In this document: positions 1 through 64,000 of the stretch, piece by piece
How positions within the stretch are numbered: the first letter of the stretch is position 1
Layout of the letters: each line of letters opens with the position of its first letter
DNA from: a bacterium
GTDB lineage: Bacteria; UBP6; JAFGXH01
Assembly: GCA_027064085.1 (NCBI GenBank)
Contig: JAMOQH010000157.1
Location: forward strand, 706-64,705
Length of the DNA: 64,000 nt
Reading direction: 5' to 3'
Translations under genes and position numbers: made by a program
Notes under the pieces: generated by a model
Told to the model about the DNA's origin: nothing
What the model saw: the letters and a program-made list of their open reading frames with translations, nothing else
Database searches by the model: none

Positions 1-1
1 C

Positions 2-886
2 GATGTTATAATTACAAGAGTTTACAAAGGAAGCCCTGCTGACAAACTAGGAGTTAAGCCTGAAATGAGTATAGAAAAAATTAATAATATACAAGTTTAT
101 GAAAAATCAAAAGAAGAAATTGATAAACTAATTAACGGAAAACTAGGGACTAACTTAACTTTAACATATTATTATAAAAACAGATTTAAAACATTAACAA
201 TTATAAGAGATAAAACAGATTTAGATGTAATTGAACACTTTTTAGTTAATAAAAAAATTATTTACATTAAAATATCTAGTTTTCAGAAAAACATTAGTAA
301 AAAATTCTTAAACATTGCATTAAGAAATAAAAAAAAGTCTATAATTTTAGATTTAAGAGATAATCCAGGTGGTTATGTTGACGAATCTGTAAAATTAGCA
401 AATTTATTTATTGAAAAAGGTGTTATTGTTTCTTCTATAGAAAGAAAAAAAGGAGAAGACTTTTATTATGCTAGTAAAAAAACTCCATTAAAAAACACTA
501 AAACTATTATTTTAATAAATAGTGAAACAGCCTCTGCGGCAGAAATATTTATAGCAGCAATGAAAGAATACAAAAAAGCAATTATTATTGGAGAAAGGAG
601 CTATGGAAAAGGAAGCATTCAGTCTATTATTAGAATAAACGGTAACGGGGCATTAAAATTAACAGTTGCATTATATTACACTCCAAAACATAATTTAATA
701 CAAGCAAAAGGAATAAAGCCACATATAGAAATACCAAAATTTTTTAAAATGGAAAAAAAAGAAAGAGAAGAGGATATTAAAAATATTATTAATTCAGAAA
801 AGAGTGATAAAAAAGAATTATTTTATCCAAGTTACTTAAAAGAGGATAAACAATTTATGACAGCTATAAGTTTTTTAAATAATTAA
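2..886 (+). CDS. S41 family C-terminal processing peptidase (CtpA/tail-specific protease-like), 5' end cut by window edge
   Basis: The frame is open from nt 2. It encodes a PDZ-like segment 'YKGSPADKLGVKPE' upstream of the first ATG at 65. S41 core motifs read from the translation: 'ILDLRDNPGGYV', 'INSETASAAEIFIAAMK', 'GERSYGKGSIQ'. Confidence 0.8.
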   Translation, partial: DVIITRVYKGSPADKLGVKPEMSIEKINNIQVYEKSKEEIDKLINGKLGTNLTLTYYYKNRFKTLTIIRDKTDLDVIEHFLVNKKIIYIKISSFQKNISKKFLNIALRNKKKSIILDLRDNPGGYVDESVKLANLFIEKGVIVSSIERKKGEDFYYASKKTPLKNTKTIILINSETASAAEIFIAAMKEYKKAIIIGERSYGKGSIQSIIRINGNGALKLTVALYYTPKHNLIQAKGIKPHIEIPKFFKMEKKEREEDIKNIINSEKSDKKELFYPSYLKEDKQFMTAISFLNN

Positions 887-895
887 AGAGGAAGT

Positions 896-1747
896 ATGTA
901 CACATTATTAAATGGAAAAGAGTTAAGTAAAAAAATTAAAAGAGAAATAGCAAGCGAAGTTGCCAGTATAATTGACTCAGGAAAACGCTCTCCTTCACTT
1001 GCTGTTGTTTTAGTTGGAGAAGATGAAGCCTCTAAAATTTATGTTAGAAATAAAATTAAAGCAACTAAAGCAACTGGAATTATTAGTCATGAATATAAAT
1101 TACCAGAATCAATAACAGAAAAAGAATTAATAGAAACCATTAGATTTTTAAATAATGACGATGAAGTTGATGGAATATTAGTACAACTCCCCCTCCCTAA
1201 ACAAATAAGTGAAGAAAAAATTATAAATTTAATTGCTCCAGAAAAAGATGTTGATGGTTTTACTCCTAAAAATACAGGAAGATTTTATATAGGCTTAAAC
1301 TCTTTAAAACCATGTACCCCAAGTGGAATAATGGAGTTTTTTAAAGAATATAATATTAAAATAGAGGGAAAATCTGCTGTAGTGCTAGGTAGGTCTAATA
1401 TAGTAGGTAAACCTATAGCAAATATGCTTTTAGAAAAGAATGCAACTGTTACTATCTGTCATTCTAAAACTCAAAACCTTAAAAAGATAGTTAAAAACAG
1501 CGATATCGTTGTTTCTGCAATAGGTAAAGCTGAATTTATTAAAGAAGATTGGATAAAAAAAGGAGCTGTTGTTATTGATGTTGGCATAAATTATAACGAA
1601 GCAAAACAATTAGTTGGAGATGTTGATTTTAAAAATGTTGCAGATAAATGTTCTTTTATAACTCCCGTACCAAAGGGAGTTGGACCTATGACTATAGCAA
1701 TGCTTATGAAAAACTGTTTAACTGCATATAAAATGAGAACAAAATAA
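896..1747 (+). CDS. folD: bifunctional methylenetetrahydrofolate dehydrogenase/cyclohydrolase FolD
   Basis: 283 aa. FolD signature stretches read: 'LAVVLVGEDEASKIYVRNK', 'DGILVQLPLP', 'KPCTPSGIMEF', 'AVVLGRSNIVGKP'. It lies 9 bp downstream of the peptidase gene. Confidence 0.9.
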   Translation: MYTLLNGKELSKKIKREIASEVASIIDSGKRSPSLAVVLVGEDEASKIYVRNKIKATKATGIISHEYKLPESITEKELIETIRFLNNDDEVDGILVQLPLPKQISEEKIINLIAPEKDVDGFTPKNTGRFYIGLNSLKPCTPSGIMEFFKEYNIKIEGKSAVVLGRSNIVGKPIANMLLEKNATVTICHSKTQNLKKIVKNSDIVVSAIGKAEFIKEDWIKKGAVVIDVGINYNEAKQLVGDVDFKNVADKCSFITPVPKGVGPMTIAMLMKNCLTAYKMRTK

Positions 1748-1751
1748 CAAG

Positions 1752-4700
1752 TTAATCAAGCTTTATCATTAAACCATCAATAATTTTATTAAAATAATCC
1801 AATGCTTGTTCTAAATTACTAAACTGACTAGTAATTGTTATATCATTTTTTTGACCAAATTTAATATTTGGATATTTATTTAAAAAAGGCATTAAACTAA
1901 CCAAGTCTAGTAAATCCGGGTCGTCTAAAATCATATAAATTATAGCTCTACTAATAGTTATTTTAGATATTTTATATTTCATTGCTCTGATTTTAATTTT
2001 TACTAAATTTAAAAAGTTAATAAGTTCCTCGGGGAACACTCCAAATCTATCTCTTAATTCTTCAGTAATTTCATCAACTTCTGTATCATCTATTGAGTTT
2101 GAAAGAGATTTATAAAATGATAACCTCGTAAATTCATCTTCAATATAAGAAGCCGGAATAAGAGCAGAAAAGGCGGTATTTAATTCTGTTTTGAAATCAA
2201 CAGAAGACTTCTTATCCCCCTTTAGTTCGGCAAGAGCTTCTTTTAGAAAATTCATATAAGTTTCATAGCCAACTTCATCAACATGTCCTTTTTGAGCAAA
2301 ACCGAGTAGAGTTCCTGCTCCTCTAATTTCCATATCTTGTAAAGCTATTTGAAAACCACTTCCCAAATCAGTATATCTTGAAATAACAGATAACCTTCTT
2401 TCGGCAATAGATGTAATTTTTCCTTTTTTAGGTAACTGTAATATGCAATAACCTTGTCTTTCTGCTCTTCCTACTCTACCCCTAAGCTGATATAAAGATG
2501 CTAATCCAAAATTATCAGCTCTATCAATTATCATAGTATTTGCATTTGGTATATCAATCCCTGATTCAATAATATTTGTAGAAAGTAATAAATCAAATTT
2601 TCCATCATAAAACTCCATCATTAACTTTTCTAGTTTTGATTTAGCTAGCTCTGCATGAGCAATTGCAAGTTTGATATTAGGAAAAAGCTCTAATAAGTAA
2701 TCTGCCTCTTGATAAATTGTAGCTATCCTATTGTGAATATAAAAGACTTGCCCCCCTCTATCTAGTTCAAAGGAAATTGCTTCTTTTAATTTTTTAGGAT
2801 TTTTACGAACAACTATAGTTTTTACTGATTTTCTGTTTTTTGGTGGGGTATTTATTATACTTAAATCCCTAATTCCAGAAAGGGAGAAGTTTAAAGTTCT
2901 AGGAATAGGAGTTGCAGTCATAGCGAGAGTATCTATATTTAGTTTTAATTCTCTTAATTTTTCCTTATCTTTTACTCCAAATTTATGCTCTTCATCTATA
3001 ATTAATAAGCCTAGCGATTTGAAATTAACCATTTTAGCTAAAATAGCCTGAGTACCAATTAAAATATCTATTTTTCCTCTTTTTAACTGTTCAAAAATGA
3101 TTTTTTTATCTTTAACAGACTTAAAACTACTAATAAAATTTATTTCTATAGGAAAATTAGAAAACCTTTTTTTAAATGTCAAATAATGCTGAAACGACAA
3201 AACTGTTGTTGGAGCAAGTATTGCAACTTGCTTGTTATCTGCAACAGCCTTAAATGCTGCTCTCATCGCAACTTCAGTTTTTCCAAATCCAACATCTCCA
3301 CAAACAAGCCTATCCATAGGCTTAATATTTTCCATGTCTCCCATAATTTCATTAATTGTTTTTTCTTGATCTACAGTTAAAATATATGGAAACTCTGAAA
3401 CAAAAGCATCATATAACTCATCATTTTGAGTAAAAGCATAACCTCTTGCAGTCATTCTAGAAGCATATAGTTGAATTAGTTCTTTTGCTATTTTTTCTAT
3501 AGACTTTTTAATTCTTCGTTTTCTATTTTCCCAAGCCTTAGACCTAAAACTATCTAACTTAGTAGTAGTTTCACTAGAGCTATGTTTATAGAGTAATGAC
3601 ATATTATAAACAGGAAGAAATAATTTATCACCCTTTGCGTAATCAATTTCTAAAAAATCAGTAATATTTCCATTTATTGTTTTTGAAGAAATGCCTATAT
3701 ATTTCCCTATACCATAATTAGTATGAACAACAAAATCCCCTTTATTTAAATCAGAAAATGAAGAGATTATATTTTTCATTCTTTTAGTTGATGCTGGAGG
3801 CGAATAAACCCCTAAAATCAAATAATCAGATAAAAATATTTCTTCATTTGTCTGAAAAGCATCTTTTAATAACCCTGTTTTCCAAATAATTCCGCTACTT
3901 AACAAATCAAGTTGATTTAATATTTTTTCTATTTTTTGTTTTCTTTCTTCAACAACATAAAAAATAATAACTTTTTTATCCTGTTTTAAATTATCTTCAA
4001 TTAATTTTGATAACCTAAAATATGTTTTAGGTTCTTGTAAGATTATTCTATAGGGTGAAGTTATTTCTGAATTTAATACTATAGTTTGCTTAGTTCCATC
4101 TTGAATAGGAGATATTTGAAATATTTTTTTACTGTTTTTACTATTATTATCTAAAATTGTTTTTAATGTTTTTAAATCATAATATATTTCACTTTTATTA
4201 ACTTTGTATATTTCATCTATTTCCTGAGCAATATTATTTGTATCGTATAAAAAAATATTTTTATACTTCTTTTTAATTAAGGTAAAAACTGTTGTTGGAT
4301 CTTTATAAAAAAATGGAGCATACTCTATTAATTCTTGACTAATATTTTTTTCTTCAATAAGTGATAATAATTTATCTAATTTATCATAAGAAATTATTTC
4401 ATTTTCAAATTCACTATTTATATATTTTTTAAAATTTTCAATATTGTTATCAGTAAAATCAAAGCGAATTGAAGAAATCAGTTTAAAAGACTTAATTTCT
4501 TCTATTGTTGTTTGAAAATCTGCATCAAAAAACCTGATTGATTCTATTTCATCTCCAAAGAGCTCAATTCTTATTGGATTTTGATAATAAGGAACAAAAA
4601 CATCTATTATTCCACCCTTTATTTGAAAACACCCCTTCTCCTCTACGGGAACCTCATATCTATAACCTAAATCCAATAATTTTCTTCTAAAATTATCTAC

Positions 4701-5063
4701 ATTGATTTCTTGTTCTATTTTAATTTCATCATAATCATTTTTGTTTATTTCTGGTATTTTTTTAAAAAGAGCTTCTAGAGTAATTATTGGTATTGAATTT
4801 TCAACAAATATTTTATAAAGACTAGAAGTTTCCTCTATAAATTTTTCGTAATCAAAAAATTGATTATTTTCTAATATATTTTTATATAAAATATTGCTTT
4901 TTTTCTTTATTTTTAAAAATTCAGCAAATAAATCAATTTCAGTTTTTACTTTTTCAGCTACTTTATTACTAGGAACAATAATCGCAAACTTTTTAATCTC
5001 TTTTATATTTTTTAAAAGATAATAAACAGGAGCAGGATTTAATATTGATTGTATATTTCTCAT
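1752..5063 (-). CDS. mfd: transcription-repair coupling factor Mfd
   Basis: 1103 aa. Superfamily-2 helicase core with Walker A 'CGDVGFGKTEVAMRAAF' and 'LLIIDEEHKFGV', plus 'LAMTATPIPRTL'. A CarD/TRCF-type RNAP-interacting region ('FVVHTNYGIGKY') precedes the helicase, and a TRCF C-terminal domain follows. Confidence 0.9.
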   Translation of the reverse strand: MRNIQSILNPAPVYYLLKNIKEIKKFAIIVPSNKVAEKVKTEIDLFAEFLKIKKKSNILYKNILENNQFFDYEKFIEETSSLYKIFVENSIPIITLEALFKKIPEINKNDYDEIKIEQEINVDNFRRKLLDLGYRYEVPVEEKGCFQIKGGIIDVFVPYYQNPIRIELFGDEIESIRFFDADFQTTIEEIKSFKLISSIRFDFTDNNIENFKKYINSEFENEIISYDKLDKLLSLIEEKNISQELIEYAPFFYKDPTTVFTLIKKKYKNIFLYDTNNIAQEIDEIYKVNKSEIYYDLKTLKTILDNNSKNSKKIFQISPIQDGTKQTIVLNSEITSPYRIILQEPKTYFRLSKLIEDNLKQDKKVIIFYVVEERKQKIEKILNQLDLLSSGIIWKTGLLKDAFQTNEEIFLSDYLILGVYSPPASTKRMKNIISSFSDLNKGDFVVHTNYGIGKYIGISSKTINGNITDFLEIDYAKGDKLFLPVYNMSLLYKHSSSETTTKLDSFRSKAWENRKRRIKKSIEKIAKELIQLYASRMTARGYAFTQNDELYDAFVSEFPYILTVDQEKTINEIMGDMENIKPMDRLVCGDVGFGKTEVAMRAAFKAVADNKQVAILAPTTVLSFQHYLTFKKRFSNFPIEINFISSFKSVKDKKIIFEQLKRGKIDILIGTQAILAKMVNFKSLGLLIIDEEHKFGVKDKEKLRELKLNIDTLAMTATPIPRTLNFSLSGIRDLSIINTPPKNRKSVKTIVVRKNPKKLKEAISFELDRGGQVFYIHNRIATIYQEADYLLELFPNIKLAIAHAELAKSKLEKLMMEFYDGKFDLLLSTNIIESGIDIPNANTMIIDRADNFGLASLYQLRGRVGRAERQGYCILQLPKKGKITSIAERRLSVISRYTDLGSGFQIALQDMEIRGAGTLLGFAQKGHVDEVGYETYMNFLKEALAELKGDKKSSVDFKTELNTAFSALIPASYIEDEFTRLSFYKSLSNSIDDTEVDEITEELRDRFGVFPEELINFLNLVKIKIRAMKYKISKITISRAIIYMILDDPDLLDLVSLMPFLNKYPNIKFGQKNDITITSQFSNLEQALDYFNKIIDGLMIKLD

Positions 5064-5097
5064 AATTTACCAAAAATAAATAATAAAAGCAAAATAA

Positions 5098-6084
5098 CTA
5101 TTCTTTTTTAATTTTATTTATTTCTCCTTTTGATAATCCTGTTAATTCCATAATTTTATTAATATCTGTTTTAGTATTTATTAATAATTTCACTAAATTT
5201 ACAATTTGTTTTTTAGCTTTTTCCTCTCTCTCAAGAGCTTTTTCTTTTTCTTTTTGAGCTTTTTCTATCTTTTCTTTAGCTTCTTCAAGACCTTTTTGTA
5301 TCCCTTTGTTTTCAGCTGTGCTTAGTACAGCATACCAATCTCGGTATTCCTTTAAACTTGCTAGATATTTGTTTTGGTCTTTTTTATCCATATTTACAAA
5401 TTCTGCTTTATTAAAAGCATCTTTTATCACTTTATCATCATTAAATATCTTGGGAATTTCATTTAGAGAATCTAAATTATTTAAAAAATAAAACCATTTA
5501 TCCAAATATGTATTTAATTCATTTTCTCTTTTGGTAAATTTAGGCATCTCTACAAATACATAATTTAATTTATCGTAAAATACATCATTATTCTGGTCTT
5601 TTAACTTCACATAATGAAGATAATCTTTATTATTGTTTTCTTTAAACTCAAAATCAAGTATTCCTATACAATAAACAGCACTTAGTTTATAGTCCCAACT
5701 CACCTTTCTTGGACTTCCATCTCTTGTTAATGCAGTTCCATCGTAATATAAGCCTTTTAAACCTTGCTCCTGTATTAAAATACTTGAATAATATACCATT
5801 CTATCTTTAAAATAGGTTTGCTCTGCTCTTTGCAATTCTACAAGTATGTGATTATTGTCTTCGTCAAGGCAGTAAATATCAAAAACGGTATTCCTGTCTC
5901 TTTTGCTTAAACCCAGCTTTTCTAAGTTTTTAAACTCTAAATCAACTATTTTAGCCCTATTTTCAAGCTCCAAAAAAGCATTGATAAAAGATATAAGCTG
6001 TGGTTTACTTCCTTCTTCACCAAATAGTTTTTTAAAACCATAATCTGTGAATGGATTTATATATTTTGATGTTAAACACATCAT
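5098..6084 (-). CDS. Rpn-family recombination-promoting nuclease / PD-(D/E)XK putative transposase
   Basis: The N-terminus 'YINPFTDYGFKKLFGEE' is the hallmark of the Rpn/YhgA-like PD-(D/E)XK 'putative transposase' family. A 'DIYCLDEDNNHILVELQ' nuclease-core-like stretch follows. The tail is a Lys/Glu-rich coiled coil. The gene sits 34 bp upstream of mfd on the same strand. Confidence 0.75.
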   Translation of the reverse strand: MMCLTSKYINPFTDYGFKKLFGEEGSKPQLISFINAFLELENRAKIVDLEFKNLEKLGLSKRDRNTVFDIYCLDEDNNHILVELQRAEQTYFKDRMVYYSSILIQEQGLKGLYYDGTALTRDGSPRKVSWDYKLSAVYCIGILDFEFKENNNKDYLHYVKLKDQNNDVFYDKLNYVFVEMPKFTKRENELNTYLDKWFYFLNNLDSLNEIPKIFNDDKVIKDAFNKAEFVNMDKKDQNKYLASLKEYRDWYAVLSTAENKGIQKGLEEAKEKIEKAQKEKEKALEREEKAKKQIVNLVKLLINTKTDINKIMELTGLSKGEINKIKKE

Positions 6085-6745
6085 TCCTCCTCTGGCTCTT
6101 TATGCAATTGCCCTAGTATATTATAACTTATATTTGGGATTATGCAAGATTTTTTATGTGATTTTATTGATGTATTAAATACTTATCAACAACAAAATAG
6201 TAAAGAGGAAAAGAACTACTTAAAACGAGAGTAATTTATCTCTTTTTAAAGAGATATTAGTAGTGTCAGTGGAAGAATACTGTAATTTGCACTATTTTAT
6301 TAGTTGTAACAATAGGTTAGAAAATATATTAAGTTTTATAAAAAAAATATTGAGTCAACTATAAATAATGATTTTATTTTTTAACCCATATTTCCTTTTT
6401 TTATTAAGGAGCATTGTTTTTGTAGTAATAAATGCTGTATTTAGTGGAAGAATTGCAAATAACTCTCTTGCAACTCTTAAAGCAACTCCACAGACATAAT
6501 CTTGATATAATTCATAAAATTTAGCTTTAGTCATATTTTTTTCAGATACCTTTCCACTTTTATTTATAAAAGTTAGCTTATTTTTGTGAAGAAAACACTT
6601 AAAGGTGTTTGATGAACCTTAATAATATTTAAATTTATACTAACGGAATAATAAAACGGTAGAAAATAAACACTTTTCTATAAATTTACTTAAAAAATAA
6701 ATATTAATGTGTTATAATGTTGCTCATTAAAGTTATGGAGGTTTT

Positions 6746-9622
6746 ATGATTTGTCCTAATTGTGGCCATAAAGAAGATTATGATTTTTATATTTGTCCGA
6801 AATGCCAATACGATATTGATGTGGATATCAATAAAGATGACCCCGACTTTGATGATGAACTGGCAAGTGTTTTAGATGAACAAACCAATTATCAAATAGA
6901 TGCTAATGAATTAATGTTTGAGGAAGATACAAGTATCCGATATGATAATAATGTTATAGAAGAACTGGTTGATGATTTAATTGAAGAAAATAAGTCTCAA
7001 CTTGAAGTTAATCAGGTTTTCAACTTACATATTAATGAAAAAGATCTTATTGGTCGAGATGATGAACTAAATAAACTGTTATTATATTTTAAAAAAATAA
7101 GAGAAAATAATTCAGTAGCCTCCTTAACTGTAGTGAGCGAACATGGCCTTGGAAAAACTGATTTAATTTCATTATTTTTAAGAAAAATAAAATCTTCTGA
7201 CTCCACAATTATGATTATAGAAGCAACAGGATTAGGTAACACTAAAAATGAAGATTACTCTATTTTTAAATCAATACTTAAAAAACTAACCCAAATATCT
7301 GATTCTGATATTAGTGATATAAAAAAACAAAAACTAAAAGTTTTTTTAAAAGAATCAACTCCATTTCACCTATACCATGAATTAAAGGTTGTTTTTAGCC
7401 GATTATTAGAAATGAAAACAGAAAAAGATATTGAAGAAATGGATATAATGTCCTATGATAGACTTTTAAAAAGAAGCTTTAGGCAAATATTTAACTATTA
7501 CACATCTCAAAATATTTTTTTAATTTTAGCAATTAAAGATTTTCATAATATTGATATTAGATCTATAGAAATGATTGACTACTTTATGTCTTTACCAAAC
7601 TACAAGAATTTACTCTTTTTATTGACATCAGAATTAGAAGATAAAGTTCAAAGATTTTTAAAAGGAGAACATTCAAAAAGATTTTTTCTAAAGTTATTAC
7701 CCTTGACACAAGAAGATTCTGTAAAATTAGTTAAGCACATATTAAAAGATATTAAAAACTTAGAATTAGAAACTATAGAATTAATTGTAGCAAATACCAA
7801 AGGAACACCACTGCATATAAAAGAAAGCATTAGTTATTTAGTAAATTCAGGTGCAATTATTCAAAAAAACGGAAAATATACTGGAATTAATAAATTAGTA
7901 CTAAAAAGAATTCAGATTCCAATGACTTTTGAAGAAACAATCAGAGCTAAAATAGATAGATTATCTAAATTTGACTACTCTATTTTACAATTAGCATCAA
8001 TATCAGGAGAAATATTTAAATATAGCTATATAAAGTTACTTATAAATATTGATAACCTCGTTGTAAAAGAAGAAAATAAAATAAAATTGTGGAATACTAA
8101 AAATTTAGAAAATAAATTAAGTAAAACATTTGAAAATTTAATTAAAGAAGATGTATTAAAAAAACAAAAAGGGACTCTAAATGATCAAGAATACTTATTT
8201 AGTAATACAGTAGAACAAAAACTCATATATTCTACAATTCCGCCAAGATTAAAAAAAATATATCATGGATATTTAGCTCAATATTTAGAGTCTAAACTTG
8301 ATAAAAAAATGGAAAAAAACTTAGAACAATTATCGCTACAATATAAATTAGCATCAAATACATATCAAGCATCTAAATATTATTTTGTTGCAGCTAAAAA
8401 AGCTGAAGAAAGATATGCAAACCGAAGAGCCATAAAGTATAACTTAGAAGCATTAAACCTTCTTCCTGCTGAAAATGTACTAAACAGGCTTGAGGTATTA
8501 CATAACCTAGGCTCTTTATATACGCTTATTGGTAAAACAGAGGATTCTATAGTAACTTTTGAAGAAATGGTTCAACTTTCACAAATAATACTAAACAACA
8601 ATAAACTTGGAGCTGCATATAATAAGATAGGAAGAATCTATAGAGATATTGGTTCTCATAAAAAATCATCAAACTACCTAACCCTTGCTTACAATAGCTT
8701 TAGGATAGCAAAAGATAGAAGAGGTATTGCATCAACACTTGATGACTTAGGTCGCTTATATTGGCAACAAGGTAAATTTGAAGAGTCTCTAAAAAACTAT
8801 ATGAAATCTCTTGATATAAGAAAAAAACTAAACATGCCTAAGTCAATAGCATTATCATTAAACAATATTGGCTTACTATATTATTCTCAAGGCTTTGTTG
8901 ATGAAGCAGAGGAATATTTATTTGAAGCCTATAAACTAAGAAAACAAATTAAGGACAAACAAGGTGAAATGTCTTCTTTAAATAATCTTGCAATATTAAC
9001 AGATAATAAAGGAGACGACATTGAAGCAAGGGCATTATGGCTTAAATCTTTAACAATTGCAGAAGAAATAGGTGACATAAAATACCAAGCAACTTGTATG
9101 AATAATTTAGGCGGGCTGTTTATTGAAAGCAATAAGTACAATAAGGCACAAGACTATCTGAAAAATGCTTTAGAGATAGCTCTGGAATCCTCTAACAAGA
9201 GAATACTAGGATACATTTACCTTAATTTGGGTGAACTAAACTTAAAGCAACATAAAACATCTAATGCTAAAAAATATCTTGAGAGAGCATTTGAGCTTTC
9301 AGAAGAATCTGGAGATAAACAAGTCGCAGGAAGAGTTTATTGTTTATTTGGAGACATTGAGTCCGCTACACTATTTAATGATAATGGTGGTGATGGAGTT
9401 GCTCCAGCTGAAGATTATTACCTAAGAAGCTTAGATTTACTAAGAAAGGTATCTGAACCTTTAATGGCTGCAACAAATATCTCATATGCAGAATACTTAT
9501 TAAGCAAAGGCAAAAAAGGCAAAGCTAAAAAATTATTAAATCAAGCAGAAAATATATATCAAAATTACAATATGCAACTTAAATTATCTAAAATAAGAAG
9601 ATTAAAAAAAGATATACTATAG
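6746..9622 (+). CDS. zinc-ribbon + AAA_16 (STAND-like) P-loop NTPase + TPR-repeat signalling protein
   Basis: 958 aa. N-terminal double Cys pair 'CPNCGH...CPKCQY' (zinc ribbon), then an acidic linker. The AAA_16-type pattern 'LIGRDDELNKLLLYFKKIRENNSVASLTVVSEHGLGKTDLISLF' matches 'GRExEL...GExGxGKT'. The C-terminal ~400 aa read as tandem TPR-like repeats (e.g. 'LDDLGRLYWQQGKFEESLKNYMKSLDI', 'LNNIGLLYYSQGFVDEAEEYLFEAYKL'). A GGAGG-like RBS lies upstream. Confidence 0.6.
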   Translation: MICPNCGHKEDYDFYICPKCQYDIDVDINKDDPDFDDELASVLDEQTNYQIDANELMFEEDTSIRYDNNVIEELVDDLIEENKSQLEVNQVFNLHINEKDLIGRDDELNKLLLYFKKIRENNSVASLTVVSEHGLGKTDLISLFLRKIKSSDSTIMIIEATGLGNTKNEDYSIFKSILKKLTQISDSDISDIKKQKLKVFLKESTPFHLYHELKVVFSRLLEMKTEKDIEEMDIMSYDRLLKRSFRQIFNYYTSQNIFLILAIKDFHNIDIRSIEMIDYFMSLPNYKNLLFLLTSELEDKVQRFLKGEHSKRFFLKLLPLTQEDSVKLVKHILKDIKNLELETIELIVANTKGTPLHIKESISYLVNSGAIIQKNGKYTGINKLVLKRIQIPMTFEETIRAKIDRLSKFDYSILQLASISGEIFKYSYIKLLINIDNLVVKEENKIKLWNTKNLENKLSKTFENLIKEDVLKKQKGTLNDQEYLFSNTVEQKLIYSTIPPRLKKIYHGYLAQYLESKLDKKMEKNLEQLSLQYKLASNTYQASKYYFVAAKKAEERYANRRAIKYNLEALNLLPAENVLNRLEVLHNLGSLYTLIGKTEDSIVTFEEMVQLSQIILNNNKLGAAYNKIGRIYRDIGSHKKSSNYLTLAYNSFRIAKDRRGIASTLDDLGRLYWQQGKFEESLKNYMKSLDIRKKLNMPKSIALSLNNIGLLYYSQGFVDEAEEYLFEAYKLRKQIKDKQGEMSSLNNLAILTDNKGDDIEARALWLKSLTIAEEIGDIKYQATCMNNLGGLFIESNKYNKAQDYLKNALEIALESSNKRILGYIYLNLGELNLKQHKTSNAKKYLERAFELSEESGDKQVAGRVYCLFGDIESATLFNDNGGDGVAPAEDYYLRSLDLLRKVSEPLMAATNISYAEYLLSKGKKGKAKKLLNQAENIYQNYNMQLKLSKIRRLKKDIL

Positions 9623-9632
9623 GAGTAAATAA

Positions 9633-10370
9633 ATGCAAATATTAATAGGGACAGATAATCCAACATTTAGTCTAAAAAAATACACAGAACAATTTAATTT
9701 TTTAGAATATGGGGATACGTATAAAGCTTTTGTAAAAAAGAAAACTCTTTTAAATATAAGAAAAAAAGCTGGAGACAATTTTTCCTTTTCATTAAAAGCT
9801 CCATTATTTATTGCAGAAGACCAAGAAACAATAAAAAGATTTTCATCAAATGTTCCACTGCTAAACAAAGAAAGCTTAAGCAACTATGGATTATTCAAAA
9901 AAACGCAAGAAAATCAAAAACTTACAGAAATACTTATACAGGAAATTGAAAATTTAGATGCAGATGCTACAATTTTTTATACTTCTAACAAATTTCAACC
10001 TACCAAAGAAAACATTAAAAATATAAATCAATACTTTAAAGATTTAGGCTCATATCTAAAAAAAGATGACAGGGACCTATTTTGGACCCCTTTAGGTTTT
10101 TGGTCTCCAGATATCATTATGGAAGCATTAAAAGATACATCGGTTATTCCAGCTTATGATCCGCTCATAGATGAAATAGAAATAAACTCTCTTGTTAATT
10201 ATTTTGTAATGAGAGGACTAGGAAGATACTCAAAAGGATACTCTGATTCTGCTCTTGAAAACCTAGCCGAAATTATTTTCAATAAAGGCGTTGATACCTA
10301 TGTTGTTTTTCAAGGAACATATCAAGTTTCAAATGCAAAAAGATTCAACGAAATTATAAAATATTGGTAA
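9633..10370 (+). CDS. DUF72 (YecE-like) family protein
   Basis: 245 aa. 'ILIGTDNPTF...YTEQFNFLEYGDTYKAF...NFSFSLKAPLFI' parallels the YecE pattern 'IGLPQW...FNCVEGNTTLYALP...FRFCFKFPATI'. It starts 10 bp after the NTPase gene. Confidence 0.55.
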   Translation: MQILIGTDNPTFSLKKYTEQFNFLEYGDTYKAFVKKKTLLNIRKKAGDNFSFSLKAPLFIAEDQETIKRFSSNVPLLNKESLSNYGLFKKTQENQKLTEILIQEIENLDADATIFYTSNKFQPTKENIKNINQYFKDLGSYLKKDDRDLFWTPLGFWSPDIIMEALKDTSVIPAYDPLIDEIEINSLVNYFVMRGLGRYSKGYSDSALENLAEIIFNKGVDTYVVFQGTYQVSNAKRFNEIIKYW

Positions 10371-10374
10371 TAAT

Positions 10375-10860
10375 ATGAAAACAGCATTTACCTTACTTGA
10401 AGTTACAATTATAACAATGATTGTTGCTTTTTTAGTTATATCTACAAATTTTTTTAATAAGGAAATAGTTTCCAATAACATAAAAGGAGCTCAATTATCC
10501 TTAATGAAGTTATATAAAGCAGAGAAGCTGTACTTTAAAGAAAACAAAAAATACACAGATAATTTAGAAAAAATTTGGAAATATCAAAAAAGAATACCGG
10601 AATACCCTGTAACAATTGTAGATTTCAGAAAAAGAAGTTTGCATAAAGAAAAAGAACCTATCCTGCACTTCAGGATTGACCACTACTACATCGATATAAA
10701 AACCTCTGACAACAATCAAAAATTTAAAATAATTGCAAAGGTTCCTACTGCAGATAAACGCTCTAAAGAACTTCCAGTATTTACAATAAATAATGATAAA
10801 GAGAAAATGCCTAAAAGTAAAAATTTATGGTTAATAAATACTCAAAATGATGATGAATAA
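10375..10860 (+). CDS. prepilin-type N-terminal cleavage/methylation domain protein (type IV minor pilin / pseudopilin-like)
   Basis: The N-terminus 'MKTAFTLLEVTIITMIVAFLVIS' carries the FTLLE N-methylation motif plus a hydrophobic helix. Ala rather than Gly sits at -1. The protein is 161 aa and lies 4 bp after the DUF72 gene. Confidence 0.6.
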   Translation: MKTAFTLLEVTIITMIVAFLVISTNFFNKEIVSNNIKGAQLSLMKLYKAEKLYFKENKKYTDNLEKIWKYQKRIPEYPVTIVDFRKRSLHKEKEPILHFRIDHYYIDIKTSDNNQKFKIIAKVPTADKRSKELPVFTINNDKEKMPKSKNLWLINTQNDDE

Positions 10861-12025
10861 TACTTATGCTGTAGTAATTACAGTAAAAAAAAATATAATC
10901 TATAATTATAAATTATTAATAACAGTTTTATTAATAATGCTTTTAACTCAATTTATATATATTATTGTACTGAAAATAAAAAGAAAGAAGCGTAAAAAAA
11001 ACCTAAATAAGTTTGAAGACTTATCATCAATTCTTATACCATTAAATCAAAAAATAAACACTCTAAAGGAAGATAAAAAAAATTATATAACAACCTTATC
11101 AGAAATACAAGAAGAAATAAAATTATATAGCGAAGAAATACTTAATATTATAGAAACAGGTGTTTTATTACTTGATAAGGATAGTAATGTTATATATCAA
11201 AATAACTGGTTTAAAGAAAACAATATTAACAATTTATCTTTAATAACTAAAATTAAGGATAATAATACTGAAAAAGAAATAAATAATAATTTTTTTTTAA
11301 TTAAAAATAAAAAATATGAAAACATGTCTGTTTATACAATTAATGATATAACAGAAATAAAAAAACTAGAACAAGAAATTCAGATAAAAGAAAAACTAGC
11401 TTATTTAGGAGAAATGTCCGCTTCAATAGCTCATGAATTTAAAAATTCTCTTACAGCGATAAAAGGATTTGCCTCTGCTCTAAGAAGAAAATCAGATAAC
11501 CCAGCAATCGTTAAAAATGTTTCAGCAAACATAGAAGAAGAAGTTGATTATTTCCATAAAATACTAATTGATTACTTAAATTATTCTAAAGAAATAAGCT
11601 TAATAAAAGAAAATATAAATGTTAAATCTTTTTTTAATGAAATAATTTCAAAGATTTTTAATGATTCAAATATCACAATAACTACACATATTAAAAATAT
11701 TTATGCAGATAAAGACAAATTAAAACAGGTTTTTATAAATTTAATAAAAAACTCTGTGGAAGCATCAGACAATTCATCTTTGATCGAAATAGAAATAGAA
11801 AATATTGATAAAATGACAAAAATTTTAATAAAAGATAAAGGAACCGGCATTACTGAAGAAAATATGAAAAAAATATACAATCCTTTTTTTACTACTAAAT
11901 CCACCGGTACCGGCTTAGGCACATCTATTTCTTATCAAATTATAAAAGCCCATAAAGGAACATTAGAGTACAAAAACAGACCCCATAAAGGAACAATTAC
12001 AATTGTTAACATTCCAAATTCTTAA
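10847..12025 (+). CDS. sensor histidine kinase (single TM, PAS-like, HisKA + HATPase_c)
   Basis: TM helix 'LLITVLLIMLLTQFIYIIVL'. H-box 'SASIAHEFKNSLTAIKGFASAL'. N/G boxes 'LIKNSVEA', 'DKGTGITEENMKKIYNPFFTTK', 'GTGLGTSISYQIIKAH'. It overlaps the pilin-like gene by 14 nt. Confidence 0.8.
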   Translation: MMMNNTYAVVITVKKNIIYNYKLLITVLLIMLLTQFIYIIVLKIKRKKRKKNLNKFEDLSSILIPLNQKINTLKEDKKNYITTLSEIQEEIKLYSEEILNIIETGVLLLDKDSNVIYQNNWFKENNINNLSLITKIKDNNTEKEINNNFFLIKNKKYENMSVYTINDITEIKKLEQEIQIKEKLAYLGEMSASIAHEFKNSLTAIKGFASALRRKSDNPAIVKNVSANIEEEVDYFHKILIDYLNYSKEISLIKENINVKSFFNEIISKIFNDSNITITTHIKNIYADKDKLKQVFINLIKNSVEASDNSSLIEIEIENIDKMTKILIKDKGTGITEENMKKIYNPFFTTKSTGTGLGTSISYQIIKAHKGTLEYKNRPHKGTITIVNIPNS

Positions 12026-12381
12026 ATACTAATATCTTTTAAAAATTGTTTCAAAAGGAGTGTCTTGAAAAGACCAAATTCTAATTTATTAGGGTCTAAT
12101 ATAATCGTGAAGTTAAAGTCTGGATTTAATTTACCTGTATAAAAAACCTTATTATCGAAAACGATAGCAAAACTCTTTAAAGAATCTGAAAAATTAAACA
12201 TATTTAAAGAGTTAAAAAACGATTTAAACAAATTATTAGATACACTTGATATTCCATAATCTATATTACTTCCAGTAATAACTAAATCATCTTCACTTGA
12301 ATAAACTCCAACCGACACAATTCCATCATTAGAATTTTTTACCATGGTTGAAATAGCTTTATTCATTTTATCAATATCCAT
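12022..12381 (-). CDS. small hypothetical protein, possibly roadblock/LC7-like
   Basis: 119 aa. 'GIVSVGVYSSEDDLVITGSNIDYG' loosely resembles the roadblock/LC7 (MglB-like) core. It is the last gene of a three-gene minus-strand operon and shares a TTAA stop overlap with the convergent kinase gene. Confidence 0.3.
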   Translation of the reverse strand: MDIDKMNKAISTMVKNSNDGIVSVGVYSSEDDLVITGSNIDYGISSVSNNLFKSFFNSLNMFNFSDSLKSFAIVFDNKVFYTGKLNPDFNFTIILDPNKLEFGLFKTLLLKQFLKDISI

Positions 12382-12388
12382 AATACCT

Positions 12389-12799
12389 CTATATCTTATC
12401 TTTAAAAAATTCCTTATACTTCATATCTGACTTCAAAATATGATTTATTATCCATTCTCTTAAAAAATCAAGTAACTTAATGACCTCTATCATTGTTATG
12501 CCTTTTTTATATGCATCTATAGCTTCAACAACAGTGTTTAGAAACTTTTCATGTTCAACATGTTGTAAAGCTAAGTGGTGATAGTTATACTTTTCCATCA
12601 TCTTTTCTTCTGCCTTAAAGTGATATACGGTATATTTTGCTAATTCATTAAAAATAATCTCTATATGCTTTTTATTATTAGTACTATCAACAACAGAATG
12701 CAGTAAGTTTAATAAATCAACAAGCCTTTTATGATGGGTATTAAAAAGTTCAACTCCAACATTAAATTTATCTTTGTCCCATTTTATAATTAAGCCCAT
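12389..12799 (-). CDS. bacteriohemerythrin-like (hemerythrin HHE cation-binding domain) protein
   Basis: 136 aa. Iron-ligand pattern 'FNTHHKRLVDLL...HFKAEEKMMEKYNYHHLALQHVEHEKF...HILKSD' fits the H..HHE...H...H...D motif of hemerythrins. Confidence 0.7.
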   Translation of the reverse strand: MGLIIKWDKDKFNVGVELFNTHHKRLVDLLNLLHSVVDSTNNKKHIEIIFNELAKYTVYHFKAEEKMMEKYNYHHLALQHVEHEKFLNTVVEAIDAYKKGITMIEVIKLLDFLREWIINHILKSDMKYKEFFKDKI

Positions 12800-13452
12800 T
12801 ATACTCCTATCTCGCCCTTAATAACAGATATAAATTTAGGATATATCGCATTTAAAAACATCCCTACCCCTAATTTTTTTAAATCAATAAGAAAACTAAA
12901 CGAAATCTCAGTATTCTTAATATCACCTAACACCAAAGCTACATCTTCTGATATTTCAAAATATACATATTTAAATTCACTTTCAGAAACATTCATCAAG
13001 CTAAACTTTGAACGAAGTTCTTGATATACAGAGTAATAAACATCAGTTGCAAATGTATTTTGATTATATCCAGAAATAAGAGTCCCATCATTCTTCTTAA
13101 ATAATTCAATAAAAAAGATTCCCCTTCCAAAATCATCTTTAAAATCCATAATTAAGTTATTAAGCTTTAATATATTTAATTTAATATTATTGTTTTTATT
13201 CTCAAAAATAGTTTTTAAATGTCTGATTGCATTTTTATGAGATTTTTCCATAATATCTTTATATACTAAATCTTCTTTTTTAGTATAAACATTTTTGTTG
13301 CTCCAAACGACCTCACCTTCTTGAAAGACCTGAGAAACAACAACATTTACTTTTTTCCTATTAATGAACTCTGTCTGTATATGATAAATTACATCTTGAA
13401 TATTAATATTGTGATTTAATAACTGCATCTGAACCTTTAAAAACATAAACAA
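12799..13452 (-). CDS. hypothetical protein (first gene of the hemerythrin operon)
   Basis: 217-aa ORF whose stop overlaps the hemerythrin start (ATGA). No recognisable motif. Confidence 0.4.
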   Translation of the reverse strand: MFMFLKVQMQLLNHNINIQDVIYHIQTEFINRKKVNVVVSQVFQEGEVVWSNKNVYTKKEDLVYKDIMEKSHKNAIRHLKTIFENKNNNIKLNILKLNNLIMDFKDDFGRGIFFIELFKKNDGTLISGYNQNTFATDVYYSVYQELRSKFSLMNVSESEFKYVYFEISEDVALVLGDIKNTEISFSFLIDLKKLGVGMFLNAIYPKFISVIKGEIGV

Positions 13453-13552
13453 TAAATTATAAACTTTTTTAGTAAAAAAAACAAGTTTTTAATAAATATT
13501 GATTATTTTGCTTTATTTTGCTATAACTAAAATTAGTTTTTAAGAGGTTTTT

Positions 13553-14635
13553 ATGAAAAAAATTTTAGCATTATTCGCAATTTTAATATTTATTACCATT
13601 TCTTGTTCTAAAGAAACAAAAAAAATTGTTCACTTAAGATACAATTCGCTTGATAGGATAAAAGTTATTCCTATTGCTATAAACGAAAGAGGTGGAACAG
13701 ACCAAATAACAACTTTTATTTCTCAACTAACAGAAAACTCATTTAAGCAATCAAAAAGATTTGAACTTATGGACTTAAATAATTGGGCATTAATGAGAGA
13801 TAATCCTAACACTATTGTTAAAATAAATAAAATACACTCTCAAATTAAAAGAGTTATAACATTCTTCCAAAACAATAAAATGGAAAAAGCTTTTGATTTA
13901 TCAGAAAGACTATTAACTCATTTATCTAAAAACTTTCAATATTTTGAAGATATAGATGAGGTTTATCTATTAAAGTCATATCAGGCTGCATCTGCAATGC
14001 TTGGTGATGTCATAGACTCTGAAAGATTTTTCAAACAACTTGCCATACTTGATCCTCATTATGATTTTGATTCAAATAAATTTGGCCCTGGAATACTCAA
14101 ACAATTTAAAGAAGCAGTAAAAGAAGCTAAAAGAGAGAAAAAAGGAATAATAACAGTTAATTCATCTCCTGTTACTGCTAAGGTTTTTATAAATGGTAAA
14201 TATGTTGGAGTAACTCCATTTCAATCAGAAAAAGTAAGAGCGGGTGAACACTATGTGAAAGTAGAAGCGGATGGCTATCTTCCTTATGGAGAAATCATTA
14301 CCGTTTTACCTCAAGAAAATCCGGTTGAAGCAAATTTTAAAAGTTTTTCAATTAACCGAGAATTAAATATTTTAAGGACTTCATTAACAAAATCAATAGA
14401 GAGCAAAGATGTAAAATTCCCAAAAATGGTTTTAAAGTTCTTAAGAGTAATTCCATTTGATCAACTCATTCTTATTAGAGCAAGAACAGTAAATAGTGAA
14501 ATATTTATAAAAGTATTTGTATATGATGTCCCAACAACATCTCTATATAAAACCGGTAACTTTAAGCTAAACCTAGATAGTGAACACCTTGAAGACATAT
14601 TCAAAAATAATATCGAAAGAATCTTAAACTACTAA
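13553..14635 (+). CDS. PEGA-domain lipoprotein
   Basis: Signal peptide plus lipobox 'ITISCSKE'. PEGA-like segment 'ITVNSSPVTAKVFINGKYVGVTPFQSEKVRAGEHYVKVEADGY'. Confidence 0.55.
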   Translation: MKKILALFAILIFITISCSKETKKIVHLRYNSLDRIKVIPIAINERGGTDQITTFISQLTENSFKQSKRFELMDLNNWALMRDNPNTIVKINKIHSQIKRVITFFQNNKMEKAFDLSERLLTHLSKNFQYFEDIDEVYLLKSYQAASAMLGDVIDSERFFKQLAILDPHYDFDSNKFGPGILKQFKEAVKEAKREKKGIITVNSSPVTAKVFINGKYVGVTPFQSEKVRAGEHYVKVEADGYLPYGEIITVLPQENPVEANFKSFSINRELNILRTSLTKSIESKDVKFPKMVLKFLRVIPFDQLILIRARTVNSEIFIKVFVYDVPTTSLYKTGNFKLNLDSEHLEDIFKNNIERILNY

Positions 14636-14636
14636 A

Positions 14637-15731
14637 ATGTTCTTAAAAAACATCAAAATCAATAATTTTAGAAATATTCAAAACGAAGACATTAACTTTT
14701 CTAAAAACATTAATATAATATACGGAGATAATGGTAATGGAAAAACAAATCTTCTAGAATCTATTTACTACACAACATCTCTCAAGCCTATTAAAAAAAA
14801 ACACAAATTAATTCATTTAATAAATGAAAACAGTAAAGCTTCAATAATTAAATCTACTTTTGAAAATAACGACTATAAAGAGATTATAAAAATAGCAATA
14901 ACACCAGAAAAGAAAGCTTTAATTTATAATCAAAATAACAATACAAATATTCAATCATATCTCCACAAATTCAAATCGGTTCTTTTTACACCTGATGATT
15001 TAATGATAATAAAAGGAGAACCACAAAAAAGGAGAGATTTCTTCAACAAAGCAATATTTCATTTAAATCAATATTATTACAGCAATCTTATAGAATACAA
15101 CAAAATATTAAAAACAAGAAATAAGATTTTAAAAGATATAGCAGAAGGAGATAAAAGGCAATTAGCAATACTTGAAATAATCAATGAACAATTTACAGAT
15201 ATTTCATTAAAAATATATCAAAATAGAATTAACTACCTAATAAACTATATTCCAATCTTAATAAATACAGTAAATCAATTATCAAAAAAAGATTTTTTAC
15301 CATATTTAATATACAAAACAGATTTTAACTATAAAAATAGAGATGACTTCTTAAGTAAATTAAAGTCAAAACAAAAAAGAGAAATATTATACAAAAGAAC
15401 ATTAACTGGCCCCCACTTTGATGATTATAAAATAATTACCAATGATAAAGAAATAAAATTCTTTGGTAGCCAAGGAGAAATAAGACTTTTTACACTAGCC
15501 ATGAAAATTGCTCATATAATATATGTCAAAGAAACAACAAATAATTACCCTATATTATTATTAGACGACATCTCAAGTGAACTAGACAGTAATAGAAAAG
15601 AGTTTTTATTTAACTTTCTCAAAACAATTGACTCACAAATATTTATAACAACAACTGCCATTAATCATATACCTAAGCTAGAAAACATGGACTTCCTCGA
15701 AATAAAAAATGGAAAAACTAATTGGAAATGA
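14637..15731 (+). CDS. recF: DNA replication and repair protein RecF
   Basis: N-terminus 'FLKNIKINNFRNIQNEDINF...IIYGDNGNGKTNLLESIYY' (RecF Walker A). 364 aa. SMC-like C-terminus 'LLLDDISSELDSNRKEFL' (D-loop / Walker B region). Confidence 0.85.
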   Translation: MFLKNIKINNFRNIQNEDINFSKNINIIYGDNGNGKTNLLESIYYTTSLKPIKKKHKLIHLINENSKASIIKSTFENNDYKEIIKIAITPEKKALIYNQNNNTNIQSYLHKFKSVLFTPDDLMIIKGEPQKRRDFFNKAIFHLNQYYYSNLIEYNKILKTRNKILKDIAEGDKRQLAILEIINEQFTDISLKIYQNRINYLINYIPILINTVNQLSKKDFLPYLIYKTDFNYKNRDDFLSKLKSKQKREILYKRTLTGPHFDDYKIITNDKEIKFFGSQGEIRLFTLAMKIAHIIYVKETTNNYPILLLDDISSELDSNRKEFLFNFLKTIDSQIFITTTAINHIPKLENMDFLEIKNGKTNWK

Positions 15732-15739
15732 AAAATGTT

Positions 15740-17065
15740 TCACGAGGAACATTCTATAAAAAAACCCAGCATTTCAATATCTGAAAAATAATTTGGATAT
15801 GATGATCCAAGATTCTTAACATTGACTATTTTAACTCTTTTATTTTTTTTCATCCCAAGCAAGGAAGCCCCCATAATAATCCTATGATCATCATGTGCAT
15901 CAATCTTTATATTATTTAAACTATCACTGCCCATGAAACGAAGTTTTGAATTAGTCATTTCAACATTTATCCCCATATTAATTAGGTTTTCATATAAAAC
16001 ACTTACCCTGTCTGTTTCTTTATAGCGAATTGACTCCAAATTAAGAAATTCATAATAATATGGATATTGAACAAGAAAAAAAACAAGTGCCGGCAACATA
16101 TCCGGAGTATCAGCCATGTCAAATACAGCACTTTTTTTTACATTTCCTATAAGATTTAAGATATTATTATTATAAGTATACTCAACTCCCAGTTTATTTA
16201 AAAAATGAAGAATTTTTTTATCTCCCTGAGCATCATTTAAATCCAAATTATGAATATTTATATCTCCCTCAGAAAGAACTGACGCAAGAATAACATAAGT
16301 AGCAGAAGAAAAATCACTTGGAACGGTAAATTCAAAATACTCCATCTTTCTAATAGGATTTATAATCATTTTTTTGTAATTATGATTTTTAATATTTACC
16401 CCTACTCTTTTCAGGTGAAATAAAGTCATGTCAACATAAGGTTTCTCACTTAATTCATCGATGTAAACAGTTGATTGTTCAGTTAAAAAAGATAAGCTCA
16501 ATAAAAGAGATGATAAAAATTGCGAAGATTTTCCTGAGATATGAGTAATTCCTGGTTTAATATTTTTTGTGATATAAAAAGGGATTTCTTTTTCTGTATT
16601 AAATCCATAGTCTAAACCAAGGGAGTGTAGAGATATTAATAATTTTTTTATTTTTCTTTTTCGTAATTGATTATCTCCATCTATTATAAGCTTTTGATTA
16701 TAAGATTTTAAATTACTGAAATATGTTACCATAAATCTTAATGCTGTTCCCGAATTTTTAAAGTTATAATTTTCTTTAATAATTAATTTGCGAGATTCTT
16801 TAATAAATAAAACATCATTTTTTTTATCAATACTGAATCCTAAGGATTTTATTATTTTTACAAAATTATCTACATCCTCACTTTTTAAAAGATTTTTTAT
16901 AATAGAGCTTTTACTATATAAAGATAACAATAATGCTCTAAATGAATGTGATTTAGATGGTGGTGGAAAATAATCACCTTTAACAAAACCTCTATTGCTC
17001 ACAGTAATTTCATTGAAGTCACTCAAAAAACGACCTCCAAAATCAAACGACATTAAATAAACCAA
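15740..17065 (-). CDS. aroA: 3-phosphoshikimate 1-carboxyvinyltransferase (EPSP synthase) AroA-like
   Basis: 'PPPSKSHSFRALLLS' corresponds to the AroA 'PGSKSxSNRALLLAAL' motif. 'GKSSQFLSSLLL' and 'SDFSSATYVILASV' are also present. The C-terminal 'AHDDHRIIMGASLLG...SSYPNYFSDI' matches the AroA 'DHRMAMxxSL...FPDYF' pattern. Confidence 0.75.
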   Translation of the reverse strand: MVYLMSFDFGGRFLSDFNEITVSNRGFVKGDYFPPPSKSHSFRALLLSLYSKSSIIKNLLKSEDVDNFVKIIKSLGFSIDKKNDVLFIKESRKLIIKENYNFKNSGTALRFMVTYFSNLKSYNQKLIIDGDNQLRKRKIKKLLISLHSLGLDYGFNTEKEIPFYITKNIKPGITHISGKSSQFLSSLLLSLSFLTEQSTVYIDELSEKPYVDMTLFHLKRVGVNIKNHNYKKMIINPIRKMEYFEFTVPSDFSSATYVILASVLSEGDINIHNLDLNDAQGDKKILHFLNKLGVEYTYNNNILNLIGNVKKSAVFDMADTPDMLPALVFFLVQYPYYYEFLNLESIRYKETDRVSVLYENLINMGINVEMTNSKLRFMGSDSLNNIKIDAHDDHRIIMGASLLGMKKNKRVKIVNVKNLGSSYPNYFSDIEMLGFFIECSS

Positions 17066-17134
17066 ACCAACGCCCCCCTATTCCACGCAAAGATAAAAAA
17101 ACACTCACCAGTGGGTAAATTAAAGGCGTTTCAG

Positions 17135-17632
17135 TCATCCAACAGCGACAATACCTTTTATTTTTGCTAAATCAAGTAATGACGGAGTTATTAATATAGG
17201 ATATTGAATATCTGATGAAGTACTCAATAAATAAAATTGTTCTTCTATTTTATTTTTAATAAGTATTGTATTTAAAAAATCTAATAAAGTTTCAACATCA
17301 AACCTAGAGCCATTTATCCTAAAAGCTTTTTTATATTTTTTACCATTTACAACTAGTTCTAGTTTATTTTTTTTTAAACAATTTATTTTTTCTATTTTGA
17401 ATTGAGGATATCGATTAATAACATTATGAGTTAGTTTATTTATTATATAGTGATAATCTTCACAATCATTATATTCAAATAAGTCAAATTGAAAAATTGC
17501 TAAATTTATATATTTTTTTTCTGGAAAATTTAAAAACTGTTCTTTGATGATATTGATTTCAGTATTTTTAAAATTATTAAACCAATTTATATTATCATAA
17601 TCTTCAAAAATTATTATATCCTTCATAATCAT
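17135..17632 (-). CDS. hypothetical protein
   Basis: 165-aa ORF upstream of and co-oriented with aroA. No recognisable motif. Coding-like composition. Confidence 0.4.
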   Translation of the reverse strand: MIMKDIIIFEDYDNINWFNNFKNTEINIIKEQFLNFPEKKYINLAIFQFDLFEYNDCEDYHYIINKLTHNVINRYPQFKIEKINCLKKNKLELVVNGKKYKKAFRINGSRFDVETLLDFLNTILIKNKIEEQFYLLSTSSDIQYPILITPSLLDLAKIKGIVAVG

Positions 17633-18398
17633 ACTCCCAAATAAATATTAGTTTATTATATTTATTTATATACTTAAATCAATCTTTTTATTAATTTATT
17701 ATATATCTTTTTCTTTTATTGTTATGCTTGGGGGTAAAATGTGGAAAACTTTTATAGTTAAGTAATTTCAGTGTATTAGACGCGAAAACACTGTTGGTAA
17801 CTTTGTTGATAAGTCGTTATGTAGCTGTTATTAACTTCTTTAGTTAACACTGGTTAAGAGTATTTTACCAAGAATTAACTAATTAAAGATTTAATCAAGA
17901 TTAAGGAAAGGAGATATTAATCTTTCTTTAGTATTTAGTAATTGTTTATAAGGTGTTAATTAAATATTGATAAGTTTGTTGATAAGTTTTTATGCTGATT
18001 GTAATCTAATAATAATAATAACTAGTACTTATAGTAAATAAAGAGTTAAAAAAGTATTTTTAAATCTAAAGATGGTAATAAATTTGAAAGTCGTCATCGT
18101 AATAATAAAAAGAAAAGTGCATTTACTTCTTCTTTACTCATAAAAACTCCTTCCTTTTCCATTTAAACTCCTAAAAAAATCAAGAAAATCCTATTAAGAG
18201 TATAACATAAAATAGGACATTTCTACTTTGCTCCTACAAGCTATTTATTGTTATTGTAATTTATTCTATTATATGATAAACTAATAATATAATGAAGCTA
18301 GAGTGTTTCATTAACCGTTAATTATATTAAACAGGTGAACTTATACCGTTTATTTCGTAAAATAAAATCAAAAAGCTTACCTAAAAAAGAGGAAAAAC

Positions 18399-20123
18399 AT
18401 GGAAAATTTTAAAAAACTAGGCCTATCTGCAAAAACTTTGGAAACTTTAAAAATAAAAGGTTTTGAAGAACCAACTGAAATACAAGAATTAGTAATTCCT
18501 GTAATTTTAAAAGATGAAACAGATGTCATTGCACAAGCTCAAACAGGAACAGGAAAAACAGCTGCATTCGGCCTTCCATTAATAGAGAAATTAAAAAAAA
18601 TAGGTAAAGTACAAGCTATTATTATTGCACCAACAAGAGAATTAGTTTTACAAGTAACTGAAGAAATAAATTCATTGAAAGGTAGCAACAAGCTTGACAT
18701 TGTAACAATTTATGGCGGTCAATCTATTGATATTCAACTTAAAAGATTAAGAAGAGGAGTTGATATTGTTGTTGGAACCCCTGGAAGAGTAATTGATCAT
18801 TTAAATAGAGGAACATTAAATATAAGTGAAGTAAAATACTTTATACTTGACGAAGCTGATGAAATGTTAAATATGGGCTTTTTGGATGATATTGAAATTA
18901 TCTTTAAGAAGACACCTAAAGACAAAAGAGTTATGTTGTTTTCAGCAACAATGCCCGACAGAATAAGAAGACTTGCTGAAAACTATATGGGAAAATATAC
19001 TCATGCTAAAACTAAAACTAAATTAACAACTAATTTAACAGAACAAATATATTTTGAAGTTAATGGAAGAGATAAACTAGAAGCTTTAACTAGAATTATT
19101 GATATTGAGACTAAATTTTATGGAATTGTTTTTTGTAGAACCAAAGTCGAAGTAGATGAAATTACTAGTAAATTAACAGAAAAGGGATATTTTGTCGATG
19201 GTTTACATGGAGACATTTCACAAGCACAAAGAGAAAGAACCCTCAAGCGTTTTAAACAAGAAATTATTTCTGTTTTAATTGCAACAGATGTTGCAGCAAG
19301 AGGAATTGATGTAGATAACTTAACTCATGTTATAAATTATTCTATACCTCAGAATCCAGAGGCTTATGTTCATAGAATAGGTAGAACCGGAAGAGCAGGA
19401 AAAAAAGGAACTGCAATTACCTTTATTACTCCATCTGAATTTAGAAAGCTAGGATTTATTAAAAAAGTAACAAATACTGATATTAAAAAAGAAGAAGTTC
19501 CGAATATTAAAGACATAATTAGTTCTAAAAAAGAGAAAATTGAAGCAGATATTAAAGATAATATACAAGAAAATAAAAATAAAGCTTATGTTGAGTGGGC
19601 TAAATCAATAATTAAATCAAATGAAGATAAAACTACTGAAGACATAATGGCTTCTATTTTGAAACTTGCTTATGGTAAAGAGTTAAATGAAGGAAATTAT
19701 AATAAAATCAAACCAGTAAGAGAAAGAGGAGAAAAGAGAGAAAAAATAAAATTAAATGGAAAATCAAGATTATTTATCGCAAAAGGTTCTTCTGCAAGTA
19801 TAGATACAAAATCTTTAATAGAGTTTATTGCTAAGAAAGCTAATGTTTCTAAAAAATTAATTGAGGATGTTGATATTCATGAAAATTTCTCTTTTGTAAC
19901 TGTTCCATTTAAAGAAGCTAAGCAAATTTTAGATGTATTTTCAAAAGTTAAGGCAGGTAAAAAACCATTAATTGAAGAAGCAAATCAAAAAAGAAATTCT
20001 AATGGTGGTAATTCAAGAGATAGAAACCGAGGAAGAAGTAGAGATAGTTATAAAGGTAATAAGGGTTCAAAAACAGAGGGGGGAAATAATAACAGAAGAA
20101 ACTCTAAGTATAGAAAAAAATAA
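18399..20123 (+). CDS. DEAD-box ATP-dependent RNA helicase (DeaD/CsdA/CshA-like) with DbpA-type C-terminal RNA-binding domain and basic RG/N-rich tail
   Basis: Q-motif 'FEEPTEIQ'. Motif I 'AQTGTGKT'. Ia 'PTRELV'. II 'DEAD'. III 'SAT'. VI 'HRIGRTGRAG'. DbpA-like 'RLFIAKGSSASIDTKSLIEFIAKKANV'. Tail 'NSRDRNRGRSRDSYKGNKGSKTEGGNNNRRNSKYRKK'. Confidence 0.9.
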   Translation: MENFKKLGLSAKTLETLKIKGFEEPTEIQELVIPVILKDETDVIAQAQTGTGKTAAFGLPLIEKLKKIGKVQAIIIAPTRELVLQVTEEINSLKGSNKLDIVTIYGGQSIDIQLKRLRRGVDIVVGTPGRVIDHLNRGTLNISEVKYFILDEADEMLNMGFLDDIEIIFKKTPKDKRVMLFSATMPDRIRRLAENYMGKYTHAKTKTKLTTNLTEQIYFEVNGRDKLEALTRIIDIETKFYGIVFCRTKVEVDEITSKLTEKGYFVDGLHGDISQAQRERTLKRFKQEIISVLIATDVAARGIDVDNLTHVINYSIPQNPEAYVHRIGRTGRAGKKGTAITFITPSEFRKLGFIKKVTNTDIKKEEVPNIKDIISSKKEKIEADIKDNIQENKNKAYVEWAKSIIKSNEDKTTEDIMASILKLAYGKELNEGNYNKIKPVRERGEKREKIKLNGKSRLFIAKGSSASIDTKSLIEFIAKKANVSKKLIEDVDIHENFSFVTVPFKEAKQILDVFSKVKAGKKPLIEEANQKRNSNGGNSRDRNRGRSRDSYKGNKGSKTEGGNNNRRNSKYRKK

Positions 20124-20147
20124 ATACTTACAAATTATGATATAGTC

Positions 20148-21350
20148 TTAAATTTTTTCAAAAACTTCTTTAATAATTGCGATTGCTTTCATTAATTCAT
20201 CTTCTTTAATAGTAAGTGGAGGAGCAAATCTTATGATATTACCATGAGTTTGCTTGGCAAGTAAACCTGCTTCTTTTAATGCTAGGCAGGTGTTCCAAGC
20301 TTCAAAACCTTCTTCAAACAACACCGCATTAAGCAACCCTTTTCCTCTTACTTTTACTACTTTATCACATTTAATCTTTCTAACTTCATCTCTGAATATT
20401 TCACCAAGTTTTTCAGATCTGTCAGCAAGGTTTTCGTTGTCCAAAACATCTAAACTAGCCATAGCAACCGCACATGCCAATGGGTTACCACCAAAAGTAG
20501 AGCCATGAGTTCCTGGAGTGAACAATTCCATAAATTTTTTATCTGCAACAACTGCAGAAACAGGGAAAACTCCACCACCCAATGCTTTACCTAGAGTCAT
20601 AGCATCTGGCTTTACATTTTCGTGATTAACAGCGAATTTTTTACCAGTTCTACAAAAACCTGTCTGTACTTCATCGGCAATCATCATAATATTATTTTTA
20701 GTACATATTTCTCTTACAGTTTTTAAATATCCCGCATCGGGAACATTTACTCCTGCTTCTCCTTGAATTGGTTCAAACATAAATGCAACTGTATTTTCTG
20801 TGATAGTTTCTTCAAGGGCTTTTGTGTCATTGTAAGGTATTAATTTAATTCCTTCTGTATATGGACCATAGTTGATTCTTGCTTCAGGGTCATTTGAAGC
20901 TGAAACAATTGCAATTGTTCTTCCATGAAAGTTTTCTTTGGCAAAGATTATCTCTTGTTTACCATTTTCAACTCCTTTTACTTCAACACCCCATCTTCTT
21001 GCTAGTTTCATTGCTGTTTCAACGGCTTCTGCTCCTGTATTCATAGGCAAAGCCATTTCATAGCCAGTGTAATTACATAATTGTTCTAAAAAATCACCTA
21101 AAATATCATTGTGAAATGCTCTTGATGTTAATGTAACTCTATCTGCTTGGTCTTTTAATGCTTTAATTATTTTGGGATGCCTGTGCCCTTGATTTACTGC
21201 TGAATAAGCAGATAAAAAATCATAATAGATATTTCCTTCTGGGTCTTCAACCATTATTCCTTCTGCTTTTGCAATAACAACTGGAAGAGGATGATAGTTA
21301 TGTGCTCCAAATTTTTCTGTTTTTGCTATTATTTGTTCTGATTTAGTCAT
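20148..21350 (-). CDS. rocD: ornithine--oxo-acid aminotransferase (class III PLP aminotransferase)
   Basis: 400 aa. N-terminus 'AHNYHPLPVVIAKAEGIMVEDPEGNIYYDFLSAYSAVNQGHRHPKI' is OAT-like. PLP lysine region 'DAMTLGKALGGG'. Confidence 0.8.
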   Translation of the reverse strand: MTKSEQIIAKTEKFGAHNYHPLPVVIAKAEGIMVEDPEGNIYYDFLSAYSAVNQGHRHPKIIKALKDQADRVTLTSRAFHNDILGDFLEQLCNYTGYEMALPMNTGAEAVETAMKLARRWGVEVKGVENGKQEIIFAKENFHGRTIAIVSASNDPEARINYGPYTEGIKLIPYNDTKALEETITENTVAFMFEPIQGEAGVNVPDAGYLKTVREICTKNNIMMIADEVQTGFCRTGKKFAVNHENVKPDAMTLGKALGGGVFPVSAVVADKKFMELFTPGTHGSTFGGNPLACAVAMASLDVLDNENLADRSEKLGEIFRDEVRKIKCDKVVKVRGKGLLNAVLFEEGFEAWNTCLALKEAGLLAKQTHGNIIRFAPPLTIKEDELMKAIAIIKEVFEKI

Positions 21351-21358
21351 TTATACTC

Positions 21359-21904
21359 CTATAAGTTAAAAAAATTATTAACATCATTAATAAACGTTTC
21401 TAATTGATTTGCTATTTTTATAAAATATTCATTTTTTGTATTTCTTTTTATATTACTTGAAAATTCATCAAGCCATGATAAGTACTCTTTATAAAAACTT
21501 TTAGCTTCTTTTTCTAAATCATTTGTTAATAAAAGAGTCATAAATTCCATCATTGTAGGAACAAAATCAGGAAACTGTTCATTTGATAACTCTATTCCGT
21601 ATTCTTCGTATAGATCATATAACTTATTACTATATTCAGATACCACCATACCGGTTTGATATGCAGAGAAATAAGGTGGACATGGTGTTTTAGGGTAACC
21701 TGTAATAAACAAGGAAGTATATTCAGCTTCTAACTCTTCTCTATTGTTATCAAATCCAATTAAAATTTCATTAAAAGTTTTTTGCGTATTCTCTTCTTTA
21801 ATTTGGCTAATAGTTTTTTCAATATCATCTTTCAACTCTTTAGTTGGATATGTTAAAAACTTAGCTAAAACAAAGAATTTTTGTGCTAATATTTCTGTAT
21901 TCAA
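21359..21904 (-). CDS. hypothetical protein, possibly TorD/DmsD/NarJ-like redox-enzyme maturation chaperone
   Basis: 181 aa. 'EYTSLFITGYPKTPCPPYFSAY' resembles the TorD-family 'EYxRLFxGP...PPYESxY' motif. It lies 8 bp upstream of rocD on the same strand. Confidence 0.35.
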   Translation of the reverse strand: MNTEILAQKFFVLAKFLTYPTKELKDDIEKTISQIKEENTQKTFNEILIGFDNNREELEAEYTSLFITGYPKTPCPPYFSAYQTGMVVSEYSNKLYDLYEEYGIELSNEQFPDFVPTMMEFMTLLLTNDLEKEAKSFYKEYLSWLDEFSSNIKRNTKNEYFIKIANQLETFINDVNNFFNL

Positions 21905-22129
21905 TATGTCTCCATCAAAATAAGAAATTAATGAGTATCAAAAACTATATCTTTTGTCAATTTAAGTTTCAAAAAAATACATAAAGTTTCATTTTAAAAC
22001 ATTTTCTTTTTTATTTATTTATGTAGTTTTTCCTAAAATAAGGTTTAAAAAACTTATTTTAGGAAAAAGTTTAAATTTAGGAAATAAAATTTCTATAACT
22101 CCAATGTTTTTAATTGATTTGGAGGAAAT

Positions 22130-22471
22130 ATGTTTAAAACTTTAATTCTTGTTACAATGTTACTGTCATTAATATCTTGCTATGGAAATAATAATGACTT
22201 ATATAGTAAAAGCTTAAATATTATCAATAAGGCCAAGGTATATGATGTTGATAGAATAGAAAATAGTATTGTTGTGTTGATATCAAAAGATTTGAAAGAA
22301 ATAAAGAAAATAAAGTTATCTGTTTTCAAAAAAGAAATAAGAGAGGGATATCAAGTTACTTATATTAATGGAGAAATTTATGTTAATTCAAATAAAAAGT
22401 TAGAATCTAAAGTTTCTAAAATTTTATTTGAATTAAATCCTGAAAACAAAAAGTTTTCATTAAATCTATAA
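22130..22471 (+). CDS. small lipoprotein, hypothetical
   Basis: 113 aa. Signal peptide plus lipobox 'LISCYGNNN'. Confidence 0.4.
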   Translation: MFKTLILVTMLLSLISCYGNNNDLYSKSLNIINKAKVYDVDRIENSIVVLISKDLKEIKKIKLSVFKKEIREGYQVTYINGEIYVNSNKKLESKVSKILFELNPENKKFSLNL

Positions 22472-22472
22472 G

Positions 22473-23546
22473 TTATTCAAATGAAAACTCAAGAGGGATT
22501 TTGCCTAATCTAGGCATAGGGATTCTATTTGTTTTAATGGTTTTAAATGCTTTTAATATACAGTAATTTAAGTCATCTTTTTTATTTTTATATTTAGAAT
22601 CTTGAATTGTAACATCATAAAAATAACCATTTTTTCTCACAGTATATGTAATTACTATTTGAGTGGGTAATTCAATACCTTTGTTACTTTCTTTAATAAA
22701 ACAATTTATTATTTTGGGTTTTATTTTTGATATTTTTTGTTTTATTTCGGATTCTATATTTCTATTGTTGTTAATATTCCCCTTAAAGGAAACGTATGAA
22801 ACATCTCTATTTTTTTTATTATTATTTTTAAATACTTGTTCTCTTTTTTCTTTTCTTATTTTTTTGACATAATCCGAAATACTAAAATTAGAAATAGGAT
22901 ATCTTTTTCTTGTTTTTAAAGAATAGTGCCACCACTTACTTTTACTATATGACAGACCATTTCTTATCATTACTCTTTTTAATAAGTTTCTGTTTTTTTT
23001 AACTTTTTTATTTAATCTTTTATACTTATGCCATGATTTTTTAGAAAAACTATCAAATTTTGTAGGCATTCTTACTTTTTTACCTTTTAAATCTACTAAG
23101 GTAACATCAACAGACAAACCTCTGTTGTGTTTAGAACCTTTTGACGGATGTTCTATGTATTTTTTATTGTGGAACCTTTTCCATCTTTTTTTCTGAATAC
23201 TCCAAGGTCTGTAGCAGTCCCAAAATTTTAATCTTTTTTTGTATTTTCTTTTTAATTTATTATTTATTCTCTTTAATTTTTGGGCTAGTCTTTTATTCAC
23301 AAGACAAATATTCTTTTTATATAAAGCTCTTTTTGAAATCCTATTTTTTTTATTATAACTTAAATCAACAATTGCATCTGGAATGTAATCTTGGATATTA
23401 ACAAGCTTTGCTTTATTTACATCTTTGTTTATATTTATTCTTATTGTTCTTCCTTTTAAGTTTTTAATTTTTTTTATATTTCCTAAAAGAAAAGTTGGCA
23501 GTAGCAACAACAGTAGTAAACATTTAATAGTTAAATATAATTTCAT
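22473..23546 (-). CDS. secreted M15-family D-Ala-D-Ala dipeptidase (VanX-like) domain protein with Lys-rich C-terminal extension
   Basis: Signal peptide 'LLLLLLPTFLLG'. Zinc-site motifs 'SKHNRGLSVDVTLVD' (SxHxxGxAxD) and 'KWWHYS' (xWWHF). 'WDCYRPWSIQKKRW' is also present. The protein is highly basic overall. Confidence 0.65.
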   Translation of the reverse strand: MKLYLTIKCLLLLLLLPTFLLGNIKKIKNLKGRTIRININKDVNKAKLVNIQDYIPDAIVDLSYNKKNRISKRALYKKNICLVNKRLAQKLKRINNKLKRKYKKRLKFWDCYRPWSIQKKRWKRFHNKKYIEHPSKGSKHNRGLSVDVTLVDLKGKKVRMPTKFDSFSKKSWHKYKRLNKKVKKNRNLLKRVMIRNGLSYSKSKWWHYSLKTRKRYPISNFSISDYVKKIRKEKREQVFKNNNKKNRDVSYVSFKGNINNNRNIESEIKQKISKIKPKIINCFIKESNKGIELPTQIVITYTVRKNGYFYDVTIQDSKYKNKKDDLNYCILKAFKTIKTNRIPMPRLGKIPLEFSFE

Positions 23547-23714
23547 TTTTCTCCTAAAAGAACTTATGTTAATTATAAAGATAATTTATTATTCTTTCAA
23601 CTATTTGGTAACTATTCTGGTTGATTTCCATTAATTTTAAATATCAAACAATTATAACACAATCTTTTTTAAACTCTTTTGTATATTTATGAATGTGAGG
23701 AGTAAATAATAAAG

Positions 23715-24158
23715 TTATAAACCTTGATTAATTTCAGATTCGGCAGTTAAAATATCAGATATTGAAAATCCTCTTCTTACACAATAAGCAATTACTTTAT
23801 TTCTATCATCTTGGCTTTTAGATTTCTTAATAATTAAAATTTTAATATTGTTATTAATTAGTTCTTGAGTATAAAACTCATCTAAAGATATTTCTACATC
23901 ACTACTGTTAGCACCAAGCATAAATAATTTATTTCTTATTCTGTTAGGACCATTTAACTTTCTTATTCCTGACTTTACGAAAGACTTTATAAAGGAATTA
24001 TCATCAATATATCCCAACTCTTTTAATCTGCTAATACTCTCTGTTATAACAACTTGACTTGCACCTTTTTTAGATAATTTATCTATTAAGGTTTTTTCTA
24101 GATATTCTCTTTGAGAGATTAATCTATATAAATATTTGAGAGCGTTTTCTTTGTTCAC
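23715..24158 (-). CDS. recX: regulatory protein RecX
   Basis: 147 aa. 'ALKYLYRLISQREYLEKTLIDKLSKKGAS' matches the RecX N-terminal three-helix repeat. 'NKVIAYCVRRGFSISDI' is a C-terminal repeat. Confidence 0.65.
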   Translation of the reverse strand: MNKENALKYLYRLISQREYLEKTLIDKLSKKGASQVVITESISRLKELGYIDDNSFIKSFVKSGIRKLNGPNRIRNKLFMLGANSSDVEISLDEFYTQELINNNIKILIIKKSKSQDDRNKVIAYCVRRGFSISDILTAESEINQGL

Positions 24159-24246
24159 TATCTTTCTACCTACTTAATTTACCTCTTGCGAAATGTAGAG
24201 GAATTCTTCACAAGCAACAGGTGGCTTGCTTTAAGTTTAAGCATTT

Positions 24247-26550
24247 CTATTTTTCTAGTTTTCTTGCTTTAATTTTAACTGCTCTGTTTGAATCAGTGAA
24301 AATCAAATAGGAGTTACCCTTTTTAATGATTTTCCATATATCTTTGTTTTTTAATTTTCTGTTTTTAAATACTTTTAAAGTATTAGCATTTTTATCAAAA
24401 ATAATTAATCCATCATTTTGAGTACCAAGAAATATTTTATTATTTGAATAATTTAATGCTGTTACAAAATTTCTTTTAATTTTAGAAACATAAAGAATAT
24501 AGGATTTATTTGTATTTCTATCGTATGCCGTTACAATACCTTTATAATGAGCTCTATAAACAACATTATTGGCAGTAATTGTTGCAATTATAGGATGAAT
24601 ACCTTTTGCAACAAATTTACTATCTTGGTCACCATTATACATTCTGAGTCTTAATTGTAATTCTCTGTTTTTATTTAAAAAACCATTATCTCTAACCCAT
24701 AATTGAACAGCATCCTTAGGATCATTCTGAGAAATTTCTCTTGGCTTTTTAACAAATCCAAATTTAAAAATCATTCTTTTAAACCATGGCTTTAAATTGT
24801 TAGGTGTATTTTTTGTAAATTTAAATTCAACTTCAGGATCAAAATCACCAATTGCTTCACCCATTCTAGCATAAGCTGTATAAGTCTTTTTGTTCCCTAC
24901 TGAATATAAATTTAAAAGATTATAAGCTTTTCTTTTATCAACAGTAGTATAATAAATATCCTTTAAATTATCTTTCTGAACATCTTCCATACCATTAAAA
25001 TTCATAGCCATTTTTACTCTTTTAAGCTTTATATTGCTCTTTAAATTAACTCTCCATGAATAATTTTGGTTTACTAAAATATATAATTTTCTTGTTGTAA
25101 TTACAGCAATTTTTATTTGATTATTTTCTTTGTAAACAAAAACATTTACTATAGTTTCATTTCTTCTTAATCTTACATTATTATTAAAAATATTTCTAGC
25201 TTCCTGATTATTTGGCATTTTCACAATAATAGCTTTTTTATAAACTCTTACTTTTGTAACAGAGCTATCATATCTTTCATGTGCACCATTTACAGAAAAG
25301 TTTATATGTGTTGATTTATTGGTTTTTCTTACATCAGATAATCTTAAAGTTTTCATAGCACCTTTATAAGTTAATTTCCAAGTGCCATTTCTGTATCTTT
25401 CATGAGCTGCAATATAATTTACAGGACCATATACTTGTTGAAATATAATTTCGTATCCCTTAAAGTCATTTATGGAAATACCACAGTAGTTTCCACCAGT
25501 TCGGTATCCACCTTTTCCATTTGTAGTGATATCACACAAATAAATGTAGCTTCCACCAAGCATTGGCTTATCTTCTTTTGGTGCTTGAACAATGACAGTA
25601 TCATTAATTCCTAGTTTTTTTTTCATCCATTTATGAAATTTACCATTAATTTTTAAATTTCCTGATTTTGTTAAGCTACCATTAGTTTTTTTCATTAATA
25701 AATAGAAACTATATTTTCCTTGCTTAGGTTTTGTATTTACAACAGATAAAACTTTATTGCCTGCATTATTTTTTACCATATAGTAAAAATCACCAAATCC
25801 ATTTCCTTTAACATCATACATACCTACACTATTTAAAATAAGTTGATATCTATTTTTTAATTTTTTATTAAAAAACTTTTTGTATGAGTTACCATTATTT
25901 AAAAATAAATATGCTTTTGAAGATGTTAATGCAAATAAGAATTTACTTCCATTTTGATTTGTATAAAAACCTGCTCTTAATACTTTTCCATCAACTAATC
26001 CTTCAGCTATTTTAACTGCATTTGGTTTAACTAATTGTAAAGGAGGTCTTTTAGATGTTTTATTTACAACATTAACATTTTGATTTAAATGTTTAACTTT
26101 ATTTGTCATCCATTTATGAAATTTTCCATTGACTTGTAAGTTTCCAGATTTAACAACAGAGCCATTATTTCTTAAGGCCACTATATAAAAACTATATTTT
26201 CCTTTTTTGGGTCTTGTATTAACAACATATAGTGTTTTTTTATTATTAGATTTTGTTGCATACCATAAATCTAAAGAACCATTTTTATCTATATCGGTAA
26301 GGCCTGCAGATCTAAACAATGGTGTTTCAGTATTTTTAAAAGTTTTTGCAAAAAACTTATTAAAATTAGAACCGTGTTTAATGAATAAGTAGGCTCCACT
26401 AGAAGTAATTGCAAATAGCTTTTGACTTCCATCACTTGCATAAGAAGCAGCTAGAACTTTACCATTTGTTAAGTTTTTAGCTTGATTCATAGCATTATTA
26501 CCAAGAATTGTTAAGCTAAACATCAACATAAACAACAATAATTTACTCAT
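24247..26550 (-). CDS. large secreted protein with internal tandem duplication, hypothetical
   Basis: 767 aa with a signal peptide. Two ~145-aa direct repeats, e.g. '...LYVVNTRPKKGKYSFYIVALRNNGSVVKSGNLQVNGKFHKWMTNK' versus '...LSVVNTKPKQGKYSFYLLMKKTNGSLTKSGNLKINGKFHKWMKKK'. The C-terminal half carries beta-propeller-like repeats. Confidence 0.5.
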   Translation of the reverse strand: MSKLLLFMLMFSLTILGNNAMNQAKNLTNGKVLAASYASDGSQKLFAITSSGAYLFIKHGSNFNKFFAKTFKNTETPLFRSAGLTDIDKNGSLDLWYATKSNNKKTLYVVNTRPKKGKYSFYIVALRNNGSVVKSGNLQVNGKFHKWMTNKVKHLNQNVNVVNKTSKRPPLQLVKPNAVKIAEGLVDGKVLRAGFYTNQNGSKFLFALTSSKAYLFLNNGNSYKKFFNKKLKNRYQLILNSVGMYDVKGNGFGDFYYMVKNNAGNKVLSVVNTKPKQGKYSFYLLMKKTNGSLTKSGNLKINGKFHKWMKKKLGINDTVIVQAPKEDKPMLGGSYIYLCDITTNGKGGYRTGGNYCGISINDFKGYEIIFQQVYGPVNYIAAHERYRNGTWKLTYKGAMKTLRLSDVRKTNKSTHINFSVNGAHERYDSSVTKVRVYKKAIIVKMPNNQEARNIFNNNVRLRRNETIVNVFVYKENNQIKIAVITTRKLYILVNQNYSWRVNLKSNIKLKRVKMAMNFNGMEDVQKDNLKDIYYTTVDKRKAYNLLNLYSVGNKKTYTAYARMGEAIGDFDPEVEFKFTKNTPNNLKPWFKRMIFKFGFVKKPREISQNDPKDAVQLWVRDNGFLNKNRELQLRLRMYNGDQDSKFVAKGIHPIIATITANNVVYRAHYKGIVTAYDRNTNKSYILYVSKIKRNFVTALNYSNNKIFLGTQNDGLIIFDKNANTLKVFKNRKLKNKDIWKIIKKGNSYLIFTDSNRAVKIKARKLEK

Positions 26551-26604
26551 ATTTCCTCCAAAAAAAAAGTTGTCTTCGTATAGACTACTTTGGTTTATAA
26601 ATAT

Positions 26605-27333
26605 TCATTCATTTTTTATAAAATAAATAATATACTCTTGATTTCCATGTGTCCCAGCTAAAACTGATGGAATAACATCTATTATTTTTATACTATAATC
26701 ATTTAGAAAACTTTTAATATCACTAATTACATCATTATGTATCAGCTTATCTTTAATTATTCCGTTGTATTTGTCTGCAATATCCTTGCTAACCTCAAAT
26801 TGAGGCTTAATTAACATCAAGGCTTTACTTTTAGGTTTCATTGCAGGGATAAACTGTTTTAAAATTAGTTTTAGTGAAATAAAACTTAAATCTCCTGTAT
26901 ATAAATCAATATTTTCTAATTTCATAAAATCAAAATATCTTGCATTTGTTTTTTCAAGCGACTTTACTTTTTTGTTTGTTCTTAATTTATATGCTAATTG
27001 ATTAGTTCCTACATCTATTGCATAAACAAAGCTAGCACCATTTTGCAATAATAAATCAGTAAATCCGCCAGTAGAAGAACCTATATCAACACAATTATAA
27101 TTAGTTACATCAAGTTTAAAATTATCTAATGCTGTTTTTAACTTATAAGCTGCTCTTGAAACATAAGGACTTTTACTTTTTACTCTTATTTTATCCGTTT
27201 CTTTAAATTTTACTGAAGAATTAGCAACTTTCTGCTCATTTACAAGTACATCACCTGCAATTACAAGAGCCTGAGCCATTTTTATAGAATCAGCAAATCC
27301 TAACTTTACAAGAAGCTTATCAATTCTTTCCAA
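26605..27333 (-). CDS. tlyA: TlyA-family rRNA 2'-O-methyltransferase / hemolysin A
   Basis: S4 domain 'MERIDKLLVKLGFADSIKMAQALVIAGDVLVNEQKV'. FtsJ-like SAM motif 'CVDIGSSTGGFTDLLLQNGA'. 'LIKPQFE' is also present. Confidence 0.85.
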   Translation of the reverse strand: MERIDKLLVKLGFADSIKMAQALVIAGDVLVNEQKVANSSVKFKETDKIRVKSKSPYVSRAAYKLKTALDNFKLDVTNYNCVDIGSSTGGFTDLLLQNGASFVYAIDVGTNQLAYKLRTNKKVKSLEKTNARYFDFMKLENIDLYTGDLSFISLKLILKQFIPAMKPKSKALMLIKPQFEVSKDIADKYNGIIKDKLIHNDVISDIKSFLNDYSIKIIDVIPSVLAGTHGNQEYIIYFIKNE

Positions 27334-28335
27334 TTATTTAATCTCCGCTTTTAAATCTCTAGTCATCAATTCTTTTCCAGCCTCTTTAATTGTTAACCCC
27401 TTGTATAGAATTTTATAAATCGTATTAAATATTGGCATTTCAACATCTATTTTTTGAGCCGCAAAGTAAATTGACTCACTATTTTTTATACCTTCTGCAA
27501 TCATATTCATACTATTTAGAATATCATCTATTTTTTCACCTTTGCCTAATCTATTTCCAACTGTCCAATTTCTAGATAACGAGCTCGTAGATGTTAGAAC
27601 TAAATCACCTAAACCACTTAATCCACTTAATGTCAATGGATTTGCACCTCTTTTTATTGCAAATTGAGTCATATTAGCAAGCCCTCTTGTTATAAGGGCT
27701 GAAGTAGTATTACTTCCATATCCTAAACCAGAAACAATACCTGCACCAATGGCAATTACATTTTTTAATGCTCCTCCAATTTCAACACCAATAACATCGT
27801 TGGTTGTATAAGCTCTGAAAAATGAAGTTGAGAAGAATTCTTGTACTTTTTTAGCGAGTTTTTGATTTATAGATGCTACAGTAACCAAAGTAGGATGTTC
27901 AGAAGCAACTTCTCTTGCAAATGAAGGGCCTGATAAGAAAGTTAAGTAGTAGTGATATCTTTCATGCAAAACATCTTCTAATATCTCTGATATCAAAAAG
28001 GAAGTATCTAACTCTATTCCCTTAGTTGCAGAAACAATAGGTATATATAAAGGAATGTCATCTTTTATTTCAGTAAAAATTTTTCTTACAAATTGAGAAG
28101 GAAGAACTGATAGCAACATATCTGCATCTCTTATTACTTCTTTTATATTATTATGAGCTACCAAATTATTAGATAAACTAAAATCTGGTAGAAATGTAAT
28201 ATTTTCATGTTTATTATTTATCTCTTTTTTTACAGACTCTTCATAAACCCATATTTTAACATTATATCCTTTATCTGAAAGCAATTTAGCTAAAGCTGTT
28301 CCCCAGCTACCTCCGCCTAATACAGCTATATTCAT
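27334..28335 (-). CDS. gpsA: NAD(P)H-dependent glycerol-3-phosphate dehydrogenase GpsA
   Basis: 'MNIAVLGGGSWGTALAKLL' Rossmann motif. 333 aa. 'NDVIGVEIGGALKNVIAIGAGI' is the GpsA core. Its stop abuts the tlyA start. Confidence 0.9.
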   Translation of the reverse strand: MNIAVLGGGSWGTALAKLLSDKGYNVKIWVYEESVKKEINNKHENITFLPDFSLSNNLVAHNNIKEVIRDADMLLSVLPSQFVRKIFTEIKDDIPLYIPIVSATKGIELDTSFLISEILEDVLHERYHYYLTFLSGPSFAREVASEHPTLVTVASINQKLAKKVQEFFSTSFFRAYTTNDVIGVEIGGALKNVIAIGAGIVSGLGYGSNTTSALITRGLANMTQFAIKRGANPLTLSGLSGLGDLVLTSTSSLSRNWTVGNRLGKGEKIDDILNSMNMIAEGIKNSESIYFAAQKIDVEMPIFNTIYKILYKGLTIKEAGKELMTRDLKAEIK

Positions 28336-28352
28336 ATAAACTTCTCCTTATT

Positions 28353-29624
28353 TTATTTTTTATTATCTAATTTTAAAACAGTAAGCTTGGTTAAATTAAC
28401 ACCATCAACATCGTTTACTGTAATTTTAACACCATCTTTAATTAATTCATCACCTACTTTCGCAACTCTTCCTAGTTCATTAAAAACCAGTCCACCAATA
28501 GTTTCAAAATCATCTTCAGGTAAATTTATTTCTAATAAATCATTAATTTCACCAATATCTGCCCTACCCTTAATTAATACTTTGCCTATTGCTTTATCTA
28601 AATGAAGAACATCATCTTCTTCTTTATCGTATTCATCTCTAATTTCACCAACAATTTCTTCTAAAATATCTTCAATTGTTACAAGCCCTTCTGTTCCTCC
28701 ATATTCATCAATAACAATAGCCATTTGTAAATGAGATTTTTTCATTTCCCATAATAATTCATTTATTTTTTTATCTTCGGGTATTCTGTATGGCTTTCTC
28801 ATTATTTCTTTAACGGTAATTGTTTCAATATCATTATACTTTTCTAAATAAACTTTAAAAATATCTTTTATGTGTACAATTCCAATTATATTATCCACAG
28901 ATTCTTCAATAATAGGAATTCTACTAAAACCAACACTTGTTGCATATTCCATTGCTTCTTTAATTGTAGTATTTTTATTTAATCTTTCAATATCTACTCT
29001 TGGGGTTAATATTTCAGAAACGGTAATATCCTTAAATTCAACAGCATTAGTAATTATTTCAGAAGCATCTTGATCAAATACTCCATTTTGGCTACTTTTT
29101 TCAAGTTGATATTTAAAATCATCTTCTGTCATATGTAGAATAATAGGAGATTTAAACTTTCTTAATATTGGATATGTAAATATATTTATTAAAACAATAA
29201 ATGGTTTCATTATAAATTCAAATAATTTAATCCACTTATAGTATTTTTTAGCAAGGGTTAAAGAATAATGTGTTGCTAATGATTTTGGAATAATTTCTCC
29301 AAAAATTAAAACAACAAAAGTAACACCAAAAGTTGATACTAAAACAGCATATTCTCTATTTTTAATTAACTCTATTGCTATATATGTTGAAATTGACGCA
29401 GCTGCAATATTAACAATATTATTGCCGAGTAAAATAACTGTTAGAAATTGTTTAGGGTTATTTATTAAATTTAATATTTTTTGTGACCTTTTATCTCCAT
29501 TTTTAGCATCACTTTCTAATCTTATTTTACTTAATGAAATATAAGCAGTCTCTGCCGATGAAAAGAAACTAGATAAAAGGAAAAGAATAAACAAGAGTAT
29601 AAAACTCCCGACTAAATCGTCCAT
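28353..29624 (-). CDS. HlyC/CorC-family transporter (DUF21 + CBS pair + CorC_HlyC; TlyC-like hemolysin)
   Basis: Four N-terminal TM helices (DUF21). CBS-type 'ILTPRVDIERL...' and 'GIVHIKDI'. The C-terminal 'GGLVFNELGRVAKVGDEL' matches the transporter-associated domain. Confidence 0.85.
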   Translation of the reverse strand: MDDLVGSFILLFILFLLSSFFSSAETAYISLSKIRLESDAKNGDKRSQKILNLINNPKQFLTVILLGNNIVNIAAASISTYIAIELIKNREYAVLVSTFGVTFVVLIFGEIIPKSLATHYSLTLAKKYYKWIKLFEFIMKPFIVLINIFTYPILRKFKSPIILHMTEDDFKYQLEKSSQNGVFDQDASEIITNAVEFKDITVSEILTPRVDIERLNKNTTIKEAMEYATSVGFSRIPIIEESVDNIIGIVHIKDIFKVYLEKYNDIETITVKEIMRKPYRIPEDKKINELLWEMKKSHLQMAIVIDEYGGTEGLVTIEDILEEIVGEIRDEYDKEEDDVLHLDKAIGKVLIKGRADIGEINDLLEINLPEDDFETIGGLVFNELGRVAKVGDELIKDGVKITVNDVDGVNLTKLTVLKLDNKK

Positions 29625-29707
29625 TTAAATTTTACCTCCATAATCAATACACCTAAATTGGCATATTATAATTTGTTTAATAGCTTCTATCTTTGTTAAT
29701 ATCATAA

Positions 29708-30829
29708 TTAAAAATAAGGACTTGCCTGAACAGGCTCTAATTCTACATTTGTATTACTTGATGTATCTGTTTTTTTAAAAGAAATGTCCATAGGATCACT
29801 CTTTTCTTCAATATAATCATTTTCAACAATTAATTCTTCCACTGTTGGAGTGATATTATTATTATCATCTCCGTATGTAATAATATCATTGTTACAACTT
29901 TTCATTGCAATCTCTGCTTGCTTAACTTCATTAAATGAGGAATAAACCTTAGCTAGTAATTGTTTTGCTTTACTTAAATTAGATTTCGCAATCGCTTCAT
30001 CTATTGCAACACCATTATCTTCAGCCCTTCTAACATACCCTTTTATTGTCATTACATTACCATTAATACAATCTAATTTAGGTATATTCTTTTCTTTTCT
30101 AGTTTTCTTTAATACTGTATAAGCATTAGATAAAATAGACCTCATCTTTCCAATATATTTATTCGCAGAACTTGTTACTTCTCCTTCATTAAAAGACTTA
30201 AATTTATTTGTTTTGCTTGAATTTTTATTTTCTATAGTTTCAAATTTTGAATTAAAACTTTTTATTTGAGCCATATTTATATTTGTAACAATAGGTAAAT
30301 TTTCTCCGCTTACTTCTAATACTTTATTAGAAGTAAGCTTTAGCTTATTAAATTTATCAAGAACTGATTTAACTGCAATAATTCCTTCTGTAAGAAATAT
30401 TTTTACCTTTTGGGAGTGGTTAGTTAAAACAAAGGAAGTTCCTTTAATTTCTAGTGTAATATATCCACTAGTTATTTCAAAAAGGTTATTTCCAAACTTT
30501 CTTTTAACATTAACTTTAATGTCTCCAGAAATTAATTTTAAAAGTGCAAACCTTTTACTTTTGCTAGCATCGACTACAAATTTTTTAATTGATAATTTTG
30601 TTTTTTTAGCTAATGATATTTCTGTTTCATCATTAAATTTTATTTTTATTTTACCTTTTTTAGTGTCAATTAAATCACTACTATAAATAGAATCACCTTT
30701 ATTTAGTATTTCGTCTCTGCTTGTGGAGCGCACTCTATAAACTTTTCCTTCAACAGATCTGATAACTCCAACTTGCTGTTCAAGCCCTAAAAGACTAAAT
30801 GATAATAGAAAAAATATTATATATTTCAT
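29708..30829 (-). CDS. secreted FecR-domain-like protein
   Basis: Signal peptide present. 'VGVIRSVEGKVYRV...GDSIYSSDLIDTKKGKIKIKFNDETEISLAKKTKLSI...SGDIKVNV...ITSGYITLEIKGTSFVL...VKIFLTEGIIAV' follows the FecR beta-sandwich pattern. Confidence 0.5.
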   Translation of the reverse strand: MKYIIFFLLSFSLLGLEQQVGVIRSVEGKVYRVRSTSRDEILNKGDSIYSSDLIDTKKGKIKIKFNDETEISLAKKTKLSIKKFVVDASKSKRFALLKLISGDIKVNVKRKFGNNLFEITSGYITLEIKGTSFVLTNHSQKVKIFLTEGIIAVKSVLDKFNKLKLTSNKVLEVSGENLPIVTNINMAQIKSFNSKFETIENKNSSKTNKFKSFNEGEVTSSANKYIGKMRSILSNAYTVLKKTRKEKNIPKLDCINGNVMTIKGYVRRAEDNGVAIDEAIAKSNLSKAKQLLAKVYSSFNEVKQAEIAMKSCNNDIITYGDDNNNITPTVEELIVENDYIEEKSDPMDISFKKTDTSSNTNVELEPVQASPYF

Positions 30830-30899
30830 ATTAAACCTCTAAATCTATCTTAGATTATACTTTATAATAACTAAAAAATCAATATTCACAAGTAATTAT

Positions 30900-31667
30900 T
30901 TATATATTCTTAATTTTTTCTAAATCATCTTCTGTAAAATTTAAAAATAAGATAGATTTTTCTTTATTCCATAAAAATAATGAATTGTTATCTTCTATTG
31001 TAAATAAAATGTATTTATTTGTTTCTTCTGTAACTTTTTGTTTTTTAATAAAAACTTTTAATTTATTAATAGAGTCTTGATTTATTTTCAATGGCTCTAT
31101 CGTTGATATAATAATTCCTTTATATTGTGCTTCCCTTTTAATATATTGCTTAAAAAAAGGAAAAGAATTATCATCATTTATAAAAAGTTTTTGATAATTG
31201 GAAATAGAATCTATTTTATTTTTAGGAAGTTTTATTTTAGTATTTGCTACAATTTTTAATTTATTTAAATCACATAATGGCAAACTTACTATGTAAATAT
31301 ACTCATTAGACAAAATTACAACTTTACCTGCTACTTGATAAGCGAATTCAGATTTATCAAATTTGCCGTAACTGCTATCTCTTGCAATTGTAAATTCAGA
31401 ATAAGCATAAAGAGCTGTCTTATATTTATAGCGATAAATCTCTAGATTTTTATCATATTTTGCATTAATAAATTCTGTCATTGCATTATTTTCATTATAT
31501 TTTTGATATAAATTTAACTTTTTGGAGTTGTTTTCAATAATTTCTGATGTTTTATTATATTTATTAATTGTTTTAGGGAATACTCCTTGTATTTTTGCTT
31601 TTTTGTTATTATTACAAGAATATACAAGAACAATTAATAACCCAAATAAAAAAAATCTAAACTTCAT
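30900..31667 (-). CDS. lipoprotein, hypothetical
   Basis: Signal peptide plus lipobox 'LVYSCNNNKK'. 255 aa. Confidence 0.4.
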   Translation of the reverse strand: MKFRFFLFGLLIVLVYSCNNNKKAKIQGVFPKTINKYNKTSEIIENNSKKLNLYQKYNENNAMTEFINAKYDKNLEIYRYKYKTALYAYSEFTIARDSSYGKFDKSEFAYQVAGKVVILSNEYIYIVSLPLCDLNKLKIVANTKIKLPKNKIDSISNYQKLFINDDNSFPFFKQYIKREAQYKGIIISTIEPLKINQDSINKLKVFIKKQKVTEETNKYILFTIEDNNSLFLWNKEKSILFLNFTEDDLEKIKNI

Positions 31668-31691
31668 TTAATTCTCCATTTAATTAATATC

Positions 31692-33329
31692 TTAAGGGCG
31701 AGGTCTGCAATATTTACTAGGATATGGATAAGAAGTATTTTCATAACAATAAAAATTACTACTATAGCAATCACTATCCGTTTCGCAAGTATCCATCCAA
31801 TACATCATCCAAGAATCATTTACATTCATACCTACACACATAACTTCATTAGGATAAGTTGTATTATCAAGAGCTCCTTGCTGAGGACAATCACTTGCCA
31901 CACATATATTGTAATGTTCAAAAGCCATACATGTTCCATTTTGATAATCACAATCAAAATCTGAATTACACTCTATACCAACTGGTTTCAATGAGCTATC
32001 ATATTTACAGTAACCTAAATCATCCCAGTTATTAACAGAAATACACCTGTTGTATTCCTCACATTTAGAATTATTAATATTACCTTCACTTGGCTTGCAA
32101 GCAGGCTCACACCTTTTGGTCGTTTCTGAATTATTATCGTGATCAACACAAATACTACCTTGTAAACAAAGATTATTTTTATTACACAATCTTCCATTTT
32201 CTAAAGTACCTGTTACAGCACAAGCATTATAACTAATTTCATCAAAAGGATAACATGATTTTCCCACTTCTGAACAAGAATTATCAGAGAACATATCACA
32301 GTTTATGTCTTGAGTAACACATAAACCACTATTATTGTCACAAATTTGATAATCTTTACACTCACTATCACTTAAACATTTAGGCCTACATAATTTATCA
32401 TTATTACAAGTAAAATCACTTCTGCAATCTAAAATATTATTACAAGCTTGTAAACAGTATTTACCACTTAAATAATCACCACATTTATAATCATTACAAA
32501 CACTATCATCTGTACATCTTTTAGTACAATAACCATTTTCTATACCGTTTAAAAGACAAATCATATCACTAGGACACTGACTTTGTGTATTACACATAGA
32601 CCCCATAGTAGGAGGCGGTGTACATGCTCCATCTATACACAGATAACCATCTATATCACATATACCAGTAGGATGCTCTGCACTGCATTTGTCAAGTTCA
32701 ACAATACATAATTCACCGGTTTCATCTTTTTTAAATCCTTGTTTACAATCCCATTCACATTTTGTTGTTTCTTCCCAGGCATCATTTACCCAGTTAATTT
32801 CAAACTGGGTAACAATGATTTCTCCATTTTCAGGAATAGTTATATGCCTATCACATTGAACAAGTTTTGTATTTTCCTTACAATTATCATTTTCACAATG
32901 TTGTGTATCTGTGCATTCTATATTACCACATAACTCAAGGCCATCTTTAACACAATTTAAACCAACAGGATGATAGCCACTTGTACAAATACAAATAGCT
33001 TTATCAAAATCATTTAAATCACATGTTCCATTACCACTACAATCAACAGAATTACATTTAGCTTCCTTTAGAGTTTTACAAACTCCATCATAGCATTCCT
33101 TATCTTTTTCTCTGCAATAGCCAAATTTATTTGTTTCAGAACATTCCAAATCGACTTTTTCACATTTATTTTTAACACATTCATACCCTTCAAGACACTT
33201 AACAGAGTCATCACAATAAGCCTTACTTGCTGTTGAAGCAGCACATGATGATAATAATAAAAAGATAAATATTATTATATAGTGGAAATTATTCCTGATT
33301 ATATTACCTAAATTCATAAAAATACCCAA
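31692..33329 (-). CDS. secreted cysteine-rich repeat protein (EGF-like / myxobacterial-type Cys-rich repeats)
   Basis: 545 aa with a signal peptide. Many Cys residues (on the order of 70 by eye) fall in recurring C-x-C-x(n)-C-x-G-x-C units, e.g. 'CEKVDLECSETNKFGYCREKDKECYDGVCK', 'CNSVDCSGNGTCDLNDFDKAICICTSGYHPVGLNC'. Confidence 0.6.
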   Translation of the reverse strand: MGIFMNLGNIIRNNFHYIIIFIFLLLSSCAASTASKAYCDDSVKCLEGYECVKNKCEKVDLECSETNKFGYCREKDKECYDGVCKTLKEAKCNSVDCSGNGTCDLNDFDKAICICTSGYHPVGLNCVKDGLELCGNIECTDTQHCENDNCKENTKLVQCDRHITIPENGEIIVTQFEINWVNDAWEETTKCEWDCKQGFKKDETGELCIVELDKCSAEHPTGICDIDGYLCIDGACTPPPTMGSMCNTQSQCPSDMICLLNGIENGYCTKRCTDDSVCNDYKCGDYLSGKYCLQACNNILDCRSDFTCNNDKLCRPKCLSDSECKDYQICDNNSGLCVTQDINCDMFSDNSCSEVGKSCYPFDEISYNACAVTGTLENGRLCNKNNLCLQGSICVDHDNNSETTKRCEPACKPSEGNINNSKCEEYNRCISVNNWDDLGYCKYDSSLKPVGIECNSDFDCDYQNGTCMAFEHYNICVASDCPQQGALDNTTYPNEVMCVGMNVNDSWMMYWMDTCETDSDCYSSNFYCYENTSYPYPSKYCRPRP

Positions 33330-33393
33330 AAAACAATAAGTTATTATACTACGAATTATACTTTATTTCAAGATAGAGTTTTAAATTATTTAT

Positions 33394-34602
33394 TTATTTT
33401 TTAATATCTTTCACTGCCAATACAGCCATACTTGAGGCCACCTGAATATTGTAGCCCCCTGTATCTCCATCTATATCAAGAACTTCTCCTGCAAAGTATA
33501 GCCCTTTTACAAGTTTACTTTCCATAGTTTTAGGATTTATCTCTTTGATATTAATTCCACCTGCTGTTGCCATACCTGAAGGAGAAATTTTATATATTTT
33601 ATTTTTATATTCTGTTAACATTCTAAGCAAAGATTCTCTCATTTTTTTATTTATATCTGCAATTTTAATATTTTCATCTATATTTATAATATTTAATATT
33701 TTTAGTATAAATCTAGTTGGTAAATTATATTTTTTTAAATAATTTTTTAATAATCTCCTACCGTTTTCTTGTTGTGTGTGTAATAAATCGTCTTTAACTT
33801 CACTTTTACTAAATCCAACAAAGTTAATTTGTAAATAATAGCCTACTTTTGCATACCTAGATATATTTAATATTACCGGCCCTGATAAATTTCTATGTGT
33901 TAATAATAAATCATTTTTTAATGTAGCTATTCTTTTATTATTCTCATTTAAGATTATTATTTCAACATTTTTAAATGAAATACCACTAATATCTTTAAAT
34001 TGATAATTTTCTATGAAAATTGGAGATAATGCTGGCTTAGGCTCAATTATTGTATGCCCAAAATATTTTGCGAATTTATAACCATCTCCCGTACTACCGG
34101 TATGGGGATATGTTATTCCACCTGTTGCAATCAACACATTTTTAGAGTAAAAAACTCCGTTATTTATTATAAAATTATTACTATATTCAATAGATTCAAC
34201 TTTTTGATTTACAAATATATCCACATGGTTTTTTCTGCACAAATCATATAATAAAGAGACTACATCTCCTGCTTTTTTGCTTTCGGGAAATACCTTTCCA
34301 TCATCTCTAATGTATAAATTCAATCCATTATCTTTGTAAAAACTCATGAGGTCAGTCGGAGTAAAATTATATAAAGAATTTCTCAAAAACTTATTGTTTT
34401 TACCATATTTTGTTAAAAATTCACTTATCTCATCAGAATTTGTAATATTACATTGACCCGCACCAGAAATTAGAATCTTTCGTCCTAGCTTACCGTTCTT
34501 TTCAAGAAGAGCAACTTGTAACCCCTTTTCTGCTCCCTTTATTGCCCCTATAAGTCCTGCTACTCCACCACCTATTATAATTAAGTCATATAGTTTATTC
34601 AT
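33394..34602 (-). CDS. HI0933/BaiN-family NAD(P)/FAD-dependent flavoprotein (aminoacetone-oxidase-family FAD-binding enzyme)
   Basis: 'YDLIIIGGGVAGLIGAI' dinucleotide-binding motif. 402 aa. 'GGITYPHTGSTGDGY' and the C-terminal 'GLYFAGEVLDIDGDTGGYNIQVA' are family-typical. Confidence 0.8.
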   Translation of the reverse strand: MNKLYDLIIIGGGVAGLIGAIKGAEKGLQVALLEKNGKLGRKILISGAGQCNITNSDEISEFLTKYGKNNKFLRNSLYNFTPTDLMSFYKDNGLNLYIRDDGKVFPESKKAGDVVSLLYDLCRKNHVDIFVNQKVESIEYSNNFIINNGVFYSKNVLIATGGITYPHTGSTGDGYKFAKYFGHTIIEPKPALSPIFIENYQFKDISGISFKNVEIIILNENNKRIATLKNDLLLTHRNLSGPVILNISRYAKVGYYLQINFVGFSKSEVKDDLLHTQQENGRRLLKNYLKKYNLPTRFILKILNIINIDENIKIADINKKMRESLLRMLTEYKNKIYKISPSGMATAGGINIKEINPKTMESKLVKGLYFAGEVLDIDGDTGGYNIQVASSMAVLAVKDIKK

Positions 34603-34603
34603 C

Positions 34604-35896
34604 TTAAAACATATACTTTAATTCAAAAAAGAATCTACTAAATTCTTCAAGCCGCCCAAATCTTGTACCACTAGCTCCTCTAAAATTTATTACACCTATG
34701 TAAGATTTTAATTGGCTTGATATATTCCAAGAAGCAAACAATAAATTCATCATATTTAAATCTAATAAATCAGCAGAACCTAAAAATTGAAAACTTAACA
34801 TTGGAGTAAATGAATATCTTATTCTGTAAATAGTGCTATATGTATTTATTCTTGATACAAAAATATCATCTCCAAGCATAGGACTCAAACTATCATACTC
34901 TAACTGCCTGTTGTAATTTAATAATCTTGTGTAAGATATTTGTAAAGAAATAGATAAACCATTAGAAAATTCTTTTTCAAAGCCAAATGCTGTTTTTATA
35001 TTTCTATTTTTAATACTAACATCTTTACCAATTTCATCTTCTGTATGATGATATGCTAATTCAAAAAGCCAAACTGTATCAAATAATATTGTTTCAAAAT
35101 CTAAACCCATTACTTGTAGCTTTTTGTATTCTGGAGTAAATGTTGCCACATTCATATCAACAACAACAGAAAAATTTCTATCATATCCTTTAAAATAATT
35201 TAATGAAAAATCAGTATCTTCTCCTACCTCAAATGTAATTTTAGCACCAATTTCAGTATTGGTAATATTTCTTGATGAATGTTTTGCTATTGTTTTAGTT
35301 AGTGGCCCCATTTGATTTGGTAATTCCATTTTATTTATAGGAGCAATTGGAAGAAATACTGTTTCTAATGTTGCAATATCAAAAAGATTAAAATCTAATT
35401 TTAAGGCATCAACAGCAACTCTATAGTTCTCTTTTTCTGCACTCATAGTCATAAAATTCCATGGAGAAATAACATCAAGTGCCCCACCCCATTCAAATTT
35501 TCCCCAAAAAATATACTGACGCCCTAATTTTAAATCAAGGAACCCTCCTATATCTCTAATCCCTATATAACCTTCTTTAAAATAAGTTGTCATGCCATCT
35601 GAATTCAAAGAAGTTGGTTCTTGTTCTAAAATTTTAAAATCATAATCAAATTCTAATATTGTATTAAAATAAATATCTTTAGTTACATCGTTATTAAACC
35701 TTAATTGTAAAGTTAAACCACCTCTATCATATATAAATTTATCTTTTTTTAATTTTTGATTACTCCAATTTATGTCAGACATAGCTCCACTAATATCAGT
35801 ATAATTGTAGTCCTTGATATAACCTGATATTAAATTATTTTCTGCAAATAAATTAACAGTAAATATAAAAAATGCCAAAATAGGTATTATTCTCAT
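34604..35896 (-). CDS. putative outer-membrane beta-barrel protein, hypothetical
   Basis: Signal peptide 'ILAFFIFTVNLFA'. Alternating hydrophobic strands. C-terminal aromatic residue ('...ELKYMF'). 1-bp gap to the flavoprotein gene. Confidence 0.35.
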   Translation of the reverse strand: MRIIPILAFFIFTVNLFAENNLISGYIKDYNYTDISGAMSDINWSNQKLKKDKFIYDRGGLTLQLRFNNDVTKDIYFNTILEFDYDFKILEQEPTSLNSDGMTTYFKEGYIGIRDIGGFLDLKLGRQYIFWGKFEWGGALDVISPWNFMTMSAEKENYRVAVDALKLDFNLFDIATLETVFLPIAPINKMELPNQMGPLTKTIAKHSSRNITNTEIGAKITFEVGEDTDFSLNYFKGYDRNFSVVVDMNVATFTPEYKKLQVMGLDFETILFDTVWLFELAYHHTEDEIGKDVSIKNRNIKTAFGFEKEFSNGLSISLQISYTRLLNYNRQLEYDSLSPMLGDDIFVSRINTYSTIYRIRYSFTPMLSFQFLGSADLLDLNMMNLLFASWNISSQLKSYIGVINFRGASGTRFGRLEEFSRFFFELKYMF

Positions 35897-35908
35897 GATT
35901 TCCTTATT

Positions 35909-36643
35909 TTATAAAGTTTTTAAATATCTTGTTGTAAATATCTTTGAAGAGATTTTCTTTATTTTTATATTTGTTAATATAATTTCAGCCTTAACGCCCT
36001 CATCAAGGTCACTTGTTTCCATTTTAGTAATAAAATTAACATTATTTATCTTTTTTGATTCTAAAACAGTTTGTATTCTTCTTTTTTTGCCATCTTTACC
36101 AAAAAATTCTGTTTTAACAATAATGTTTTTTTTCTTGTTAATATTCAATATAAGTTTTTTATAACCTGTAATTTCTATGGTTTTATCAGATTTAGCAATA
36201 GCTTCAACAGTAACAATACTATTTTCTTCTTTTAATAATTTGTAATTCCATAATTCAACTCTTGGTTTTAACAAATAAAGAGACAAAAAATCTCTTAACA
36301 TAAAATTATCACCATTAGCAGGAACCTTTTTAACTCTTCTTAGTGCTCTTAAATAAATATACCTTTTATCTTTTAGGTTTTTATTACAATGAGCTAAAAA
36401 AGCCATCCCTTTCATGTGAGAAGGAAAAGTAAATATTGCTAAAATTTTTTGTCCATCTTTAGTATCAATAGCTTTGACTGTCATTTTTTTTATTAGGCTT
36501 TCCTTATTTCCTCTTTTTAAATCTAATTGCATATTTGCAGAAAATCCTGTCCAAGACATATTTTTTAAAATATTTTCTATATTTGATTCATAAGAAAATA
36601 ATTGGAGATTAAACATAAAAACAAATAAAATCAAAAACTTCAT
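35909..36643 (-). CDS. LolA-like outer-membrane lipoprotein-sorting family protein
   Basis: 244 aa with a signal peptide. The overall pattern resembles the 'outer membrane lipoprotein-sorting protein' (LolA-fold) family: 'KKMTVKAIDTKDGQKILAIFTFPSHMKGMAFL...RYIYLRALRRVKKV'. Confidence 0.45.
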   Translation of the reverse strand: MKFLILFVFMFNLQLFSYESNIENILKNMSWTGFSANMQLDLKRGNKESLIKKMTVKAIDTKDGQKILAIFTFPSHMKGMAFLAHCNKNLKDKRYIYLRALRRVKKVPANGDNFMLRDFLSLYLLKPRVELWNYKLLKEENSIVTVEAIAKSDKTIEITGYKKLILNINKKKNIIVKTEFFGKDGKKRRIQTVLESKKINNVNFITKMETSDLDEGVKAEIILTNIKIKKISSKIFTTRYLKTL

Positions 36644-36651
36644 AAAATCTC

Positions 36652-37011
36652 CTATTCAAATAATAATTTTTCAACCAAATAAAAATCACTTAAAAAAGCG
36701 ACTATCATAAATATATTCGACCACAAAATTCTATATTTATTCTTTTTTAAAATAAAATACCAAACATTTAGTATAAATGGATACATTAAATTGAGATATT
36801 TAGGCTCATTTAACTTTATGGAAAGAACTGTAAAAATAGTAATTACTAAAAATGACAACACCGAACCCAAAACAGAATATTTTACAGTAGTTTTTATATT
36901 TTTACTTGAAAGAAATAAAACAATAATAGCAACTATTAATAAAACTCCAGTTGTAAGAAGTGCAGGCTTTAAAACAAATTCTTCTATAAGTTTTAGTATA
37001 CTTTTTAACAT
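36652..37011 (-). CDS. small integral membrane protein, hypothetical
   Basis: 119 aa with three predicted TM helices. Gaps are 8 bp to the LolA-like gene and 3 bp to the Cys-rich lipoprotein gene. Confidence 0.35.
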   Translation of the reverse strand: MLKSILKLIEEFVLKPALLTTGVLLIVAIIVLFLSSKNIKTTVKYSVLGSVLSFLVITIFTVLSIKLNEPKYLNLMYPFILNVWYFILKKNKYRILWSNIFMIVAFLSDFYLVEKLLFE

Positions 37012-37014
37012 TTA

Positions 37015-38016
37015 TTAATCAATATCTAGTATTTCAACATTTTCGGTAATATTACTTTCGGGTAAAACTACTGAAAATTTAACTTGAGGGTCAGTATCTT
37101 CTGCCTTAAAACCAGTTCCATCAACATCACCATAAAGCCAAATATAAAAATCACCATTATAATCAGTTGCAAGTTTAAATGTTCCTTCTTTTGTTGGGTC
37201 TAAAGTAAAGGTATATGGAAAAGTAATAGGTCCGTCTATAAAATGAGCATATTTAGGCATTCCCCCATAAGTATCATTATCATAACCAGCAAGACCTATT
37301 CTTTTTATTTCTTTTGAACCTGTGTAATTAACGGTAATATTCATTTCATAAGATTTTGTAGTTGCTTCACATGTTAATTGGTCTTCACTACAAATAGTAC
37401 CTGCCTCACAAGTTCCACAAGTATTACCACCACAACCATCATCGCCACAAACTTTATCTGTACAATCAGGCACACAATTGTCTTCACAAACACCTTCATT
37501 ACATACTTTATTATCTTCACATTTTCCATTTGGATGTTCTTTAGAACATAAATCTTCATTAGTTGTTTGGTCTTTTAATTCAACATTAAATGTTTCATCT
37601 TTAGTTGGAGTAAAATCAGCTCCTAGATAAACCGGGTCTATACTATGAACTTCTAGTTTTCCGTCTGTTGTATCAACATCACCATAAATAACAACTAAAT
37701 ATTTTTTCCCTTTAAATCCTTCTAGTTTAATTTCAACTTCTTTAGAAAAATCAACTCCACCTGTTGTAAGGGCTTCAGTAGGAAAAGAAAGCGCACTTGC
37801 AGGAGAGCCAGCAGGCATTTGATTTTGTACACTTGTTTCATAATCAAAAAAAGCTGCTCTTACTTGTTTAATTTCAGAACTTCCTTTATAGTCTATTTTA
37901 TAAGTTAAGGTATAGCTTTCTTTATCTGTATTTTTTACAATTTTCTCATCTCCACATGCAGAAAACACAAACATTGAGATTAAAGAAAGAGCTAGAATTT
38001 GGTAAATTCTTTTCAT
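37015..38016 (-). CDS. cysteine-rich lipoprotein (EGF-like Cys cluster)
   Basis: Signal peptide plus lipobox 'VFSACGDEK'. Central cluster 'CSKEHPNGKCEDNKVCNEGVCEDNCVPDCTDKVCGDDGCGGNTCGTCEAGTICSEDQLTCE'. Confidence 0.5.
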   Translation of the reverse strand: MKRIYQILALSLISMFVFSACGDEKIVKNTDKESYTLTYKIDYKGSSEIKQVRAAFFDYETSVQNQMPAGSPASALSFPTEALTTGGVDFSKEVEIKLEGFKGKKYLVVIYGDVDTTDGKLEVHSIDPVYLGADFTPTKDETFNVELKDQTTNEDLCSKEHPNGKCEDNKVCNEGVCEDNCVPDCTDKVCGDDGCGGNTCGTCEAGTICSEDQLTCEATTKSYEMNITVNYTGSKEIKRIGLAGYDNDTYGGMPKYAHFIDGPITFPYTFTLDPTKEGTFKLATDYNGDFYIWLYGDVDGTGFKAEDTDPQVKFSVVLPESNITENVEILDID

Positions 38017-38180
38017 TTTTATACTCCTATTTATAATAAAATAAAAAATTTTTGTTATACATAATGTATAAACTATAGTTTTATAGCTTAATTTATAAAA
38101 TTTGTCAATACAAATAAGTTAAAAAAATACTTGTTTATGTTTATTCTTTGTTTTTATTTCTAGTGAATTTTAATTACTGC

Positions 38181-38209
38181 TTGACAATATTTCCTTTCTA
38201 CAATATAGT
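38181..38209 (+). promoter_or_regulatory. sigma-70-like promoter candidate (TTGACA-N17-TATAGT)
   Basis: TTGACA at 38181-38186, a 17-nt spacer, and TATAGT at 38204-38209. It lies about 110 bp upstream of the inositol monophosphatase start. Confidence 0.4.
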
Positions 38210-38322
38210 TTTTATCTGGTATTAAAGGGGGTGACTAAGCTTAAAAATCGTTTATCCAGATTGAAATAGGGATTACACAAAGGCATTCTAAGGGAATATT
38301 TGTGCATAAAAAAAGGAGAAAA

Positions 38323-39102
38323 ATGAATGATATAGAAAGCAGAATAGAATATGCAAAAATATTTGCAAAAGGAGCAGGAAAAGTGCTTCTTAAAAGATTT
38401 AAAAAAAGAAAATTAGTTATAGAAAAAAAGGGAGATATCGATTTAGTTACAGATGCTGATAAAAAAGCAGAAGCTCATATAATTGGTTCTATTTTTAACA
38501 AATTTCCTGAAGATTCAATTTTGGCAGAGGAAAGTGGAGATATTCTTGTTAAAAACAGTAAATATAGATGGATAATAGACCCATTAGATGGAACAACTAA
38601 TTTTGCTCAAAAATTTTATTTATTTGCTGTTTCTATAGCAATAGAAAGCGAAAGAGGCATAGAAGCAGGTGTTATTTATATTCCTTATTTCGATGAAATG
38701 TACTATGCAATAAAAGGAAAAGAAGCTTTTTTAAATAATGACCCAATTAAAATATCACAAAAGGAAAAGCTAATAAACTCAGTTATCGCAACAGGTTTTC
38801 CATATAGTAAAAATGAAAATAATGACAATAATCTCAAAGAACACAATAAAATGATAACTAAATGTAGAGATATACGAAGAACAGGTAGTGCAGCTATTGA
38901 TTTAGCTTATACTGCAAGTGGAATTTGGGATGGATACTGGGAAAAGAAGTTAAAGCCTTGGGATATTGCAGCAGGAGCTTTAATTGTTAAAGAGGCTGGG
39001 GGAGTAATAAAGGGCTTAAAAGGTGAAAACTTTGATTATATGAGTGGAAATATTATCGCAGGCAATGAAAAAATTGTTAATTTAATGATTAATGAACTTT
39101 AA
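38323..39102 (+). CDS. inositol monophosphatase family protein (SuhB-like)
   Basis: 'WIIDPLDGTTNFAQ' IMPase motif. 'DLVTDADKKAEAHI', 'WDIAAGALIVKEAGG'. The start was chosen at the ATG preceded by AGGAG (the track ORF begins 21 nt upstream at 38302). Confidence 0.85.
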   Translation: MNDIESRIEYAKIFAKGAGKVLLKRFKKRKLVIEKKGDIDLVTDADKKAEAHIIGSIFNKFPEDSILAEESGDILVKNSKYRWIIDPLDGTTNFAQKFYLFAVSIAIESERGIEAGVIYIPYFDEMYYAIKGKEAFLNNDPIKISQKEKLINSVIATGFPYSKNENNDNNLKEHNKMITKCRDIRRTGSAAIDLAYTASGIWDGYWEKKLKPWDIAAGALIVKEAGGVIKGLKGENFDYMSGNIIAGNEKIVNLMINEL

Positions 39103-39351
39103 TTATTTACTCCATGCCAACAAGTTGGAGCTTATGTATAAAATATGAATTATTTAATTTAACATATTAAGTAAATCAATATTATTATAAAGAAAATGTT
39201 ATAATCCCACTGTAGTGGAGAGAAAATTATAAAAAATTATAAAAAAACTCTATTCAAAAGTTTTAAAGTATGATATATAAACTATCCGTCTATTTAAATA
39301 GACAAATTCAAGCATTTAATGTTTTAAACAATATATTTTTTAGGAGTCGCA

Positions 39352-40539
39352 ATGAATGAAAAAATTAAAAAAAATCTTGAAAGATTAAAAGAACTTAATA
39401 TTGATATGTTTGGTAAAGATTTTTTATTAACTTGGGAAAAAAGTGACGATGAAATCGAAGCGACTATGCTTTTTACTGAAATAATAAAAGAAATGCACAA
39501 AAATAACATCTCAACAAAGGTTTTTGATTCTGGTATTGCTGTTCCTGTATTTAGAGATAATTCTACAAGAACTAGATTTAGCTTTAGCTCAGCTTGTAAC
39601 GCTTTAGGTTTAGGCTTACAAGATTTAGATGAAAAAAAATCACAAATTGCTCATGGTGAAACTGTTAGAGAAACTGCAAATATGATATCATTTTTAGCTG
39701 ATGTTATTGGAATTCGTGATGACTTATATATTGAAGAAGGTGATAGATACCAAAGAGAAGTGGCTTCTGCATTAGATTTTGGCTACAATGAGGGATTATT
39801 ACACCAAAGACCAACTATAATTAATTTACAATCAGATATAGACCACCCAACTCAATCTATGAGTGATTTATCTAAAATTAAGGATCACTTTGGTTCTTTA
39901 GAAAATTTAAAGGGTAAAAAATTAGTAATGTCATGGGCATATTCACCAAGCTATGGAAAACCATTATCTGTTGCTCAAGGAATGATAGGTTTACTTACTA
40001 GATTTGGTATGGATGTTGTTTTGGCTCACCCTGAAGGATATAATGTAATGGATAGTGTTATTGATGTTGCAAAAGAAAATGCTGAAAAGAGTGGTGGTAG
40101 CTTTACTATTAGCCATGATATGAAAGAAGCATTTAAAGATGCTGATGTTGTATGTCCTAAATCTTGGGCTTCTTATTCTGTTATGGAGCAAAGAAGAGAT
40201 TTACTGCATGCACAAGACTTTGACGGACTTGATGCTCTTGAAAAAAGTTGCTTACTTGAAAATGCAGACCACATGAACTGGGAATACACCAAAGAAATGG
40301 AAGCATTAACTAATAATGCACTATACATGCATCCTCTTCCTGCTGATGTAACTGGCTTGAACTGCGAACACGGCGAAGTAACAAGAGAAGTTTTTGATTC
40401 TCACCTAAAAGATACTTATCATCAAGCATCATTTAAGCCTTTTGCTATGATGGCTATGATTTGGTTGAGTAAGTTTGAAAATCCTATAGCAAAAATAGAA
40501 GAAGTTTTAGAAAATAACAAAAAGAGATTAAATAAATAG
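39352..40539 (+). CDS. YgeW-like 'knotted' carbamoyltransferase (ATCase/OTCase superfamily)
   Basis: 'STRTRFSFSSA' carbamoyl-phosphate motif. 'HPLP' motif ('YMHPLPA'). 395 aa, longer than canonical OTCase/ATCase, as in the YgeW subgroup. Confidence 0.65.
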   Translation: MNEKIKKNLERLKELNIDMFGKDFLLTWEKSDDEIEATMLFTEIIKEMHKNNISTKVFDSGIAVPVFRDNSTRTRFSFSSACNALGLGLQDLDEKKSQIAHGETVRETANMISFLADVIGIRDDLYIEEGDRYQREVASALDFGYNEGLLHQRPTIINLQSDIDHPTQSMSDLSKIKDHFGSLENLKGKKLVMSWAYSPSYGKPLSVAQGMIGLLTRFGMDVVLAHPEGYNVMDSVIDVAKENAEKSGGSFTISHDMKEAFKDADVVCPKSWASYSVMEQRRDLLHAQDFDGLDALEKSCLLENADHMNWEYTKEMEALTNNALYMHPLPADVTGLNCEHGEVTREVFDSHLKDTYHQASFKPFAMMAMIWLSKFENPIAKIEEVLENNKKRLNK

Positions 40540-40595
40540 ATAATAGGCTTTTAACGATGATATTAGAGGCCTTGTTGATTTTTTAGGAGAAAAAA

Positions 40596-42062
40596 ATGGC
40601 AAAAAAAACAAGAGAAGAAGTTTTAGAAAACACTATTCAAAGATTTAAAGAAAAGGGACTTATTTTACCCACTTATGAACAAATGAGAAATCCTGAATTG
40701 GTTCCTCAAAAAATTAAAGAAGAGTTAAAAAATATTGGTTTATGGGACTTTAACCCTCTTAATTTATTCAGATTAACATGGAAGAACGATCCTGAAACAG
40801 GAGAATTTGGTAAAGTTAACTATATAGAACTTCCTACTGAATTAACAGGAGTTAAAGCTAAAATATTTGTATTAACTGGTAAATTTTTTCCTACAGGAGC
40901 ACATAAAGTTGGTGCAACTTATGGTCCACTAATAGAAAAATTAATTAATGGAACATTTGATCCAACAACTCAAAAAGCTTTATGGCCTTCTACAGGTAAC
41001 TATTGCCGTGGTGGAGCTTATGATAGTAAACTATTAGGATGTGAAGCTATAGCTATTTTACCCGAAGATATGTCTCAAGAAAGATTTGAATGGTTAAAAG
41101 AAACAGGTGCTGAAATTTTTGCAACTCATGGTTCTGAATCTAATGTTAAAGAAATTTATGACAAAGTTAAAGAATTAATGGCAGAGAGAGGTGATGAAAT
41201 AGTTAATCTTAACCAATTTGCAGAAATAGGAAATCCACTATGGCATTATGCAGTAACAGGGCCTGCTATGGAAGAAGTTTTTGGATACCATAAAGATGAA
41301 AACTCAAGATTTGCAGGTATTTTCTTAACTCAAGGAAGTGCAGGAACACTCGGTGCAGGTGAATACTTAAAAACAGTATTTCCTAATATGAAACTTGGTG
41401 TTGGTGAAGCTGTTCAATGTCCTACTTTATTAAGAAATGGATATGGTTCTCATAGAATAGAGGGAATAGGTGATAAACACATTCCTTGGGTACATAATAT
41501 TAGAAGTATGGACTTTGTTGCAGGTATTGATGATGAACCAAATATGCACATTATGCGTTTGTTCAATGAGCCTGAAGGACATAAATATTTATTAGAACAA
41601 GGTGTTAAACAAGAGTTAATTGACCAACTTCATTTACTTGGAATCTCTGGTATTGCAAATGTTATGGGTGCAATCAAACAAGCTAAATACTATGAAATGG
41701 ATGAAAATGATTTTATTCTTACTATAGGTACAGATTCTATGGAAATGTATCAATCAAGAATGAAAGAAGAACAAGAAAGATTAGGAGATTTTACTCATGA
41801 AGTAGCTGCTATGACTTATTATGGTGACTTAATGGGTTTAGGTACTGATAACATTATTGAGCCTAACTATGTTGAACTTAGAAGAATGCATAATTTAAAA
41901 TATTTTACTTGGATAGAGCAACAAGGTAAAACAGTTGAAGAGTTAGATGCTCAATGGTATGATAGAGATTATTGGACAAGAGAATGGCATAAAGCTGATG
42001 AGTGGGATGCCAAAATTAAAGAATTTAACGCTAGAACAGGTGTTGAAAAGAAATTTTTATAA
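40596..42062 (+). CDS. fold-type II PLP-dependent enzyme (TrpB-like / tryptophan-synthase-beta superfamily)
   Basis: 488 aa. 'FFPTGAHKVGATYG' resembles the TrpB PLP-lysine motif 'HTGAHKxN'. Gly-rich 'TQGSAGTLGAG' is present. 56-bp gap to the YgeW-like gene. Confidence 0.5.
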   Translation: MAKKTREEVLENTIQRFKEKGLILPTYEQMRNPELVPQKIKEELKNIGLWDFNPLNLFRLTWKNDPETGEFGKVNYIELPTELTGVKAKIFVLTGKFFPTGAHKVGATYGPLIEKLINGTFDPTTQKALWPSTGNYCRGGAYDSKLLGCEAIAILPEDMSQERFEWLKETGAEIFATHGSESNVKEIYDKVKELMAERGDEIVNLNQFAEIGNPLWHYAVTGPAMEEVFGYHKDENSRFAGIFLTQGSAGTLGAGEYLKTVFPNMKLGVGEAVQCPTLLRNGYGSHRIEGIGDKHIPWVHNIRSMDFVAGIDDEPNMHIMRLFNEPEGHKYLLEQGVKQELIDQLHLLGISGIANVMGAIKQAKYYEMDENDFILTIGTDSMEMYQSRMKEEQERLGDFTHEVAAMTYYGDLMGLGTDNIIEPNYVELRRMHNLKYFTWIEQQGKTVEELDAQWYDRDYWTREWHKADEWDAKIKEFNARTGVEKKFL

Positions 42063-42071
42063 TTATCTCCT

Positions 42072-42090
42072 CCCACTTGTGTGGGTTTTA
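42072..42090 (+). terminator. rho-independent terminator candidate
   Basis: CCCAC-TTGT-GTGGG hairpin followed by TTTTA, 10 nt after the PLP-enzyme stop. Confidence 0.5.
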
Positions 42091-42218
42091 ACCTCATAAA
42101 TGATACTCATTCAAATTTGATAAAAATATAGTTTAATTATTTAATATATTGTTTTTATTATAAAATCATAAAAAAGAAAAGCTTTGCTTTTACTTTTTTC
42201 AGTGTAAAAGACCTATAA

Positions 42219-42234
42219 AGCCAATGCTTTGGCT
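42219..42234. terminator. hairpin (AGCCAA-TGCT-TTGGCT) between convergent genes; possible glgB terminator
   Basis: Perfect 6-bp inverted repeat with a 4-nt loop, about 35 nt downstream of the glgB stop on the minus strand. Confidence 0.3.
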
Positions 42235-42267
42235 AGGGCTTTGAAACTGCACTAAAAAAACGAAAAA

Positions 42268-44469
42268 CTACTTAATAGGCTTTAAAATTAAAGCTCCTAA
42301 TGGTGGTAAAGTTAACTCTATAGCATACGGATTTTCTTGCCAAAACATTTTAACAGGTTTTAAAGGAAGCGGGGCTCCAATATTACTGCCACCATAATAT
42401 TCACTATCTGAATTAAAAATTATTTCGTATTCACAATTTTCAGGAACACCAATTTTATAACTATCCCTAACAACAGGAGTAAAATTTAAAATTGTAATAG
42501 TGTAATTATCTTCATCCTTTCCTTTTCTTATGTATGAAACAATGCTATTATCGCTATCATTAAAATCAATCCATTGAAACCCGTCATGTGAAAAATCTAC
42601 TTCAAAAAGAGATGGATTTTCTTTATAAACTCTATGTAAATCTTTAACAAAATAATTAAATTTTCTATATCTTTCTTCTTCAAGTTGATACCAATCTAAC
42701 TCTCTATCATGATTCCATTCTCTCCATTGTGCGATATCCATTCCCATAAAAGTTAATTTTTTGCCTGGATGAGTAAACATATATGTGTATAACAATCTTA
42801 AATTTGCCATCTTTTGCCATGTATCACCAGACATTTTTTCAATTAATGAACCTTTACCATGAACAACTTCATCATGTGATAATGCAAGAACAAAGTTTTC
42901 GCTAAAAGCATACCATAAAGAAAAGGTCAAAGAGCCTTGATTGTATTTTCTGTAAATAGAATCCTGTTTCATATAATCTAAAATATCATGCATCCATCCC
43001 ATATTCCACTTATATCCAAAACCTAGTCCTCCTGCATATATAGGCTTTGAAACAGATGGCCAAGATGTAGATTCTTCGGCAATAGTAACAATATCACTAA
43101 ACTGCATATAAACAGTTTCATTTAATCTTTTTAAAAATTCAATAGCTTCAATATTTTCTCTTCCACCAAACTTATTAGGAATCCATTCTCCTTCATTTCT
43201 AGAATAATCTAAGTACAACATAGATGCTACAGCATCTACTCTTAATCCATCTATATGATATTTATCTAACCAAAATAATGCATTTGAGATTAAAAAATTT
43301 CTTACTTCATATCTTCCAAAATTAAAGATTTTTGTTCCCCAATCTTTATGCTCTCCTAGCCTTGGATCTGAATGCTCATACAGAGCAGTTCCATCAAATA
43401 GTGAAAGAGCATGCTCATCTTTAGGAAAATGTGCAGGAACCCAATCTAAGATTACTCCAATATCATTTTGATGCATAATATCAACAAAATAAGCAAAATC
43501 TTCTGGATTCCCATACCTAGATGTAGGAGCAAAATAACCCGTTACTTGATAACCCCATGATGCAAAAAATGGATGTTCTGCAATAGGCAGTAATTCAATA
43601 TGAGTATAACCCATTGATTTTATGTACTCAACTAATGGATCTGCAATTTCTCTATATGACAAATATCTATTATTCTCTCCTCGCTTCCAAGAACCAATGT
43701 GAAGTTCGTAAATAGATATAGGGGCGTTTAATGCATTTTTTTCTTTTCTTGTTTTCATCCATAATTCATCTTTCCAATTGTGTTTATCAGAGTTATAAAC
43801 AATTGATGCTGTTTTAGGTGCAGATTCAATAAAAAAAGAATATGGGTCTTGTTTTAAAAGAGTTTGATTATTTTGTGTTTTAATTTCATATTTATATAAT
43901 TCTCCCTCAATTAACCCTGGTATAAAAATTTCCCAAAAGCCATTCATATTTCTCATTTGATGAATTCTGCCATCCCAATGATTAAAATTACCAACAACAC
44001 TAACCATCTTAGCATTAGGAGCCCATACAGCAAAGTAAACTCCAGTTATTTTATTTACTTCTTTAGTGTGAGCACCTAATATTTCATAGGATTTATAATG
44101 ATTACCCTCTGATAAAAGATGCAAATCTATTTCTCCCATAATAGGTAAAAAATGATATGGGTCATCAAATTGCCATGAATGTCCTTCAAAGTTTATTACT
44201 TCAAATTTATAATCAAAAAACTTCTTTCTTCTTTTAAACTCAATTTCAAAAAAACCTCTTTCATCTGTTTGAACCATTTTATGCTTTTTAGATGTTTTCC
44301 TGTCAATAACAAAAGCCTGCTCAATTCTTGGTAAAAATAATCTTACAACAAGTCCCTGTCTTTTTGTCTCATTAATATAATGAATGCCTAAAACAGAGAA
44401 AACATCCCCGCACTCTAAGTTCATTAAATTTTGTATTTTCTTTATATTTTCTTTACCCATTATGTTCAC
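42268..44469 (-). CDS. glgB: 1,4-alpha-glucan branching enzyme GlgB
   Basis: 733 aa. GH13 motifs '[13 protein letters not shown]', 'EESTSWP', '[10 protein letters not shown]', '[15 protein letters not shown]'. N-terminal CBM48 region. Confidence 0.9.
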
Positions 44470-44605
44470 CCCAAAAATTAAGTACTACATTATAAACATT
44501 TTACTAACATTTAACAAATATTTAAATATTTTATAAGTTTTTTACAAAACTTGAATATTGGAAAAAATAATGCTATAGTAGAAATGAATGATGGCTAGGA
44601 ATAAA

Positions 44606-44998
44606 ATGAAATATTTTTTAATAACAATTATAATAATATTATTTTTGGCATGTAATGCTAGTACAAAAAAAATTGAATTTACTAAACACTATCCTGATAA
44701 TTACAATGCATTTATTAGGTGGAAAAGATTTGATAATTTAAAGGTATTTCTCAAAGCAGAAGACTATAAAACTTTAGATAAAATCAAAAAGAAATATAAA
44801 AACAGCACTGTAAACTCATATAAATTAATTTTAATGAAAAAAATAAATAAAGATGAGTATAAAGTGATTATAGAAAGAGAAGAGGTTATTCTTCCTTCAA
44901 ATACCTTAAAAACTAATAGGTACATTCAATATTGGAATTTTAATAAAGAATTAAAACTATGGAAAATAGAGAAAGAAATAGAAGATAAGGAGGACTAA
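44606..44998 (+). CDS. small lipoprotein, hypothetical
   Basis: Signal peptide plus lipobox 'LFLACNAS'. Start placed at 'MKYFL' (the track ORF starts 18 nt upstream at 44588). Its stop overlaps the rpoN start codon. Confidence 0.4.
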   Translation: MKYFLITIIIILFLACNASTKKIEFTKHYPDNYNAFIRWKRFDNLKVFLKAEDYKTLDKIKKKYKNSTVNSYKLILMKKINKDEYKVIIEREEVILPSNTLKTNRYIQYWNFNKELKLWKIEKEIEDKED

Positions 44999-46554
44999 TG
45001 GAATTAGGACTACAACAAAAACTGGCTCTAAAACAAAAAATTACTCCACAAATGATACAATCCGTAACATTTCTTCAATATAATTTAACTGACTTAAATC
45101 AAGAGATTGATAAACAAGTTGAAGAAAATGTCCTACTAGAAAAAGAAACTCATGAAATATACTCAGAAGAAATAAATACTATTAATAGTTCAATACCTGA
45201 AACAGAAAAAGAATTTCCCATAGAAACTGCTAAACTAGAGGAAATAGAAAAAAAAAATGAGTTTAGTATTGAAGACTGGAAGGCTCACTATGAAAATGGA
45301 GGGCAAACCTTTGAAGGATATAAAACAAGAAACTCTGATTATGATGACTTGTATGATCCAGATAAAAAAGGCAAAAATACCAAAACATTAAAGTCTCACC
45401 TTCTTGAACAAGCAAATATTCACCTTAAAGATGAATTTGATAGAAAAATTGCAGAATTATTAGTAGAAAATATAAATTATGATGGTTTCTTAGATGAAAC
45501 AATAACTATTTATAGTGATAAACTTAATGATAAAAAAGAAAGAGAAATAATAAAACAGGAAAATATTTTTGACCACATAATAAATAAAATAAATAAAATT
45601 TATAATAAAATTTATAATAATGATATTATTGAAGAAGATGATATTCAGGATGTTTTAAATAAAATCTATACATTTGACCCTATTGGTTGTGGAGCTTTTA
45701 GCAAAATAGAATCACTATACATCCAGGCTAAACTTTACAACTATCCATCTTATGTTATTGATATAATAAAAAATGACTTGGAACTTCTTGCTGATAATAA
45801 AATTAAAGAGTTAAAAGAAAAGTATAATATTCCTGATAGCAAACTAATAAAAGCAATAAAATTAATTAAAAAACTAGAACCCATTCCCGGAAGACAGTTT
45901 TATCCTGAAGAACCTCAAAATATTGAACCAGAAATTAGATTAATCAAAGAAGGAAATAATTATAGAGTTGAATTAATCAAAGAGAGAATCCCCTCCCTAA
46001 GAATTAGTAATCACTATAGAAAACAACTAATGGACCCAAATACGGACAAAGAAACAAGAGAATATATAGAAGAAAAAATACAAGCGGCAATTCATATTAT
46101 AAATGCAATAAAACAAAGAAAAAAAACAATAATTCGGGTTATGGAAGTTATTATAAAAATACAAAAAGACTTTTTTGATAATAGTGGAAACTATGATTTT
46201 TTTAAAGCAATTACTTTAAAAGATGTCGCTCAGGAGCTTGAACTAGACGAATCAACAATTAGTCGAGCTACTTCAGGTAAATATTTAATATCAGATATTG
46301 GTATATATGAATTAAAACACTTCTTTTCAACATCGGTAAAAGTTATAGGAGGAGAAAACCAATCTATGATGCAAGTTAAAAACTTAATAAAAAAAATCAT
46401 AGATAATGAAGATAAAAAGAAGCCTTTGTCTGATGCTAAAATATCTAAAATATTAAAAGAAGAACATAATCTTAATATATTAAGAAAAACTATTGGTAAT
46501 TATAGAAAATATCTAGACATTCCTTCTACAACAAAAAGAAAAAAAATATTATAA
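44998..46554 (+). CDS. rpoN: RNA polymerase sigma-54 factor RpoN
   Basis: N-terminal Gln/Leu-rich region 'LQQKLALKQKITPQMIQSVTFLQYNLTDLNQEI'. HTH 'ESTISRATSGKYL'. RpoN box 'RKTIGNYRKYLDIPS' (cf. ARRTVAKYRE). Confidence 0.85.
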   Translation: MELGLQQKLALKQKITPQMIQSVTFLQYNLTDLNQEIDKQVEENVLLEKETHEIYSEEINTINSSIPETEKEFPIETAKLEEIEKKNEFSIEDWKAHYENGGQTFEGYKTRNSDYDDLYDPDKKGKNTKTLKSHLLEQANIHLKDEFDRKIAELLVENINYDGFLDETITIYSDKLNDKKEREIIKQENIFDHIINKINKIYNKIYNNDIIEEDDIQDVLNKIYTFDPIGCGAFSKIESLYIQAKLYNYPSYVIDIIKNDLELLADNKIKELKEKYNIPDSKLIKAIKLIKKLEPIPGRQFYPEEPQNIEPEIRLIKEGNNYRVELIKERIPSLRISNHYRKQLMDPNTDKETREYIEEKIQAAIHIINAIKQRKKTIIRVMEVIIKIQKDFFDNSGNYDFFKAITLKDVAQELELDESTISRATSGKYLISDIGIYELKHFFSTSVKVIGGENQSMMQVKNLIKKIIDNEDKKKPLSDAKISKILKEEHNLNILRKTIGNYRKYLDIPSTTKRKKIL

Positions 46555-46620
46555 ACAGTTAATATTCAAATAGTGTAACGATTCAGGTTAATTTTTTATT
46601 TTTTAGTAAAACTCATTTTA

Positions 46621-46959
46621 TTACTTCTTTTCTTTCTTTTGGCATTCATCAAAAATTTTAGCTTTCATCAAACAATCAATTTTTTCACTGCTATAAAACA
46701 AACTACATTCTGTTTCTAGATTTTTAACTTTTTTAAATTTTTCTGATATTTTTTTACATTTTCTAGATTTTTCTTGTTGATGACATTTTTTAGTTTCTTT
46801 ATCAGTTTTAGCATTTATCAGGCAGGTTATTAAATCTCCGGAGTCTCCTTCTCCTATTAAGCAACCTCCATCTTTTTTATCAGGTATTACTGTATCGCAA
46901 TCTGCACTGTAAATTGTGATACTTAATAATATTAAAATCAAAAGTGATAAAAACTTCAT
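46621..46959 (-). CDS. small secreted 8-Cys protein, hypothetical
   Basis: 112 aa. Signal peptide. 8 Cys. Lys-rich. Confidence 0.4.
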   Translation of the reverse strand: MKFLSLLILILLSITIYSADCDTVIPDKKDGGCLIGEGDSGDLITCLINAKTDKETKKCHQQEKSRKCKKISEKFKKVKNLETECSLFYSSEKIDCLMKAKIFDECQKKEKK

Positions 46960-46967
46960 AATTCCTC

Positions 46968-48089
46968 CTATATTATCCCATGATAGATATTTAACAATAT
47001 TCCACCATTTTTTATTTTTAAATTGTCCTTTTTTAATTTATTGAATTTATGATTTCTAGAAACTAAAATTAAATATTCCCAGTTTTTAAAATCTTTTAAT
47101 AATTTATGTTCTATTTCTTTATAAAAATCTACTTCCACCTTAATCCTTTTATTATAGGGTAAGTTCATAACAATAAATCCACTTTCTTTTGACGGAGTGA
47201 TATTTAAAAAATTCTCTTTTTTTGCTTTTATTCCATTAAAAATTGATAAATTTTCATTTGAAACCTTAACTGAAGCTTCTTCTAGGTCTGATGGCATAAT
47301 GTTTTTAATATTATAATTAAGATTTTTGGTATATTTATTTTTTAGAAAATTAAATGTTTTTTCTTTAAAATTAACCCAGTTCATAAAATTAAATTCTCTA
47401 TTAAATCCAGGAATTATATCATTTTTTATCATAGATGCTTCTATGGAAAATGTTGCACTTCCACACATAGGGTCAAGTAAATATTTATTTTTATCCCAGT
47501 ACTTTAATAACAGGGCCGCCGCAATATTTTCTCTTATTGGAGCTTTTGAAGTTTTCTTTTTTATATTCCTTTTATATAAAAAATCTCCACTAGCATCAAG
47601 GCTAATTGTTATTTCATTATCTTCTATTCTAACATATAGTTTTTCTTGAGATTTTTTATCCAAAATATAATTAAAGTCATTTTTTTTACCAAAACTTAAG
47701 ATTTCTTTAGCAAGAAACTCTTTTACCATATCTGTATGATATAACTTAGAGCTTTTTGAGCTTACTATAATATCAAAATTAGTGTCTTTAGGCCAAAACA
47801 AGCAAAAATCTAGCCTTGTTAAAGCTTTTTTTATTTCAGAGAGGTGAGTTGCTTTAAAAGTTGCTAACCTGAAAAGAATTTTAGTTGCAACTCTTGTTTT
47901 TAGTGATAAATCATATAAAACATCAAGCTTTCCCTTTACCTCTAAACCTCCATTTGTTTCTTTTGTAGTGTTATATCCGAAAGATATGATTTCATTTTTT
48001 AGAATTGATTCTAGGCCAGGCTGTACAATTAAGAAATAATTATGTTCTTTACTCCATATTTTTTGTTTAATTTTTCTTTCAATATTCAT
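46968..48089 (-). CDS. THUMP-domain class I SAM-dependent RNA methyltransferase (RlmL / COG0116-like)
   Basis: N-terminal THUMP-like region. 'LLDPMCGSATFSIEASM' motif I. 'VMNLPYNKRI' motif IV. Confidence 0.7.
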   Translation of the reverse strand: MNIERKIKQKIWSKEHNYFLIVQPGLESILKNEIISFGYNTTKETNGGLEVKGKLDVLYDLSLKTRVATKILFRLATFKATHLSEIKKALTRLDFCLFWPKDTNFDIIVSSKSSKLYHTDMVKEFLAKEILSFGKKNDFNYILDKKSQEKLYVRIEDNEITISLDASGDFLYKRNIKKKTSKAPIRENIAAALLLKYWDKNKYLLDPMCGSATFSIEASMIKNDIIPGFNREFNFMNWVNFKEKTFNFLKNKYTKNLNYNIKNIMPSDLEEASVKVSNENLSIFNGIKAKKENFLNITPSKESGFIVMNLPYNKRIKVEVDFYKEIEHKLLKDFKNWEYLILVSRNHKFNKLKKDNLKIKNGGILLNIYHGII

Positions 48090-48813
48090 CTTTTATAATA
48101 GAGATAGATTCTCTTCCTTTTAAATTTTTAAAACCTTTACCTTCTTTAATACCATTAATAAATAAATCTTTATCTTTTATTATTGTTCCACTGATAATAT
48201 CTATTCCATAATCAAACAGTATCGGGCTTAGAGGAGTAGAGGGACCAAGTAATATAATTTTAGTTTTATTGGTTTTATATTTTACTAATTCTTCAAATGT
48301 ATGATTAATTAAAGTTGTTGCTGTTATTGCTAGTATATCTAATTCATTTATGTAGTTTTTTAGATATTTTGAATGATACTCTCCTTTTTGTGGAAATAGT
48401 TCAAAAACATATAGCTTATTTATTTGATGTTTTAATTTTTTTATAAACGGAAAGCGTCCAACGACCCCAACATTATTATAATTTGGTAATAAATCATAGG
48501 CATTTATTTTTTTTAATTTTAAATTATCTCTATTTAATGCCGAATTTATTGTGGCAATGCCTATTGAGGCTTCCAATTCGTTATCTGATAGAGCAAGTTT
48601 AGCTACTTTCTTAGCGGAATTACCAATAATATCAATATTATTATATGGTTTTCTGTATGCTGGTTTTAAAGTTGAAGAAATTCCACAGTATTTACTTTCT
48701 ATTATTGTTTCAAAAACTCCAACAAGGCTATCTTTTATTTCGTAGTCTTCAATATTTTCTATTAACTTGTTTAAAATTTCCATATTTCCCAATATAAAAA
48801 TTATATATAGCAC
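48079..48813 (-). CDS. hypothetical protein, possibly DUF364/DUF4213-like Rossmann-fold protein
   Basis: 244 aa. 'VGVVGRFPFIKKL...KIILLGPSTPLSPILFDYGIDIISG' resembles the Rossmann-like core of the DUF364 family. Confidence 0.3.
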   Translation of the reverse strand: MLYIIFILGNMEILNKLIENIEDYEIKDSLVGVFETIIESKYCGISSTLKPAYRKPYNNIDIIGNSAKKVAKLALSDNELEASIGIATINSALNRDNLKLKKINAYDLLPNYNNVGVVGRFPFIKKLKHQINKLYVFELFPQKGEYHSKYLKNYINELDILAITATTLINHTFEELVKYKTNKTKIILLGPSTPLSPILFDYGIDIISGTIIKDKDLFINGIKEGKGFKNLKGRESISIIKDEY

Positions 48814-48880
48814 ATTTTTAAAAAAAATTGTATATTTGTTTTTCTTATTATATAATAAAATGGTTTAAAATGGAGGCGTT

Positions 48881-49519
48881 ATGATTTTTAGAAAAGAAGA
48901 GTATAATAAAATAACGGCAATTCTTTTATTTCCTGAAAATCAAATTTGGAAAGATATTTTATATATTTTTACTCAAGAGCAAGAAAATCTAGAAACAGAT
49001 ATTGATAAGATATCAAATGTTTCTTTAGATACCATTGATGAATTAGAAAATGTAATTTTTTATAAAATTGAAAAATTTAATGGTGATCAGGATATTAAGT
49101 TATTTGAAATTGCTAAATATGTAATTAAATTTGTTGTTGAATTAGAAGAGTTTTTTGATACAGAACTTGAAAAGTCATGTCCTGAAGTAAGAATAATATA
49201 TAATATGATATTTAAAATAGGGATTGATACAATAAAGCAAAAAAGTTTTAAGAAAATAAGAGAAGTTGTTGAAAAGCAAGTAGAGTTAGAAATACAAGGT
49301 AATCATAATCCTAGTACAATCACTGCATTAAATTGTATTATTAATGCTACTGATAAAAACTTTAAATCTGCTTCATTTCATTCTATAAAAGAGGCTGTTA
49401 ATACTTGGATACCATATTTTATACAAGAATATTCAAGTTTTGGTCATGAAGACATAAATTTAATTATAAAAGCTTTAAAGTTTACATTTTTAAAATCAAT
49501 TATACCATTTTTAATATAA
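48881..49519 (+). CDS. hypothetical protein
   Basis: 212-aa ORF upstream of and co-oriented with the HDOD gene. No recognisable motif. Confidence 0.35.
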   Translation: MIFRKEEYNKITAILLFPENQIWKDILYIFTQEQENLETDIDKISNVSLDTIDELENVIFYKIEKFNGDQDIKLFEIAKYVIKFVVELEEFFDTELEKSCPEVRIIYNMIFKIGIDTIKQKSFKKIREVVEKQVELEIQGNHNPSTITALNCIINATDKNFKSASFHSIKEAVNTWIPYFIQEYSSFGHEDINLIIKALKFTFLKSIIPFLI

Positions 49520-49574
49520 ATATTTTGATTTTATCATAAAAATTCCGAGAACATATTGTTGAGAAGGAGGTTTT

Positions 49575-50600
49575 ATGAAAAATTTAATTAATGATTTAGA
49601 CCCAAATAAAAAAAATAAAAATTTATTATCCAAAGTGCTAGGTTTTATTAAAAATATAAATAAACAAGAAGATGAAAGCCAAATTCTTATAGATATTGAG
49701 AAGTATCATACCCTACAAGAAAATACTTTAAAAAATGCAAAAATTCCTATAGAAAAATTATTTCTTGACTACATTAAAACAAAATCACAAGAAGAAAGTT
49801 TTGATGTTCCTTCTTTTCCAAATATTATACTAGAATTAAATAAAGCAGTTGCAAACCCAAATAGTACTTTTTTGGTATTTTCTGATATAATTAAACTAGA
49901 CCCATCTTTAACTCTTAAAATCTTAAAACTTGCAAATTCTCCTATTTATAAAAAAAATAAAGATATTGTAAACCTGGAAGATGCCATTGGATTAATTGGC
50001 CTAAAAGCGACTAAAAACTTAATTTTAGCTGTAATAATGAAGGGAAGTTTATTTAAATCAGGATATTCTGAAAAAATTGCTCAAAAATTTTTTAAGGATG
50101 CACTTTTAACTGCTATTATTGCAGAAAATTTTGCAAAATTGCAACAACTAAATGAAAGTTTTTTATATACATTGGCATTGTTACATAATATTGGTGGAAT
50201 TGTAGCATTAAATTTAGCAAGTAATTTTATTAAAGAAAACAATATTGAATTATCTGAAAATGAATTAATTTTAAGAATTATAAAAAAATTTCAACTTCAG
50301 TTAACAAAAACAATTTTAAAAAAATGGAAATTTAATGATTTATATATTAAGGCTGTTGTTAATCAAGATGAGGAAAAAGAAGAAAAAGATAATGTATTAT
50401 CAAAAATTTTATATTTCTCTCAAACAGTGTCTAAATCTTTACTTTCAGGAGGCTTAAAGTCTTTAGATAAAGAAGGTTTAACGATATTTTATGATGAAAC
50501 ACTTAAAAATGCCAAATTAAAAATATTCTCAAGAACAGCAAGAATTATCATGAATGAATCTATAAGAGAGTTTGAAGTGGTTTCCAGATTTATTTCTTAA
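49575..50600 (+). CDS. HDOD-domain signalling protein
   Basis: 'FPNIILELNKAVANPNS...SDIIKLDPSLTLKILKLANSPIY...LEDAIGLIGLKATKNLILAV...LLHNIGGIVAL' follows the HDOD (HD-related output domain) pattern. Confidence 0.7.
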   Translation: MKNLINDLDPNKKNKNLLSKVLGFIKNINKQEDESQILIDIEKYHTLQENTLKNAKIPIEKLFLDYIKTKSQEESFDVPSFPNIILELNKAVANPNSTFLVFSDIIKLDPSLTLKILKLANSPIYKKNKDIVNLEDAIGLIGLKATKNLILAVIMKGSLFKSGYSEKIAQKFFKDALLTAIIAENFAKLQQLNESFLYTLALLHNIGGIVALNLASNFIKENNIELSENELILRIIKKFQLQLTKTILKKWKFNDLYIKAVVNQDEEKEEKDNVLSKILYFSQTVSKSLLSGGLKSLDKEGLTIFYDETLKNAKLKIFSRTARIIMNESIREFEVVSRFIS

Positions 50601-51267
50601 AGTATTTTTGAATTAGAAATTCAGCATAATCCAAATCATTTTGAGTTGTTATTTTTATATTATTTTTTTCTCCTTCAATGTAGAAAACTTGTTCTTTAAT
50701 ATTTTCAACTAATTCAGAATCATCAAAGTTAATGTTTTTAAGATTAATATTAGAGTATGCTTTTTTTATTATATTAGTATGGAATCCTTGTGGTGTTTGT
50801 ACGGAAATAAGGTTTTCTCGGTTTATGGTATTTATTATTTGATTATTTTTTACTTTTTTTATTGTATTTGTTAGTTTTAATGCAGGAATTATCGCATTAT
50901 GTATTTTTAATGCCTCTATTACTCTTTTTATAAGTATATTTGTTACAAATGGCCTTGCCCCATCATGAATAAGGGTATATGGATTTTTATTATCTAGTAT
51001 TTTTATAGCATTATTTATTGATTCAGCTCTAGAGCTTCCCCCAATTATGGGAATGATTTTATTACTTAATTTTTGATATTTATTTTTATTATATTCAAAC
51101 TCCAGTTGTGGCAAAACTAAATAAATTTTATCTACTAATTTAATGTTAATCCAAGTCAATAAGTTCATTTCTAAAATTTCTATCCCTTGTATTTTTACAA
51201 ATTGTTTAGGTGTTTTTTCTGAAAACCTTGATCCGCTACCTGCTGCCGGGATAATTAAATTAATCAT
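50590..51267 (-). CDS. ispD: 2-C-methyl-D-erythritol 4-phosphate cytidylyltransferase IspD
   Basis: 'MINLIIPAAGSGSRF' motif. 225 aa. 'IHDGARPFV' is also present. Confidence 0.85.
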   Translation of the reverse strand: MINLIIPAAGSGSRFSEKTPKQFVKIQGIEILEMNLLTWINIKLVDKIYLVLPQLEFEYNKNKYQKLSNKIIPIIGGSSRAESINNAIKILDNKNPYTLIHDGARPFVTNILIKRVIEALKIHNAIIPALKLTNTIKKVKNNQIINTINRENLISVQTPQGFHTNIIKKAYSNINLKNINFDDSELVENIKEQVFYIEGEKNNIKITTQNDLDYAEFLIQKYFKK

Positions 51268-51272
51268 TTATT

Positions 51273-51770
51273 TTACTTTAAGCACTCTTCTAATTTGATT
51301 TCAATTACAGATTTGTTTGAATTATCAGAAACAACTAATTCTTGTATTATTAATTCTTTAGCTTGTTTATATATTTTATCTTCACTAAATGATAATTTTT
51401 TACTCATTTTAGCAAAGCTTAATTCTTTTAAGATAGTTGCAACATCATAGATTGAGCCGTTTTTAAGTTTTTCAGTATATTCTCTTAATCTTTTATTCCA
51501 ATTACTTTTTTTTATTTCAAAATCTTTATCTCCAAGAAAATCAAAAATTTCTTTAACTTCTGTTTCTGGAATAGGGCGTCTTATTGATGTTTGATTACTA
51601 GTTGGAACCATAAATTCAACATCTTTATTAAATACTTTTAAAACATAATAATCAAGATTATTCCTTTCTACAATATTAATAATCTCTGCAACTCCTTGCC
51701 CTCTGAATATAACTCTTTCATTTAGTTGGTAATTAGTTTGAAACATTAAAGCCTCCATATAATGTACCAT
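51273..51770 (-). CDS. carD: CarD/CdnL-family RNA-polymerase-binding transcription factor
   Basis: N-terminal RNAP-interaction domain 'VIFRGQGVAEIINIVERNNLDYYVLKVFNKDVEFMVPTSN'. 165 aa. Lies immediately upstream of ispD, a synteny conserved in other lineages. Confidence 0.8.
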   Translation of the reverse strand: MVHYMEALMFQTNYQLNERVIFRGQGVAEIINIVERNNLDYYVLKVFNKDVEFMVPTSNQTSIRRPIPETEVKEIFDFLGDKDFEIKKSNWNKRLREYTEKLKNGSIYDVATILKELSFAKMSKKLSFSEDKIYKQAKELIIQELVVSDNSNKSVIEIKLEECLK

Positions 51771-51838
51771 ATTCTACTATAAAAATAGAAAAATGTCAAA
51801 TCACATTAAATTTTACTAGATTTTTTAAAGATAATCTG

Positions 51839-52654
51839 TTATAAAGGTAAATTTTTGAAAAACTTATTTGATAATTTTATATTTCTTACTGTTGATGCAA
51901 CATCATGAACTCTCAATATATTGGCACCATTTTTGTATGCAATGAATTCTGTAATTGAGTTTCCTTCAACTTGGTTTTCTCTTTTTTTATCATTTATTGT
52001 GTTAAAAATATAAGATTTATTAGAAGCCCCTAATAGAATAGGTAAATTGAACACTTTTAAATAGTTTAGTTTTGATATTATTTCAAAATTATTATCTATT
52101 GATTTACCAAAACCAATACCTGGATCAATAATAATATTTTCTCTTTTTATATTTTGACTTGTTAGCTCTATTATCCTTTTGTCAAAAAAAGAAATAATAT
52201 TGCTCATTACACCATTTGGGTAGTGATATTTTTTTTGCATTTCATTTGGTTTCCATGGAGAGTGCATTATAATGACTGGGAGATTGGAATTTGCAACAAT
52301 TTTAGTAGAATTTTTATCCCACATAAGCCCTGAGATATCGTTTATTATATCAATTCCTTCATTTATGGCACTTCTCATCAATTCTGACTTAGTTGTATCA
52401 ATAGAGAGTGTTATTTTAGGGAATTGTTTTCGTATTTCTTTTAATATTGGTATCACTCTATTGGTTTCTTCTTTTAGGGATACAGGTTTTGCAGATGGTT
52501 TTGTTGATTCTCCGCCTATATCTATAATATCAGCACCACTTTCTATTAAGTTTTCAGTATGTTTTAATGCCTTAGTTATAGAATTATGTTTAGCTCCATC
52601 AAAAAAAGAATCTGGAGTTAAATTTAAAATTCCCATAATTTGAATATTTTTCAT
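51839..52654 (-). CDS. folP: dihydropteroate synthase FolP
   Basis: 'IMGILNLTPDSFFDGAKH', 'GADIIDIGGESTKP', 'SIDTTKSE', 'DIINDISG', 'IIDPGIGFGK'. Confidence 0.9.
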   Translation of the reverse strand: MKNIQIMGILNLTPDSFFDGAKHNSITKALKHTENLIESGADIIDIGGESTKPSAKPVSLKEETNRVIPILKEIRKQFPKITLSIDTTKSELMRSAINEGIDIINDISGLMWDKNSTKIVANSNLPVIIMHSPWKPNEMQKKYHYPNGVMSNIISFFDKRIIELTSQNIKRENIIIDPGIGFGKSIDNNFEIISKLNYLKVFNLPILLGASNKSYIFNTINDKKRENQVEGNSITEFIAYKNGANILRVHDVASTVRNIKLSNKFFKNLPL

Positions 52655-52691
52655 AATGCTACCAATTAAATTATAAGGAAAAAATAGAAAG

Positions 52692-52764
52692 TGCCCAGGG
52701 TCGGAATCGAACCAACGACACGGGGATTTTCAGTCCCCTGCTCTACCGACTGAGCTACCTGGGC
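52692..52764 (-). tRNA. tRNA-Phe (anticodon GAA)
   Basis: The reverse complement GCCCAGGTAGCTCAGTCGGTAGAGCAGGGGACTGAAAATCCCCGTGTCGTTGGTTCGATTCCGACCCTGGGCA folds as a cloverleaf: a 7-bp acceptor stem, D-loop AGTCGGTA, anticodon loop CTGAAAA (GAA), T-loop TTCGATT. CCA is not encoded. Confidence 0.9.
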
Positions 52765-52834
52765 ACGTGTGAATATGTATATATACTTTTTATAAGATAA
52801 TGTCAATACTTTTTTTAAAAATCTTATATTTTTT

Positions 52835-53245
52835 TTACGAAACAAACCATTTGTCAATAATGTTTTTTTCAGCATACTTTGTTAGTTCATTTTTAGATTT
52901 TTCTGTTCCTGCAATAAATTTAATCCCTAATTTAAGAGATTTACCATCATCAGAAAGGGTTGTGTTTGTTACTTGTCCTGCAACTGTAATAATTCCAGCA
53001 TTACTTTCAGGTACAGAAAAAGACATTAAAAGTTCTGTTCCTACATCATAAGGGACTCTGCTTTCTAAAGAAATACCATTGTCACTAACATCATTTGCTT
53101 TTAATATTGTCATTGAGGTTTCTGTTTCTGCTTCAACAACAGCATTAATAGGTACTCTGTCTGATTTTCTTCTTGAAACTCTTTTTACTACCTTAATTTT
53201 GTTATTAACTTCAATTAAGTCTATGATATTCTTCCTTCTTTCCAT
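52835..53245 (-). CDS. PilZ-domain c-di-GMP-binding protein
   Basis: 'RRKSDRVPI' (RxxxR) and 'DVSDNGISL' (D/NxSxxG) PilZ motifs. 136 aa. Divergent from the MCP gene. Confidence 0.7.
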   Translation of the reverse strand: MERRKNIIDLIEVNNKIKVVKRVSRRKSDRVPINAVVEAETETSMTILKANDVSDNGISLESRVPYDVGTELLMSFSVPESNAGIITVAGQVTNTTLSDDGKSLKLGIKFIAGTEKSKNELTKYAEKNIIDKWFVS

Positions 53246-53387
53246 GATTACCTCCTATCAGTATTTTTATAATAATAAAGTAAGTTGTAAAAAATCAATT
53301 TTTTGAATAAAAAAAGAAAAATTACTTTATAGCTTTATAGAAAAATCCGAATAAAAAGTAATATGCCATTATAGAAGGAGTACAATT

Positions 53388-55595
53388 ATGAGCTTTTTTA
53401 AAAACCTTAAGATACAATATCAAATGATAATACCAGTAATATTTATATTTTTATTGGTAATTATAGCTAGAATTATTACAGGACAAGCAAATTTAACTAA
53501 TTTAGGAGATATTATTATTTCTGAAACAATAGTTAATATGCCTGAAAAAATAAAAAGTGATATTGATGCTAAAATAAAGGTAACTGCAGAGAGAGCTAGT
53601 TTATTATCTGAAAATAGAAAGTTAATTGAATTATTTAATGATGCAGAATATGCTAAAGATGGAGAAAAAGAAGAAAAAAGAAAAAAATTTACTGATTATT
53701 TAGACTCTATTATTGCTAGAATAAAGGAAATGTCAGATGAAAAAACTGTTAAAATACATTTTCATACAGCAGATGTTAAATCATTTTATAGAGCTTGGAA
53801 AAAAAATAAACATGGAGATGATTTAAGTAGTTTTAGAAAAACAATCATAGATGCGAATAAAACCAAAAAAATAGTAAAAGGTATGGAAGTAGGGAAAGGA
53901 GCTATTCCTGTTAGAGCAATAGTACCAATACAATACAAAGGAAAATGGATAGGAACATTTGAGTATATGGAAGACATAAGGCCATTATTTAAAAACGAAA
54001 AAACAGAAAATATGACAGTTGCTTTTTTTGTTGATTCAAAAACAATGAAAGGAGCCCATAGAGAACTTAAAGAGAGTGAAAGATTTGGAGATTTGTATCT
54101 AACAACTAGCAATAATGATAAAATTTTAAAAAAGCATAAAAAATTATTTACTCAAATTATAAAAAAAGCATATATTGGCAAAAAAGAAACTTTAAATGAA
54201 AATGATGACTATATTACTGCAAGACCATATAAAGATTACTCAGGTAATATTATAGGGGTTATTTTAGTTCATTATGATAAACATGAAGTTATTAAGGCCA
54301 AAACTTCTGTTATGAAGAAAACTCTTATGTCTGCAATGGTTGCAATTAGTATTATTTTTATTCTTTTGTTTTTTATTTCCAGATTAATATCAAAACCAAT
54401 TTTGAATTTAAAAAGCTTTTTTGAAATTGCTTCTAGTGGAAAAGCTGATTTGACATTAAGGTTAAATGAAGTTTCTAATAGTAATAATGAAATAAATGAA
54501 GTTTCTATATTTTTTAATAAATTTATTTCTAATTTGCAAAAAATGATAATAGATTTAAACAGTAATGCTAGAAACTTAAATAAATCATCAGATATTTTAA
54601 AATCTGAAAGTATTGAAATGAAGGAAGGAAATAAAAATAATAATGAAATAACTAAACAAGTAAAAGATAAATTAGAAAATATAAATAGTAAAAACACAAA
54701 AATGACTAAAGAGTTAAATACAGCAACTTCGGATATAAATAATTTAGAAAATAAATTACAAAAAATTAATAGTTCGTTTAAAGAAATTGAGCAAGACTCT
54801 AATAATATAAAAGATATGACTTTAAGTGTGTCATCGGCAATAGAAGAAATGAATGCCACAATTAATGAAATATCATCAAATACAGTACAGGCAAGTGCTC
54901 TTTCTCAAAAAGCCTCAGAAAACGGAAAAGAAACAACCAAATTAATGAAAGAATTAAATCGTTCTACACAATCAATAACTGATATTGTAACTTTAATTGA
55001 AGAAATTGCTAGTCAAACTAATTTACTTGCCTTAAATGCAACTATAGAAGCTGCAAGTGCAGGAGAAGCAGGTAAGGGGTTTGCTGTTGTTGCTAATGAA
55101 ATTAAAAATCTAGCAAATCAAACAGCAGATGCAACTAAAAAAATATCACAACAGGTTGGTGGGATACAAACTGAAATGGAGAAATCTGTAGAGCATATTA
55201 TCAATATGTCTGATGATATTGAAAGTGTTAATCATGTTAATATTAATATTGCATCAGCTATAGAGCAACAAAACTCAACTATTGCTGAAATATCAAATAA
55301 TGTGCAACAAACATTGACAGCAGTTAATAATAGTACTGGTAACATTAAAGAAGTAGCTATCGAAATTGATGATGCCTCTGAAAAGATAGATTATATAACA
55401 GAAAATGTAAATAATATTATGCATAAAACTACTGAAATAAATGAAGAGCTTGGTAATTCTATGGATTCGGTTATAGAAGCAAGTAACTTATCTATTAAGT
55501 TGTATGAAAAGAGTGAATCTGTTTATGATAAATCTAATGAAACATCAGCTTTATCAGAAAATTTAAATGAAATTGTTAAAAAGTTTAAATTTTAA
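53388..55595 (+). CDS. methyl-accepting chemotaxis protein (Cache-like sensor + HAMP + MCP signalling domain)
   Basis: An N-terminal TM helix, a ~270-aa periplasmic domain and a second TM helix. HAMP present. Highly conserved signalling core '[41 protein letters not shown]'. Confidence 0.9.
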
Positions 55596-55811
55596 TTATT
55601 TTTTAATAACTTTAACTTTAACCTTTTTTTTAGTTTTGGTTTTAACTTTAACGCCTTTGTCATCTTTTTTAATTGTTGTTTTTTTAGTTTTAACTTTAAC
55701 ATTATCATTATCTGTTTTTACAACAACTTTTTTAGTTTTAACAACAGTTTTACCTGCATAAATTGTAGATACTGCAAATAATGCTACTAATCCAATCATA
55801 ATTGCTTTCAT
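55596..55811 (-). CDS. small secreted Lys/Val-rich repeat protein, hypothetical
   Basis: Signal peptide 'MKAIMIGLVALFAVSTIYAG', then 'KTVVKTKKVVVKTDNDNVKVKTKKTTIKKDDKGVKVKTKTKKKVKVKVIKK'. A GGAGG RBS lies 5 nt upstream of this ATG (the track ORF starts 12 nt further upstream at 55823). Confidence 0.4.
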   Translation of the reverse strand: MKAIMIGLVALFAVSTIYAGKTVVKTKKVVVKTDNDNVKVKTKKTTIKKDDKGVKVKTKTKKKVKVKVIKK

Positions 55812-55909
55812 ACTTTCCTCCAAAAAATAAATATGAGATAATATCTATACATAAAATTGCTATAAAATCAAATAATTATGAGTTTTTAGAGTAAAAATGA
55901 ATAAAATTA

Positions 55910-58270
55910 TTAAAACCAGTTGTTATATATCATGTTTATCCCAAAAAATAGATTATATGAATAAGACCAATTTTTTTCTTTTTCTTTATAAGCATAAGAA
56001 TCTATTTTTGTAGAAAAATGAAAAAATCCTAATATTGGAATATTTATATTAAATAAAAAATTTGCTATATTTGTTTGATTAAATCCAAGGAAATAATCAA
56101 GTTTAGATGTTATTTTAATTGGAATATCTAAACTTTTAATTTCATAGTTGTTTAAGTTATATCCAATAATTGAACCTAATAAAATATCATCATCTTTTCT
56201 GAAATCTTTAGAACCTTGTAAGCCTAGTTTAAATTCAAATTTATTATCAGAAGAAAGAAATGATATTCCACTTGAGAAAAATAATTCAAAATAGTGTTTT
56301 TCTTCTATTTTGGGTTTTGTCAATTCACTGTTAAGTTTACTTTCTAAAAATGGAAGTGGGATTAATATGTTATTCTGATTATTTATTTTAAAGTAATTAC
56401 TTTTGTAATTAAAAGCATAACTTATTGTGTCATTACTTTCCATAAATTCAGTATTATTTTCATTAGATTGATAGTAATGTAATTCAAATCTATTTTCAAT
56501 TATATGATATTTAGAACTTCCAATAAGATTAATATTTGAATCTAGTTTTAATAATTCTGTTGGAGTTGTATCAAATCTAGGCTTACTATATACGGAGTCA
56601 TTGGATACATCATTTTTTATATAGTAGATTCCTAAATTACTATAAAATTCCCATAAAAACCTTTTAGATAAGTCTTCAAATTCAATACTAGGATTAAAAA
56701 AAGAGTTTTTCTTTTTAAATTTTTCTTTTTTTAAATAATTTTTAAATATGTTTTTTATTCTACCATAATACTTCTTCTTTTTAATAAAAAATTCATCTTT
56801 AAAAAATCCATCACCACCATTTACAATAAATTCAGTTGTTACTACTTTGTATTTTTTTTTATCAATAATATTACGGCCATTAATTTTAATATTTTTGCCA
56901 AAATTTATATTTGTAAAAAGGAGTTTATTTTTATTTTTTTTTAAGAATTTTTTTAGTAATTTTCCTTTTATTCTGAAACTTGCGATTTTATTGTTATAAG
57001 TGATCGATTTTTCTATAGTATCGTATGTGAGTTTATTTATAGGGAAAGGTTTATTATTGAAATTACCTTCATTAATCATAGCTATTTCACTGTTTGTTTT
57101 CATAATCATTAATTTTAAAATAAAACTATAAAATGTTTTAAAAGAAAGAGATTTTATCTTCATATTATTTATAGGTAAATCATATTTTTTAAAATACTGT
57201 TTTCTATAGTTTTCTAAGATTTTTTTAAAAATAATGGAAACTTTTGATTTGTATTTAAATTTCTTGTTTAAATTTTCAATATTTTTTATTTGAAATTTAT
57301 TATTTATCTTTTTGATTTTTAATAGTAATAAATTAGGGGTATATCTATCAGGATTTGCTCCTATTATATAGATGTCATTATTATATCTTCTTATTAACCT
57401 TGTGTTTTCAGCATTACTAATTATTAAATCTATATTTTTTAATTTTTCAGATAAATTCATTGTTTTTTTAGGAGAAGTCTCCTTGTCTTCTACCTGAGCT
57501 AAAAGAATAATTACATCAACGCCCTTTTTTTCTTTTAAATATTTTGCTAGTTTATTAGTTTGCTTTATTTCTGGTAAAATATTCATATTTTTAATAGATT
57601 TATAAAATGCTTTTTTCATAATAGTATGTGAAACGACTGAAATTATTCCAATTTTTACATTATTTATTTTAAGAATTCTGTATTTTCTGTTTTTAGTTAA
57701 TTTACAAAGTGGTAAATTTTGAGAATTAGTGCAATTCATATTTGATGATAAAAACGGAAGGCTCATAATTTTTTTATTTTGAGATAGTTTTTTCATTATA
57801 TTATAGGGAGTATAAAAATCCTTTTTTCCTATATTTATTATGTCAAAATTATTTTCTTTAAGTAATGAATATACAAAATCTATGCCTTTAGGTTGTTGTA
57901 ATAAAAACTTAATTGAAATACTTGGCCAAAAACTTGCTCCGTTATTTAGAGTAATAGGTTTTTCCCAGTTATTAATTAGAGGTAATATATTTTGGTAATA
58001 TTTTATTTTTCCGAGTAGGTTATAGTAGCTATTTTTTTGAGTTTTATCTATGTTTATAAAACGGCCTTCAAAATCGGATATATATATAATGGGTATATTT
58101 ATTATTTTTTCTTTTTCTCCCCTAGCTTGAGTTGTTATTCCCGTAGAATAAGGTATCGCCTTATCCATACTATGATCAGGAGATTTAGAAATTTGATGTG
58201 TTACATCACTATTGGGTAAAGCCCAAACTATAATATTTAATAAAAACAAACTGATTACTAGTTTTATCAT
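55910..58270 (-). CDS. 5'-nucleotidase/UshA-fold family protein with degenerate metal-binding motifs and a C-terminal beta-barrel-like extension
   Basis: Signal peptide 'MIKLVISLFLLNIIVWALP'. Start placed at this Met (the track ORF starts 42 nt upstream at 58312 and would overlap the next gene). UshA-like blocks 'IIYISDFEG' (cf. TNDHHG), 'FDIINIGKKDF' (cf. AIGNHEFD), 'LPFLSSNM' (cf. PLLSANI), 'VVTTEFIVNGGDGF'. The last ~270 aa show alternating beta-strand character and end in '...NNWF'. Confidence 0.45.
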   Translation of the reverse strand: MIKLVISLFLLNIIVWALPNSDVTHQISKSPDHSMDKAIPYSTGITTQARGEKEKIINIPIIYISDFEGRFINIDKTQKNSYYNLLGKIKYYQNILPLINNWEKPITLNNGASFWPSISIKFLLQQPKGIDFVYSLLKENNFDIINIGKKDFYTPYNIMKKLSQNKKIMSLPFLSSNMNCTNSQNLPLCKLTKNRKYRILKINNVKIGIISVVSHTIMKKAFYKSIKNMNILPEIKQTNKLAKYLKEKKGVDVIILLAQVEDKETSPKKTMNLSEKLKNIDLIISNAENTRLIRRYNNDIYIIGANPDRYTPNLLLLKIKKINNKFQIKNIENLNKKFKYKSKVSIIFKKILENYRKQYFKKYDLPINNMKIKSLSFKTFYSFILKLMIMKTNSEIAMINEGNFNNKPFPINKLTYDTIEKSITYNNKIASFRIKGKLLKKFLKKNKNKLLFTNINFGKNIKINGRNIIDKKKYKVVTTEFIVNGGDGFFKDEFFIKKKKYYGRIKNIFKNYLKKEKFKKKNSFFNPSIEFEDLSKRFLWEFYSNLGIYYIKNDVSNDSVYSKPRFDTTPTELLKLDSNINLIGSSKYHIIENRFELHYYQSNENNTEFMESNDTISYAFNYKSNYFKINNQNNILIPLPFLESKLNSELTKPKIEEKHYFELFFSSGISFLSSDNKFEFKLGLQGSKDFRKDDDILLGSIIGYNLNNYEIKSLDIPIKITSKLDYFLGFNQTNIANFLFNINIPILGFFHFSTKIDSYAYKEKEKNWSYSYNLFFGINMIYNNWF

Positions 58271-58280
58271 AAAAACCTCT

Positions 58281-60542
58281 TTAAATTTTATATCTTTTAA
58301 TGTATATTTCAAGTAAAAATAATAGTATTAATAACAATAACATATAAACATTATCCCAAATAGGAACATATTTTTTTTCTGTAATTTCTGAGATTAATTT
58401 TTTAATTTTAATTTTACTTGCACTTTCATCATAACTTAGTATTTTAATATTCTGATATTTTGATATTTCTGATAAAAACTTTTTATTAATTTGTGGATTG
58501 TCAAATTCTTTGGATTTATCTTTAACAATAAACATACTGTAACTATTTTCTAACAACTTGCCTTTTAGATAAGTTTTAAATTCTATTTTATATCTTCCAT
58601 TTTTCTTAATTTTTTCTAATATTTGGGCTGTTCCAGAATTGTCTAGTTTTACTTCTTTTTTTATTAAAAACTTGTCATTGTCAATATTTGTTATTTGATA
58701 ATATAGTTTATTATTTTTTAATGGATTATAGTGGTAGTCATATGCTTTAATTAAAATGGATAAAGTTTCCTTTTTAGAAATGATGTTAGCATCAAATGAC
58801 ACTTTGATTAATTTCATATCAGGGTCTTTAATTAACCATTTTATTGCTTTATCCCAAAAATAACTATATATTTGCTTATGGGTAATATCTATTAATTTAT
58901 GAAAATTCCAAGTCCATTGGCTATCTGTTGTAATTGCCATTGTTCTTCCGTTTCCTGATTGTATAGTTGCTATTAAGGGATAAGTTTTATTGTTACATAC
59001 TTTATCTGTTTTAGCAATTAAAGTTGCTGTTGGTTTTAATGTCGTTTTATTGAAACCCTCTGATAATGGTAAGCCTGCTAAAGCAGATTTTTGTTTTTTA
59101 TAGTTGTTTGCAAACTTAAAGAATGGAGAGTCTAAACCATTTTTAGTTATTTTATAATGTGTATTTTTATAACAAATACTATCTTTTGCTGATTTTGAGC
59201 TTAAATTAACGGGTAAAATATCTTCTATTGGAGTGCCTTTATAGCCTCCTGCAGTAAAGGAATTTAGGCCTCCTATCATAACAAGTCCACCACCTCTTTT
59301 AGTAACAAAATCTTTAATATTTTGTAGATATGGTGATATTCCATAGGGAGCGTAATTAAAATTTTGTAAAATAATTAAATCAAAACTATTTAATCTATCA
59401 TAAAATAATTCGTGTGCAGGAAAGGGTATAAGAGATAGTTCTCTTTCAGGTACTAAATATACATCATTAGTTGTTCTTAAAATAAAAAATGATACCAAAT
59501 CAACATCTGGATGATTTTTTAATAATTGCCTCATAAATCTAACATCCCAACTAGGTTTTCCAACAACTTGTACAACTCTTATTTTATCTCTTATTACATT
59601 AATTATAAAATCTTTTTTATTATTAATTAGTAACTCTTCATTCTTTTCAGGTGGAATAATTACCGTGTATATGTATGTTCCCACATTTTTAGGTTTAAAT
59701 TTAAATGAAATTTTAATGTTTTTATTATCACTTAAAGAAACAGTTTTTCTATCAATAATTTCTTTATTTCTATACAGAAATACTTTTTTATTTATATTTT
59801 TATATCCAATAGATGATATTTCTAAGTCTATTGAAGTTGTATTTTGTACAAAAGCATAGCTATCATATTGTATTTTTTTAATGAAGATATCTTTTGTAGT
59901 CTTAATTTGTGGTAATATTAAGTTTAAGGGAATTTTATTTTTTATTAATTTTCTTATTATACCCGTTGAGCTTGTTAATTTTTCATCTGTATCAATAAAA
60001 TCAGATGCTATTATTATTGAGGATATTTCATTTATTGTATGATTTTGTAAAAATTTATTTAATGAATATCTTATTCTTGTTTCATCATCTATTGGAGTAA
60101 TCTTATGTTTATTATCAATTGCTTTAAGAGTTGTTCCAATACTATAAAAGATTGTATTGTATTCTTTTCTTAATTTATCAATTATAATTTTATTATTTTT
60201 AAAAAAATAATTTAAATTTTGAAACCTATTATTTTCTGTATTTTTCAGAGGGAGGGTTAATGATTTAGAGGTATCTTTAAAGAAAAATATTGATTTTTTA
60301 CCTTTATTAAATTTAACATACTCTAAAGATGGTTCTAAAAAAATAAAAAGCATTAATAGTAACAGTAGTGATCTAATGGACAATAATAAAATTCTTTTTT
60401 TAGGTAGTTTTAGATAACTATATATACTAAAAATAATAATACCCAAAAATCCAATATATATAAAAATATTTATTGGAGATAAATTTAAATTTAAAAATGT
60501 AAATTTATTATATGCAAATTCACTTAATATTTTACTATTCAT
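58281..60542 (-). CDS. membrane protein with N-terminal double-TM segment and class-I glutamine-amidotransferase-like (GATase1-like) domain
   Basis: Two TM helices flanking 'KLPKKR' (BatA-type N-terminal double-TM pattern). 'RGGGLVMIGGLNSFTAGGY' is GATase1-like. 753 aa. Confidence 0.4.
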   Translation of the reverse strand: MNSKILSEFAYNKFTFLNLNLSPINIFIYIGFLGIIIFSIYSYLKLPKKRILLLSIRSLLLLLMLFIFLEPSLEYVKFNKGKKSIFFFKDTSKSLTLPLKNTENNRFQNLNYFFKNNKIIIDKLRKEYNTIFYSIGTTLKAIDNKHKITPIDDETRIRYSLNKFLQNHTINEISSIIIASDFIDTDEKLTSSTGIIRKLIKNKIPLNLILPQIKTTKDIFIKKIQYDSYAFVQNTTSIDLEISSIGYKNINKKVFLYRNKEIIDRKTVSLSDNKNIKISFKFKPKNVGTYIYTVIIPPEKNEELLINNKKDFIINVIRDKIRVVQVVGKPSWDVRFMRQLLKNHPDVDLVSFFILRTTNDVYLVPERELSLIPFPAHELFYDRLNSFDLIILQNFNYAPYGISPYLQNIKDFVTKRGGGLVMIGGLNSFTAGGYKGTPIEDILPVNLSSKSAKDSICYKNTHYKITKNGLDSPFFKFANNYKKQKSALAGLPLSEGFNKTTLKPTATLIAKTDKVCNNKTYPLIATIQSGNGRTMAITTDSQWTWNFHKLIDITHKQIYSYFWDKAIKWLIKDPDMKLIKVSFDANIISKKETLSILIKAYDYHYNPLKNNKLYYQITNIDNDKFLIKKEVKLDNSGTAQILEKIKKNGRYKIEFKTYLKGKLLENSYSMFIVKDKSKEFDNPQINKKFLSEISKYQNIKILSYDESASKIKIKKLISEITEKKYVPIWDNVYMLLLLILLFLLEIYIKRYKI

Positions 60543-61276
60543 CGTCTATTCTTCAATAAATAATCTACATGAACTTGGTCTGCCTTGTAAGCTAAACAAG
60601 TTGCATACATAATTATATTAACCCCTGTTCTGTAGGCCATTTCCCTTGTTTTATTTCCTTCAGGAACCGAGTATTTCCAGTTACTAAAATCATCTACTGT
60701 GAGTGCTCCTATTATATCATTCTTGGAATATAATATTTCTATTCTGTTGTCTTCTTCTATTATATAAAAATTTGAGCTTATATTTAATCTTCCATATGGT
60801 TTATCAAGCAAGTTAAATGTTCTGTAAATAACATGATCTTTAGGAGCTATTTTTAATTTCTTTTTAGGATATAAGCTCTCAATTAAATTTTCTATAGATT
60901 TATTAAATGTTCCACTTGCTTCATCACTTGCAGAGTCAATAAAGAGCAAACCCCCAAAAGTTAAATAATTTTTTAAATTTTTAATTTCTGTTTTTGATAG
61001 TGAAAATTTTTTATCACCTGTTAAAAATAAAAGAGGATGTTTAAACAGTTTCTTTTTATTTTTTAAATCTATATCAATAATATCAAAAGAAACTTCAATA
61101 CTTGTTCTTTTAGAAACTTCCCAAAGCATTTTTTTTAAACCACTGTTTCTAAAGTTGTAATTTCCAGAATATTTTAAAATCCCAATTTCTAGAAATGATG
61201 ATTTTCCTATTGCTTTTAGTGATTGTGAAAAAAATGGAATTGATAAAATAGATAAAATAAATTGTTTTCTATTCAC
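60539..61276 (-). CDS. DUF4159-like secreted protein
   Basis: Signal peptide present. 'HPLLFLTGDKKFSLSKTEIKNLKNYLTFGGLLFIDSASDE' resembles the DUF4159 core. 4-nt overlap with the downstream gene. Confidence 0.4.
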   Translation of the reverse strand: MNRKQFILSILSIPFFSQSLKAIGKSSFLEIGILKYSGNYNFRNSGLKKMLWEVSKRTSIEVSFDIIDIDLKNKKKLFKHPLLFLTGDKKFSLSKTEIKNLKNYLTFGGLLFIDSASDEASGTFNKSIENLIESLYPKKKLKIAPKDHVIYRTFNLLDKPYGRLNISSNFYIIEEDNRIEILYSKNDIIGALTVDDFSNWKYSVPEGNKTREMAYRTGVNIIMYATCLAYKADQVHVDYLLKNRR

Positions 61277-61278
61277 TT

Positions 61279-61518
61279 TTATGATTCACTGTTTTCATTT
61301 AATTGTTTGTTTGATTCAGAGGTTGCCAATACTTTTTTTTCTTCACTTTCTTCTTTTTTATCATCATCGGTAACACCTTTTTTAAATTCTTTTATACCTT
61401 TACCAAAACCACCCATTAATTTAGGGATTTTACTTCCTCCAAAAATAACTAAAACGATAAATAGAACTATTAGTAATTCTGGTGTTGAGGGCATTGCAAG
61501 TAATATATTTTGATTCAT
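61279..61518 (-). CDS. tatA: twin-arginine translocase subunit TatA/E
   Basis: '[36 protein letters not shown]' is the TatA TM-hinge-amphipathic-helix signature. 79 aa with an acidic tail. Confidence 0.8.
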
Positions 61519-61581
61519 ATTTACCTCAAAAATAAAATATTCGAAATTATATTATATTTATTATTAAATTACAAGAAAGAA

Positions 61582-63156
61582 CTACTGTTCAATATAATCT
61601 TCTTCTACTAGTTTGTCTAAAATAGCATAGGTTTCTTCTTCTGATAGTTCTGTATTTTCTATAATTTCAGATATAGAACTGAAGTTATGAACAAGTTGTA
61701 AAACTTTGAGTTCATTTTTATTTAGCTCATCAAGAGGACTAAAAAGTGGCAACGGAAGAATATATTCATCATCCAAAGGAAATTTTTCTTTTAACTCGTC
61801 TATATTTATTTCTGTTTTATTTTCTTCTTCAACTAAGTCACTACTTACTGCATTTGAATTTTCTTCACTAAGTTTATTAGGTAAACTATCATGTTCTGAA
61901 ATAATTTCCTTAGGCACATCATCTAAATCATCAAGAGCAAAATCATTATCGTCATCGTCTAAATCATCAAGGTTGAAGTCATCATTTTTAGGCTTTGCTG
62001 TTTTTTGAGCATCGTCATCTAAATCATCAAGAGCAAAATCATTATCGTCATCGTCTAAATCATCAAGGTTGAAGTCATCATTTTTAGGCTTTGCTGTTTT
62101 TTGAGCATCGTCATCTAAATCATCAAGAGCAAAATCATCATCGTCATCTTCTAAATCATCAAGGTTGAAGTCATCATTTTTAGGCTTTGCTGTTTCTTGA
62201 GCATCGTCATCTAAATCATCAAGAGCAAAATCATCATCGTCATCTTCTAAATCATCAAGGTTGAAGTCATCATTTTTAGGCTTTGCTGTTTCTTGAGCAT
62301 CGTCATCTAAGTCATCAAGAGCAAAATCATCATCTTCTAAATCATCAAGAGCGAAGATATCATCTTCAGCATCTATGTTTTCATCGTTAAAGTCGTCTAA
62401 GCTAAGAATGTCCTCCGAATCGTCAACATTAACACTTATTTCATCAAAACTATCTAGCATTAAATCATCGTCATCTTCTTCTAATTCAAAGTCTAGGTCA
62501 TCTAAACCAACTTCATCTTCGTACTTTGCAGCTTCAAGGAGGAATGCATCTAAACTAATATTTAATCTATTTCCAAAATCACTAGGATCTTTTTGTTCAA
62601 ATTCAAAAAAACCAGAATCAAGCTTTATGAGCTTGATAAGTATTTTCTTAGGTTCTGCATTACTACTAGTCATAATAATATCTTTAAAGATTCCTTGAAC
62701 TAATTGTATTTCAGCAGAAATAGAACCTGAAGTTATTCTTAAAACTCCTGTTTTTTTACTAGTTGCAAGTAATTGTAATACTTCTGGAATTGGAATATCC
62801 TCAATTGAGCCTGATACTGCATTTGTTCCAATTTTAGCCGCATCTTCCATATTTTGTCCAGTGTCATCACTATCTATAAACTTGGCAATAGATGTTCCAA
62901 TTAATATTCTATCATTAAGCTTAAGCTTAATTTTTTTTATTCTATTACCGTTTACAAAGGTTCCATTGGTAGAGCCCATGTCTTCAAGTATTATATCACT
63001 TCCTGATATACTTATTTTTGCATGTTTTCTTGATACCATATCTTCAGAGAGAACCATTTCTAAATCACTGTGACGCCCAATAACAATTACATTTTTGTCT
63101 AATGGAAATTCACCACCTTTATATTTACCCGAAATAAACTTAAACATTAAAGCCAT
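61582..63156 (-). CDS. FHA-domain + DUF4388-domain protein with long acidic tandem-repeat tail
   Basis: N-terminal FHA 'VIGRHSDLEMVLSEDMVSRKHAKISISGSDIILEDMGSTNGTFVNGNRI'. DUF4388-like 'IPIPEVLQLLATSKKTGVLRITSGSISAEIQLVQG'. About 230 aa of D/E-rich sequence follow, built from a repeated 32-aa unit 'FALDDLDDDAQETAKPKNDDFNLDDLEDDDDD'. Confidence 0.75.
   Translation of the reverse strand: MALMFKFISGKYKGGEFPLDKNVIVIGRHSDLEMVLSEDMVSRKHAKISISGSDIILEDMGSTNGTFVNGNRIKKIKLKLNDRILIGTSIAKFIDSDDTGQNMEDAAKIGTNAVSGSIEDIPIPEVLQLLATSKKTGVLRITSGSISAEIQLVQGIFKDIIMTSSNAEPKKILIKLIKLDSGFFEFEQKDPSDFGNRLNISLDAFLLEAAKYEDEVGLDDLDFELEEDDDDLMLDSFDEISVNVDDSEDILSLDDFNDENIDAEDDIFALDDLEDDDFALDDLDDDAQETAKPKNDDFNLDDLEDDDDDFALDDLDDDAQETAKPKNDDFNLDDLEDDDDDFALDDLDDDAQKTAKPKNDDFNLDDLDDDDNDFALDDLDDDAQKTAKPKNDDFNLDDLDDDDNDFALDDLDDVPKEIISEHDSLPNKLSEENSNAVSSDLVEEENKTEINIDELKEKFPLDDEYILPLPLFSPLDELNKNELKVLQLVHNFSSISEIIENTELSEEETYAILDKLVEEDYIEQ
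61921..62340. repeat. 96-bp direct tandem repeat array (about 4.4 copies) inside the FHA protein gene
   Basis: Unit 'atctaaatcatcaagagcaaaatcattatcgtcatcgtctaaatcatcaaggttgaagtcatcatttttaggctttgctgttttttgagcatcgtc' at 61921-62016. An identical copy at 62017-62112. Copies at 62113-62208 and 62209-62304 are identical to each other and differ from the first pair at 3 positions. A diverged partial copy follows. The repeat is in frame (32 codons). Confidence 0.9.
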
Positions 63157-63326
63157 TACTACCTCTAAAATAATAAAATAGACAAGATAAAGCCCATAAA
63201 ATAAAATAAAGGATATATTATTTATGATTATTAATCAAGTTTTTAGTGTGTTATATGAAAATCATAATAAAAAACATTGAAAAATTATGCTTTAATTGAT
63301 ATTATTTCTTTTTTTAGGAGTAGGTT

Positions 63327-64000
63327 TTGTCGAATTTAACAAAAAGAATACTTTCGGCCATTGTTGGCCTAGCATTTGTTGTGGCAGTTTTAGTTTATGG
63401 TGAAGCATGGTTATGGAAACTTTTAATTTTACATTTAACGATGCTTGGATTAAATGAATTTTTTAAAAATATGGTTACAAATAGGTATCCTAAATACAGT
63501 GATTTAAAGTGGATTTCCATTTTTCTAGGAGGTTCAATCGCTTCTGTAATATTGTTTTATCCGAAATTTTTAGTAATCCTACCTACTGTTTTTCTTTTGG
63601 TTGTGGCTTTATACTTTTTGTTCAATTTTAAAGATATGGAAACAGTTATTGAAAGAATGGGGTATTTAGTTTTAGGAATTATTTATATCGCATTTACTTT
63701 GCCATACATTGGGGTTATTGTTGATTTTCCTATAAGTTCTATTAATGGTAAATATTTATTAATTTTAGTTTTTGCAATAACATGGGGTAATGATACTTTT
63801 GCTTATACTTTTGGTAGGCTTTTTGGTAAACACAAGCTATATGAGAAAATGTCTCCAAATAAAACAATTGAGGGGGCTATTGGTGGTTTGTTAGGTGGAA
63901 CAGGCCTTGCAATTTTAGTTAAAATATTCTTGTTAAAGGATTTATCTTATTCTGATATTTTACTAGTTGCTCTTTTTGCTGGTGCTTTTGGACAAATGGG
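63327..64000 (+). CDS. cdsA: phosphatidate cytidylyltransferase CdsA (3' end cut by window edge)
   Basis: TTG start after AGGAG. Multi-TM protein. The CdsA signature 'SPNKTIEGAIGG' is in frame near the window end. Absent from the ORF track because there is no stop before nt 64000. Confidence 0.75.
   Translation, partial: MSNLTKRILSAIVGLAFVVAVLVYGEAWLWKLLILHLTMLGLNEFFKNMVTNRYPKYSDLKWISIFLGGSIASVILFYPKFLVILPTVFLLVVALYFLFNFKDMETVIERMGYLVLGIIYIAFTLPYIGVIVDFPISSINGKYLLILVFAITWGNDTFAYTFGRLFGKHKLYEKMSPNKTIEGAIGGLLGGTGLAILVKIFLLKDLSYSDILLVALFAGAFGQM

Follow-up and report, generated by a model that had tools for sequence, protein, structure and literature searches.

Organization of the locus

We analyzed a stretch of 64,000 nucleotides of bacterial DNA (the window) and focused on a block of four genes encoding a 958-aa STAND-type NTPase (gene 1), a divergent DUF72/YecE-family protein (gene 2), a small protein with a prepilin-like N-terminus (gene 3), and a sensor histidine kinase (gene 4). 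The features of the block and of the region upstream are collected in Table 1. All four genes are read in the same direction, and the intergenic distances along the block are 10 bp, 4 bp, and then a 14-bp overlap, so the spacing reported by a first-pass annotation of this DNA is reproduced exactly. Tight co-directional spacing of this kind is often seen in compact genomes.

Table 1. Features of the four-gene block and its upstream region (positions within the window)
Feature	Position	Strand	Description
Rpn/PDDEXK_2-bearing indel segment	5064..6679	.	Rpn gene and most of the 661-bp spacer; outside the putative operon
Rpn/PDDEXK_2 gene	5098-6084	-	Pfam PF12784 (PDDEXK_2), 204.4 bits (cutoff 27.4)
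Promoter-like site	6690..6718	+	TTAAAA, 17-nt spacer, TG-extended TATAAT; consensus match only
Ribosome-binding site	6737-6741		GGAGG, upstream of gene 1
Gene 1, NTPase	6746-9622	+	958 aa
Zinc ribbon	6746..6817	+	Residues 1-24; 4-Cys (C3, C6, C17, C20)
Acidic linker	6818..7042	+	Residues 25-99; poorly conserved, predicted disordered
STAND module, MalT-like	7043..8425	+	Residues 100-560; P-loop NOD, helical, winged-helix
Walker A	7136..7159	+	SEHGLGKT, residues 131-138; intact
Walker B, degenerate	7520..7540	+	LILAIKD, residues 259-265; from profile alignment
TPR array	8426..9622	+	Residues 561-958; second to the zinc ribbon in conservation
Gene 2, divergent DUF72/YecE-family TIM-barrel protein	9633..10370	+	245 aa
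Gene 3, prepilin-like N-terminus	10375..10860	+	161 aa; MKTA/FTLLE and hydrophobic helix
Gene 4, membrane-anchored sensor histidine kinase	10847..12025	+	392 aa; HisKA, HATPase_c

The 67 bp preceding gene 1 are conserved in a close relative, contig L005, and contain the promoter-like site. The first-pass annotation considered the four genes a probable operon. Judged from their spacing, genes 1–4 plausibly form one, and no terminator-like site was found on the + strand within the block. Promoter-like sites are no more common than in shuffled sequences. The base composition is not anomalous, with a GC content of 0.262 for the block and 0.264 for the window.

The pilin-like label of gene 3 is based on the N-terminal motif and the hydrophobic helix that follows. 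The motif has glutamate at +5, and alanine where the consensus G/F(T/S)L(I/L)E has glycine. This substitution, already pointed out in the first-pass annotation, is shared by the orthologue in L019 (MKKAFTLLE), while the L005 orthologue has the canonical glycine (MKKG/FTLLE). A Pfam search of gene 3 gave no N_methyl match even at E<=10, and the match to NCBIfam PilA_Myxo is weak (E=0.0037, 17 bits, cutoff 400). Gene 3 is restricted to one lineage, designated A below.

Gene 4 consists of a single N-terminal hydrophobic segment, a cytoplasmic region, and HisKA (6e-10, 39.4 bits, Pfam cutoff 26.9) and HATPase_c (2e-21, 77 bits, cutoff 26.4) domains, with the H-box SIAHEFKNSL. It resembles AtoS and ZraS (NCBIfam, 8e-55 and 8e-42, respectively, both under cutoff). 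No response regulator gene is adjacent to it.

Domain structure of the NTPase

The arrangement of zinc ribbon, AAA_16 domain, and TPRs first suggested for this protein is confirmed by our analysis. The four cysteines of the zinc ribbon (CPNC-x10-CPKC) are invariant in all nine orthologues, as are 71% of its columns. Pfam zinc-ribbon and DZR matches to this segment are sub-threshold only; DZR or Zn_Ribbon_1 occupies the same position in relatives. The linker contains 24 acidic (D+E) versus four basic (K+R) residues over 75 positions, only 9% of its columns are invariant, and residues 26–88 have a pLDDT below 50 in the predicted structure. Residues 1–99 consist of nothing but the ribbon and this disordered linker, consistent with the earlier remark that there is no obvious N-terminal effector. 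The following module has the NOD, helical, winged-helix domain order of STAND NTPases, and the C-terminal array matches TPR_12 in five stretches (1e-43) as well as TPR_MalT. Identity between lineages is highest in the zinc ribbon (79–88%), followed by the TPRs (61–68%) and the NOD (51–57%).

The Walker A motif satisfies the consensus GxxxxGK[ST], with G134, G136, and K137 invariant. In contrast, the Walker B motif departs from the consensus hhhh[D/E]D: the first acidic residue is replaced by Lys264, predicted to lie at the C-terminal end of strand 258–264, in nine of nine orthologues. Of the best 149 relatives, 148 could be aligned here; 147 of these have E or D at the first position, and 145 have D at the second. 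Within the orthologues the second position varies among D, N, and H, with Asp265 kept in seven of nine. No sensor-1 arginine is evident in gene 1. Given the intact Walker A motif, the NOD is predicted to bind nucleotide; given the lysine at the first Walker B acidic position and the lack of an evident sensor-1 arginine, the protein probably serves as a scaffold that binds nucleotide but is impaired in hydrolyzing it. Asp265 might partly substitute for the lost acidic residue.

To place the family, we took the 41 top-ranking relatives of residues 100–560 outside the orthogroup. All 41 contain AAA_16, 28 Guanylate_cyc, nine DZR, four Zn_Ribbon_1, and three Pkinase. The direct AAA_16 match to gene 1 (residues 101–291) scores 32.4 bits, just below the Pfam cutoff of 32.6. 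The assignment is backed by the fold and by the presence of the domain in these 41 relatives, and a precomputed annotation lists PF13191 (AAA_16) for P0001. Among NCBIfam models, that for a TOMM kinase/cyclase fusion matches best, through its ATPase region. The TPR-histidine-kinase fusions P0010 and P0022 are among the weaker sequence matches. On this sequence evidence, gene 1 belongs to a cyclase- and kinase-associated AAA_16-TPR signaling family and not with the antiviral sensors. With 28 of the 41 relatives carrying class III cyclase domains, this is largely the clustering with cyclase-associated families that the first-pass annotation had set against its own defense suggestion.

Architectures of the cyclase-ATPase(-TPR)-HTH type have been described (bioRxiv 10.1101/2024.03.06.583649). 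The cyclase- or Ser/Thr-kinase-fused proteins, which include NCBIfam TOMM_kin_cyc, share with gene 1 a homologous NOD, helical, winged-helix module followed by TPRs. The mycobacterial Rv0386/Rv2488c type is another example of this class. However, gene 1 contains no cyclase, kinase, or HTH domain and has only the zinc ribbon, it differs in the Walker B lysine, and its identity to these proteins is only ~21–29%. The same overall architecture and length are seen in uncharacterized DZR-AAA_16-TPR proteins (~930–975 aa) such as P0063, P0070, and P0075, which form an outgroup to the nine-member gene 1 orthogroup in our tree. Several of these likewise lack the sensor-1 arginine. Their zinc ribbon is double, however, where that of gene 1 is single, and they keep a canonical ED or DD Walker B, except P0075, which has DN.

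Divergent DUF72 protein

Gene 2 matches Pfam PF01904 over profile positions 10–215 of 217 (8e-13, 49.3 bits, cutoff 25.3). The top Foldseek matches of its AF2 model (pLDDT 79) are the DUF72 structures 1vpq, 1vpy, and 1ztv (E=1.6e-7 to 6.5e-6, TM-scores 0.47–0.60), followed by xylose-isomerase-like barrels, in keeping with the TIM-barrel fold expected for this family. The solved members have the same fold, yet they are only 14% identical to gene 2. None of them was found by phmmer with gene 2, and a profile built from the gene 2 orthogroup reaches 1vpq at no better than E=0.15.

Conservation of the block

Our comparison covers about six lineages (A to F) represented mostly by fragmentary MAG contigs, a small sample. 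The relative L005 has an NTPase that is 90% identical and keeps the same block of four genes. Its mfd gene lies on one side, and on the other are p119, hemerythrin, p217, PEGA, recF-like, and EPSP_synthase-family (murA-like) genes. In other lineages the NTPase orthologues are 53–57% identical and adjoin obg/L21/L27, fliK/flgD, or other chromosomal genes. The Mfd protein of the source genome is at most ~47% identical to that of any named organism, and conservation of the NTPase is comparable.

Upstream of the block in the window is a divergently oriented Rpn gene, which also matches NCBIfam TIGR01784 (95.5 bits, cutoff 52.1), is present in a single copy within the window, and lies 661 bp from gene 1. 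The first-pass annotation took this gene and an AT-rich spacer as hints that the block is accessory. The spacer GC content of 24.1% compared with 26.4% for the window is not notably low. In a blastn comparison with L005, homology ends at the end of mfd (~5064) and restarts at 6679, and a redoxin/AhpC gene occupies the position taken by Rpn; we found no remnant of redoxin in the window. Because L005 keeps the block with redoxin in place of Rpn, the Rpn segment represents an indel of local extent, and the four genes themselves are not accessory. A block conserved with housekeeping neighbors was the finding that the first-pass annotation held to be at odds with its own proposal, and the same flanks in L005 largely provide it. 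The block is best explained as a chromosomal cluster passed on vertically within a deep-branching lineage of uncultured bacteria with low GC (26–29%), and as neither mobile nor a defense system.

Downstream of the NTPase and DUF72 genes, a histidine kinase gene is found in the window and a Pkinase gene in L009 and L025. The histidine kinase (clade A) and the Ser/Thr kinase (clade B) come from different superfamilies, and their position here may be coincidental. In lineages C, D, and E neither a kinase nor a DUF72 gene adjoins the NTPase.

Possible function of the cluster

The best explanation as a whole, to which we assign a probability of about 0.65, is that of a vertically inherited chromosomal signaling cluster with a MalT-like STAND scaffold. 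Under this proposal the conserved TPR array is the input end of gene 1 and would recognize a partner or ligand that is endogenous and conserved, and the four-cysteine zinc ribbon on its flexible acidic linker is the output end. The NOD would bind nucleotide and hydrolyze it poorly or not at all, making the protein a nucleotide-stabilized scaffold or slow switch and not a cycling ATPase. Output would pass through separate proteins, with the co-oriented downstream kinases as candidates (histidine kinase in A, Hanks-type in B). The DUF72 gene is probably co-transcribed and may encode a partner or client of gene 1. Such a coupling would be dispensable, as other lineages separate the two genes.

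A different emphasis, improbable but the strongest of the alternatives, makes the NTPase and DUF72 a dedicated housekeeping module in which the STAND/TPR protein regulates or scaffolds the DUF72 enzyme, with the kinase and pilin-like genes as mere bystanders. The two genes adjoin in clades A (window, L005, L019, L020), B (L009, L025, L026), and F (L027), with gene 2 orthologues 51–56% identical in L009, L025, and L027, and with short gaps of 10, 35, and 7 bp while all other neighbors differ. Their divergence between clades A and B is parallel (NTPase 53%, DUF72 55%), and the clade F fragment is nearest to clade B for both. The clade C assembly GCA_974325845.1 also has both genes, but on different contigs with unrelated neighbors (MlaD/PilZ for DUF72, fliK/flgD for the NTPase). 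In clades D and E there is no DUF72 gene downstream of the NTPase within ~10 kb (L003) or the ~7.4 kb to the contig end (L007). The tree is compatible with either one ancestral adjacency or one gain. DUF72 and STAND proteins have no documented link, whether physical or functional, and our literature search gave no function for DUF72. The pairing raised in the first-pass annotation holds up as adjacency in three diverged lineages, but the linkage is absent in the other three of six; functional pairing appears plausible but not obligatory. Somewhat more doubtful still is the notion that the STAND protein with its inactivated Walker B and the divergent DUF72 are an ancient co-inherited module feeding the downstream kinase in this undescribed low-GC lineage. 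If this were true, the long-uncharacterized DUF72/YecE family would gain its first regulatory and functional context, and the STAND protein would exemplify a pseudo-ATPase scaffold.

The solved structure closest to the gene 1 model is MalT, the E. coli maltose regulon activator (PDB 8bob), at a sequence identity of 12%. It is conceivable, though quite unlikely, that gene 1 is a MalT-type regulator that controls transcription directly, possibly of the downstream genes, with the zinc ribbon in place of the HTH as the output domain that contacts DNA or RNA polymerase. The ribbon is the most conserved segment of gene 1 and weakly matches the nucleic-acid-associated ribbons of TFIIB, NrdR, and Cas12f (TNB-type). 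However, these matches are all sub-threshold and generic, Pfam finds no HTH or other DNA-binding domain in gene 1, and the strongly acidic linker disfavors DNA binding. Additionally, the nearest relatives are cyclase and kinase fusions, not LuxR/HTH fusions. In MalT itself the output domain is a LuxR-type HTH, the repeats are of the SUPR and not the TPR_12 type, and Walker B is functional.

The first-pass annotation also hinted at a role in defense. Gene 1 shares with Avs/AVAST proteins a STAND NTPase and a C-terminal TPR-like sensor, but it does not have an N-terminal enzymatic effector such as a nuclease, protease, SIR2, or TIR domain, its sensor is conserved and not fast-evolving, and its distribution is that of a core gene and not patchy or island-associated. 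With the zinc ribbon and TPRs as its best conserved parts, it is unlike an arms-race sensor. PADLOC recovered only the generic TPR model PDLC01169 and no defense model in the block, no viral relatives were found, and plasmid matches are only ~21% identical, on Sinorhizobium megaplasmids. These searches lend no support to defense or mobility. An Avs-like system on an accessory island beside Rpn, with TPRs sensing a phage protein and DUF72 as a separate nuclease effector, would draw on the STAND-TPR architecture, the adjoining Rpn gene, the type ISP restriction enzyme, RhuM, and WYL genes beyond mfd in L005, and the place of DUF72 in the xylose-isomerase-like TIM-barrel group, which also contains endonuclease IV; it is very improbable, and we rejected an Avs-type antiviral sensor given the lack of HMM match and effector, the conserved TPRs, the housekeeping loci, and the normal GC content.

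As it stands the finding is of little consequence. It removes a candidate defense locus and places gene 1 with the abundant but poorly studied cyclase- and kinase-associated AAA_16-TPR NTPases. Two points may be of interest to specialists. The recurrent adjacency to a divergent DUF72 gene across lineages is among the few comparative hints on the context of that family, and the orthogroup-specific Walker B lysine points to a STAND protein that is naturally a pseudo-ATPase.

Gene organization of the cluster

As the first-pass annotation described, the block consists of four co-directional genes, and ORF scanning together with Pfam and NCBIfam searches confirmed their layout, spacing and families. 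The genes are separated by 10 bp and 4 bp, and the last two overlap by 14 bp. The AAA_16 match of the first gene product (hereafter the NTPase) scores 32.4 bits, 0.2 bits short of the Pfam cutoff. No terminator-like site was found on the + strand within the block, and a promoter-like site lies inside the 67 bp 5' of the NTPase gene that are shared with L005, a locus from a relative with a 90% identical NTPase. The sole overstatement in that description concerns the "AT-rich spacer" upstream, which has a GC content of 24.1% compared with 26.4% for the window.

Genes and features in the window and in loci of relatives (L005, L007 and L009)
Feature	Position	Strand	Description	Basis
NTPase	6746-9622	+	958 aa; TPR_12, TPR_MalT, AAA_16	ORF scan, Pfam
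DUF72 protein	9633-10370	+	245 aa; DUF72, 49.3 bits	ORF scan, Pfam
Pilin-like protein	10375-10860	+	161 aa	ORF scan
Histidine kinase	10847-12025	+	392 aa; HisKA and HATPase_c	ORF scan, Pfam
Promoter-like site	6690-6718
Divergent upstream gene	5098-6084	-	PDDEXK_2/Rpn	ORF scan, Pfam
mfd	1752-5063	-		ORF scan
Rpn indel segment	5064-6679; L005 9231-9935		Rpn/PDDEXK_2 and ~600 bp of non-coding flank in place of a secreted redoxin/AhpC-like gene
119-aa protein	12022-12381	-	No family
Hemerythrin	12389-12799	-
217-aa protein	12799-13452	-	RomY N-terminal domain, sub-threshold	NCBIfam
recF	14637-15731	+	2.6 kb downstream of block
767-aa ORF	24247-26550	-	No Pfam family on record
Far side of mfd, window	65-1747		S41 peptidase, folD
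Far side of mfd, L005	L005 1-5910		Type ISP/IIG restriction-modification enzyme, RhuM, WYL, PBECR3
821-aa protein	L007 12994-15459		Major-vault-protein shoulder, Vault_3, SPFH/Band_7
gyrB	L009 17581-20127		~4 kb downstream of NTPase-DUF72 pair

The NTPase belongs to a cyclase/kinase-associated family

A word-indexed search recovered eight further full-length orthologues of the NTPase (53-90% identity), beyond which it yields only multidomain signalling proteins that combine AAA_16 and TPR domains with a cyclase, kinase, histidine kinase or zinc ribbon. An exhaustive HMMER search using residues 1-560, with the TPRs left out, identified 8371 relatives at E<=1e-3. Among the best 41 of these, which were scanned against Pfam, AAA_16 is universal (41/41), a class III nucleotidyl cyclase domain is present in 28 and a double zinc ribbon in 9; Zn_Ribbon_1 (4/41) and protein kinase domains (3/41) are rarer. 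Among NCBIfam models, the one for the ATPase part of the TOMM kinase/cyclase fusion matches best. Scans of genomes and metagenomes added few loci, two orthologous ones from genomes and three from metagenomes, because the back-translated patterns were derived from the N-terminal zinc ribbon.

These matches identify the NTPase as a MalT-like STAND member of the family associated with cyclases and kinases. Such a placement is one that the first-pass annotation had itself named as counting against a defence role.

Two observations concern the orthologous loci themselves. The MAG with contig DYRY01000013.1 (L007/L012), which bears an orthologue of the low-GC lineage's NTPase, is titled 'Anaeromyxobacter dehalogenans', but Anaeromyxobacter is a high-GC genus and the locus is 28.5% GC, so the label looks wrong. 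Directly 3' of the orthologue in L007 is a gene for an 821-aa protein with a vault-shoulder/Vault_3/SPFH architecture that is uncommon in bacteria.

Conservation and the Walker motifs

Within the orthogroup (the window NTPase and its eight orthologues), sequence is best conserved in the zinc ribbon and in the TPR array, with between-lineage identities of 79-88% and 61-68%, respectively. Identity falls to 51-57% in the P-loop nucleotide-binding part (NOD), 43-45% in the helical/winged-helix part and 32-49% in the acidic linker. The N-terminal CPNC-x10-CPKC segment is invariant in all nine proteins, and its zinc-ribbon matches are all sub-threshold. For a sensor that follows rapidly evolving phage proteins one would expect the reverse distribution of identity, and a conserved cellular partner is the most probable ligand of the TPRs.

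The orthogroup retains an intact Walker A motif, and its Walker B motif is degenerate. In the profile alignment all nine orthologues have Lys264 at the first acidic position of Walker B, followed by D, N or H at the second. The 149 best relatives differ: 148 of them align at the first position, which is E or D in 147, and 145 have D at the second. Lys264 falls at the C-terminal end of a predicted strand (258-264), the usual place of Walker B residues. The sensor-1 Arg present in many relatives is also missing. Taken together, the intact Walker A, Lys264 and the missing Arg suggest a STAND protein that binds nucleotide and is impaired in hydrolysis. Judging from sequence, such a protein could serve as a scaffold or as a slow switch.

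The DUF72 protein and its linkage to the NTPase

Within its family, the DUF72 protein is highly divergent. A phmmer search of PDB sequences found no solved DUF72 structure, and the orthogroup profile reaches 1vpq only at E=0.15. Confirming the family took a fold search: the best matches of the AlphaFold model (pLDDT 79) are three DUF72 crystal structures, followed by xylose-isomerase-like TIM barrels. DUF72 orthologues fall into eleven clusters with 51-94% identity. A literature search on DUF72/YecE found no paper assigning a function.

The two genes are adjacent in lineage A (the window, L005, L019 and L020) and in lineage B (L009/L010 and L025/L026), where the gap is 35 bp and the NTPase and DUF72 proteins are 53% and 55% identical to those of the window. 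In lineage F (L027, a 1.2-kb contig) a C-terminal NTPase fragment stops 7 bp before the DUF72 gene, and both are closest to lineage B. Lineage C (GCA_974325845.1) has both genes on different contigs, the NTPase by fliK/flgD-like genes and DUF72 by mlaD- and PilZ-domain genes. Downstream of the NTPase, no DUF72 gene was found in lineage D (L007) up to where the contig ends, ~7.4 kb away, or within ~10 kb in lineage E (L003). In an NJ tree C, D and E form a clade, while B is placed at the base with 66% bootstrap and as the sister of A with 34%; a single gain, or a single loss of an ancestral adjacency, therefore accounts for the pattern. All other neighbours differ between lineages A and B, leaving NTPase-DUF72 as the only adjacency kept. 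A lone conserved adjacency is typical of co-transcribed genes. There is therefore moderate support for a functional link, but the linkage is clearly dispensable.

The pilin-like gene and the kinases

The pilin-like protein has no Pfam match and only a weak match to PilA in NCBIfam. Its orthologue in L005 starts with the canonical prepilin motif, MKKGFTLLE; alanine at position -1 occurs in the window protein and in one other relative. The pilin-like and histidine kinase genes were seen only in lineage A. In lineage B the DUF72 gene is followed by genes for a Hanks-type Ser/Thr kinase and a 3'-5' exonuclease domain protein. Kinase or cyclase outputs are often fused to the NTPase module in its relatives, which makes a kinase encoded by its own gene a reasonable candidate for the output partner. 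It is also possible that the kinases are neighbours by coincidence, as the two are unrelated. In NCBIfam the histidine kinase resembles AtoS/ZraS-type kinases. It has a single hydrophobic segment, at the N-terminus, and hardly any of it is extracytoplasmic. No response regulator gene adjoins it.

Chromosomal setting

The first-pass annotation had suggested that the block may be accessory, which is not borne out. L005, whose NTPase is 90% identical, carries the same four genes between mfd and a matching downstream set (the 119-aa protein, hemerythrin, the 217-aa protein, a PEGA protein, and recF-like and murA-like EPSP_synthase-family genes). It lacks Rpn, whose position is taken by a redoxin/AhpC gene. 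Nucleotide homology between the two loci breaks off at the end of mfd and restarts 67 bp before the NTPase start, and no convincing redoxin remnant of the L005 type was found in the 661-bp spacer of the window. This makes Rpn, together with most of the spacer, a local indel that adjoins the cluster and lies outside it. No clear terminal repeats were found around Rpn, which is present in one copy in the window. The GC content of the block equals that of the window, and a compositionally foreign spacer or block was rejected on GC content. Elsewhere the window carries housekeeping genes (S41 peptidase, folD, recF, murA-like EPSP_synthase family, DEAD-box helicase, rpoN, glgB and others).

Searches for defence or mobility added nothing. 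A PADLOC scan of the five proteins returned only a generic TPR match and sub-threshold noise for the histidine kinase; no relatives turned up when viral contigs were scanned with the orthologue alignment; and plasmid tblastn gave only ~21% identical matches, on Sinorhizobium megaplasmids.

The exact block proteins were found only in metagenome assemblies. Mfd shares 87, 80 and 60% identity with three MAG proteins. Past four close MAG relatives, its best matches reach 35-47% and come from a mix of unrelated phyla, with about 47% as the maximum for any named organism, which places the bacterium in a deep, undescribed lineage.

Several further features were observed nearby. On the far side of mfd, opposite the block, is a variable region where L005 carries restriction-modification and associated genes resembling a defence island. 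The gene for the 217-aa protein is convergent with the kinase gene and, with the two that follow it, is kept in L005. Its RomY match (NF053858, E=8e-9) reaches 35.8 bits, where the cutoff is 50; RomY regulates MglA/MglB motility polarity in Myxococcus. The positions of recF in the window and gyrB in lineage B may be a remnant of dnaA-dnaN-recF-gyrB synteny. In the window, cumulative GC skew is lowest at about 17.5 kb, but the skew follows the coding strand. The 767-aa ORF is kept in an identical ENA contig.

Conclusions

While the first-pass description of the block was accurate, its interpretation as an accessory, possibly antiviral STAND protein with a DUF72 effector is unsupported; family placement, core setting and TPR conservation all argue against it. 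The large protein is best read as a signalling STAND protein that is conserved and specific to this lineage and belongs to a known, though uncharacterised, kind; past the DUF72 neighbour, the make-up of its cluster varies among lineages. Only two points deserve specialist attention, the degenerate Walker B motif and the recurrence of DUF72 next to the NTPase.

Follow-up and report, generated by a model that had tools for sequence, protein, structure and literature searches.

A cysteine-rich putative lipoprotein built as a mosaic of predicted disulfide-stapled modules in an uncultured low-GC bacterial lineage

The 64,000 bp stretch of bacterial DNA analysed here (the window) carries on its minus strand an unbroken open reading frame whose 545-residue product contains 65 cysteines (11.9%), whereas the products of the window's 52 remaining ORFs nearly shun this residue, with a background of 0.47%. 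What is such a protein made of, and what could it do for the cell? The first-pass annotation had estimated about 70 cysteines by eye and had described a secreted protein consisting of little other than EGF-like repeats. The extreme density was confirmed with a somewhat lower exact count, and the other parts of this description are considered below.

The gene and its lipoprotein signal

The frame extends from a TTG codon at position 33329 to a stop codon at 31692–31694. Public gene calls start at the ATG at 33317, four codons past the TTG, giving 541 residues, and this ATG is the more likely start of the gene. The GC content around the gene is about 28%, the same as that of the genome. The number of promoter-like sites in the AT-rich upstream region, including the match listed in Table 1, showed no significant excess over shuffled sequences.

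In six orthologues with 45–81% identity, all 65 cysteine columns were invariant; 24% of the non-cysteine columns were invariant across the same six genomes. The dN/dS ratio of the orthologues was about 0.09–0.18, and no segment was hypervariable. The ORF is a genuine conserved gene under purifying selection. An artefactual ORF was ruled out because the gene is conserved across six genomes, and a coat protein undergoing antigenic variation was rejected because dN/dS was low along the whole protein. The protein belongs to a small unnamed family of an uncultured low-GC lineage, with about eight members, all of them derived from metagenomes; one of the source samples, JGI 3300019752, is probably of marine or saline origin. 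A related hypothetical protein, P0010 (MBN2694135.1, from the metagenome-assembled genome GCA_020718465.1; 12.9% cysteine, contig GC about 27%), resembled the window protein in its lipobox, first hairpin, CS..NP.G.C modules and regions M8 and M10 (E 9e-46). It differed by NPNPC-type cEGF-like repeats in its middle part and by an additional C-terminal M8-like unit.

A PROSITE PS51257-type pattern, in which a hydrophobic signal peptide is followed by a lipobox [LIVMFWSTAG]2-[LIVMFYSTAGCQ]-[AGS]-C with the cysteine at position 15–35, was found in every full-length member of the family, including the window protein, whose lipobox cysteine is Cys25 in the 541-residue numbering. The sub-rule placing a K or R within the first seven residues was satisfied in five of the seven proteins, and the window protein has its R at position 8. 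With this signal the product is predicted to be a membrane-anchored bacterial lipoprotein, so that "secreted" held for the export signal peptide and lipid anchoring would take the place of free secretion. With alanine at +2, an outer-membrane destination is suggested by an E. coli sorting rule that may not hold in this lineage.

The cysteine framework and the module map

The pattern C-x(4,5)-C-x(4,6)-C-x(3,13)-C occurred in ten non-overlapping copies, whereas 20,000 shuffles contained 0.74 on average and never more than 6. The cysteine spacing is therefore regular, far beyond chance, as the periodicity check suggested by the first-pass annotation had anticipated. The modules that it had read, C-x-C...C-x-G-x-C, did not recur: C-x-C was present once, C-x-G-x-C was absent and C-x-x-G-x-C was present twice.

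The protein is a mosaic of about fourteen tiny modules, predicted to be stapled by disulfides (Table 1). Ten modules carry the cysteine spacing that the two-disulfide N-terminal part of EGF shares with DPY and CREMP modules. Profile–profile comparison identified M2 and M6 as the only demonstrable repeat pair (hhalign probability 95.5%, E 1.6e-8), and no other module of the protein was related to M3 by hhalign. The AF2 models, of moderate confidence (pTM 0.36, pLDDT 65–69), placed a single beta-hairpin in each 4-Cys unit, with no globular core; M8–M9 had a low pLDDT in the model of the whole protein.

Table 1. Position of the gene, its signals, its modules and the neighbouring genes in the window.
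Feature	Position	Strand	Observation
Whole ORF of the cysteine-rich lipoprotein	31692..33329	-	six orthologous CDS, 65 Cys each
Sigma-70-like promoter match TTGAAA-17-TATAAT (11/12) within the 64-bp upstream gap	33343..33371	-	consensus match only
Lipoprotein signal peptide and lipobox (MNLGNIIRNNFHYIIIFIFLLLSS followed by C; ...LLSS before C), predicted lipidated Cys29 (545-aa numbering), Ala at +2	33243..33317	-	PS51257-type pattern
M1, 4-Cys hairpin module, C-x5-C-x5-C-x4-C, residues 37–58	33156..33221	-	spacing identical to Dumpy DPY; AF2 beta-hairpin (P0001 residues 45–48/51–54)
M2, 4-Cys module CS-x-x-N/P-x-G-x-C...C-x-x-G-x-C, residues 61–86	33072..33149	-	hhalign against M6
M3, the sole full EGF-like module, six Cys, residues 90–128 (C92...C126)	32946..33062	-	
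M4, 4-Cys hairpin module, C-x4-C-x5-C-x4-C, residues 132–152	32874..32936	-	Cys spacing; hairpin in AF2 model
M5, 4-Cys module with conserved ...P.N...VEI.W...W..P..C.W.C..G[YF]......C, residues 154–210	32700..32870	-	tandem arrays in 56 proteins
M6, second 4-Cys copy of M2 type, residues 213–238	32616..32693	-	only element in common with ORF 37015–38016
M7, ~100-aa, 16-Cys domain, four C-x5-C-x4/5-C-xn-C-x3 sub-units, residues 242–340	32310..32606	-	tandem ~100-aa units in other lipoproteins
M8–M9, 12-Cys region in which the family varies most, residues 341–449	31983..32309	-	otherwise present only in P0010 and P0034
M10, 10-Cys C-terminal region with conserved NEV.C...YWMD.C..D.DC...NF.CY, residues 450–545	31695..31982	-	
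255-aa lipoprotein, directly downstream, 24-bp gap, GGAG RBS	30900..31667	-	synteny, lipobox
FecR-domain protein of 373 aa, secreted by a plain signal peptide, completing the conserved trio	29708..30829	-	Pfam FecR 46.5 bits

Beyond Cys29 the chain has 64 cysteines, an even number that would suffice for 32 disulfides. Pairing within modules is suggested because the mature cysteine count is even and each cysteine lies in an invariant, self-contained module framework; we infer the connectivity on this basis. No gene for a thioredoxin-fold or Dsb-type oxidoreductase is encoded within the window.

The very high cysteine content could also reflect a pool of thiolate ligands, in the manner of metallothionein or a zinc ribbon, or a redox sink, and a DUF364/DUF4213 "heavy-metal chelation" gene is present elsewhere in the window. 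This is very unlikely, given that neither a C-x-x-C nor a C-C motif was found in the protein, that the spacing fits disulfide modules with an EGF signature among them, that the lipoprotein signal exports the chain to an oxidising compartment, and that there are only seven histidines.

The chlamydial OmcA and OmcB are cysteine-rich envelope proteins of a diderm bacterium, one of them a lipoprotein; they have a much lower cysteine fraction than the window protein and work through intermolecular cross-links. It may be imagined that intermolecular disulfides of the same kind, or as in the spore-coat protein SP75, harden the envelope, or else the wall of a cyst or spore. The window protein is similar in size to OmcB, the analogues CREMP and SP75 are matrix components, and the window encodes two further cysteine-rich exported proteins. 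We nevertheless regard such a cross-linked lattice as quite improbable, since the even count and the self-contained framework look intramodular and the protein showed no sequence or family match to OmcA/OmcB, Pfam giving no match to the chlamydial cysteine-rich outer membrane protein families.

The two other cysteine-rich ORFs of the window, both on the minus strand, had been taken as a second smaller example and as a mini-protein of the same kind. In ORF 37015–38016, 12 of the 13 cysteines lie inside a 60-aa linker that joins two duplicated domains; it is cysteine-rich and has a single 4-Cys hairpin in common with the window protein (M6, BLASTP E 0.008), being otherwise unlike it. The product of ORF 46621–46959 has the expected eight cysteines and a plain signal peptide, but its kinship was rejected (hhalign probability 0.5%).

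Relatives of the modules and comparison with known folds

The EGF-like character was examined with the six-Cys framework carrying C-x-C-x2-[GP]-[FYW]-x4-8-C. The EGF_1 signature C-x-C-x2-G-Y-x6-C was matched once, by CICTSGYHPVGLNC at residues 113–126 in M3, where the cysteine spacing from residue 92 to 126 is x4-x5-x9-x1-x10. The Pfam EGF profile PF00008 gave 16.9 bits on residues 92–120, below the gathering threshold of 21.5. The M3 HMM matched arrays in the proteins P0008 and P0007, and the matched positions pass PF00008 (47.4 bits in P0008), EGF_2 and Pvs28 EGF. M3 thus appears homologous to accepted EGF domains. Single EGF modules superpose at 2.0–2.4 Å, and the first two EGF disulfides are echoed in the spacing of the ten other modules. 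The protein differs from EGF proteins in having one full module, the remaining ones being devoid of a third disulfide, in having no calcium-binding motif D-x-D/N-E-C, and in its bacterial host and lipid anchor. The earlier description of the protein as modular, exported and of the disulfide type was right; its EGF-like repeats come down to one complete module.

The N-terminal modules recur far outside the family. Among 155 scanned proteins (149 distant hits and six family members), arrays of M3 were found in 112 and arrays of M5 in 56. A lipobox-like N-terminus was present in 102 of the 149 distant hits; the modules begin at a median of about 35 residues past the lipidated cysteine, and 121 of the 149 have them in the N-terminal half. 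The heads at the C-terminus vary and include FGE-sulfatase, PPC, Receptor-L/LRR, reprolysin-like and TSP3 domains. Arrays of such modules lie close to the membrane in hundreds of further lipoproteins with diverse heads, which points to a stalk role. M7 likewise recurs as tandem units of about 100 aa in other lipoproteins. The C-terminal part of the window protein is family-specific, and a fold search with the C-terminal half gave no relative. The lipoproteins containing related modules come from AT-rich through very GC-rich proteomes, a range compatible with Myxococcota/Bdellovibrionota-type secretomes, as the first-pass annotation had assumed, without proving them. The Mfd protein of the organism has at most 47% identity to that of any named organism, and NCBIfam lineage-specific models gave no informative result on ten neighbouring proteins.

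Named families accounted for little of this material. The profile TIGR02232 (myxo_disulf_rpt), which the earlier reading had put forward, and all other NCBIfam models gave no match on the protein at E <= 1. Like DUF4215, TIGR02232 describes a bacterial exported disulfide-type repeat, with a cysteine pattern unlike that observed here. For the related module arrays, NCBIfam gave nothing of relevance at E <= 0.1. M5 had no relatives in Pfam, NCBIfam or the PDB, its PDB profile matches (Sushi domains, complement factor H) being at chance level, and M7 had only sub-threshold Pfam matches (DUF7107, Dickkopf_N, Dumpy_DPY). At least three widespread uncurated families of disulfide modules are represented: the bacterial EGF-like, the W..C.W.C and the 16-Cys module of about 100 aa.

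The closest structural analogies were with eukaryotic proteins. In Dumpy, the DPY module has the spacing x5-x5-x4, and the two-disulfide hairpins of DPY (x5-x5-x4) and of CREMP/EGF (x4-x5-x8) are ordered modules within extended structural proteins (bioRxiv 10.1101/2025.09.16.676614). The DPY spacing is reproduced exactly by M1 at residues 39–56. Dumpy DPY (PF21164, PDB 1OIG), avian CREMP (9pgb) and Dictyostelium SP75 resemble the window protein in their 4-Cys modules of about 20–25 residues with the framework C-x4/5-C-x5-C-xn-C, arranged serially, each with one small predicted beta-hairpin, and in their high cysteine content (10–17%). In the extracellular matrix of eukaryotes they form long tandem arrays of nearly identical units, whereas in the window protein, a bacterial lipoprotein of 541 aa, several types of module are present as single and divergent copies. 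The Dumpy_DPY model did not match the whole protein at E <= 1 and gave 13.3 bits on the last sub-unit of M7, against a gathering threshold of 27; the M7 profile matched CREMP 9pgb marginally, on composition-biased columns (E 0.0064, 19.9 bits). The argument for a structural role is by analogy with Dumpy, CREMP and SP75, the best E-value to their modules being this 0.0064. The small Plasmodium surface proteins Pfs25/28 and MSP1-19 are also lipid-anchored and composed of a few EGF-type modules; they differ by a GPI anchor and a eukaryotic origin, and their sequence relationship to the window protein is undetectable.

The best fold matches of the protein, all insignificant, were eukaryotic EGF proteins (NELL1/NELL2, fibrillin, Notch, Pfs25), which might suggest a eukaryotic EGF-repeat gene recently acquired and used for molecular mimicry in a host-associated lifestyle. 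Such an origin is hardly credible. The GC content of the region equals that of the genome, the product carries a bacterial lipobox, its module relatives are hundreds of bacterial lipoproteins, and the chromosomal synteny is stable over six genomes; in addition, the family profile (A1) matched no PDB sequence even at E <= 1.

Neighbouring genes and a proposed role at the envelope

The gene is always followed by those of a 255-aa lipoprotein and of a FecR-domain protein. Co-transcription with the first of these is predicted. The trio was intact in the window and at the loci L003/L004, L011 and L012, and partial at L005 and L008, with a variable upstream gene; both partner genes were missing from the neighbourhood of P0010. 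The 255-aa lipoprotein is equally narrow in distribution, with eight clusters. Such conservation of gene order is evidence of linkage and does not by itself demonstrate a physical complex.

A FecR-domain gene located two genes downstream raises the possibility of envelope sensing, with both lipoproteins acting as the ligand-sensing front end of the FecR-domain protein by analogy with FecA-FecR-FecI. At L003 a sigma-70 r2/r4 + TPR gene lies directly upstream of the cysteine-rich lipoprotein gene, and in two other genomes an MCP gene occupies the upstream position. Conserved linkage with a sigma factor was dropped because the homologue of the L003 gene is missing from the 64-kb window, as it is from the other loci. 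The FecR-domain protein consists of a cleavable signal peptide and the FecR domain, lacking the N-terminal cytoplasmic anti-sigma domain and the transmembrane helix, and no TonB-dependent receptor or transducer is linked at the locus. The trio does not appear to be an anti-sigma signalling system of the FecR type, and a sensing role is improbable.

By analogy, the lipoprotein most likely serves the envelope as a rod or scaffold stapled by disulfides. We propose that serial disulfide-stapled modules make up this rod or scaffold, which would act with the downstream partners, and we give this explanation a probability of roughly one half. In this model, the host would be a diderm bacterium and the lipoprotein would be sorted to the outer membrane according to its Ala +2. 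Export and lipidation at Cys29 would be followed by periplasmic oxidation of the 64 cysteines into about 32 intramodule disulfides. The mature chain of about 516 residues would form a string of about fourteen independently folded, disulfide-stapled beta-hairpin modules, giving an extended and rigid rod, resistant to proteases and denaturation and tethered by its N-terminus. M1–M6 would be the generic modules of a stalk—two-disulfide hairpins, one EGF-like and one W..C.W.C module—and M7–M10 would be the family-specific working end. With its two partners from the trio, the rod may build a structural or scaffolding assembly at the envelope or the surface.

The working end could also be that of an adhesin, in line with the adhesion or prey interaction that the first-pass annotation had thought possible, the stalk giving reach and a head formed by M8–M10 binding a surface, a polymer, prey or host cells. 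Related stalk modules bear binding or enzymatic heads in other lipoproteins, and the Cys-rich repeats of diatom adhesive trail proteins offer a parallel. The FecR-domain neighbour weakly resembles the Leptospira adhesin Lsa33 (NCBIfam, 40.5 bits against a cutoff of 420), and dN/dS peaked in M8–M9 in two of the three compared pairs, which is what a ligand-facing part would be expected to show. We consider an adhesin possible but rather unlikely: adhesin, lectin and Ig-like domains were not detected in the Pfam and NCBIfam searches, the C-terminal half had no fold relative, and the low dN/dS everywhere shows no sign of an arms race. The adhesin and the rod or scaffold overlap and are not mutually exclusive.

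The rod or scaffold explanation has a bolder extension, which we hold to be doubtful. The trio would then be a novel envelope or surface apparatus of a deep-branching uncultured lineage of about 26–30% GC, the rod with its approximately 30 disulfides would be a bacterial counterpart of Dumpy and CREMP, and M5, M7 and M8–M10 would represent new disulfide-rich folds, widely used as lipoprotein stalks.

Bacteria are usually deemed poor in multi-disulfide extracellular modules, and about 32 disulfides are predicted here in a single protein. The small and robust two-disulfide modules are of interest as scaffolds for protein engineering, and a definition of the three module families would improve the annotation of many "hypothetical lipoproteins".

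The gene and its conservation

The target open reading frame (ORF) was unbroken and encoded 545 amino acids from a TTG codon. Public gene calls use an ATG four codons further on, giving a 541-aa form (P0001); this ATG was located approximately 25 nt past a sigma-70-like match. The coordinates are collected in the table.

Coordinates of the features discussed (window, or related contigs L003 and L009)
Feature	Sequence	Positions	Strand
Target ORF	window	31692-33329	minus
Alternative ATG start	window	33317	
Sigma-70-like match, TTGAAA-17-TATAAT	window	33371-33343	
Module M5	window	32700-32870	minus
Module M7	window	32310-32606	minus
373-aa FecR-domain protein	window	29708-30829	minus
Block: 119-aa membrane protein, TP_0789/LolA-like protein, DUF1302-like outer-membrane protein	window	34604-37011	minus
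Two-domain Cys-rich lipoprotein	window	37015-38016	minus
8-Cys secreted protein	window	46621-46959	minus
Mfd	window	1752-5063	minus
PD-(D/E)XK (PDDEXK_2) transposase-like gene	window	5098-6084	minus
~660 bp with no long ORF	window	6085-6745	
folD and S41 peptidase	window	65-1747	
450-aa sigma-70 regions 2 + 4/TPR fusion	L003	732-2084	
Redoxin/TlpA-like lipoprotein gene	L009	9366-9929	
Probable defence island	L009	13320-21800	

The target contained 65 cysteines (11.9%), slightly below the figure of about 70 in the first-pass annotation, which was right about the extreme density. The mean over the remaining 52 window ORFs was 0.47%, with about twenty ORFs having no Cys, and the target was thus enriched roughly 25-fold. 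The predicted window proteome being so Cys-poor, its three exported Cys-rich proteins stand out all the more. The GC content was approximately 26% across the whole window, and the target region was not foreign by composition.

The N-terminus, described earlier as that of a secreted protein, does carry an export signal, of the lipoprotein type rather than one for simple secretion: the lipobox (...FLLLSS|C, PS51257-type) has residue 29 as the predicted lipidated Cys, followed by Ala. The lipobox and the Ala were likewise present in every full-length orthologue. Export, lipidation, oxidation and outer-membrane sorting (the latter called from Ala at +2 under the E. coli rule) are predictions, as are the rod shape and the partnership proposed below.

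Only six relatives, all metagenomic, were found in 5.8 billion protein clusters, and three JGI samples were the only ones in which a metagenome contig scan detected the family. Six full-length genes, from six genomes and 45-81% identical, encoded exactly 65 Cys each; all 65 Cys columns were invariant, versus 24% of the non-Cys columns. One further sequence, P0004, differed by a single Cys-to-Arg change. Pairwise dN/dS was about 0.09-0.18, values that are approximate as synonymous sites were near saturation. No hypervariable region was seen in these comparisons; M8-M9 (residues 341-449) was the least constrained stretch in two of the three pairs. The target is a real, compositionally striking gene; the invariant Cys columns, the low dN/dS and the presence in six genomes show that it is under purifying selection.

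Genomic neighbourhood and host

A gene for a 255-aa lipoprotein, with a GGAG ribosome-binding site, was located 24 bp 3' of the target, and 70 bp further on came the gene for the FecR-domain protein, which has a plain, cleavable signal peptide. The trio was kept in the window and in the related loci L003/L004, L011 and L012 (NCBI MAG GCA_054075425.1), and up to the contig limits in L005 and L008. The 255-aa lipoprotein was equally narrowly distributed (8 clusters). The gene upstream of the target varied, encoding an HI0933-like flavoprotein, an MCP, or a sigma70-r2/r4 + TPR protein. In L003 the sigma-70/TPR fusion gene lay directly upstream of the Cys-rich gene; the fusion had no homolog within the window. 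The block at 34604-37011, which L001, L011 and L012 also keep upstream of the locus, may serve to handle lipoproteins or lipids.

A FecR-linked sensing role for the target, to which the neighbouring FecR domain lends itself, is less likely. The FecR-domain protein had neither the anti-sigma domain nor the transmembrane helix found in true FecR, and no TonB-dependent transducer was linked to the trio; a Fec-type signalling system was rejected for these reasons. The same protein showed a long Lys/Ser/Asn-rich tail, a conserved C-terminus (...EPV[QE]ASPYF, the last residue being Phe) and weak similarity to Leptospira Lsa33/LipL45-type proteins.

The two other Cys-rich ORFs had been presented as further examples of the target's type, which neither proved to be. 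The first, at the same position in the sister genomes L011 and L012, encoded a lipoprotein composed of two homologous, duplicated domains of ~115 aa (31% identity, E 5e-9) around a 60-aa linker with 12 Cys, which held a CVPDCTDKVCGDDGCGGNTCGTC motif and one hairpin of the M2/M6 type; neither Pfam nor NCBIfam gave a match. The second, a small protein with a plain signal peptide, 8 Cys and a Lys-rich mature chain of ~93 aa, had no family match and proved unrelated to the target.

The window genes encoded Mfd, FolD, AroA, GlgB, RpoN, one MCP, one LolA-like protein, one DUF1302-like outer-membrane protein and many lipoproteins; from this content the host is a free-living, motile diderm. The nearest relatives of Mfd came from metagenomes only, with identities of 87%, 80% and 60%; beyond them no named organism exceeded ~47%, and the matches belonged to mixed phyla, a pattern that suggests a deep-branching uncultured lineage. 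In the sister genome with the 87% identical Mfd (L009), the gene for a thioredoxin-fold Redoxin/TlpA-like lipoprotein was located between a TPR-ATPase gene and mfd; the window carried the transposase-like gene and the ~660 bp with no long ORF at this site, and no redoxin homolog was found within its 64 kb. The region downstream of mfd varies between close relatives, since L009 showed there the probable defence island (WYL, RhuM, a Type ISP/MmeI-like restriction-modification enzyme, DUF1016/YhcG) and the window folD and the S41 peptidase instead.

Cysteine periodicity and module families

The first-pass annotation described the target as built almost entirely of EGF-like repeats of the form C-x-C...C-x-G-x-C. 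C-x-C occurred once, C-x-G-x-C and C-x-x-C never, and C-x-x-G-x-C twice. The Cys spacing was strongly recurrent through another unit, C-x(4,5)-C-x(4,6)-C-x(3,13)-C, with ten non-overlapping copies starting at residues 39, 92, 134, 246, 272, 296, 318, 382, 454 and 515 and taking in 40 of the 64 mature Cys. By chance the mean was 0.74 copies, with a maximum of 6 in 20,000 shuffles. Among the ten regions delimited along the target (M1-M10), profile-profile comparison gave M2 (61-86) and M6 (213-238) as the only demonstrable mutual repeats (probability 95.5%). The 4-Cys hairpins have a common framework, but shared ancestry is not provable at such length.

A disulfide-type, modular protein with one EGF-like domain (M3) is what remains of the EGF description. 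Pfam EGF stayed below threshold on the target (16.9 bits versus 21.5, residues 92-120), as did DUF7107, and the EGF_1-type signature matched once (CICTSGYHPVGLNC, residues 113-126). NCBIfam gave no match at E ≤ 1, including TIGR02232 (myxo_disulf_rpt), the family named in the first-pass annotation; on ten proteins bearing related-module arrays it gave no relevant model at E ≤ 0.1.

Searched against 1.84 billion representative proteins, the family profile gave 425 matches at E ≤ 1e-3, only module by module. Region HMMs were run on 155 proteins, made up of the 149 best distant matches together with the six members of the family. Tandem arrays of M3 were present in 112 of them; in two, P0008 and P0007, the M3 copies coincided in position with matches above the Pfam thresholds for EGF, EGF_2 and Pvs28-EGF, which links M3 transitively to the EGF superfamily. 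M5 (about 55 aa, 4 Cys, consensus K.V.C...P.N......VEI.W....W..P..C.W.C..GY......C) was arrayed in 56 proteins (P0009, P0013, P0014, P0016, P0033, P0125 and others), with as many as 11 tandem copies. M7 (~100 aa, 16 Cys, G..C...GGYC[TS]..C...C[LV]..C...CR.G[YF].C...C.P.C...G.C) occurred as tandem ~100-aa units in 13, among them P0072, P0089, P0096, P0097, P0133, P0144 and P0145; the M7-repeat lipoproteins came from GC-rich proteomes, some also having a reprolysin-like protease region. Beyond the target family, M8 and M10 were common only to P0010, a more distant relative whose gene has a different genomic context, and P0034.

For M5 and M7 alike, Pfam, NCBIfam and the PDB held no relative that scored above threshold, and M5 is thus an uncurated domain family of bacterial lipoproteins. 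Single copies made weak sub-threshold contact with EGF_MSP1_1, Antistasin and cEGF (M5) or DUF7107, Dickkopf_N, Dumpy_DPY and WAP (M7), and M7 showed marginal similarity to avian CREMP (PDB 9pgb).

A lipobox-like N-terminus was present in 102 of the 149 distant matches, the modules starting a median of ~35 residues past the lipidated Cys and, in 121, sitting in the N-terminal half. The C-terminal domains were diverse (FGE-sulfatase-like, PPC, Receptor-L/LRR, reprolysin-like, bacterial TSP3), and amino-acid composition ranged from that of very AT-rich to very GC-rich proteomes. We read the anchor-proximal placement and the varied C-terminal domains as evidence that M3 and M5 are generic membrane-proximal stalk modules.

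Predicted structure and proposed organization

The AlphaFold2 model of the target, from the six-sequence alignment, had a mean pLDDT of 65.5 and a pTM of 0.36, residues 60-150 and 190-340 being better scored (pLDDT about 75-87). Each 4-Cys unit formed one short beta-hairpin, and helices were absent past the signal peptide. Residues 337-545, modelled on their own from an alignment that also took in P0010 and P0034, were again all hairpins (pLDDT 68.9, pTM 0.50). Foldseek against the PDB returned no match at E ≤ 1e-3, its best-ranked but weak hits being multi-EGF or small-disulfide proteins, and the family profile found no relative among PDB sequences at E ≤ 1.

CREMP is described as having 4-Cys modules (C-x4-C-x5-C-x8-C) in which a loop lies above a small beta-hairpin, with Cys1-3 and Cys2-4 disulfides, corresponding to an EGF domain minus its third disulfide; the DPY module of Drosophila Dumpy is reported to have the same architecture (C-x5-C-x5-C-x4-C), the Dictyostelium spore coat protein SP75 has a similar four-Cys spacing (C-x4-C-x5-C-x6-10-C), and all three are structural proteins of extracellular matrices, extended in shape (PMC3068167; bioRxiv 10.1101/2025.09.16.676614). 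The spacing of M1 was exactly that of DPY, and M4 and the sub-units of M7 had EGF/CREMP-like spacings. The likeness to DPY and CREMP is one of framework only, Pfam thresholds for membership not being reached. Eukaryotic mimicry is less likely.

The 64 Cys past the lipobox Cys are even in number, which makes 32 disulfides possible. Such a Cys content could also be imagined to serve metal binding or an intermolecularly cross-linked lattice, both of which are less likely. The best-supported reading is that the target would be a lipid-anchored, fully disulfide-bonded rod of serial modules, with a generic stalk as its N-terminal half and a family-specific C-terminal half. Its probable partners are the two envelope proteins conserved alongside it, the 255-aa lipoprotein and the FecR-domain protein. 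Adhesion, suggested in the first-pass annotation, is a putative role compatible with such a rod. Among bacterial Cys-rich modular lipoproteins, a broad class with poor curation, the target is a new architectural variant.

Follow-up and report, generated by a model that had tools for sequence, protein, structure and literature searches.

A four-gene envelope module with a LolA-like protein and a putative short-form DUF1302 barrel, apparently conserved in Myxococcota-like bacteria

Introduction

Systems combining an outer-membrane (OM) barrel of the DUF1302 family with a LolA-like protein occur in a wide range of Gram-negative bacteria, Pseudomonas aeruginosa among them, and give clear fitness phenotypes. 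In the known relatives, the pair occurs together with an MMPL/HAE3-RND pump of the inner membrane and acts on hydrophobic molecules. The roles suggested so far are as different as the export of an envelope component, efflux, uptake and an esterase activity, and to our knowledge neither a structure nor a mechanism has been established. In the 64-kb stretch of bacterial DNA analysed here (the window), such a pair is found tightly packed with genes for a lipoprotein and a small inner-membrane protein, and the pump gene is missing. This raises the question of whether the four genes belong together, and what they may do as a unit.

Organisation and conservation of the cluster

The cluster lies on the minus strand and starts with the lipoprotein gene (37015-38016, 333 aa), followed by the genes for the small inner-membrane protein (36652-37011, 119 aa), the LolA-like periplasmic protein (35909-36643, 244 aa) and the OM barrel (34604-35896, 430 aa). 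Adjacent to the barrel gene is a fifth gene on the same strand, encoding a HI0933-like/TIGR00275 FAD flavoprotein (33394-34602, 402 aa). The five ORFs are co-directional with gaps of 3 (TAA), 8, 12 and 1 nt, as a preliminary description of this DNA had it, and the four families guessed there (lipoprotein, small membrane protein, LolA-like protein, now placed in PF17131, and OM barrel) are borne out. Shine-Dalgarno sequences (AGGAG or AAGGA) stand ahead of the lipoprotein, LolA-like and barrel genes, with the AGGAG of the lipoprotein gene 8 nt upstream of its ATG. The presumed promoter region of the operon is a divergent intergenic region of 285 nt (38017-38301, assigned to no strand) that separates the cluster from a suhB-like gene for an inositol monophosphatase. 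Scans for transcription signals were uninformative in DNA of this composition: at 26% GC the promoter scan gave 59 sites where 49 were expected, and the scan for terminator-like sites on the minus strand within the cluster, which found none, says little in AT-rich DNA.

Tight packing by itself could mean very little here, since the window (about 26% GC) is gene-dense and has many short intergenic gaps, so that unrelated envelope genes might have ended up side by side in a compact genome. Fortuitous adjacency of this kind is refuted by the finding that the four families occur together again, 22-45% identical, in genomes with a GC content of 50-70% and with altogether different genes around the cluster, and we regard it as extremely improbable. 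The conservation check proposed in the preliminary description came out in its favour: the gene order is kept, and all four proteins, the lipoprotein included, co-recur in distant relatives. The arrangement is not due to chance, being met again, with proteins that are 35-45% identical, in genomic neighbourhoods that have nothing in common. These comparisons support the four genes as a putative functional unit, a rare module that, judged from the sequences, is conserved in Myxococcota-like bacteria. It is worth noting that routine annotation misses this module, three of its four genes carrying no annotation.

The flavoprotein has to be left out of it. Its family is clear (HI0933/TIGR00275, E 1.6e-120), and the 1-bp spacing had been taken to place it in the same unit, but it follows the barrel gene directly only in loci of the window lineage (L001, L019 and L021) and is absent beside the module in every Myxococcota-type locus. 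It is therefore at most a passenger, probably co-transcribed with the cluster.

About 17 distinct loci with the module were found, ranging from 26 to 70% GC and otherwise unrelated in their neighbourhoods, and the MAGs that carry it include GCA_054075425.1 and those with the L011, L012 and L016 contigs; a scan of metagenome contigs for further loci returned 8, mostly duplicates of known ones. The LolA-like/barrel pair is kept in every locus with upstream DNA except for one orphan barrel (L009), the status of L008 not being counted as its upstream DNA is missing. Where both genes are present, the LolA-like gene is always immediately upstream of the barrel gene, often overlapping it, and in several relatives the two are translationally coupled. 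Among the Myxococcota-type loci, of which there are roughly a dozen, the lipoprotein and the small protein each occur in about 85%, and every locus of the window lineage has both. Two loci (L013 and L018) are missing the small protein, and two others (L005 and L012) have all of the module but the lipoprotein gene; neither accessory is thus strictly required beside the pair. Word-based searches with either of these two proteins gave only close relatives and proteins sharing the Cys module, and it took searches within related loci to find the distant homologues.

The LolA-like protein and the barrel

The 244-aa protein matches PF17131 (E 5.2e-29, 101.6 bits) and has a single domain and an SPI signal peptide with no lipobox, making it periplasmic. 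Its match to PF07044 (DUF1329) is below the cut-off (E 0.0013, 18.5 bits against 23.1). PDB sequences matched are 3bk5 (3.8e-13) and 9tp6, the LolA3 of P. gingivalis (4.3e-5), and the predicted LolA fold of the protein follows from its family membership together with these two. PF17131 is its sole Pfam match, setting it apart from canonical LolA, and no LolCDE or LolB genes are found near the cluster in the window. A PF17131-type protein, LolA3, has been reported not to pair with LolB, to which it binds weakly (PMC13103446).

The barrel protein has a signal peptide, a C-terminus ending in KYMF, and an AF2 model (pLDDT 84) that is a barrel of about 18 strands, of the Occ/AlgE-like channel class. 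Its match to PF06980 (DUF1302) is borderline, at 23.8 bits for a cut-off of 23.2, and 12 of 20 members of its subfamily match PF06980 weakly. Among intermediates from an exhaustive profile search, PF06980 was the best match in all ten sampled and reached the cut-off in nine. Like other DUF1302 barrels, it is encoded next to a LolA-superfamily gene. On these profile matches we classify it as a distant, short-form DUF1302 protein. A long loop (aa ~126-161, RQYIFWGxFEWGG...SPW...MSAEKEN) is highly conserved. A role in polysaccharide export was set aside; the match to AlgE is no better than those to Occ channels, and no polysaccharide genes are linked.

The resemblance to Occ channels brings up the idea that the module is a substrate-specific uptake system, in which an Occ/OprD-like barrel would import a hydrophobic nutrient and the LolA-like protein would act as its periplasmic binding protein. 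In Pseudomonas, growth on Tween 20 (PMC10866462) and on butyl stearate depends on PP_0765/0766, and in one related locus (L003) a FadL/Toluene_X gene is found just upstream on the same strand. However, the fold matches to known channels, at 7-14% sequence identity, reflect an 18-strand architecture and not homology, no catabolic genes are conserved beside the module, and the lipoprotein and the inner-membrane protein are left unexplained. We consider uptake of this kind improbable.

The absence of a pump from the cluster

The preliminary description noted that PF17131 proteins commonly sit beside MMPL pumps and that this cluster has no MMPL gene, and both points stand. Its further suggestion that the barrel is an unusual substitute for the pump does not, since DUF1302 and LolA-superfamily proteins are an already-described pair, including in a DUF1302-MMPL-PF17131 cluster. 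The barrel is the normal partner of the LolA-like protein, and it is the pump that is the missing element. No RND, MMPL or ABC genes are present in the window or the flanks, and no COG4447/BNR propeller was found among the larger window ORFs scanned or the called genes of related loci.

One way to account for this is that the pair makes up the outer half of a conventional MMPL/HAE3-RND system and that the pump is encoded elsewhere in the genome, the small protein and the lipoprotein being accessories of an assembly or pilotin type that stand outside the transport path. Split clusters have been documented in Pseudomonas stutzeri and P. putida, and the pump lies within the cluster in Haliovirga and Pseudoalteromonas. 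That the accessories are missing from some loci and that the lipoprotein resembles pilotins would also fit. Against it, none of the roughly 17 loci has an MMPL/RND pump gene within 6-8 kb of the module, and yet both accessories are retained; the invariant intramembrane Asp and terminal Glu of the small protein suggest more than a scaffold. This reading is, in our judgement, unlikely.

The small inner-membrane protein

Proteins of the small membrane family are about 120-137 aa long, the window copy having 119 aa, and none of its sequence matches Pfam above the cut-off. Three membrane helices had been described for it, but four are more likely: the third is clear in relatives, though of low hydrophobicity in the window protein, and with four helices both K/R-rich loops would be cytoplasmic. 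The protein is thus probably a 4-TM protein with N-out/C-out topology. An alignment of 13 sequences has F12, P16, the membrane-embedded D109 and the C-terminal L117-F118-E119 invariant, and the C-terminus LLFE is characteristic of the family. Public gene calls on the same contig missed this gene, but it is real, as the dN/dS values of 0.15-0.31 against two relatives indicate purifying selection and homologues occupy the same position in most related loci. Every locus of the window lineage, and 12 of the 14 Myxococcota-type loci, have it directly ahead of the LolA-like gene. On one public contig, the small gene is called on the wrong strand. Two candidate relationships were rejected, one to the small protein upstream of the Pseudoalteromonas MMPL gene and the other as a remnant of an MMPL protein, each with an hhalign probability of about 0.1%.

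The lipoprotein

The lipoprotein, of the OM type, starts with a signal peptide and a lipobox (FSAC, Cys21) and consists of a duplicated transthyretin-like beta-sandwich domain, with the two copies (aa ~34-150 and ~222-333) on either side of a Cys-rich insert (aa 156-217, 37366-37551 on the minus strand). Sequence searches against Pfam, NCBIfam and PDB gave nothing significant, the best PDB match having an E value of 0.18; one family member matched DUF2141 at 0.0035, which is not significant. Calling it a Cys-rich lipoprotein is correct for the central insert of about 60 aa, not for the whole protein: apart from Cys21, all 12 Cys are within residues 157-216. Nor is its disulfide-rich character a property of the module. 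The insert is made of two small disulfide modules, shuffled units specific to the window lineage and absent from the Myxococcota homologues, which have an acidic, D/E-rich linker at the same site. One module (CxPDCxxKxCGDDGCGGxxCGxC) is found in tandem copies in unrelated secreted proteins (P0029, P0031 and P0033), and the other (CSxEHPxGxC) is shared with a neighbouring Cys-rich lipoprotein of 545 aa.

The preliminary description suggested that the cluster may be a dedicated delivery route for this lipoprotein. In its fuller form, the LolA-like protein would carry the lipid anchor and the barrel would flip or thread the lipoprotein to the cell surface, as in Slam/T11SS or the Bacteroidota pathway. 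Several features are consistent with this. The lipoprotein gene stays linked to the pair in most loci even though its position changes, from first in the window lineage to after the barrel gene in Myxococcota MAGs. Its product evolves faster (22-26% identity across loci) than the barrel and the LolA-like protein (35-44%), and the linker between its domains, acidic and of low complexity or a Cys-knot, is hypervariable, as is common in surface-exposed proteins. An acidic stretch right after the lipidated Cys, conserved among the homologues (C-x0-2-D/E-D/E-I/L-x-K), resembles the K-(D/E)2 export signal of Bacteroidota lipoproteins (PMC5080379), and LolA folds bind lipoprotein acyl chains. However, Bacteroidota are the only group in which such a motif is known to act in export, and there surface export is independent of LolA homologues (PMC11885536). 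The barrel has no homology to Slam/DUF560, the related DUF1302 systems handle small hydrophobic molecules and not lipoproteins, and the two loci mentioned above keep the other three genes with the lipoprotein gene gone. The closest low-rmsd structural matches of the lipoprotein domains, AspS, ExsB and TssJ, are periplasm-facing OM lipoproteins that bind OM channels. Surface delivery is no better supported than a role of the lipoprotein as an OM partner of the barrel, and we hold it to be unlikely.

Proposed function

We favour a conserved four-gene envelope module in which the LolA-like/barrel core works with the small protein and the lipoprotein in handling a hydrophobic or acylated moiety, although our confidence in the full description is a little short of even. 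The module is likely to serve in the periplasm-to-OM handling of a molecule that is either hydrophobic or lipid-anchored. The LolA-like protein would shield the moiety in the periplasm and shuttle it between the small inner-membrane protein, as docking or hand-over site, and the barrel, in the direction of either export or uptake. The conserved long loop may line or gate the barrel channel, and the lipoprotein may sit at the barrel as a lipid-anchored partner, in the manner of LptE, MlaA or the pilotins.

A bolder version is that of a self-contained machine that needs no pump and sets its own two-domain lipoprotein across the OM. Here, the LolA-like protein would deliver the acylated N-terminus, and the barrel would either flip the lipoprotein to the surface or hold the hypervariable linker in its lumen with one domain on each side, as with RcsF; the small protein with its intramembrane Asp would be a release or energy-coupling element. 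We see this as distinctly unlikely.

For the favoured handling module, the fact that the cluster has kept neither RND pump nor BNR propeller points to the barrel/LolA-fold pair as the minimal conserved core. The module adds two new candidate interaction partners, the small Asp-bearing inner-membrane protein and the dedicated two-domain lipoprotein, and as a compact four-protein system it is suited to co-folding and reconstitution. If the lipoprotein is a cargo, this would be a new export route for surface lipoproteins, outside Bacteroidota, Neisseria and spirochaetes; if it is a partner of the barrel, it would be a further barrel/lipoprotein pair beside LptDE and MlaA-OmpC.

Comparison with known systems

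The PF17131-type fold of the LolA-like protein is shared with LolA3 of Bacteroidota (PGN0947, PDB 9TP6; Fjoh_0605) and with V. parahaemolyticus 3BK5, which, like the window protein, are periplasmic proteins with an SPI signal, distinct from the housekeeping LolA. In sequence the similarity to them is low (E 4e-5 to 4e-13). As LolA3 has no assigned function, weak LolB binding and no deletion phenotype, no mechanism can be transferred from it.

OM lipoproteins encoded together with an OM channel are found in LptD-LptE, OmpC/F-MlaA, the secretin-pilotin systems of AspS and ExsB, and TssJ. These serve as a working analogy only: AspS, ExsB and TssJ have the transthyretin-like fold of the window lipoprotein domains with no sequence homology, and the module is not accompanied by genes of a secretin, T6SS, Lpt or Mla system. 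The Slam (type XI) system has a DUF560 barrel of 14 strands and an N-terminal TPR, whereas the window barrel is a DUF1302 barrel of 18 strands with no match to DUF560 or TPR; a barrel gene next to a lipoprotein gene is the only feature in common.

The closest parallels are the DUF1302 systems themselves. AmeABCD of Castellaniella defragrans, PP_0765/0766 and PP_2018/2019 of Pseudomonas, and Sama_1588-1591 of Shewanella likewise have a DUF1302 barrel gene beside a LolA-superfamily gene, and these sets act as one unit implicated in the handling of hydrophobic molecules. As an example, AmeABCD confers monoterpene tolerance (PMC6394551). DUF1302, DUF1329, BNR and RND genes have been found to cofit (bioRxiv 10.1101/072470), and an AlphaFold prediction of the DUF1302-DUF1329 complex reached an ipTM of 0.84 (PMC13499233). 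The window module differs from these tetrapartite sets in several ways. Its barrel, at the Pfam threshold, has 430 aa compared with ~540-600 aa, and its LolA-fold partner is a single-domain PF17131 protein of 244 aa in place of a DUF1329 protein of ~450 aa. The AmeABCD-type sets have a COG4447/BNR propeller and a HAE3 RND pump, and the window cluster has neither, nor an MMPL or DUF1329 gene; the small 4-TM protein and the two-domain lipoprotein are undescribed for them.

Shorter clusters come nearer in size. MMPL and PF17131 operons of Porphyromonas, Prevotella and Pseudoalteromonas, and the DUF1302-MMPL-PF17131 cluster on plasmid pHIC of Haliovirga abyssi, contain a pump, in contrast to the window module; homologues of the small membrane protein are absent from these MMPL-containing clusters, and no two-domain lipoprotein is annotated in them. 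The Haliovirga cluster has both families of the core pair in similar sizes. Its DUF1302 protein, annotated as such by NCBI and 412 aa long, can be aligned with the window barrel over the full length at 24% identity (E 4e-12), and the neighbour of that protein is the best plasmid match to the LolA-like protein of the window. The novelty lies in the composition of the cluster, with the pump gene missing and two previously unannotated partners recurrent. Among the uncharacterised transport systems of the DUF1302/LolA-like type, the module is a pared-down variant.

Gene organisation

Five consecutive open reading frames on the minus strand encode, as called, a lipoprotein (333 aa, 37015-38016), a small membrane protein (119 aa, 36652-37011), a LolA-like protein (244 aa, 35909-36643), an outer membrane barrel (430 aa, 34604-35896) and a flavoprotein (402 aa, 33394-34602). 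The flavoprotein belongs to HI0933/TIGR00275 (E 1.6e-120). The preliminary description had given gaps of 3, 8, 12 and 1 nt, and direct reading of the junctions gives the same values, the first being TAA. The motif AGGAG precedes the lipoprotein and LolA-like genes and AAGGA the barrel gene, and a scan of the cluster found no minus-strand terminator-like site. The next gene encodes a second Cys-rich lipoprotein (545 aa, or 541 aa from ATG; 31692-33329, minus strand; lipobox LLSSC), which contains EGF-like modules but has no firm Pfam assignment. The 64-nt gap before it holds a strong promoter-like site (33371-33343, 11 of 12 matches), in a promoter scan that is uninformative overall at the 26% GC of this DNA.

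The genes for the flavoprotein and the 545-aa lipoprotein accompany the other four only in the window lineage (the window and two close relatives, L019 and L021; GC 26-30%), where an MCP gene separates the two (in the window there is just the 64-nt gap). The flavoprotein, earlier placed in the same unit, is hence outside the module of four. Elsewhere on the minus strand are a PD-(D/E)XK family transposase-like gene (5098-6084) and two ORFs without a Pfam family, one of 767 aa (24247-26550) and one of 255 aa (30900-31667); the latter adjoins a FecR-domain gene in L021 too. On the plus strand, divergent from the cluster and past a suhB-like gene, lies a gene pair conserved on the window's own contigs (39352-42062): first an OTCase-fold carbamoyltransferase-like gene (395 aa), then one for a PLP (PALP) enzyme (488 aa).

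The public gene calls for the window's own contig (L001, L002) miss the 119-aa gene and instead report an antisense ORF of 75 aa (36791-37018, plus strand), while those for L019 and L021 place the gene correctly. In comparisons with two relatives the gene shows a dN/dS of 0.15-0.31, and neither relative has an intact antisense frame. The 119-aa gene is real and under purifying selection. In an alignment of 13 homologues F12, P16, D109 and a C-terminal L-F-E are invariant. Its protein product contains four hydrophobic segments, and loops 1 and 3 are rich in K/R, which suggests a 4-TM topology with both ends periplasmic. It had been described as a small 3-TM protein; the small membrane protein stands, the segment count probably does not, and the weakly hydrophobic third segment of the window copy explains the difference. 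A relationship to MMPL was ruled out, as profile comparison shows no similarity.

Conservation of the module

The barrel subfamily is rare. It forms 22 clusters in a word-indexed collection of 5.8 billion proteins. Among 185,579 GTDB species representatives 11 carry it, and almost all of these are Myxococcota MAGs; a metagenome scan gave 8 loci, mostly duplicates. Using iterated profiles of each window protein, 33 loci were examined. The window lineage has the order lipoprotein, small protein, LolA-like, barrel, flavoprotein, with identities to the window of 57% for the lipoprotein in L019 and 83% for the barrel in L021. About a dozen distinct Myxococcota-type loci (GC 50-70%) have the order small protein, LolA-like, barrel, lipoprotein; there the stop codon of one gene often overlaps the start of the next, and the genomic surroundings are wholly different. 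Identities there are 35-44% for the barrel, 29-42% for the LolA-like protein and 20-31% for the small protein and lipoprotein. Among the 14 such loci with sufficient flanking DNA, the LolA-like gene is always present, and the small protein and lipoprotein genes are each found in 12 (missing from L013 and L018, and from L005 and L012, respectively). The four genes are thus linked as one unit, as had been proposed: gene order is conserved, and the four proteins, with the lipoprotein among them, are found together in distant relatives too. This conservation refutes chance adjacency. All-against-all clustering revealed no further family conserved across loci.

Some loci depart from this pattern. 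At one (L031, 8378-9387) the lipoprotein homologue consists of the N-terminal domain only (156 aa) with a Y1_Tnp transposase gene directly after it, suggesting truncation by an insertion element. In a low-GC lineage, the barrel of L009 (DYRY01000023.1) is an orphan, without adjacent LolA-like, small-protein or lipoprotein genes; a convergent radical-SAM gene follows, and L008 is syntenic downstream of its barrel, its contig ending upstream. The L009 MAG contig is titled 'Anaeromyxobacter dehalogenans', a label that looks wrong given its GC of 28%. On the 574-kb contig L003, genes for a Big_5 protein, a FadL/Toluene_X barrel and a family-less 616-aa protein immediately precede the module in the same orientation (1801-6631), and in this one lineage the module may be part of a larger operon for hydrophobic compounds.

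The LolA-like protein and the barrel

Both of these earlier assignments hold. The LolA-like protein has an SPI-type signal peptide and matches PF17131 (LolA_like, alias TP_0789-like; E 5e-29), and in the PDB 3bk5 (3.8e-13) and 9tp6, LolA3 of Porphyromonas gingivalis (4.3e-5). The other protein, previously an outer membrane beta-barrel candidate, has a signal peptide, a C-terminus ending in KYMF and the barrel fold class. It scores 23.8 bits against PF06980 (DUF1302; cut-off 23.2), a family matched weakly by 12 of 20 subfamily members. An exhaustive profile search of 1.84 billion representatives gave 1666 proteins with E<=1e-3, of which 435 reach <=1e-10, 35 reach <=1e-30 and only five fall below 1e-120. 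DUF1302 was the best Pfam family for all ten intermediates sampled from this search (mostly 416-446 aa), nine of which reach the cut-off. A 412-aa plasmid protein of Haliovirga abyssi, annotated by NCBI as 'DUF1302 family protein', aligns end to end with the barrel at 24% identity (E 4e-12). The best-conserved stretch of the subfamily, RQYIFWGxFEWGG...SPW...MSAEKEN (residues ~126-161), is in the model a long loop joining strands 5 and 6, and by usual barrel topology would be an L3-type loop.

The lipoprotein and its possible role

The lipoprotein has a signal peptide and lipobox (FSAC, Cys21) and matches no family in Pfam or NCBIfam. Its homologues share the lipobox, an acidic stretch straight after the lipidated Cys, C-x0-2-(D/E)(D/E)-(I/L)-x-K, and two beta-domains, each with a terminal Y-G-D-V-D-x-x-D-G...D-P motif, that arose by duplication (31% identity to each other, E 1e-8). 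Between the domains lies a D/E-rich linker in Myxococcota and an insert of ~60 residues of Cys modules in the window lineage; all 12 further Cys of the window protein fall within residues 157-216. Module 1 is a widespread CxPDCxGKxCGDDGCGGxCGxC unit, tandem in unrelated secreted proteins, and module 2 (CSxEHPxGxC) is also present in the neighbouring 545-aa lipoprotein. The disulfide-rich character, once taken as a trait of the cluster, is thus a lineage-specific decoration. An AF2 model of moderate quality (pLDDT 73, six sequences) has two transthyretin-like sandwiches; because this fold is common, the fold matches are a lead only.

That the lipoprotein is the cargo of the module, as first suggested, would fit the observations that it evolves faster, has a hypervariable linker and carries an acidic post-Cys motif recalling the Bacteroidota export signal (PMC5080379), but related systems have small-molecule roles and some loci have no lipoprotein, and we regard this as rather unlikely. 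The scheme that we favour, tentatively and at somewhat less than an even chance, is a shuttle: the LolA-like protein would shield a hydrophobic or acylated moiety and carry it from the small inner-membrane protein to the barrel or the reverse. The barrel would have the lipoprotein as its outer membrane partner, and the conserved loop would gate the channel. That the module instead serves to take up a hydrophobic nutrient is quite improbable.

Comparison with known systems

A DUF1302 barrel and the LolA-superfamily DUF1329 are a known pair. In several Proteobacteria their genes are cofit with those for a BNR propeller and an RND pump, a set proposed to export an envelope component (bioRxiv 10.1101/072470). 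AmeABCD (DUF1302, DUF1329, COG4447, HAE3 RND) confers monoterpene tolerance (PMC6394551), and growth on Tween 20 requires PP_0765/0766, for which AlphaFold predicts a complex (PMC10866462); a separate study gives a DUF1302-DUF1329 pair an ipTM of 0.84 (PMC13499233). The barrel is therefore not the unusual pump substitute of the preliminary description, which was right that LolA-like proteins usually partner MMPL/RND pumps. PF17131 genes lie beside MMPL pumps in iron-regulated operons of Porphyromonas and Prevotella. Plasmid pHIC of Haliovirga abyssi (Fusobacteriota; L034, 154964-159624) encodes a short DUF1302, an MMPL and an 'outer membrane lipoprotein-sorting protein' (PF17131), and Pseudoalteromonas plasmid p1 (L035) has an MMPL/PF17131 pair adjoining gamma-mobile-trio recombinase genes; the divergent barrel found there (392 aa) contains the motif GKIFWG. 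Such systems can therefore be borne on plasmids or elements. The solved PF17131-type LolA3 bound LolB only weakly and its function is unassigned (PMC13103446; PMC11885536).

Given these precedents, the LolA-like/barrel pair of the window belongs, as a distant relative, to a type of system already known. Unlike the known DUF1302/LolA-like systems, the cluster has no pump: RND, MMPL, ABC and BNR genes were absent among the larger ORFs scanned in the 64-kb window and among the called genes of every related locus. It is unlikely that transport depends on an MMPL pump encoded at an unlinked site, with the small protein and lipoprotein as accessories. Neither of these two partners is described in the literature searched. 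The LolA-like/barrel partnership itself is already known, and what is new is a pump-less cluster with two extra conserved partners, the small protein and the lipoprotein.

Follow-up and report, generated by a model that had tools for sequence, protein, structure and literature searches.

A 64-kb window, the whole stretch of DNA analysed here, carries on its forward strand a two-gene operon, ygeW followed by a gene for a PLP enzyme, which we read as a portable piece of the reductive uric-acid pathway, with the second enzyme doing the job of YgeX; we give this reading about an even chance. The first gene (39352..40539, + strand) encodes a predicted YgeW orthologue of 395 aa, a carbamoyltransferase of the knotted type. 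The second (40596..42062, + strand) encodes a fold-type II PLP enzyme of 488 aa that belongs to the CysK/CBS/SbnA structural class and bears unique helical extensions at its N-terminus (approximately residues 1-75) and C-terminus (approximately 390-488); we give this protein and its family the working name PLP489. The coordinates of the open reading frames confirm both sizes and the 56-bp gap between the genes (40540-40595) reported in an earlier note on this DNA. That note had proposed a variant carbamoyl/amino-acid conversion, which we judge reasonable, and PLP489 probably marks an undescribed variant of the last steps of the uric-acid pathway.

Judged by its sequence, the first gene is a genuine YgeW orthologue and no anabolic OTCase or ATCase. 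The protein scores above the cut-offs of both YgeW equivalog HMMs (NF005538, 615.4 bits with a cut-off of 453; TIGR03316, 602.5 bits with a cut-off of 500), has the Pfam domains OTCace_N and OTCace, and shares 58% identity with E. coli YgeW along its whole length (395 aa; E = 2e-177). OTCase and ATCase models score at most 126 bits, the best value of any other family, which against 615 bits argues against a canonical OTCase or ATCase and upholds the earlier placement in the YgeW-type subgroup. The motifs STRTR (residues 71-75), HPTQ (165-168) and HPLP (327-330) are in place, the last of these replaced by HCLP in E. coli YgeW; STRTR and HPLP, like the TGAHK motif of the PLP protein, had been pointed out before, and all were located.

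PLP489 shares the structural class of CysK but lies outside the CysK/CysM family. Its PF00291 fold-type II PLP domain has the lysine motif TGAHK at residues 100-104, and hhalign matches it to E. coli CysK with a probability of 98% (E = 1e-13), compared with 0.4% for E. coli TrpB; TrpB models gave no match at E <= 0.01. The description "TrpB-like" is thus true of the lysine motif and not of the whole protein, and where TrpB2, OrtB and threonine synthase-like enzymes had been suggested as HMM classes, none applies, the protein being CysK/CBS/SbnA-like. Its best HMM matches, CysK and CysKM, all fall far below cut-off: TIGR01139, TIGR01136 and TIGR01138 gave 96.8, 92.2 and 36.7 bits, with cut-offs of 351, 344 and 394. 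The SbnA model (34.7 bits, cut-off 350) and the cysteate-synthase model also failed by far. We rejected PLP489 as a YgeX orthologue as well, since neither TIGR01747/NF006058 nor full-length similarity to E. coli YgeX assigns it to that family, BLASTP finds local similarity only (34 bits), and hhalign gives a probability of 45% over 46 columns; these values bear out the earlier statement that the PLP enzyme differs from, and is longer than, enterobacterial YgeX. In the sources, the family carries no name more specific than "cysteine synthase", the label used by JGI pipelines, and it is unmentioned in the 2025 pathway papers, the 2025 commentary, the 2008 selenium-trait papers and the 2026 Prevotella preprint.

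All CysK-type elements that bind PLP and the carboxylate are kept in PLP489, with K104, S132-Y136, G247-T251 and S351 aligning to K42, T69-T73, G177-T181 and the GISS serine of CysK. These residues, that is the lysine, the Asn loop, the Gly-rich phosphate loop and the N1-contacting Ser, are invariant or nearly so family-wide, and Cys137-Arg138, just after the Asn loop, is invariant. An AF2 model built with divergent relatives reached a pLDDT of 95.2 (66.7 earlier, with 16 close homologues), and its closest folds are the beta-replacement and beta-elimination enzymes CysK, SbnA, CmnB and CapA1; the O-ureidoserine synthase DcsD is also among the Foldseek matches. About 190 residues of extension (approximately 75 N-terminal and 100 C-terminal) have no match in solved structures. 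The family shows 54-73% identity across phyla and occurs in at least 598 species genomes in a scan of one genome per species.

Each gene is preceded by an AGGAG ribosome-binding site, at 39342-39346 for ygeW and at 40585-40589 for PLP489. The segment upstream (39237..39351, + strand) is a putative control region with candidate promoter and operator roles; besides the ribosome-binding site it holds a perfect palindrome, GTCTATTTAAATAGAC, at 39288-39303, upstream of ygeW. This segment is conserved, as approximately 115 nt before the ygeW ATG are nearly identical in two 90%-identical relatives (L083 and L084), despite a different gene upstream of the operon, inositol monophosphatase in the window and hemerythrin in the relatives. 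A sigma-70 promoter scan showed no enrichment with respect to shuffles and called nothing in the conserved segment, and a search for riboswitches or known RNAs in front of ygeW gave noise-level Rfam matches only. Between the two genes, a hairpin with a T-rich run (40545..40572, + strand; -10.6 kcal/mol, z = -1.8) was called terminator-like by the scan and is possibly an attenuator or mRNA-stability element; in L083 and L084 this position is taken by a different hairpin, which is stronger (-23.3 kcal/mol, z = -6.4). At the operon end lies a terminator-like hairpin (42072..42089, + strand; CCCAC-UUGU-GUGGG, a 5-bp GC stem, then UUUU; -8.1 kcal/mol, z = -2.2). What had been called a clean terminator is therefore present as a hairpin, which recurs with a T-run at the equivalent position in L083 and L084, but "clean" overstates a 5-bp stem with four U, which the consensus terminator scan left uncalled on its T-run criterion.

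Around the operon, tblastn of the 64-kb window with E. coli XdhA/B/C/D, YgeV/X/Y, HyuA, YqeA/B/C, MocA, YgfK/M, SsnA and UacT, and with cluster representatives, found nothing beyond the pair itself. Homologues of carbamate kinase, YgeX, YgeY, HyuA, SsnA, YgfK and XDH are absent from the window, in agreement with the earlier remark that only a PLP enzyme is linked to ygeW here. Pfam annotation of approximately 8-49 kb of the window returned unrelated housekeeping and envelope genes only, a look-up of the gene at 53-56 kb gave no record, and the whole window holds a single tRNA. The AroA of this organism is no more than 46% identical to proteins from beyond its own lineage; identity then drops to 33%, and the homologues with a named source (approximately 30-33%) are from unrelated taxa. 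Near the pair there are no NRPS, siderophore or other natural-product genes. Within 10 kb of the pair, L083 and L084 likewise have no uricolytic gene or carbamate kinase, and because no such partner occurs in the window or in these 10 kb, membership of the pathway in this organism is drawn from homology alone. The two genes stay paired in relatives with other flanking genes, while a related organism (L086) has YgeW alone, without PLP489. The pair stands alone here, and the two genes probably arrived together by lateral transfer.

The context of PLP489 in other genomes was collected from one genome per species, and the best 80 loci, from the at least 598 species that encode the family, were analysed within a radius of 8 kb. 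At least one gene of the uricolytic cluster (YgfK, SsnA, HyuA, YgeY, XDH subunits, carbamate kinase, YgeW) was found in 54 of these 80 loci, and a core uricolytic gene in 49 of the 80 and in 27 of the 39 with 5 kb or more of flank on each side; the 26 loci with no uricolytic neighbour include many on short contigs. NCBIfam confirmed the neighbours as YgfK (TIGR03315, 1227 bits), SsnA, YgeY, a hydantoinase-type amidohydrolase, XDH and carbamate kinase. This linkage extends over at least eight phyla, and YgeX was near PLP489 in one of the best 80 loci. A second, YgeW-centred scan covered 80 metagenome loci picked for similarity to the YgeW of the window: PLP489 lay within 8 kb in 23 and YgeX in 9, and among the 36 with flanks of at least 3 kb, 11 had PLP489, 6 had YgeX and none had both.

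YgeW and PLP489 genes are adjacent on the same strand, less than 300 bp apart, in seven genome and nine metagenome loci in addition to the window. The pair is no one-off; the adjacency recurs in 16 other loci from several phyla and, in longer loci, mostly inside full uricolytic clusters. The place directly beside ygeW is the one that ygeX takes in E. coli. Clusters that look complete with every step but YgeX are found, for example, in L007, L019, L062 and L085; the order in L007 is hyuA-ssnA-ygfK-ygeY-ygeW-PLP489-ThrC-like-xdh, and the cluster of L062 opens with a homologue of the urate permease gene uacT. In L087-L089, which hold the next-closest relatives of the window's YgeW (74-75% identical), the order is ygfK-ygeY-ygeW-PLP489-carbamate kinase. 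In Cloacimonadota, Bacteroidales, Holophagae, Spirochaetota, Lentisphaeria and other groups, it is usually PLP489 that occupies the place of YgeX.

The reductive uric-acid pathway is also known as the 2,8-dioxopurine pathway; in E. coli and Clostridium, YgeX is its 2,3-diaminopropionate ammonia-lyase, and carbamate kinase uses carbamoyl phosphate to form ATP. The RidA family quenches aminoacrylate. The gene directly after PLP489 in L027 encodes three RidA domains in one protein, an order that parallels the L-PSP gene within the E. faecalis cluster (PMC2432076). The substrate of YgeW, which the earlier note had called debated, was settled in 2025, when two studies showed that, in the reductive breakdown of urate, the enzyme forms carbamoyl phosphate by phosphorolysis of 2,3-diureidopropionate (bioRxiv 10.1101/2025.04.24.650524; PMC12507026). 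Which ureido group is cleaved first is the sole remaining dispute (PMC12990295): Li et al. detected albizziin as the product (PMC12507026), and Liu et al. assigned it as 3-amino-2-ureidopropanoate (bioRxiv 10.1101/2025.04.24.650524).

By orthology, the YgeW of the window would attack one ureido group of 2,3-diureidopropionate by phosphorolysis, leaving a mono-ureido diaminopropionate and releasing carbamoyl phosphate, from which a carbamate kinase could make ATP. PLP489, as a CysK-class beta-eliminating or beta-replacing enzyme in the role of YgeX, would then turn the C3 amino acid left after ureido removal into aminoacrylate and so into pyruvate and ammonia; the most likely substrate would be 2,3-diaminopropionate, in whose formation a YgeY-type hydrolase with its gene elsewhere would assist. 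L-amino acids are the normal substrates of CysK-class enzymes. The D (R) configuration proposed for the pathway intermediates (PMC12990295) therefore counts against PLP489 in the YgeX role. Furthermore, YgeX and PLP489 occur together in the two loci L047 and L123, so simple one-for-one redundancy is not the whole story.

A shorter route, unlikely but deserving real weight, would need neither YgeY nor YgeX: YgeW would strip the 2-ureido group to leave albizziin (2-amino-3-ureidopropionate), and PLP489 would beta-eliminate urea from it, giving pyruvate and ammonia. It fits a conserved unit of two genes that stay paired in relatives with differing flanks and lie directly side by side in the 16 other loci; in a seventeenth (L040), the carbamoyltransferase beside PLP489 is OTC-like and not a true YgeW. 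It also fits the distribution of YgeY, which among true-YgeW loci is nearby in 7 of 7 of the YgeX type and 12 of 22 of the PLP489 type (Fisher p approximately 0.04-0.06, in a small sample of non-independent loci), and is missing from the large clusters L110 and L065; even so, about half of the PLP489 clusters keep it. The CysK family makes and breaks C-beta bonds to N or O substituents, ureido included, as the Foldseek match to DcsD illustrates, but urea is a poor leaving group and a urease-type motif occurs in none of approximately 160 loci. A PLP enzyme requires a free alpha-amine, and in 3-amino-2-ureidopropanoate the alpha-amine is blocked. The detection of albizziin by Li et al. (PMC12507026) thus favours the shorter route, and the product of Liu et al. 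(bioRxiv 10.1101/2025.04.24.650524) speaks against it, as it would be no PLP substrate. That PLP489 performs urea beta-elimination from albizziin as a new reaction, so that the pair alone would take 2,3-diureidopropionate to pyruvate, ammonia, urea and one ATP-yielding carbamoyl phosphate, we consider rather unlikely.

The true substitute for YgeX could instead be a second PLP protein, ThrC-like (threonine-synthase-like) with a zinc ribbon; this raises the distinctly improbable alternative that the ThrC-like protein degrades diaminopropionate and that PLP489 has an accessory role, for example as a racemase/epimerase or a partner subunit. The ThrC-like gene is the commonest immediate neighbour of PLP489 (32 of the best 80 loci, usually directly downstream), and the proposed D configuration of the intermediates (PMC12990295) and the company of YgeX in L047 and L123 point the same way. 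Against this, PLP489 occurs without it in 48 of the best 80 genome loci, in 13 of the 23 metagenome loci with PLP489 and in the window, the ThrC-like gene occurs without PLP489 only once among the YgeW-centred loci (L143), and the Ser-to-N1 contact and Asn loop that characterise aminoacrylate formers are both retained in PLP489. We also weighed a biosynthetic pair, in which PLP489 would make a beta-substituted alanine (diaminopropionate, cysteine or related) by beta-replacement, in the manner of CysK, SbnA or CmnB, and YgeW would use carbamoyl phosphate to carbamoylate an amine, yielding a ureido amino acid. The biosynthetic nature of the closest folds (CysK, SbnA, CmnB, CapA1), the reversibility of the YgeW reaction (PMC12507026) and the absence of catabolic partner genes from the window are consistent with such a pair; it is nonetheless very doubtful in view of the catabolic context family-wide (XDH, YgfK, SsnA, hydantoinase, carbamate kinase), a YgeW that is a 58%-identical orthologue of a catabolic E. 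coli enzyme, the lack of NRPS, siderophore or natural-product genes nearby, and the wide margins by which the SbnA, CysK and cysteate-synthase cut-offs were failed. It is scarcely credible that PLP489 serves sulfur metabolism as an ordinary cysteine synthase or cystathionine beta-synthase and lies beside ygeW by chance: the JGI label and the best HMM matches, CysK and CysKM, agree with this view, but the CysK models give 97 bits with a cut-off of 351, 190 extension residues have no CysK counterpart, and the uricolytic linkage recurs in at least eight phyla.

The anaerobic uric-acid pathway, which was not elucidated until 2025, is relevant to gout and hyperuricaemia. One survey counts YgeX as present when identity to the enzyme of C. 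sporogenes is at least 50%, and needs four of seven such markers (bioRxiv 10.1101/2025.04.24.650524); PLP489 cannot reach this identity, and taxa with the variant may be misjudged. Another survey, of SsnA neighbourhoods, colours any PF00291 protein (PMC12507026), which cannot separate YgeX from PLP489 or the ThrC-like protein. Among environmental anaerobes, the PLP489 variant may be more frequent than the YgeX form, given the 23 versus 9 loci in a metagenome set chosen by similarity to the window's YgeW. With PLP489 characterised, the pathway would be complete for much of the anaerobic biosphere, and a new PLP reaction could come to light. If albizziin were eliminated by PLP489, the order of ureido removal by YgeW would be settled, because a PLP enzyme needs the free alpha-amine. 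As a minimal two-gene version of the module, the locus of the window is a clean test case.

The known system nearest to the pair is the ygeW-ygeX-ygeY-hyuA-yqeA module of E. coli (10.1101/2025.04.24.650524; PMC12507026), with which it shares a YgeW orthologue (58% identical over the full length), a fold-type II PLP gene just downstream of ygeW on the same strand and, for homologous pairs elsewhere, a setting among YgfK, SsnA, HyuA, YgeY, XDH and carbamate kinase genes. It differs in that the window has no other pathway gene, carbamate kinase or YgeV-type regulator, and in that PLP489 (488 aa, CysK-class) resembles E. coli YgeX (398 aa) at the superfamily level only; many PLP489-type clusters add the ThrC-like protein, and they lose YgeY more often than YgeX-type ones. 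With TrpB and TrpB2, PLP489 has in common the fold type and a TGAHK that resembles the HTGAHK of TrpB, but no model matches and no trp genes lie near it. SbnA and CmnB (VioB), which belong to diaminopropionate pathways, and DcsD are biosynthetic users of O-phosphoserine or O-acetylserine, and PLP489 has no partner gene of theirs (SbnB, CmnK, Dcs) nearby. CysK, CysM, CBS, beta-cyanoalanine synthase and Fn1220 share with PLP489 the PLP lysine, the Asn loop (STGNY in PLP489, TSGNT in these enzymes), the Gln of the QF-NP motif, the Gly-rich phosphate loop and the N1-contacting Ser, yet sequence identity does not exceed 20-25% and the scores of all the family HMMs stay far below cut-off. What sets the PLP489 family apart from these enzymes is a lysine motif of TGAHK instead of SVKDR/SVKCR, the Cys137-Arg138 pair, terminal extensions of approximately 75 and 100 residues, and a genomic context of purine catabolism in place of sulfur assimilation.

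In the window, a 395-aa ORF (39352-40539, forward strand) is followed after 56 bp by a 488-aa ORF (40596-42062, same strand), exactly as the earlier note had it. The motifs quoted there were all found, namely STRTR (at residue 71) and HPLP (at 327) in the carbamoyltransferase, which also carries HPTQ at 165, and TGAHK (at 100-104) in the PLP protein. The carbamoyltransferase passed both curated YgeW equivalog models with 615 and 602 bits (cut-offs 453 and 500, respectively), was 58% identical, end to end, to E. coli YgeW and gave at most 126 bits with the models of OTCase, ATCase, acetylornithine and putrescine carbamoyltransferases; a placement among the anabolic OTCases or ATCases therefore fails, and the proposed YgeW-type subgroup holds. 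Judged by its sequence, the first gene encodes an orthologue of YgeW. In E. coli, this enzyme acts on 2,3-diureidopropionate, which arises in the reductive (2,8-dioxopurine) pathway of uric-acid breakdown, and phosphorolyses one of its ureido groups to carbamoyl phosphate, from which the carbamate kinase YqeA makes ATP (bioRxiv 10.1101/2025.04.24.650524; PMC12507026). The description of the YgeW substrate as debated is thus outdated by these 2025 studies, the dispute now being limited to which ureido group goes first, with either albizziin or 3-amino-2-ureidopropanoate as the YgeW product (PMC12990295).

The second protein, here named PLP489 together with its family of homologues, carries only the generic PF00291 domain in Pfam. 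Its best NCBIfam models were CysK, CysKM and CBS (97, 92 and 60 bits; cut-offs 351, 344 and 510), the DAP ammonia-lyase models gave 16-19 bits, and no TrpB model matched in the same search. By hhalign, the family profile matched E. coli CysK with 98% probability (E = 1e-13, 234 columns), compared with 0.4% for E. coli TrpB and 45%, over 46 columns, for E. coli YgeX, which together with the ammonia-lyase scores bears out the claim that this PLP enzyme differs in type from the enterobacterial YgeX partner. YgeX, CysK and TrpB were all considered as identities for PLP489, and the membership tests failed for all three.

Among solved structures, cysteine synthases were the closest to PLP489 (E = 5e-19 over residues 127-329). 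An AF2 model from close homologues only was poor (pLDDT 66.7); adding divergent full-length relatives (about 29-56% identity, from an exhaustive 50%-representative search) gave a pLDDT of 95.2 and a pTM of 0.94. In structure comparisons, this model scored 36.6 with the Fn1220 cysteine synthase, 35.0 with Arabidopsis OASTL-C, 34.7 with CapA1, 33.7 with CmnB, 33.3 with CBS and 32.5 with SbnA, followed by YgeX (24.7) and TrpB (24.3). The alignable part covered about 300 of the 488 residues, and the mostly helical N-terminal ~75 and C-terminal ~100 residues had no structural match. K104 and Q207 correspond to K42 and Q143 of CysK, S132-T133-G134-N135-Y136 to its Asn loop, G247-S-A-G-T251 to its GTGGT and S351 to the N1-contacting serine of GISS; throughout the family, these positions and an unusual Cys137-Arg138 pair just past the Asn loop are invariant or nearly so. 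As read from these residues, the active site is an intact CysK-type one, suited to aminoacrylate chemistry. Profile, fold and active site all match the CysK class, and the TrpB likeness noted earlier is therefore limited to the pentapeptide around the lysine. PLP489 is a distinct family inside the CysK structural class.

PLP489 shows very strong conservation: the best 120 database clusters were 69-100% identical to the window's protein, and none had a more specific name than 'cysteine synthase' or 'pyridoxal-phosphate dependent enzyme'. Among GTDB contigs taken from one genome per species, PLP489 was present in at least 598 species (54-73% identity), including Cloacimonadota, Bacteroidales, Spirochaetota, Caldisericota, Lentisphaeria, Holophagae, Aminicenantes, KSB1, Synergistaceae, Elusimicrobia and others. 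Another homologue, 57% identical and with a ThrC-like neighbour, comes from a contig assigned to a Hodarchaeota (Asgard archaeon) MAG (L070:8001-9443), which means either that archaea acquired the gene or that the contig was wrongly binned. For the best 80 of these species loci, all ORFs were clustered, recurrent neighbours were annotated, and the loci were re-scored using E. coli pathway proteins. YgfK was found in 23 of the 80, SsnA in 22, a carbamoyltransferase in 18, XDH subunits in 9-16 each, YgeY in 14, a HyuA-like hydantoinase in 13, carbamate kinase in 10 and YgeX in 1. At least one homologue of these anaerobic urate (uricolytic) cluster genes lay within 8 kb of PLP489 in 54/80 loci, and a core uricolytic gene was present in 27 of the 39 loci whose flanks reached 5 kb or more on each side. 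PLP489 is thus linked to uricolytic genes across phyla. Some clusters, for example L007, L019, L062 and L085, contain all known pathway steps except YgeX.

The most frequent neighbour (32/80), usually directly downstream, was a ThrC-like PLP protein of ~412 aa with an N-terminal CxxC...CxxC zinc ribbon, which adjoins PLP489 inside uricolytic clusters (representative, L039:7062-8300; also L007, from 9487, L019:9549-10838 and L085:12861-14081). Since it exceeds the TIGR00260 thrC cut-off (183.6 vs 167.1), annotation pipelines will label it a threonine synthase, whereas the genes around it suggest that it acts in urate degradation. In place of YgeW, OTC-like carbamoyltransferases (326-331 aa) that reach no NCBIfam cut-off accompany PLP489 at L001, L005, L020:5580-6572, L022, L024, L032, L077 and L040 (4489-5439 and 7079-8056), and at L001 and L040 they adjoin carbamate kinase within uricolytic clusters. 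At L040, PLP489 is flanked by ATCase-like and OTC-like genes with no YgeY within 15 kb, an arrangement that hints at a variant with phosphorolysis of both ureido groups. Directly downstream of PLP489 at L027 (9497-10795) lies a 433-aa protein of three RidA/L-PSP (enamine/imine deaminase) domains, which fits with 2-aminoacrylate release by PLP489.

When 80 metagenome loci were scanned around YgeW, PLP489 was near in 23 and YgeX in 9, 5 of the latter being enterobacterial; 36 well-flanked YgeW loci comprised 11 with PLP489, 6 with YgeX, none with both and 19 with neither. Besides the window, a true YgeW directly adjoins PLP489 on the same strand in 7 genome and 9 metagenome loci, an eighth genome adjacency (L040) involving the OTC-like protein. 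In these pairs PLP489 holds the position that ygeX has beside ygeW in E. coli. Such a context makes both a chance adjacency and a biosynthetic role of the pair unlikely.

We infer that PLP489 would carry out the PLP-dependent terminal step of the urate pathway. In the simplest model, it would be a non-orthologous replacement of YgeX, converting 2,3-diaminopropionate to pyruvate and 2 NH3, as argued by the positional equivalence, the near-exclusive distribution and the triple-RidA protein. Against a simple replacement stand the frequent ThrC-like partner, the D configuration proposed for pathway intermediates and the co-occurrence of both enzymes, found side by side only at L047:6794-9373 and L123:3-2500, from which they may not be fully redundant. 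Alternatively, PLP489 could eliminate urea directly from albizziin, making YgeY unneeded. Among true-YgeW loci, YgeY was indeed near in 7/7 of the YgeX type vs 12/22 of the PLP489 type (p about 0.04-0.06, in a small, non-independent sample), but no urease motif occurred in any locus searched.

An AGGAG ribosome-binding site precedes each gene of the window's pair. In two relatives with 90% identical PLP489 (L083 and L084), the ~115 nt 5' of ygeW (window 39237-39351) are almost identical, although the upstream gene encodes a hemerythrin there and an inositol monophosphatase in the window; the conserved unit is therefore a two-gene operon with its control region. This region contains a perfect palindrome, GTCTATTTAAATAGAC (39288-39303; GTCTA-N7-TAGAC in the relatives), probably an operator for some regulator. 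Between the genes, the terminator scan found a forward-strand hairpin with a T-rich tail (40545-40572; -10.6 kcal/mol), matched in position, with a different sequence, at L083:7682-7715 (-23.3 kcal/mol, z = -6.4); these hairpins may be attenuators or transcript-stability elements. Of the clean terminator claimed after the pair, a CCCAC-UUGU-GUGGG hairpin with a 5-bp GC stem and four U is present (42072-42089; -8.1 kcal/mol, z = -2.2), and both relatives have a hairpin and T-run at the equivalent position, but it is too short to be called by the consensus terminator scan.

No other uricolytic pathway gene and no carbamate kinase was found in the 64-kb window. The host is deep-branching, its AroA (15740-17065) having at most 46% identity outside its immediate lineage. 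YgeW and PLP489, by comparison, share 70-75% identity with their counterparts in full uricolytic clusters of metagenome contigs (L087-L089), and for PLP489 the identity to Cloacimonadota homologues is 73%. The pair also has 32% G+C against a window average of 26%. Taken together, these values make lateral acquisition of the pair as a module likely, very strong constraint being the other possibility. In another relative (L086:3161-4417), a lone, 88% identical YgeW lies between dprA and tsaE and has no PLP489 near it, so the pathway genes of the host lineage need not lie together.

In conclusion, the gene pair itself is structurally ordinary and points to a widespread, uncharacterised enzyme family. 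Many environmental anaerobes probably rely on this family to complete their anaerobic urate pathway, and it could help to decide in which order the ureido groups are cleaved. The family is unmentioned in the 2025 pathway papers, a commentary, the 2008 selenium-trait papers and a 2026 Prevotella preprint. For YgeX, one published survey demanded 50% or more identity with the C. sporogenes enzyme (bioRxiv 10.1101/2025.04.24.650524), a threshold that PLP489 cannot pass; another counts any PF00291 neighbour (PMC12507026), by which YgeX, PLP489 and the ThrC-like protein cannot be told apart. Compared with the known uricolytic cluster, the locus would work like its ygeW-ygeX part, with a PLP component that is not YgeX.
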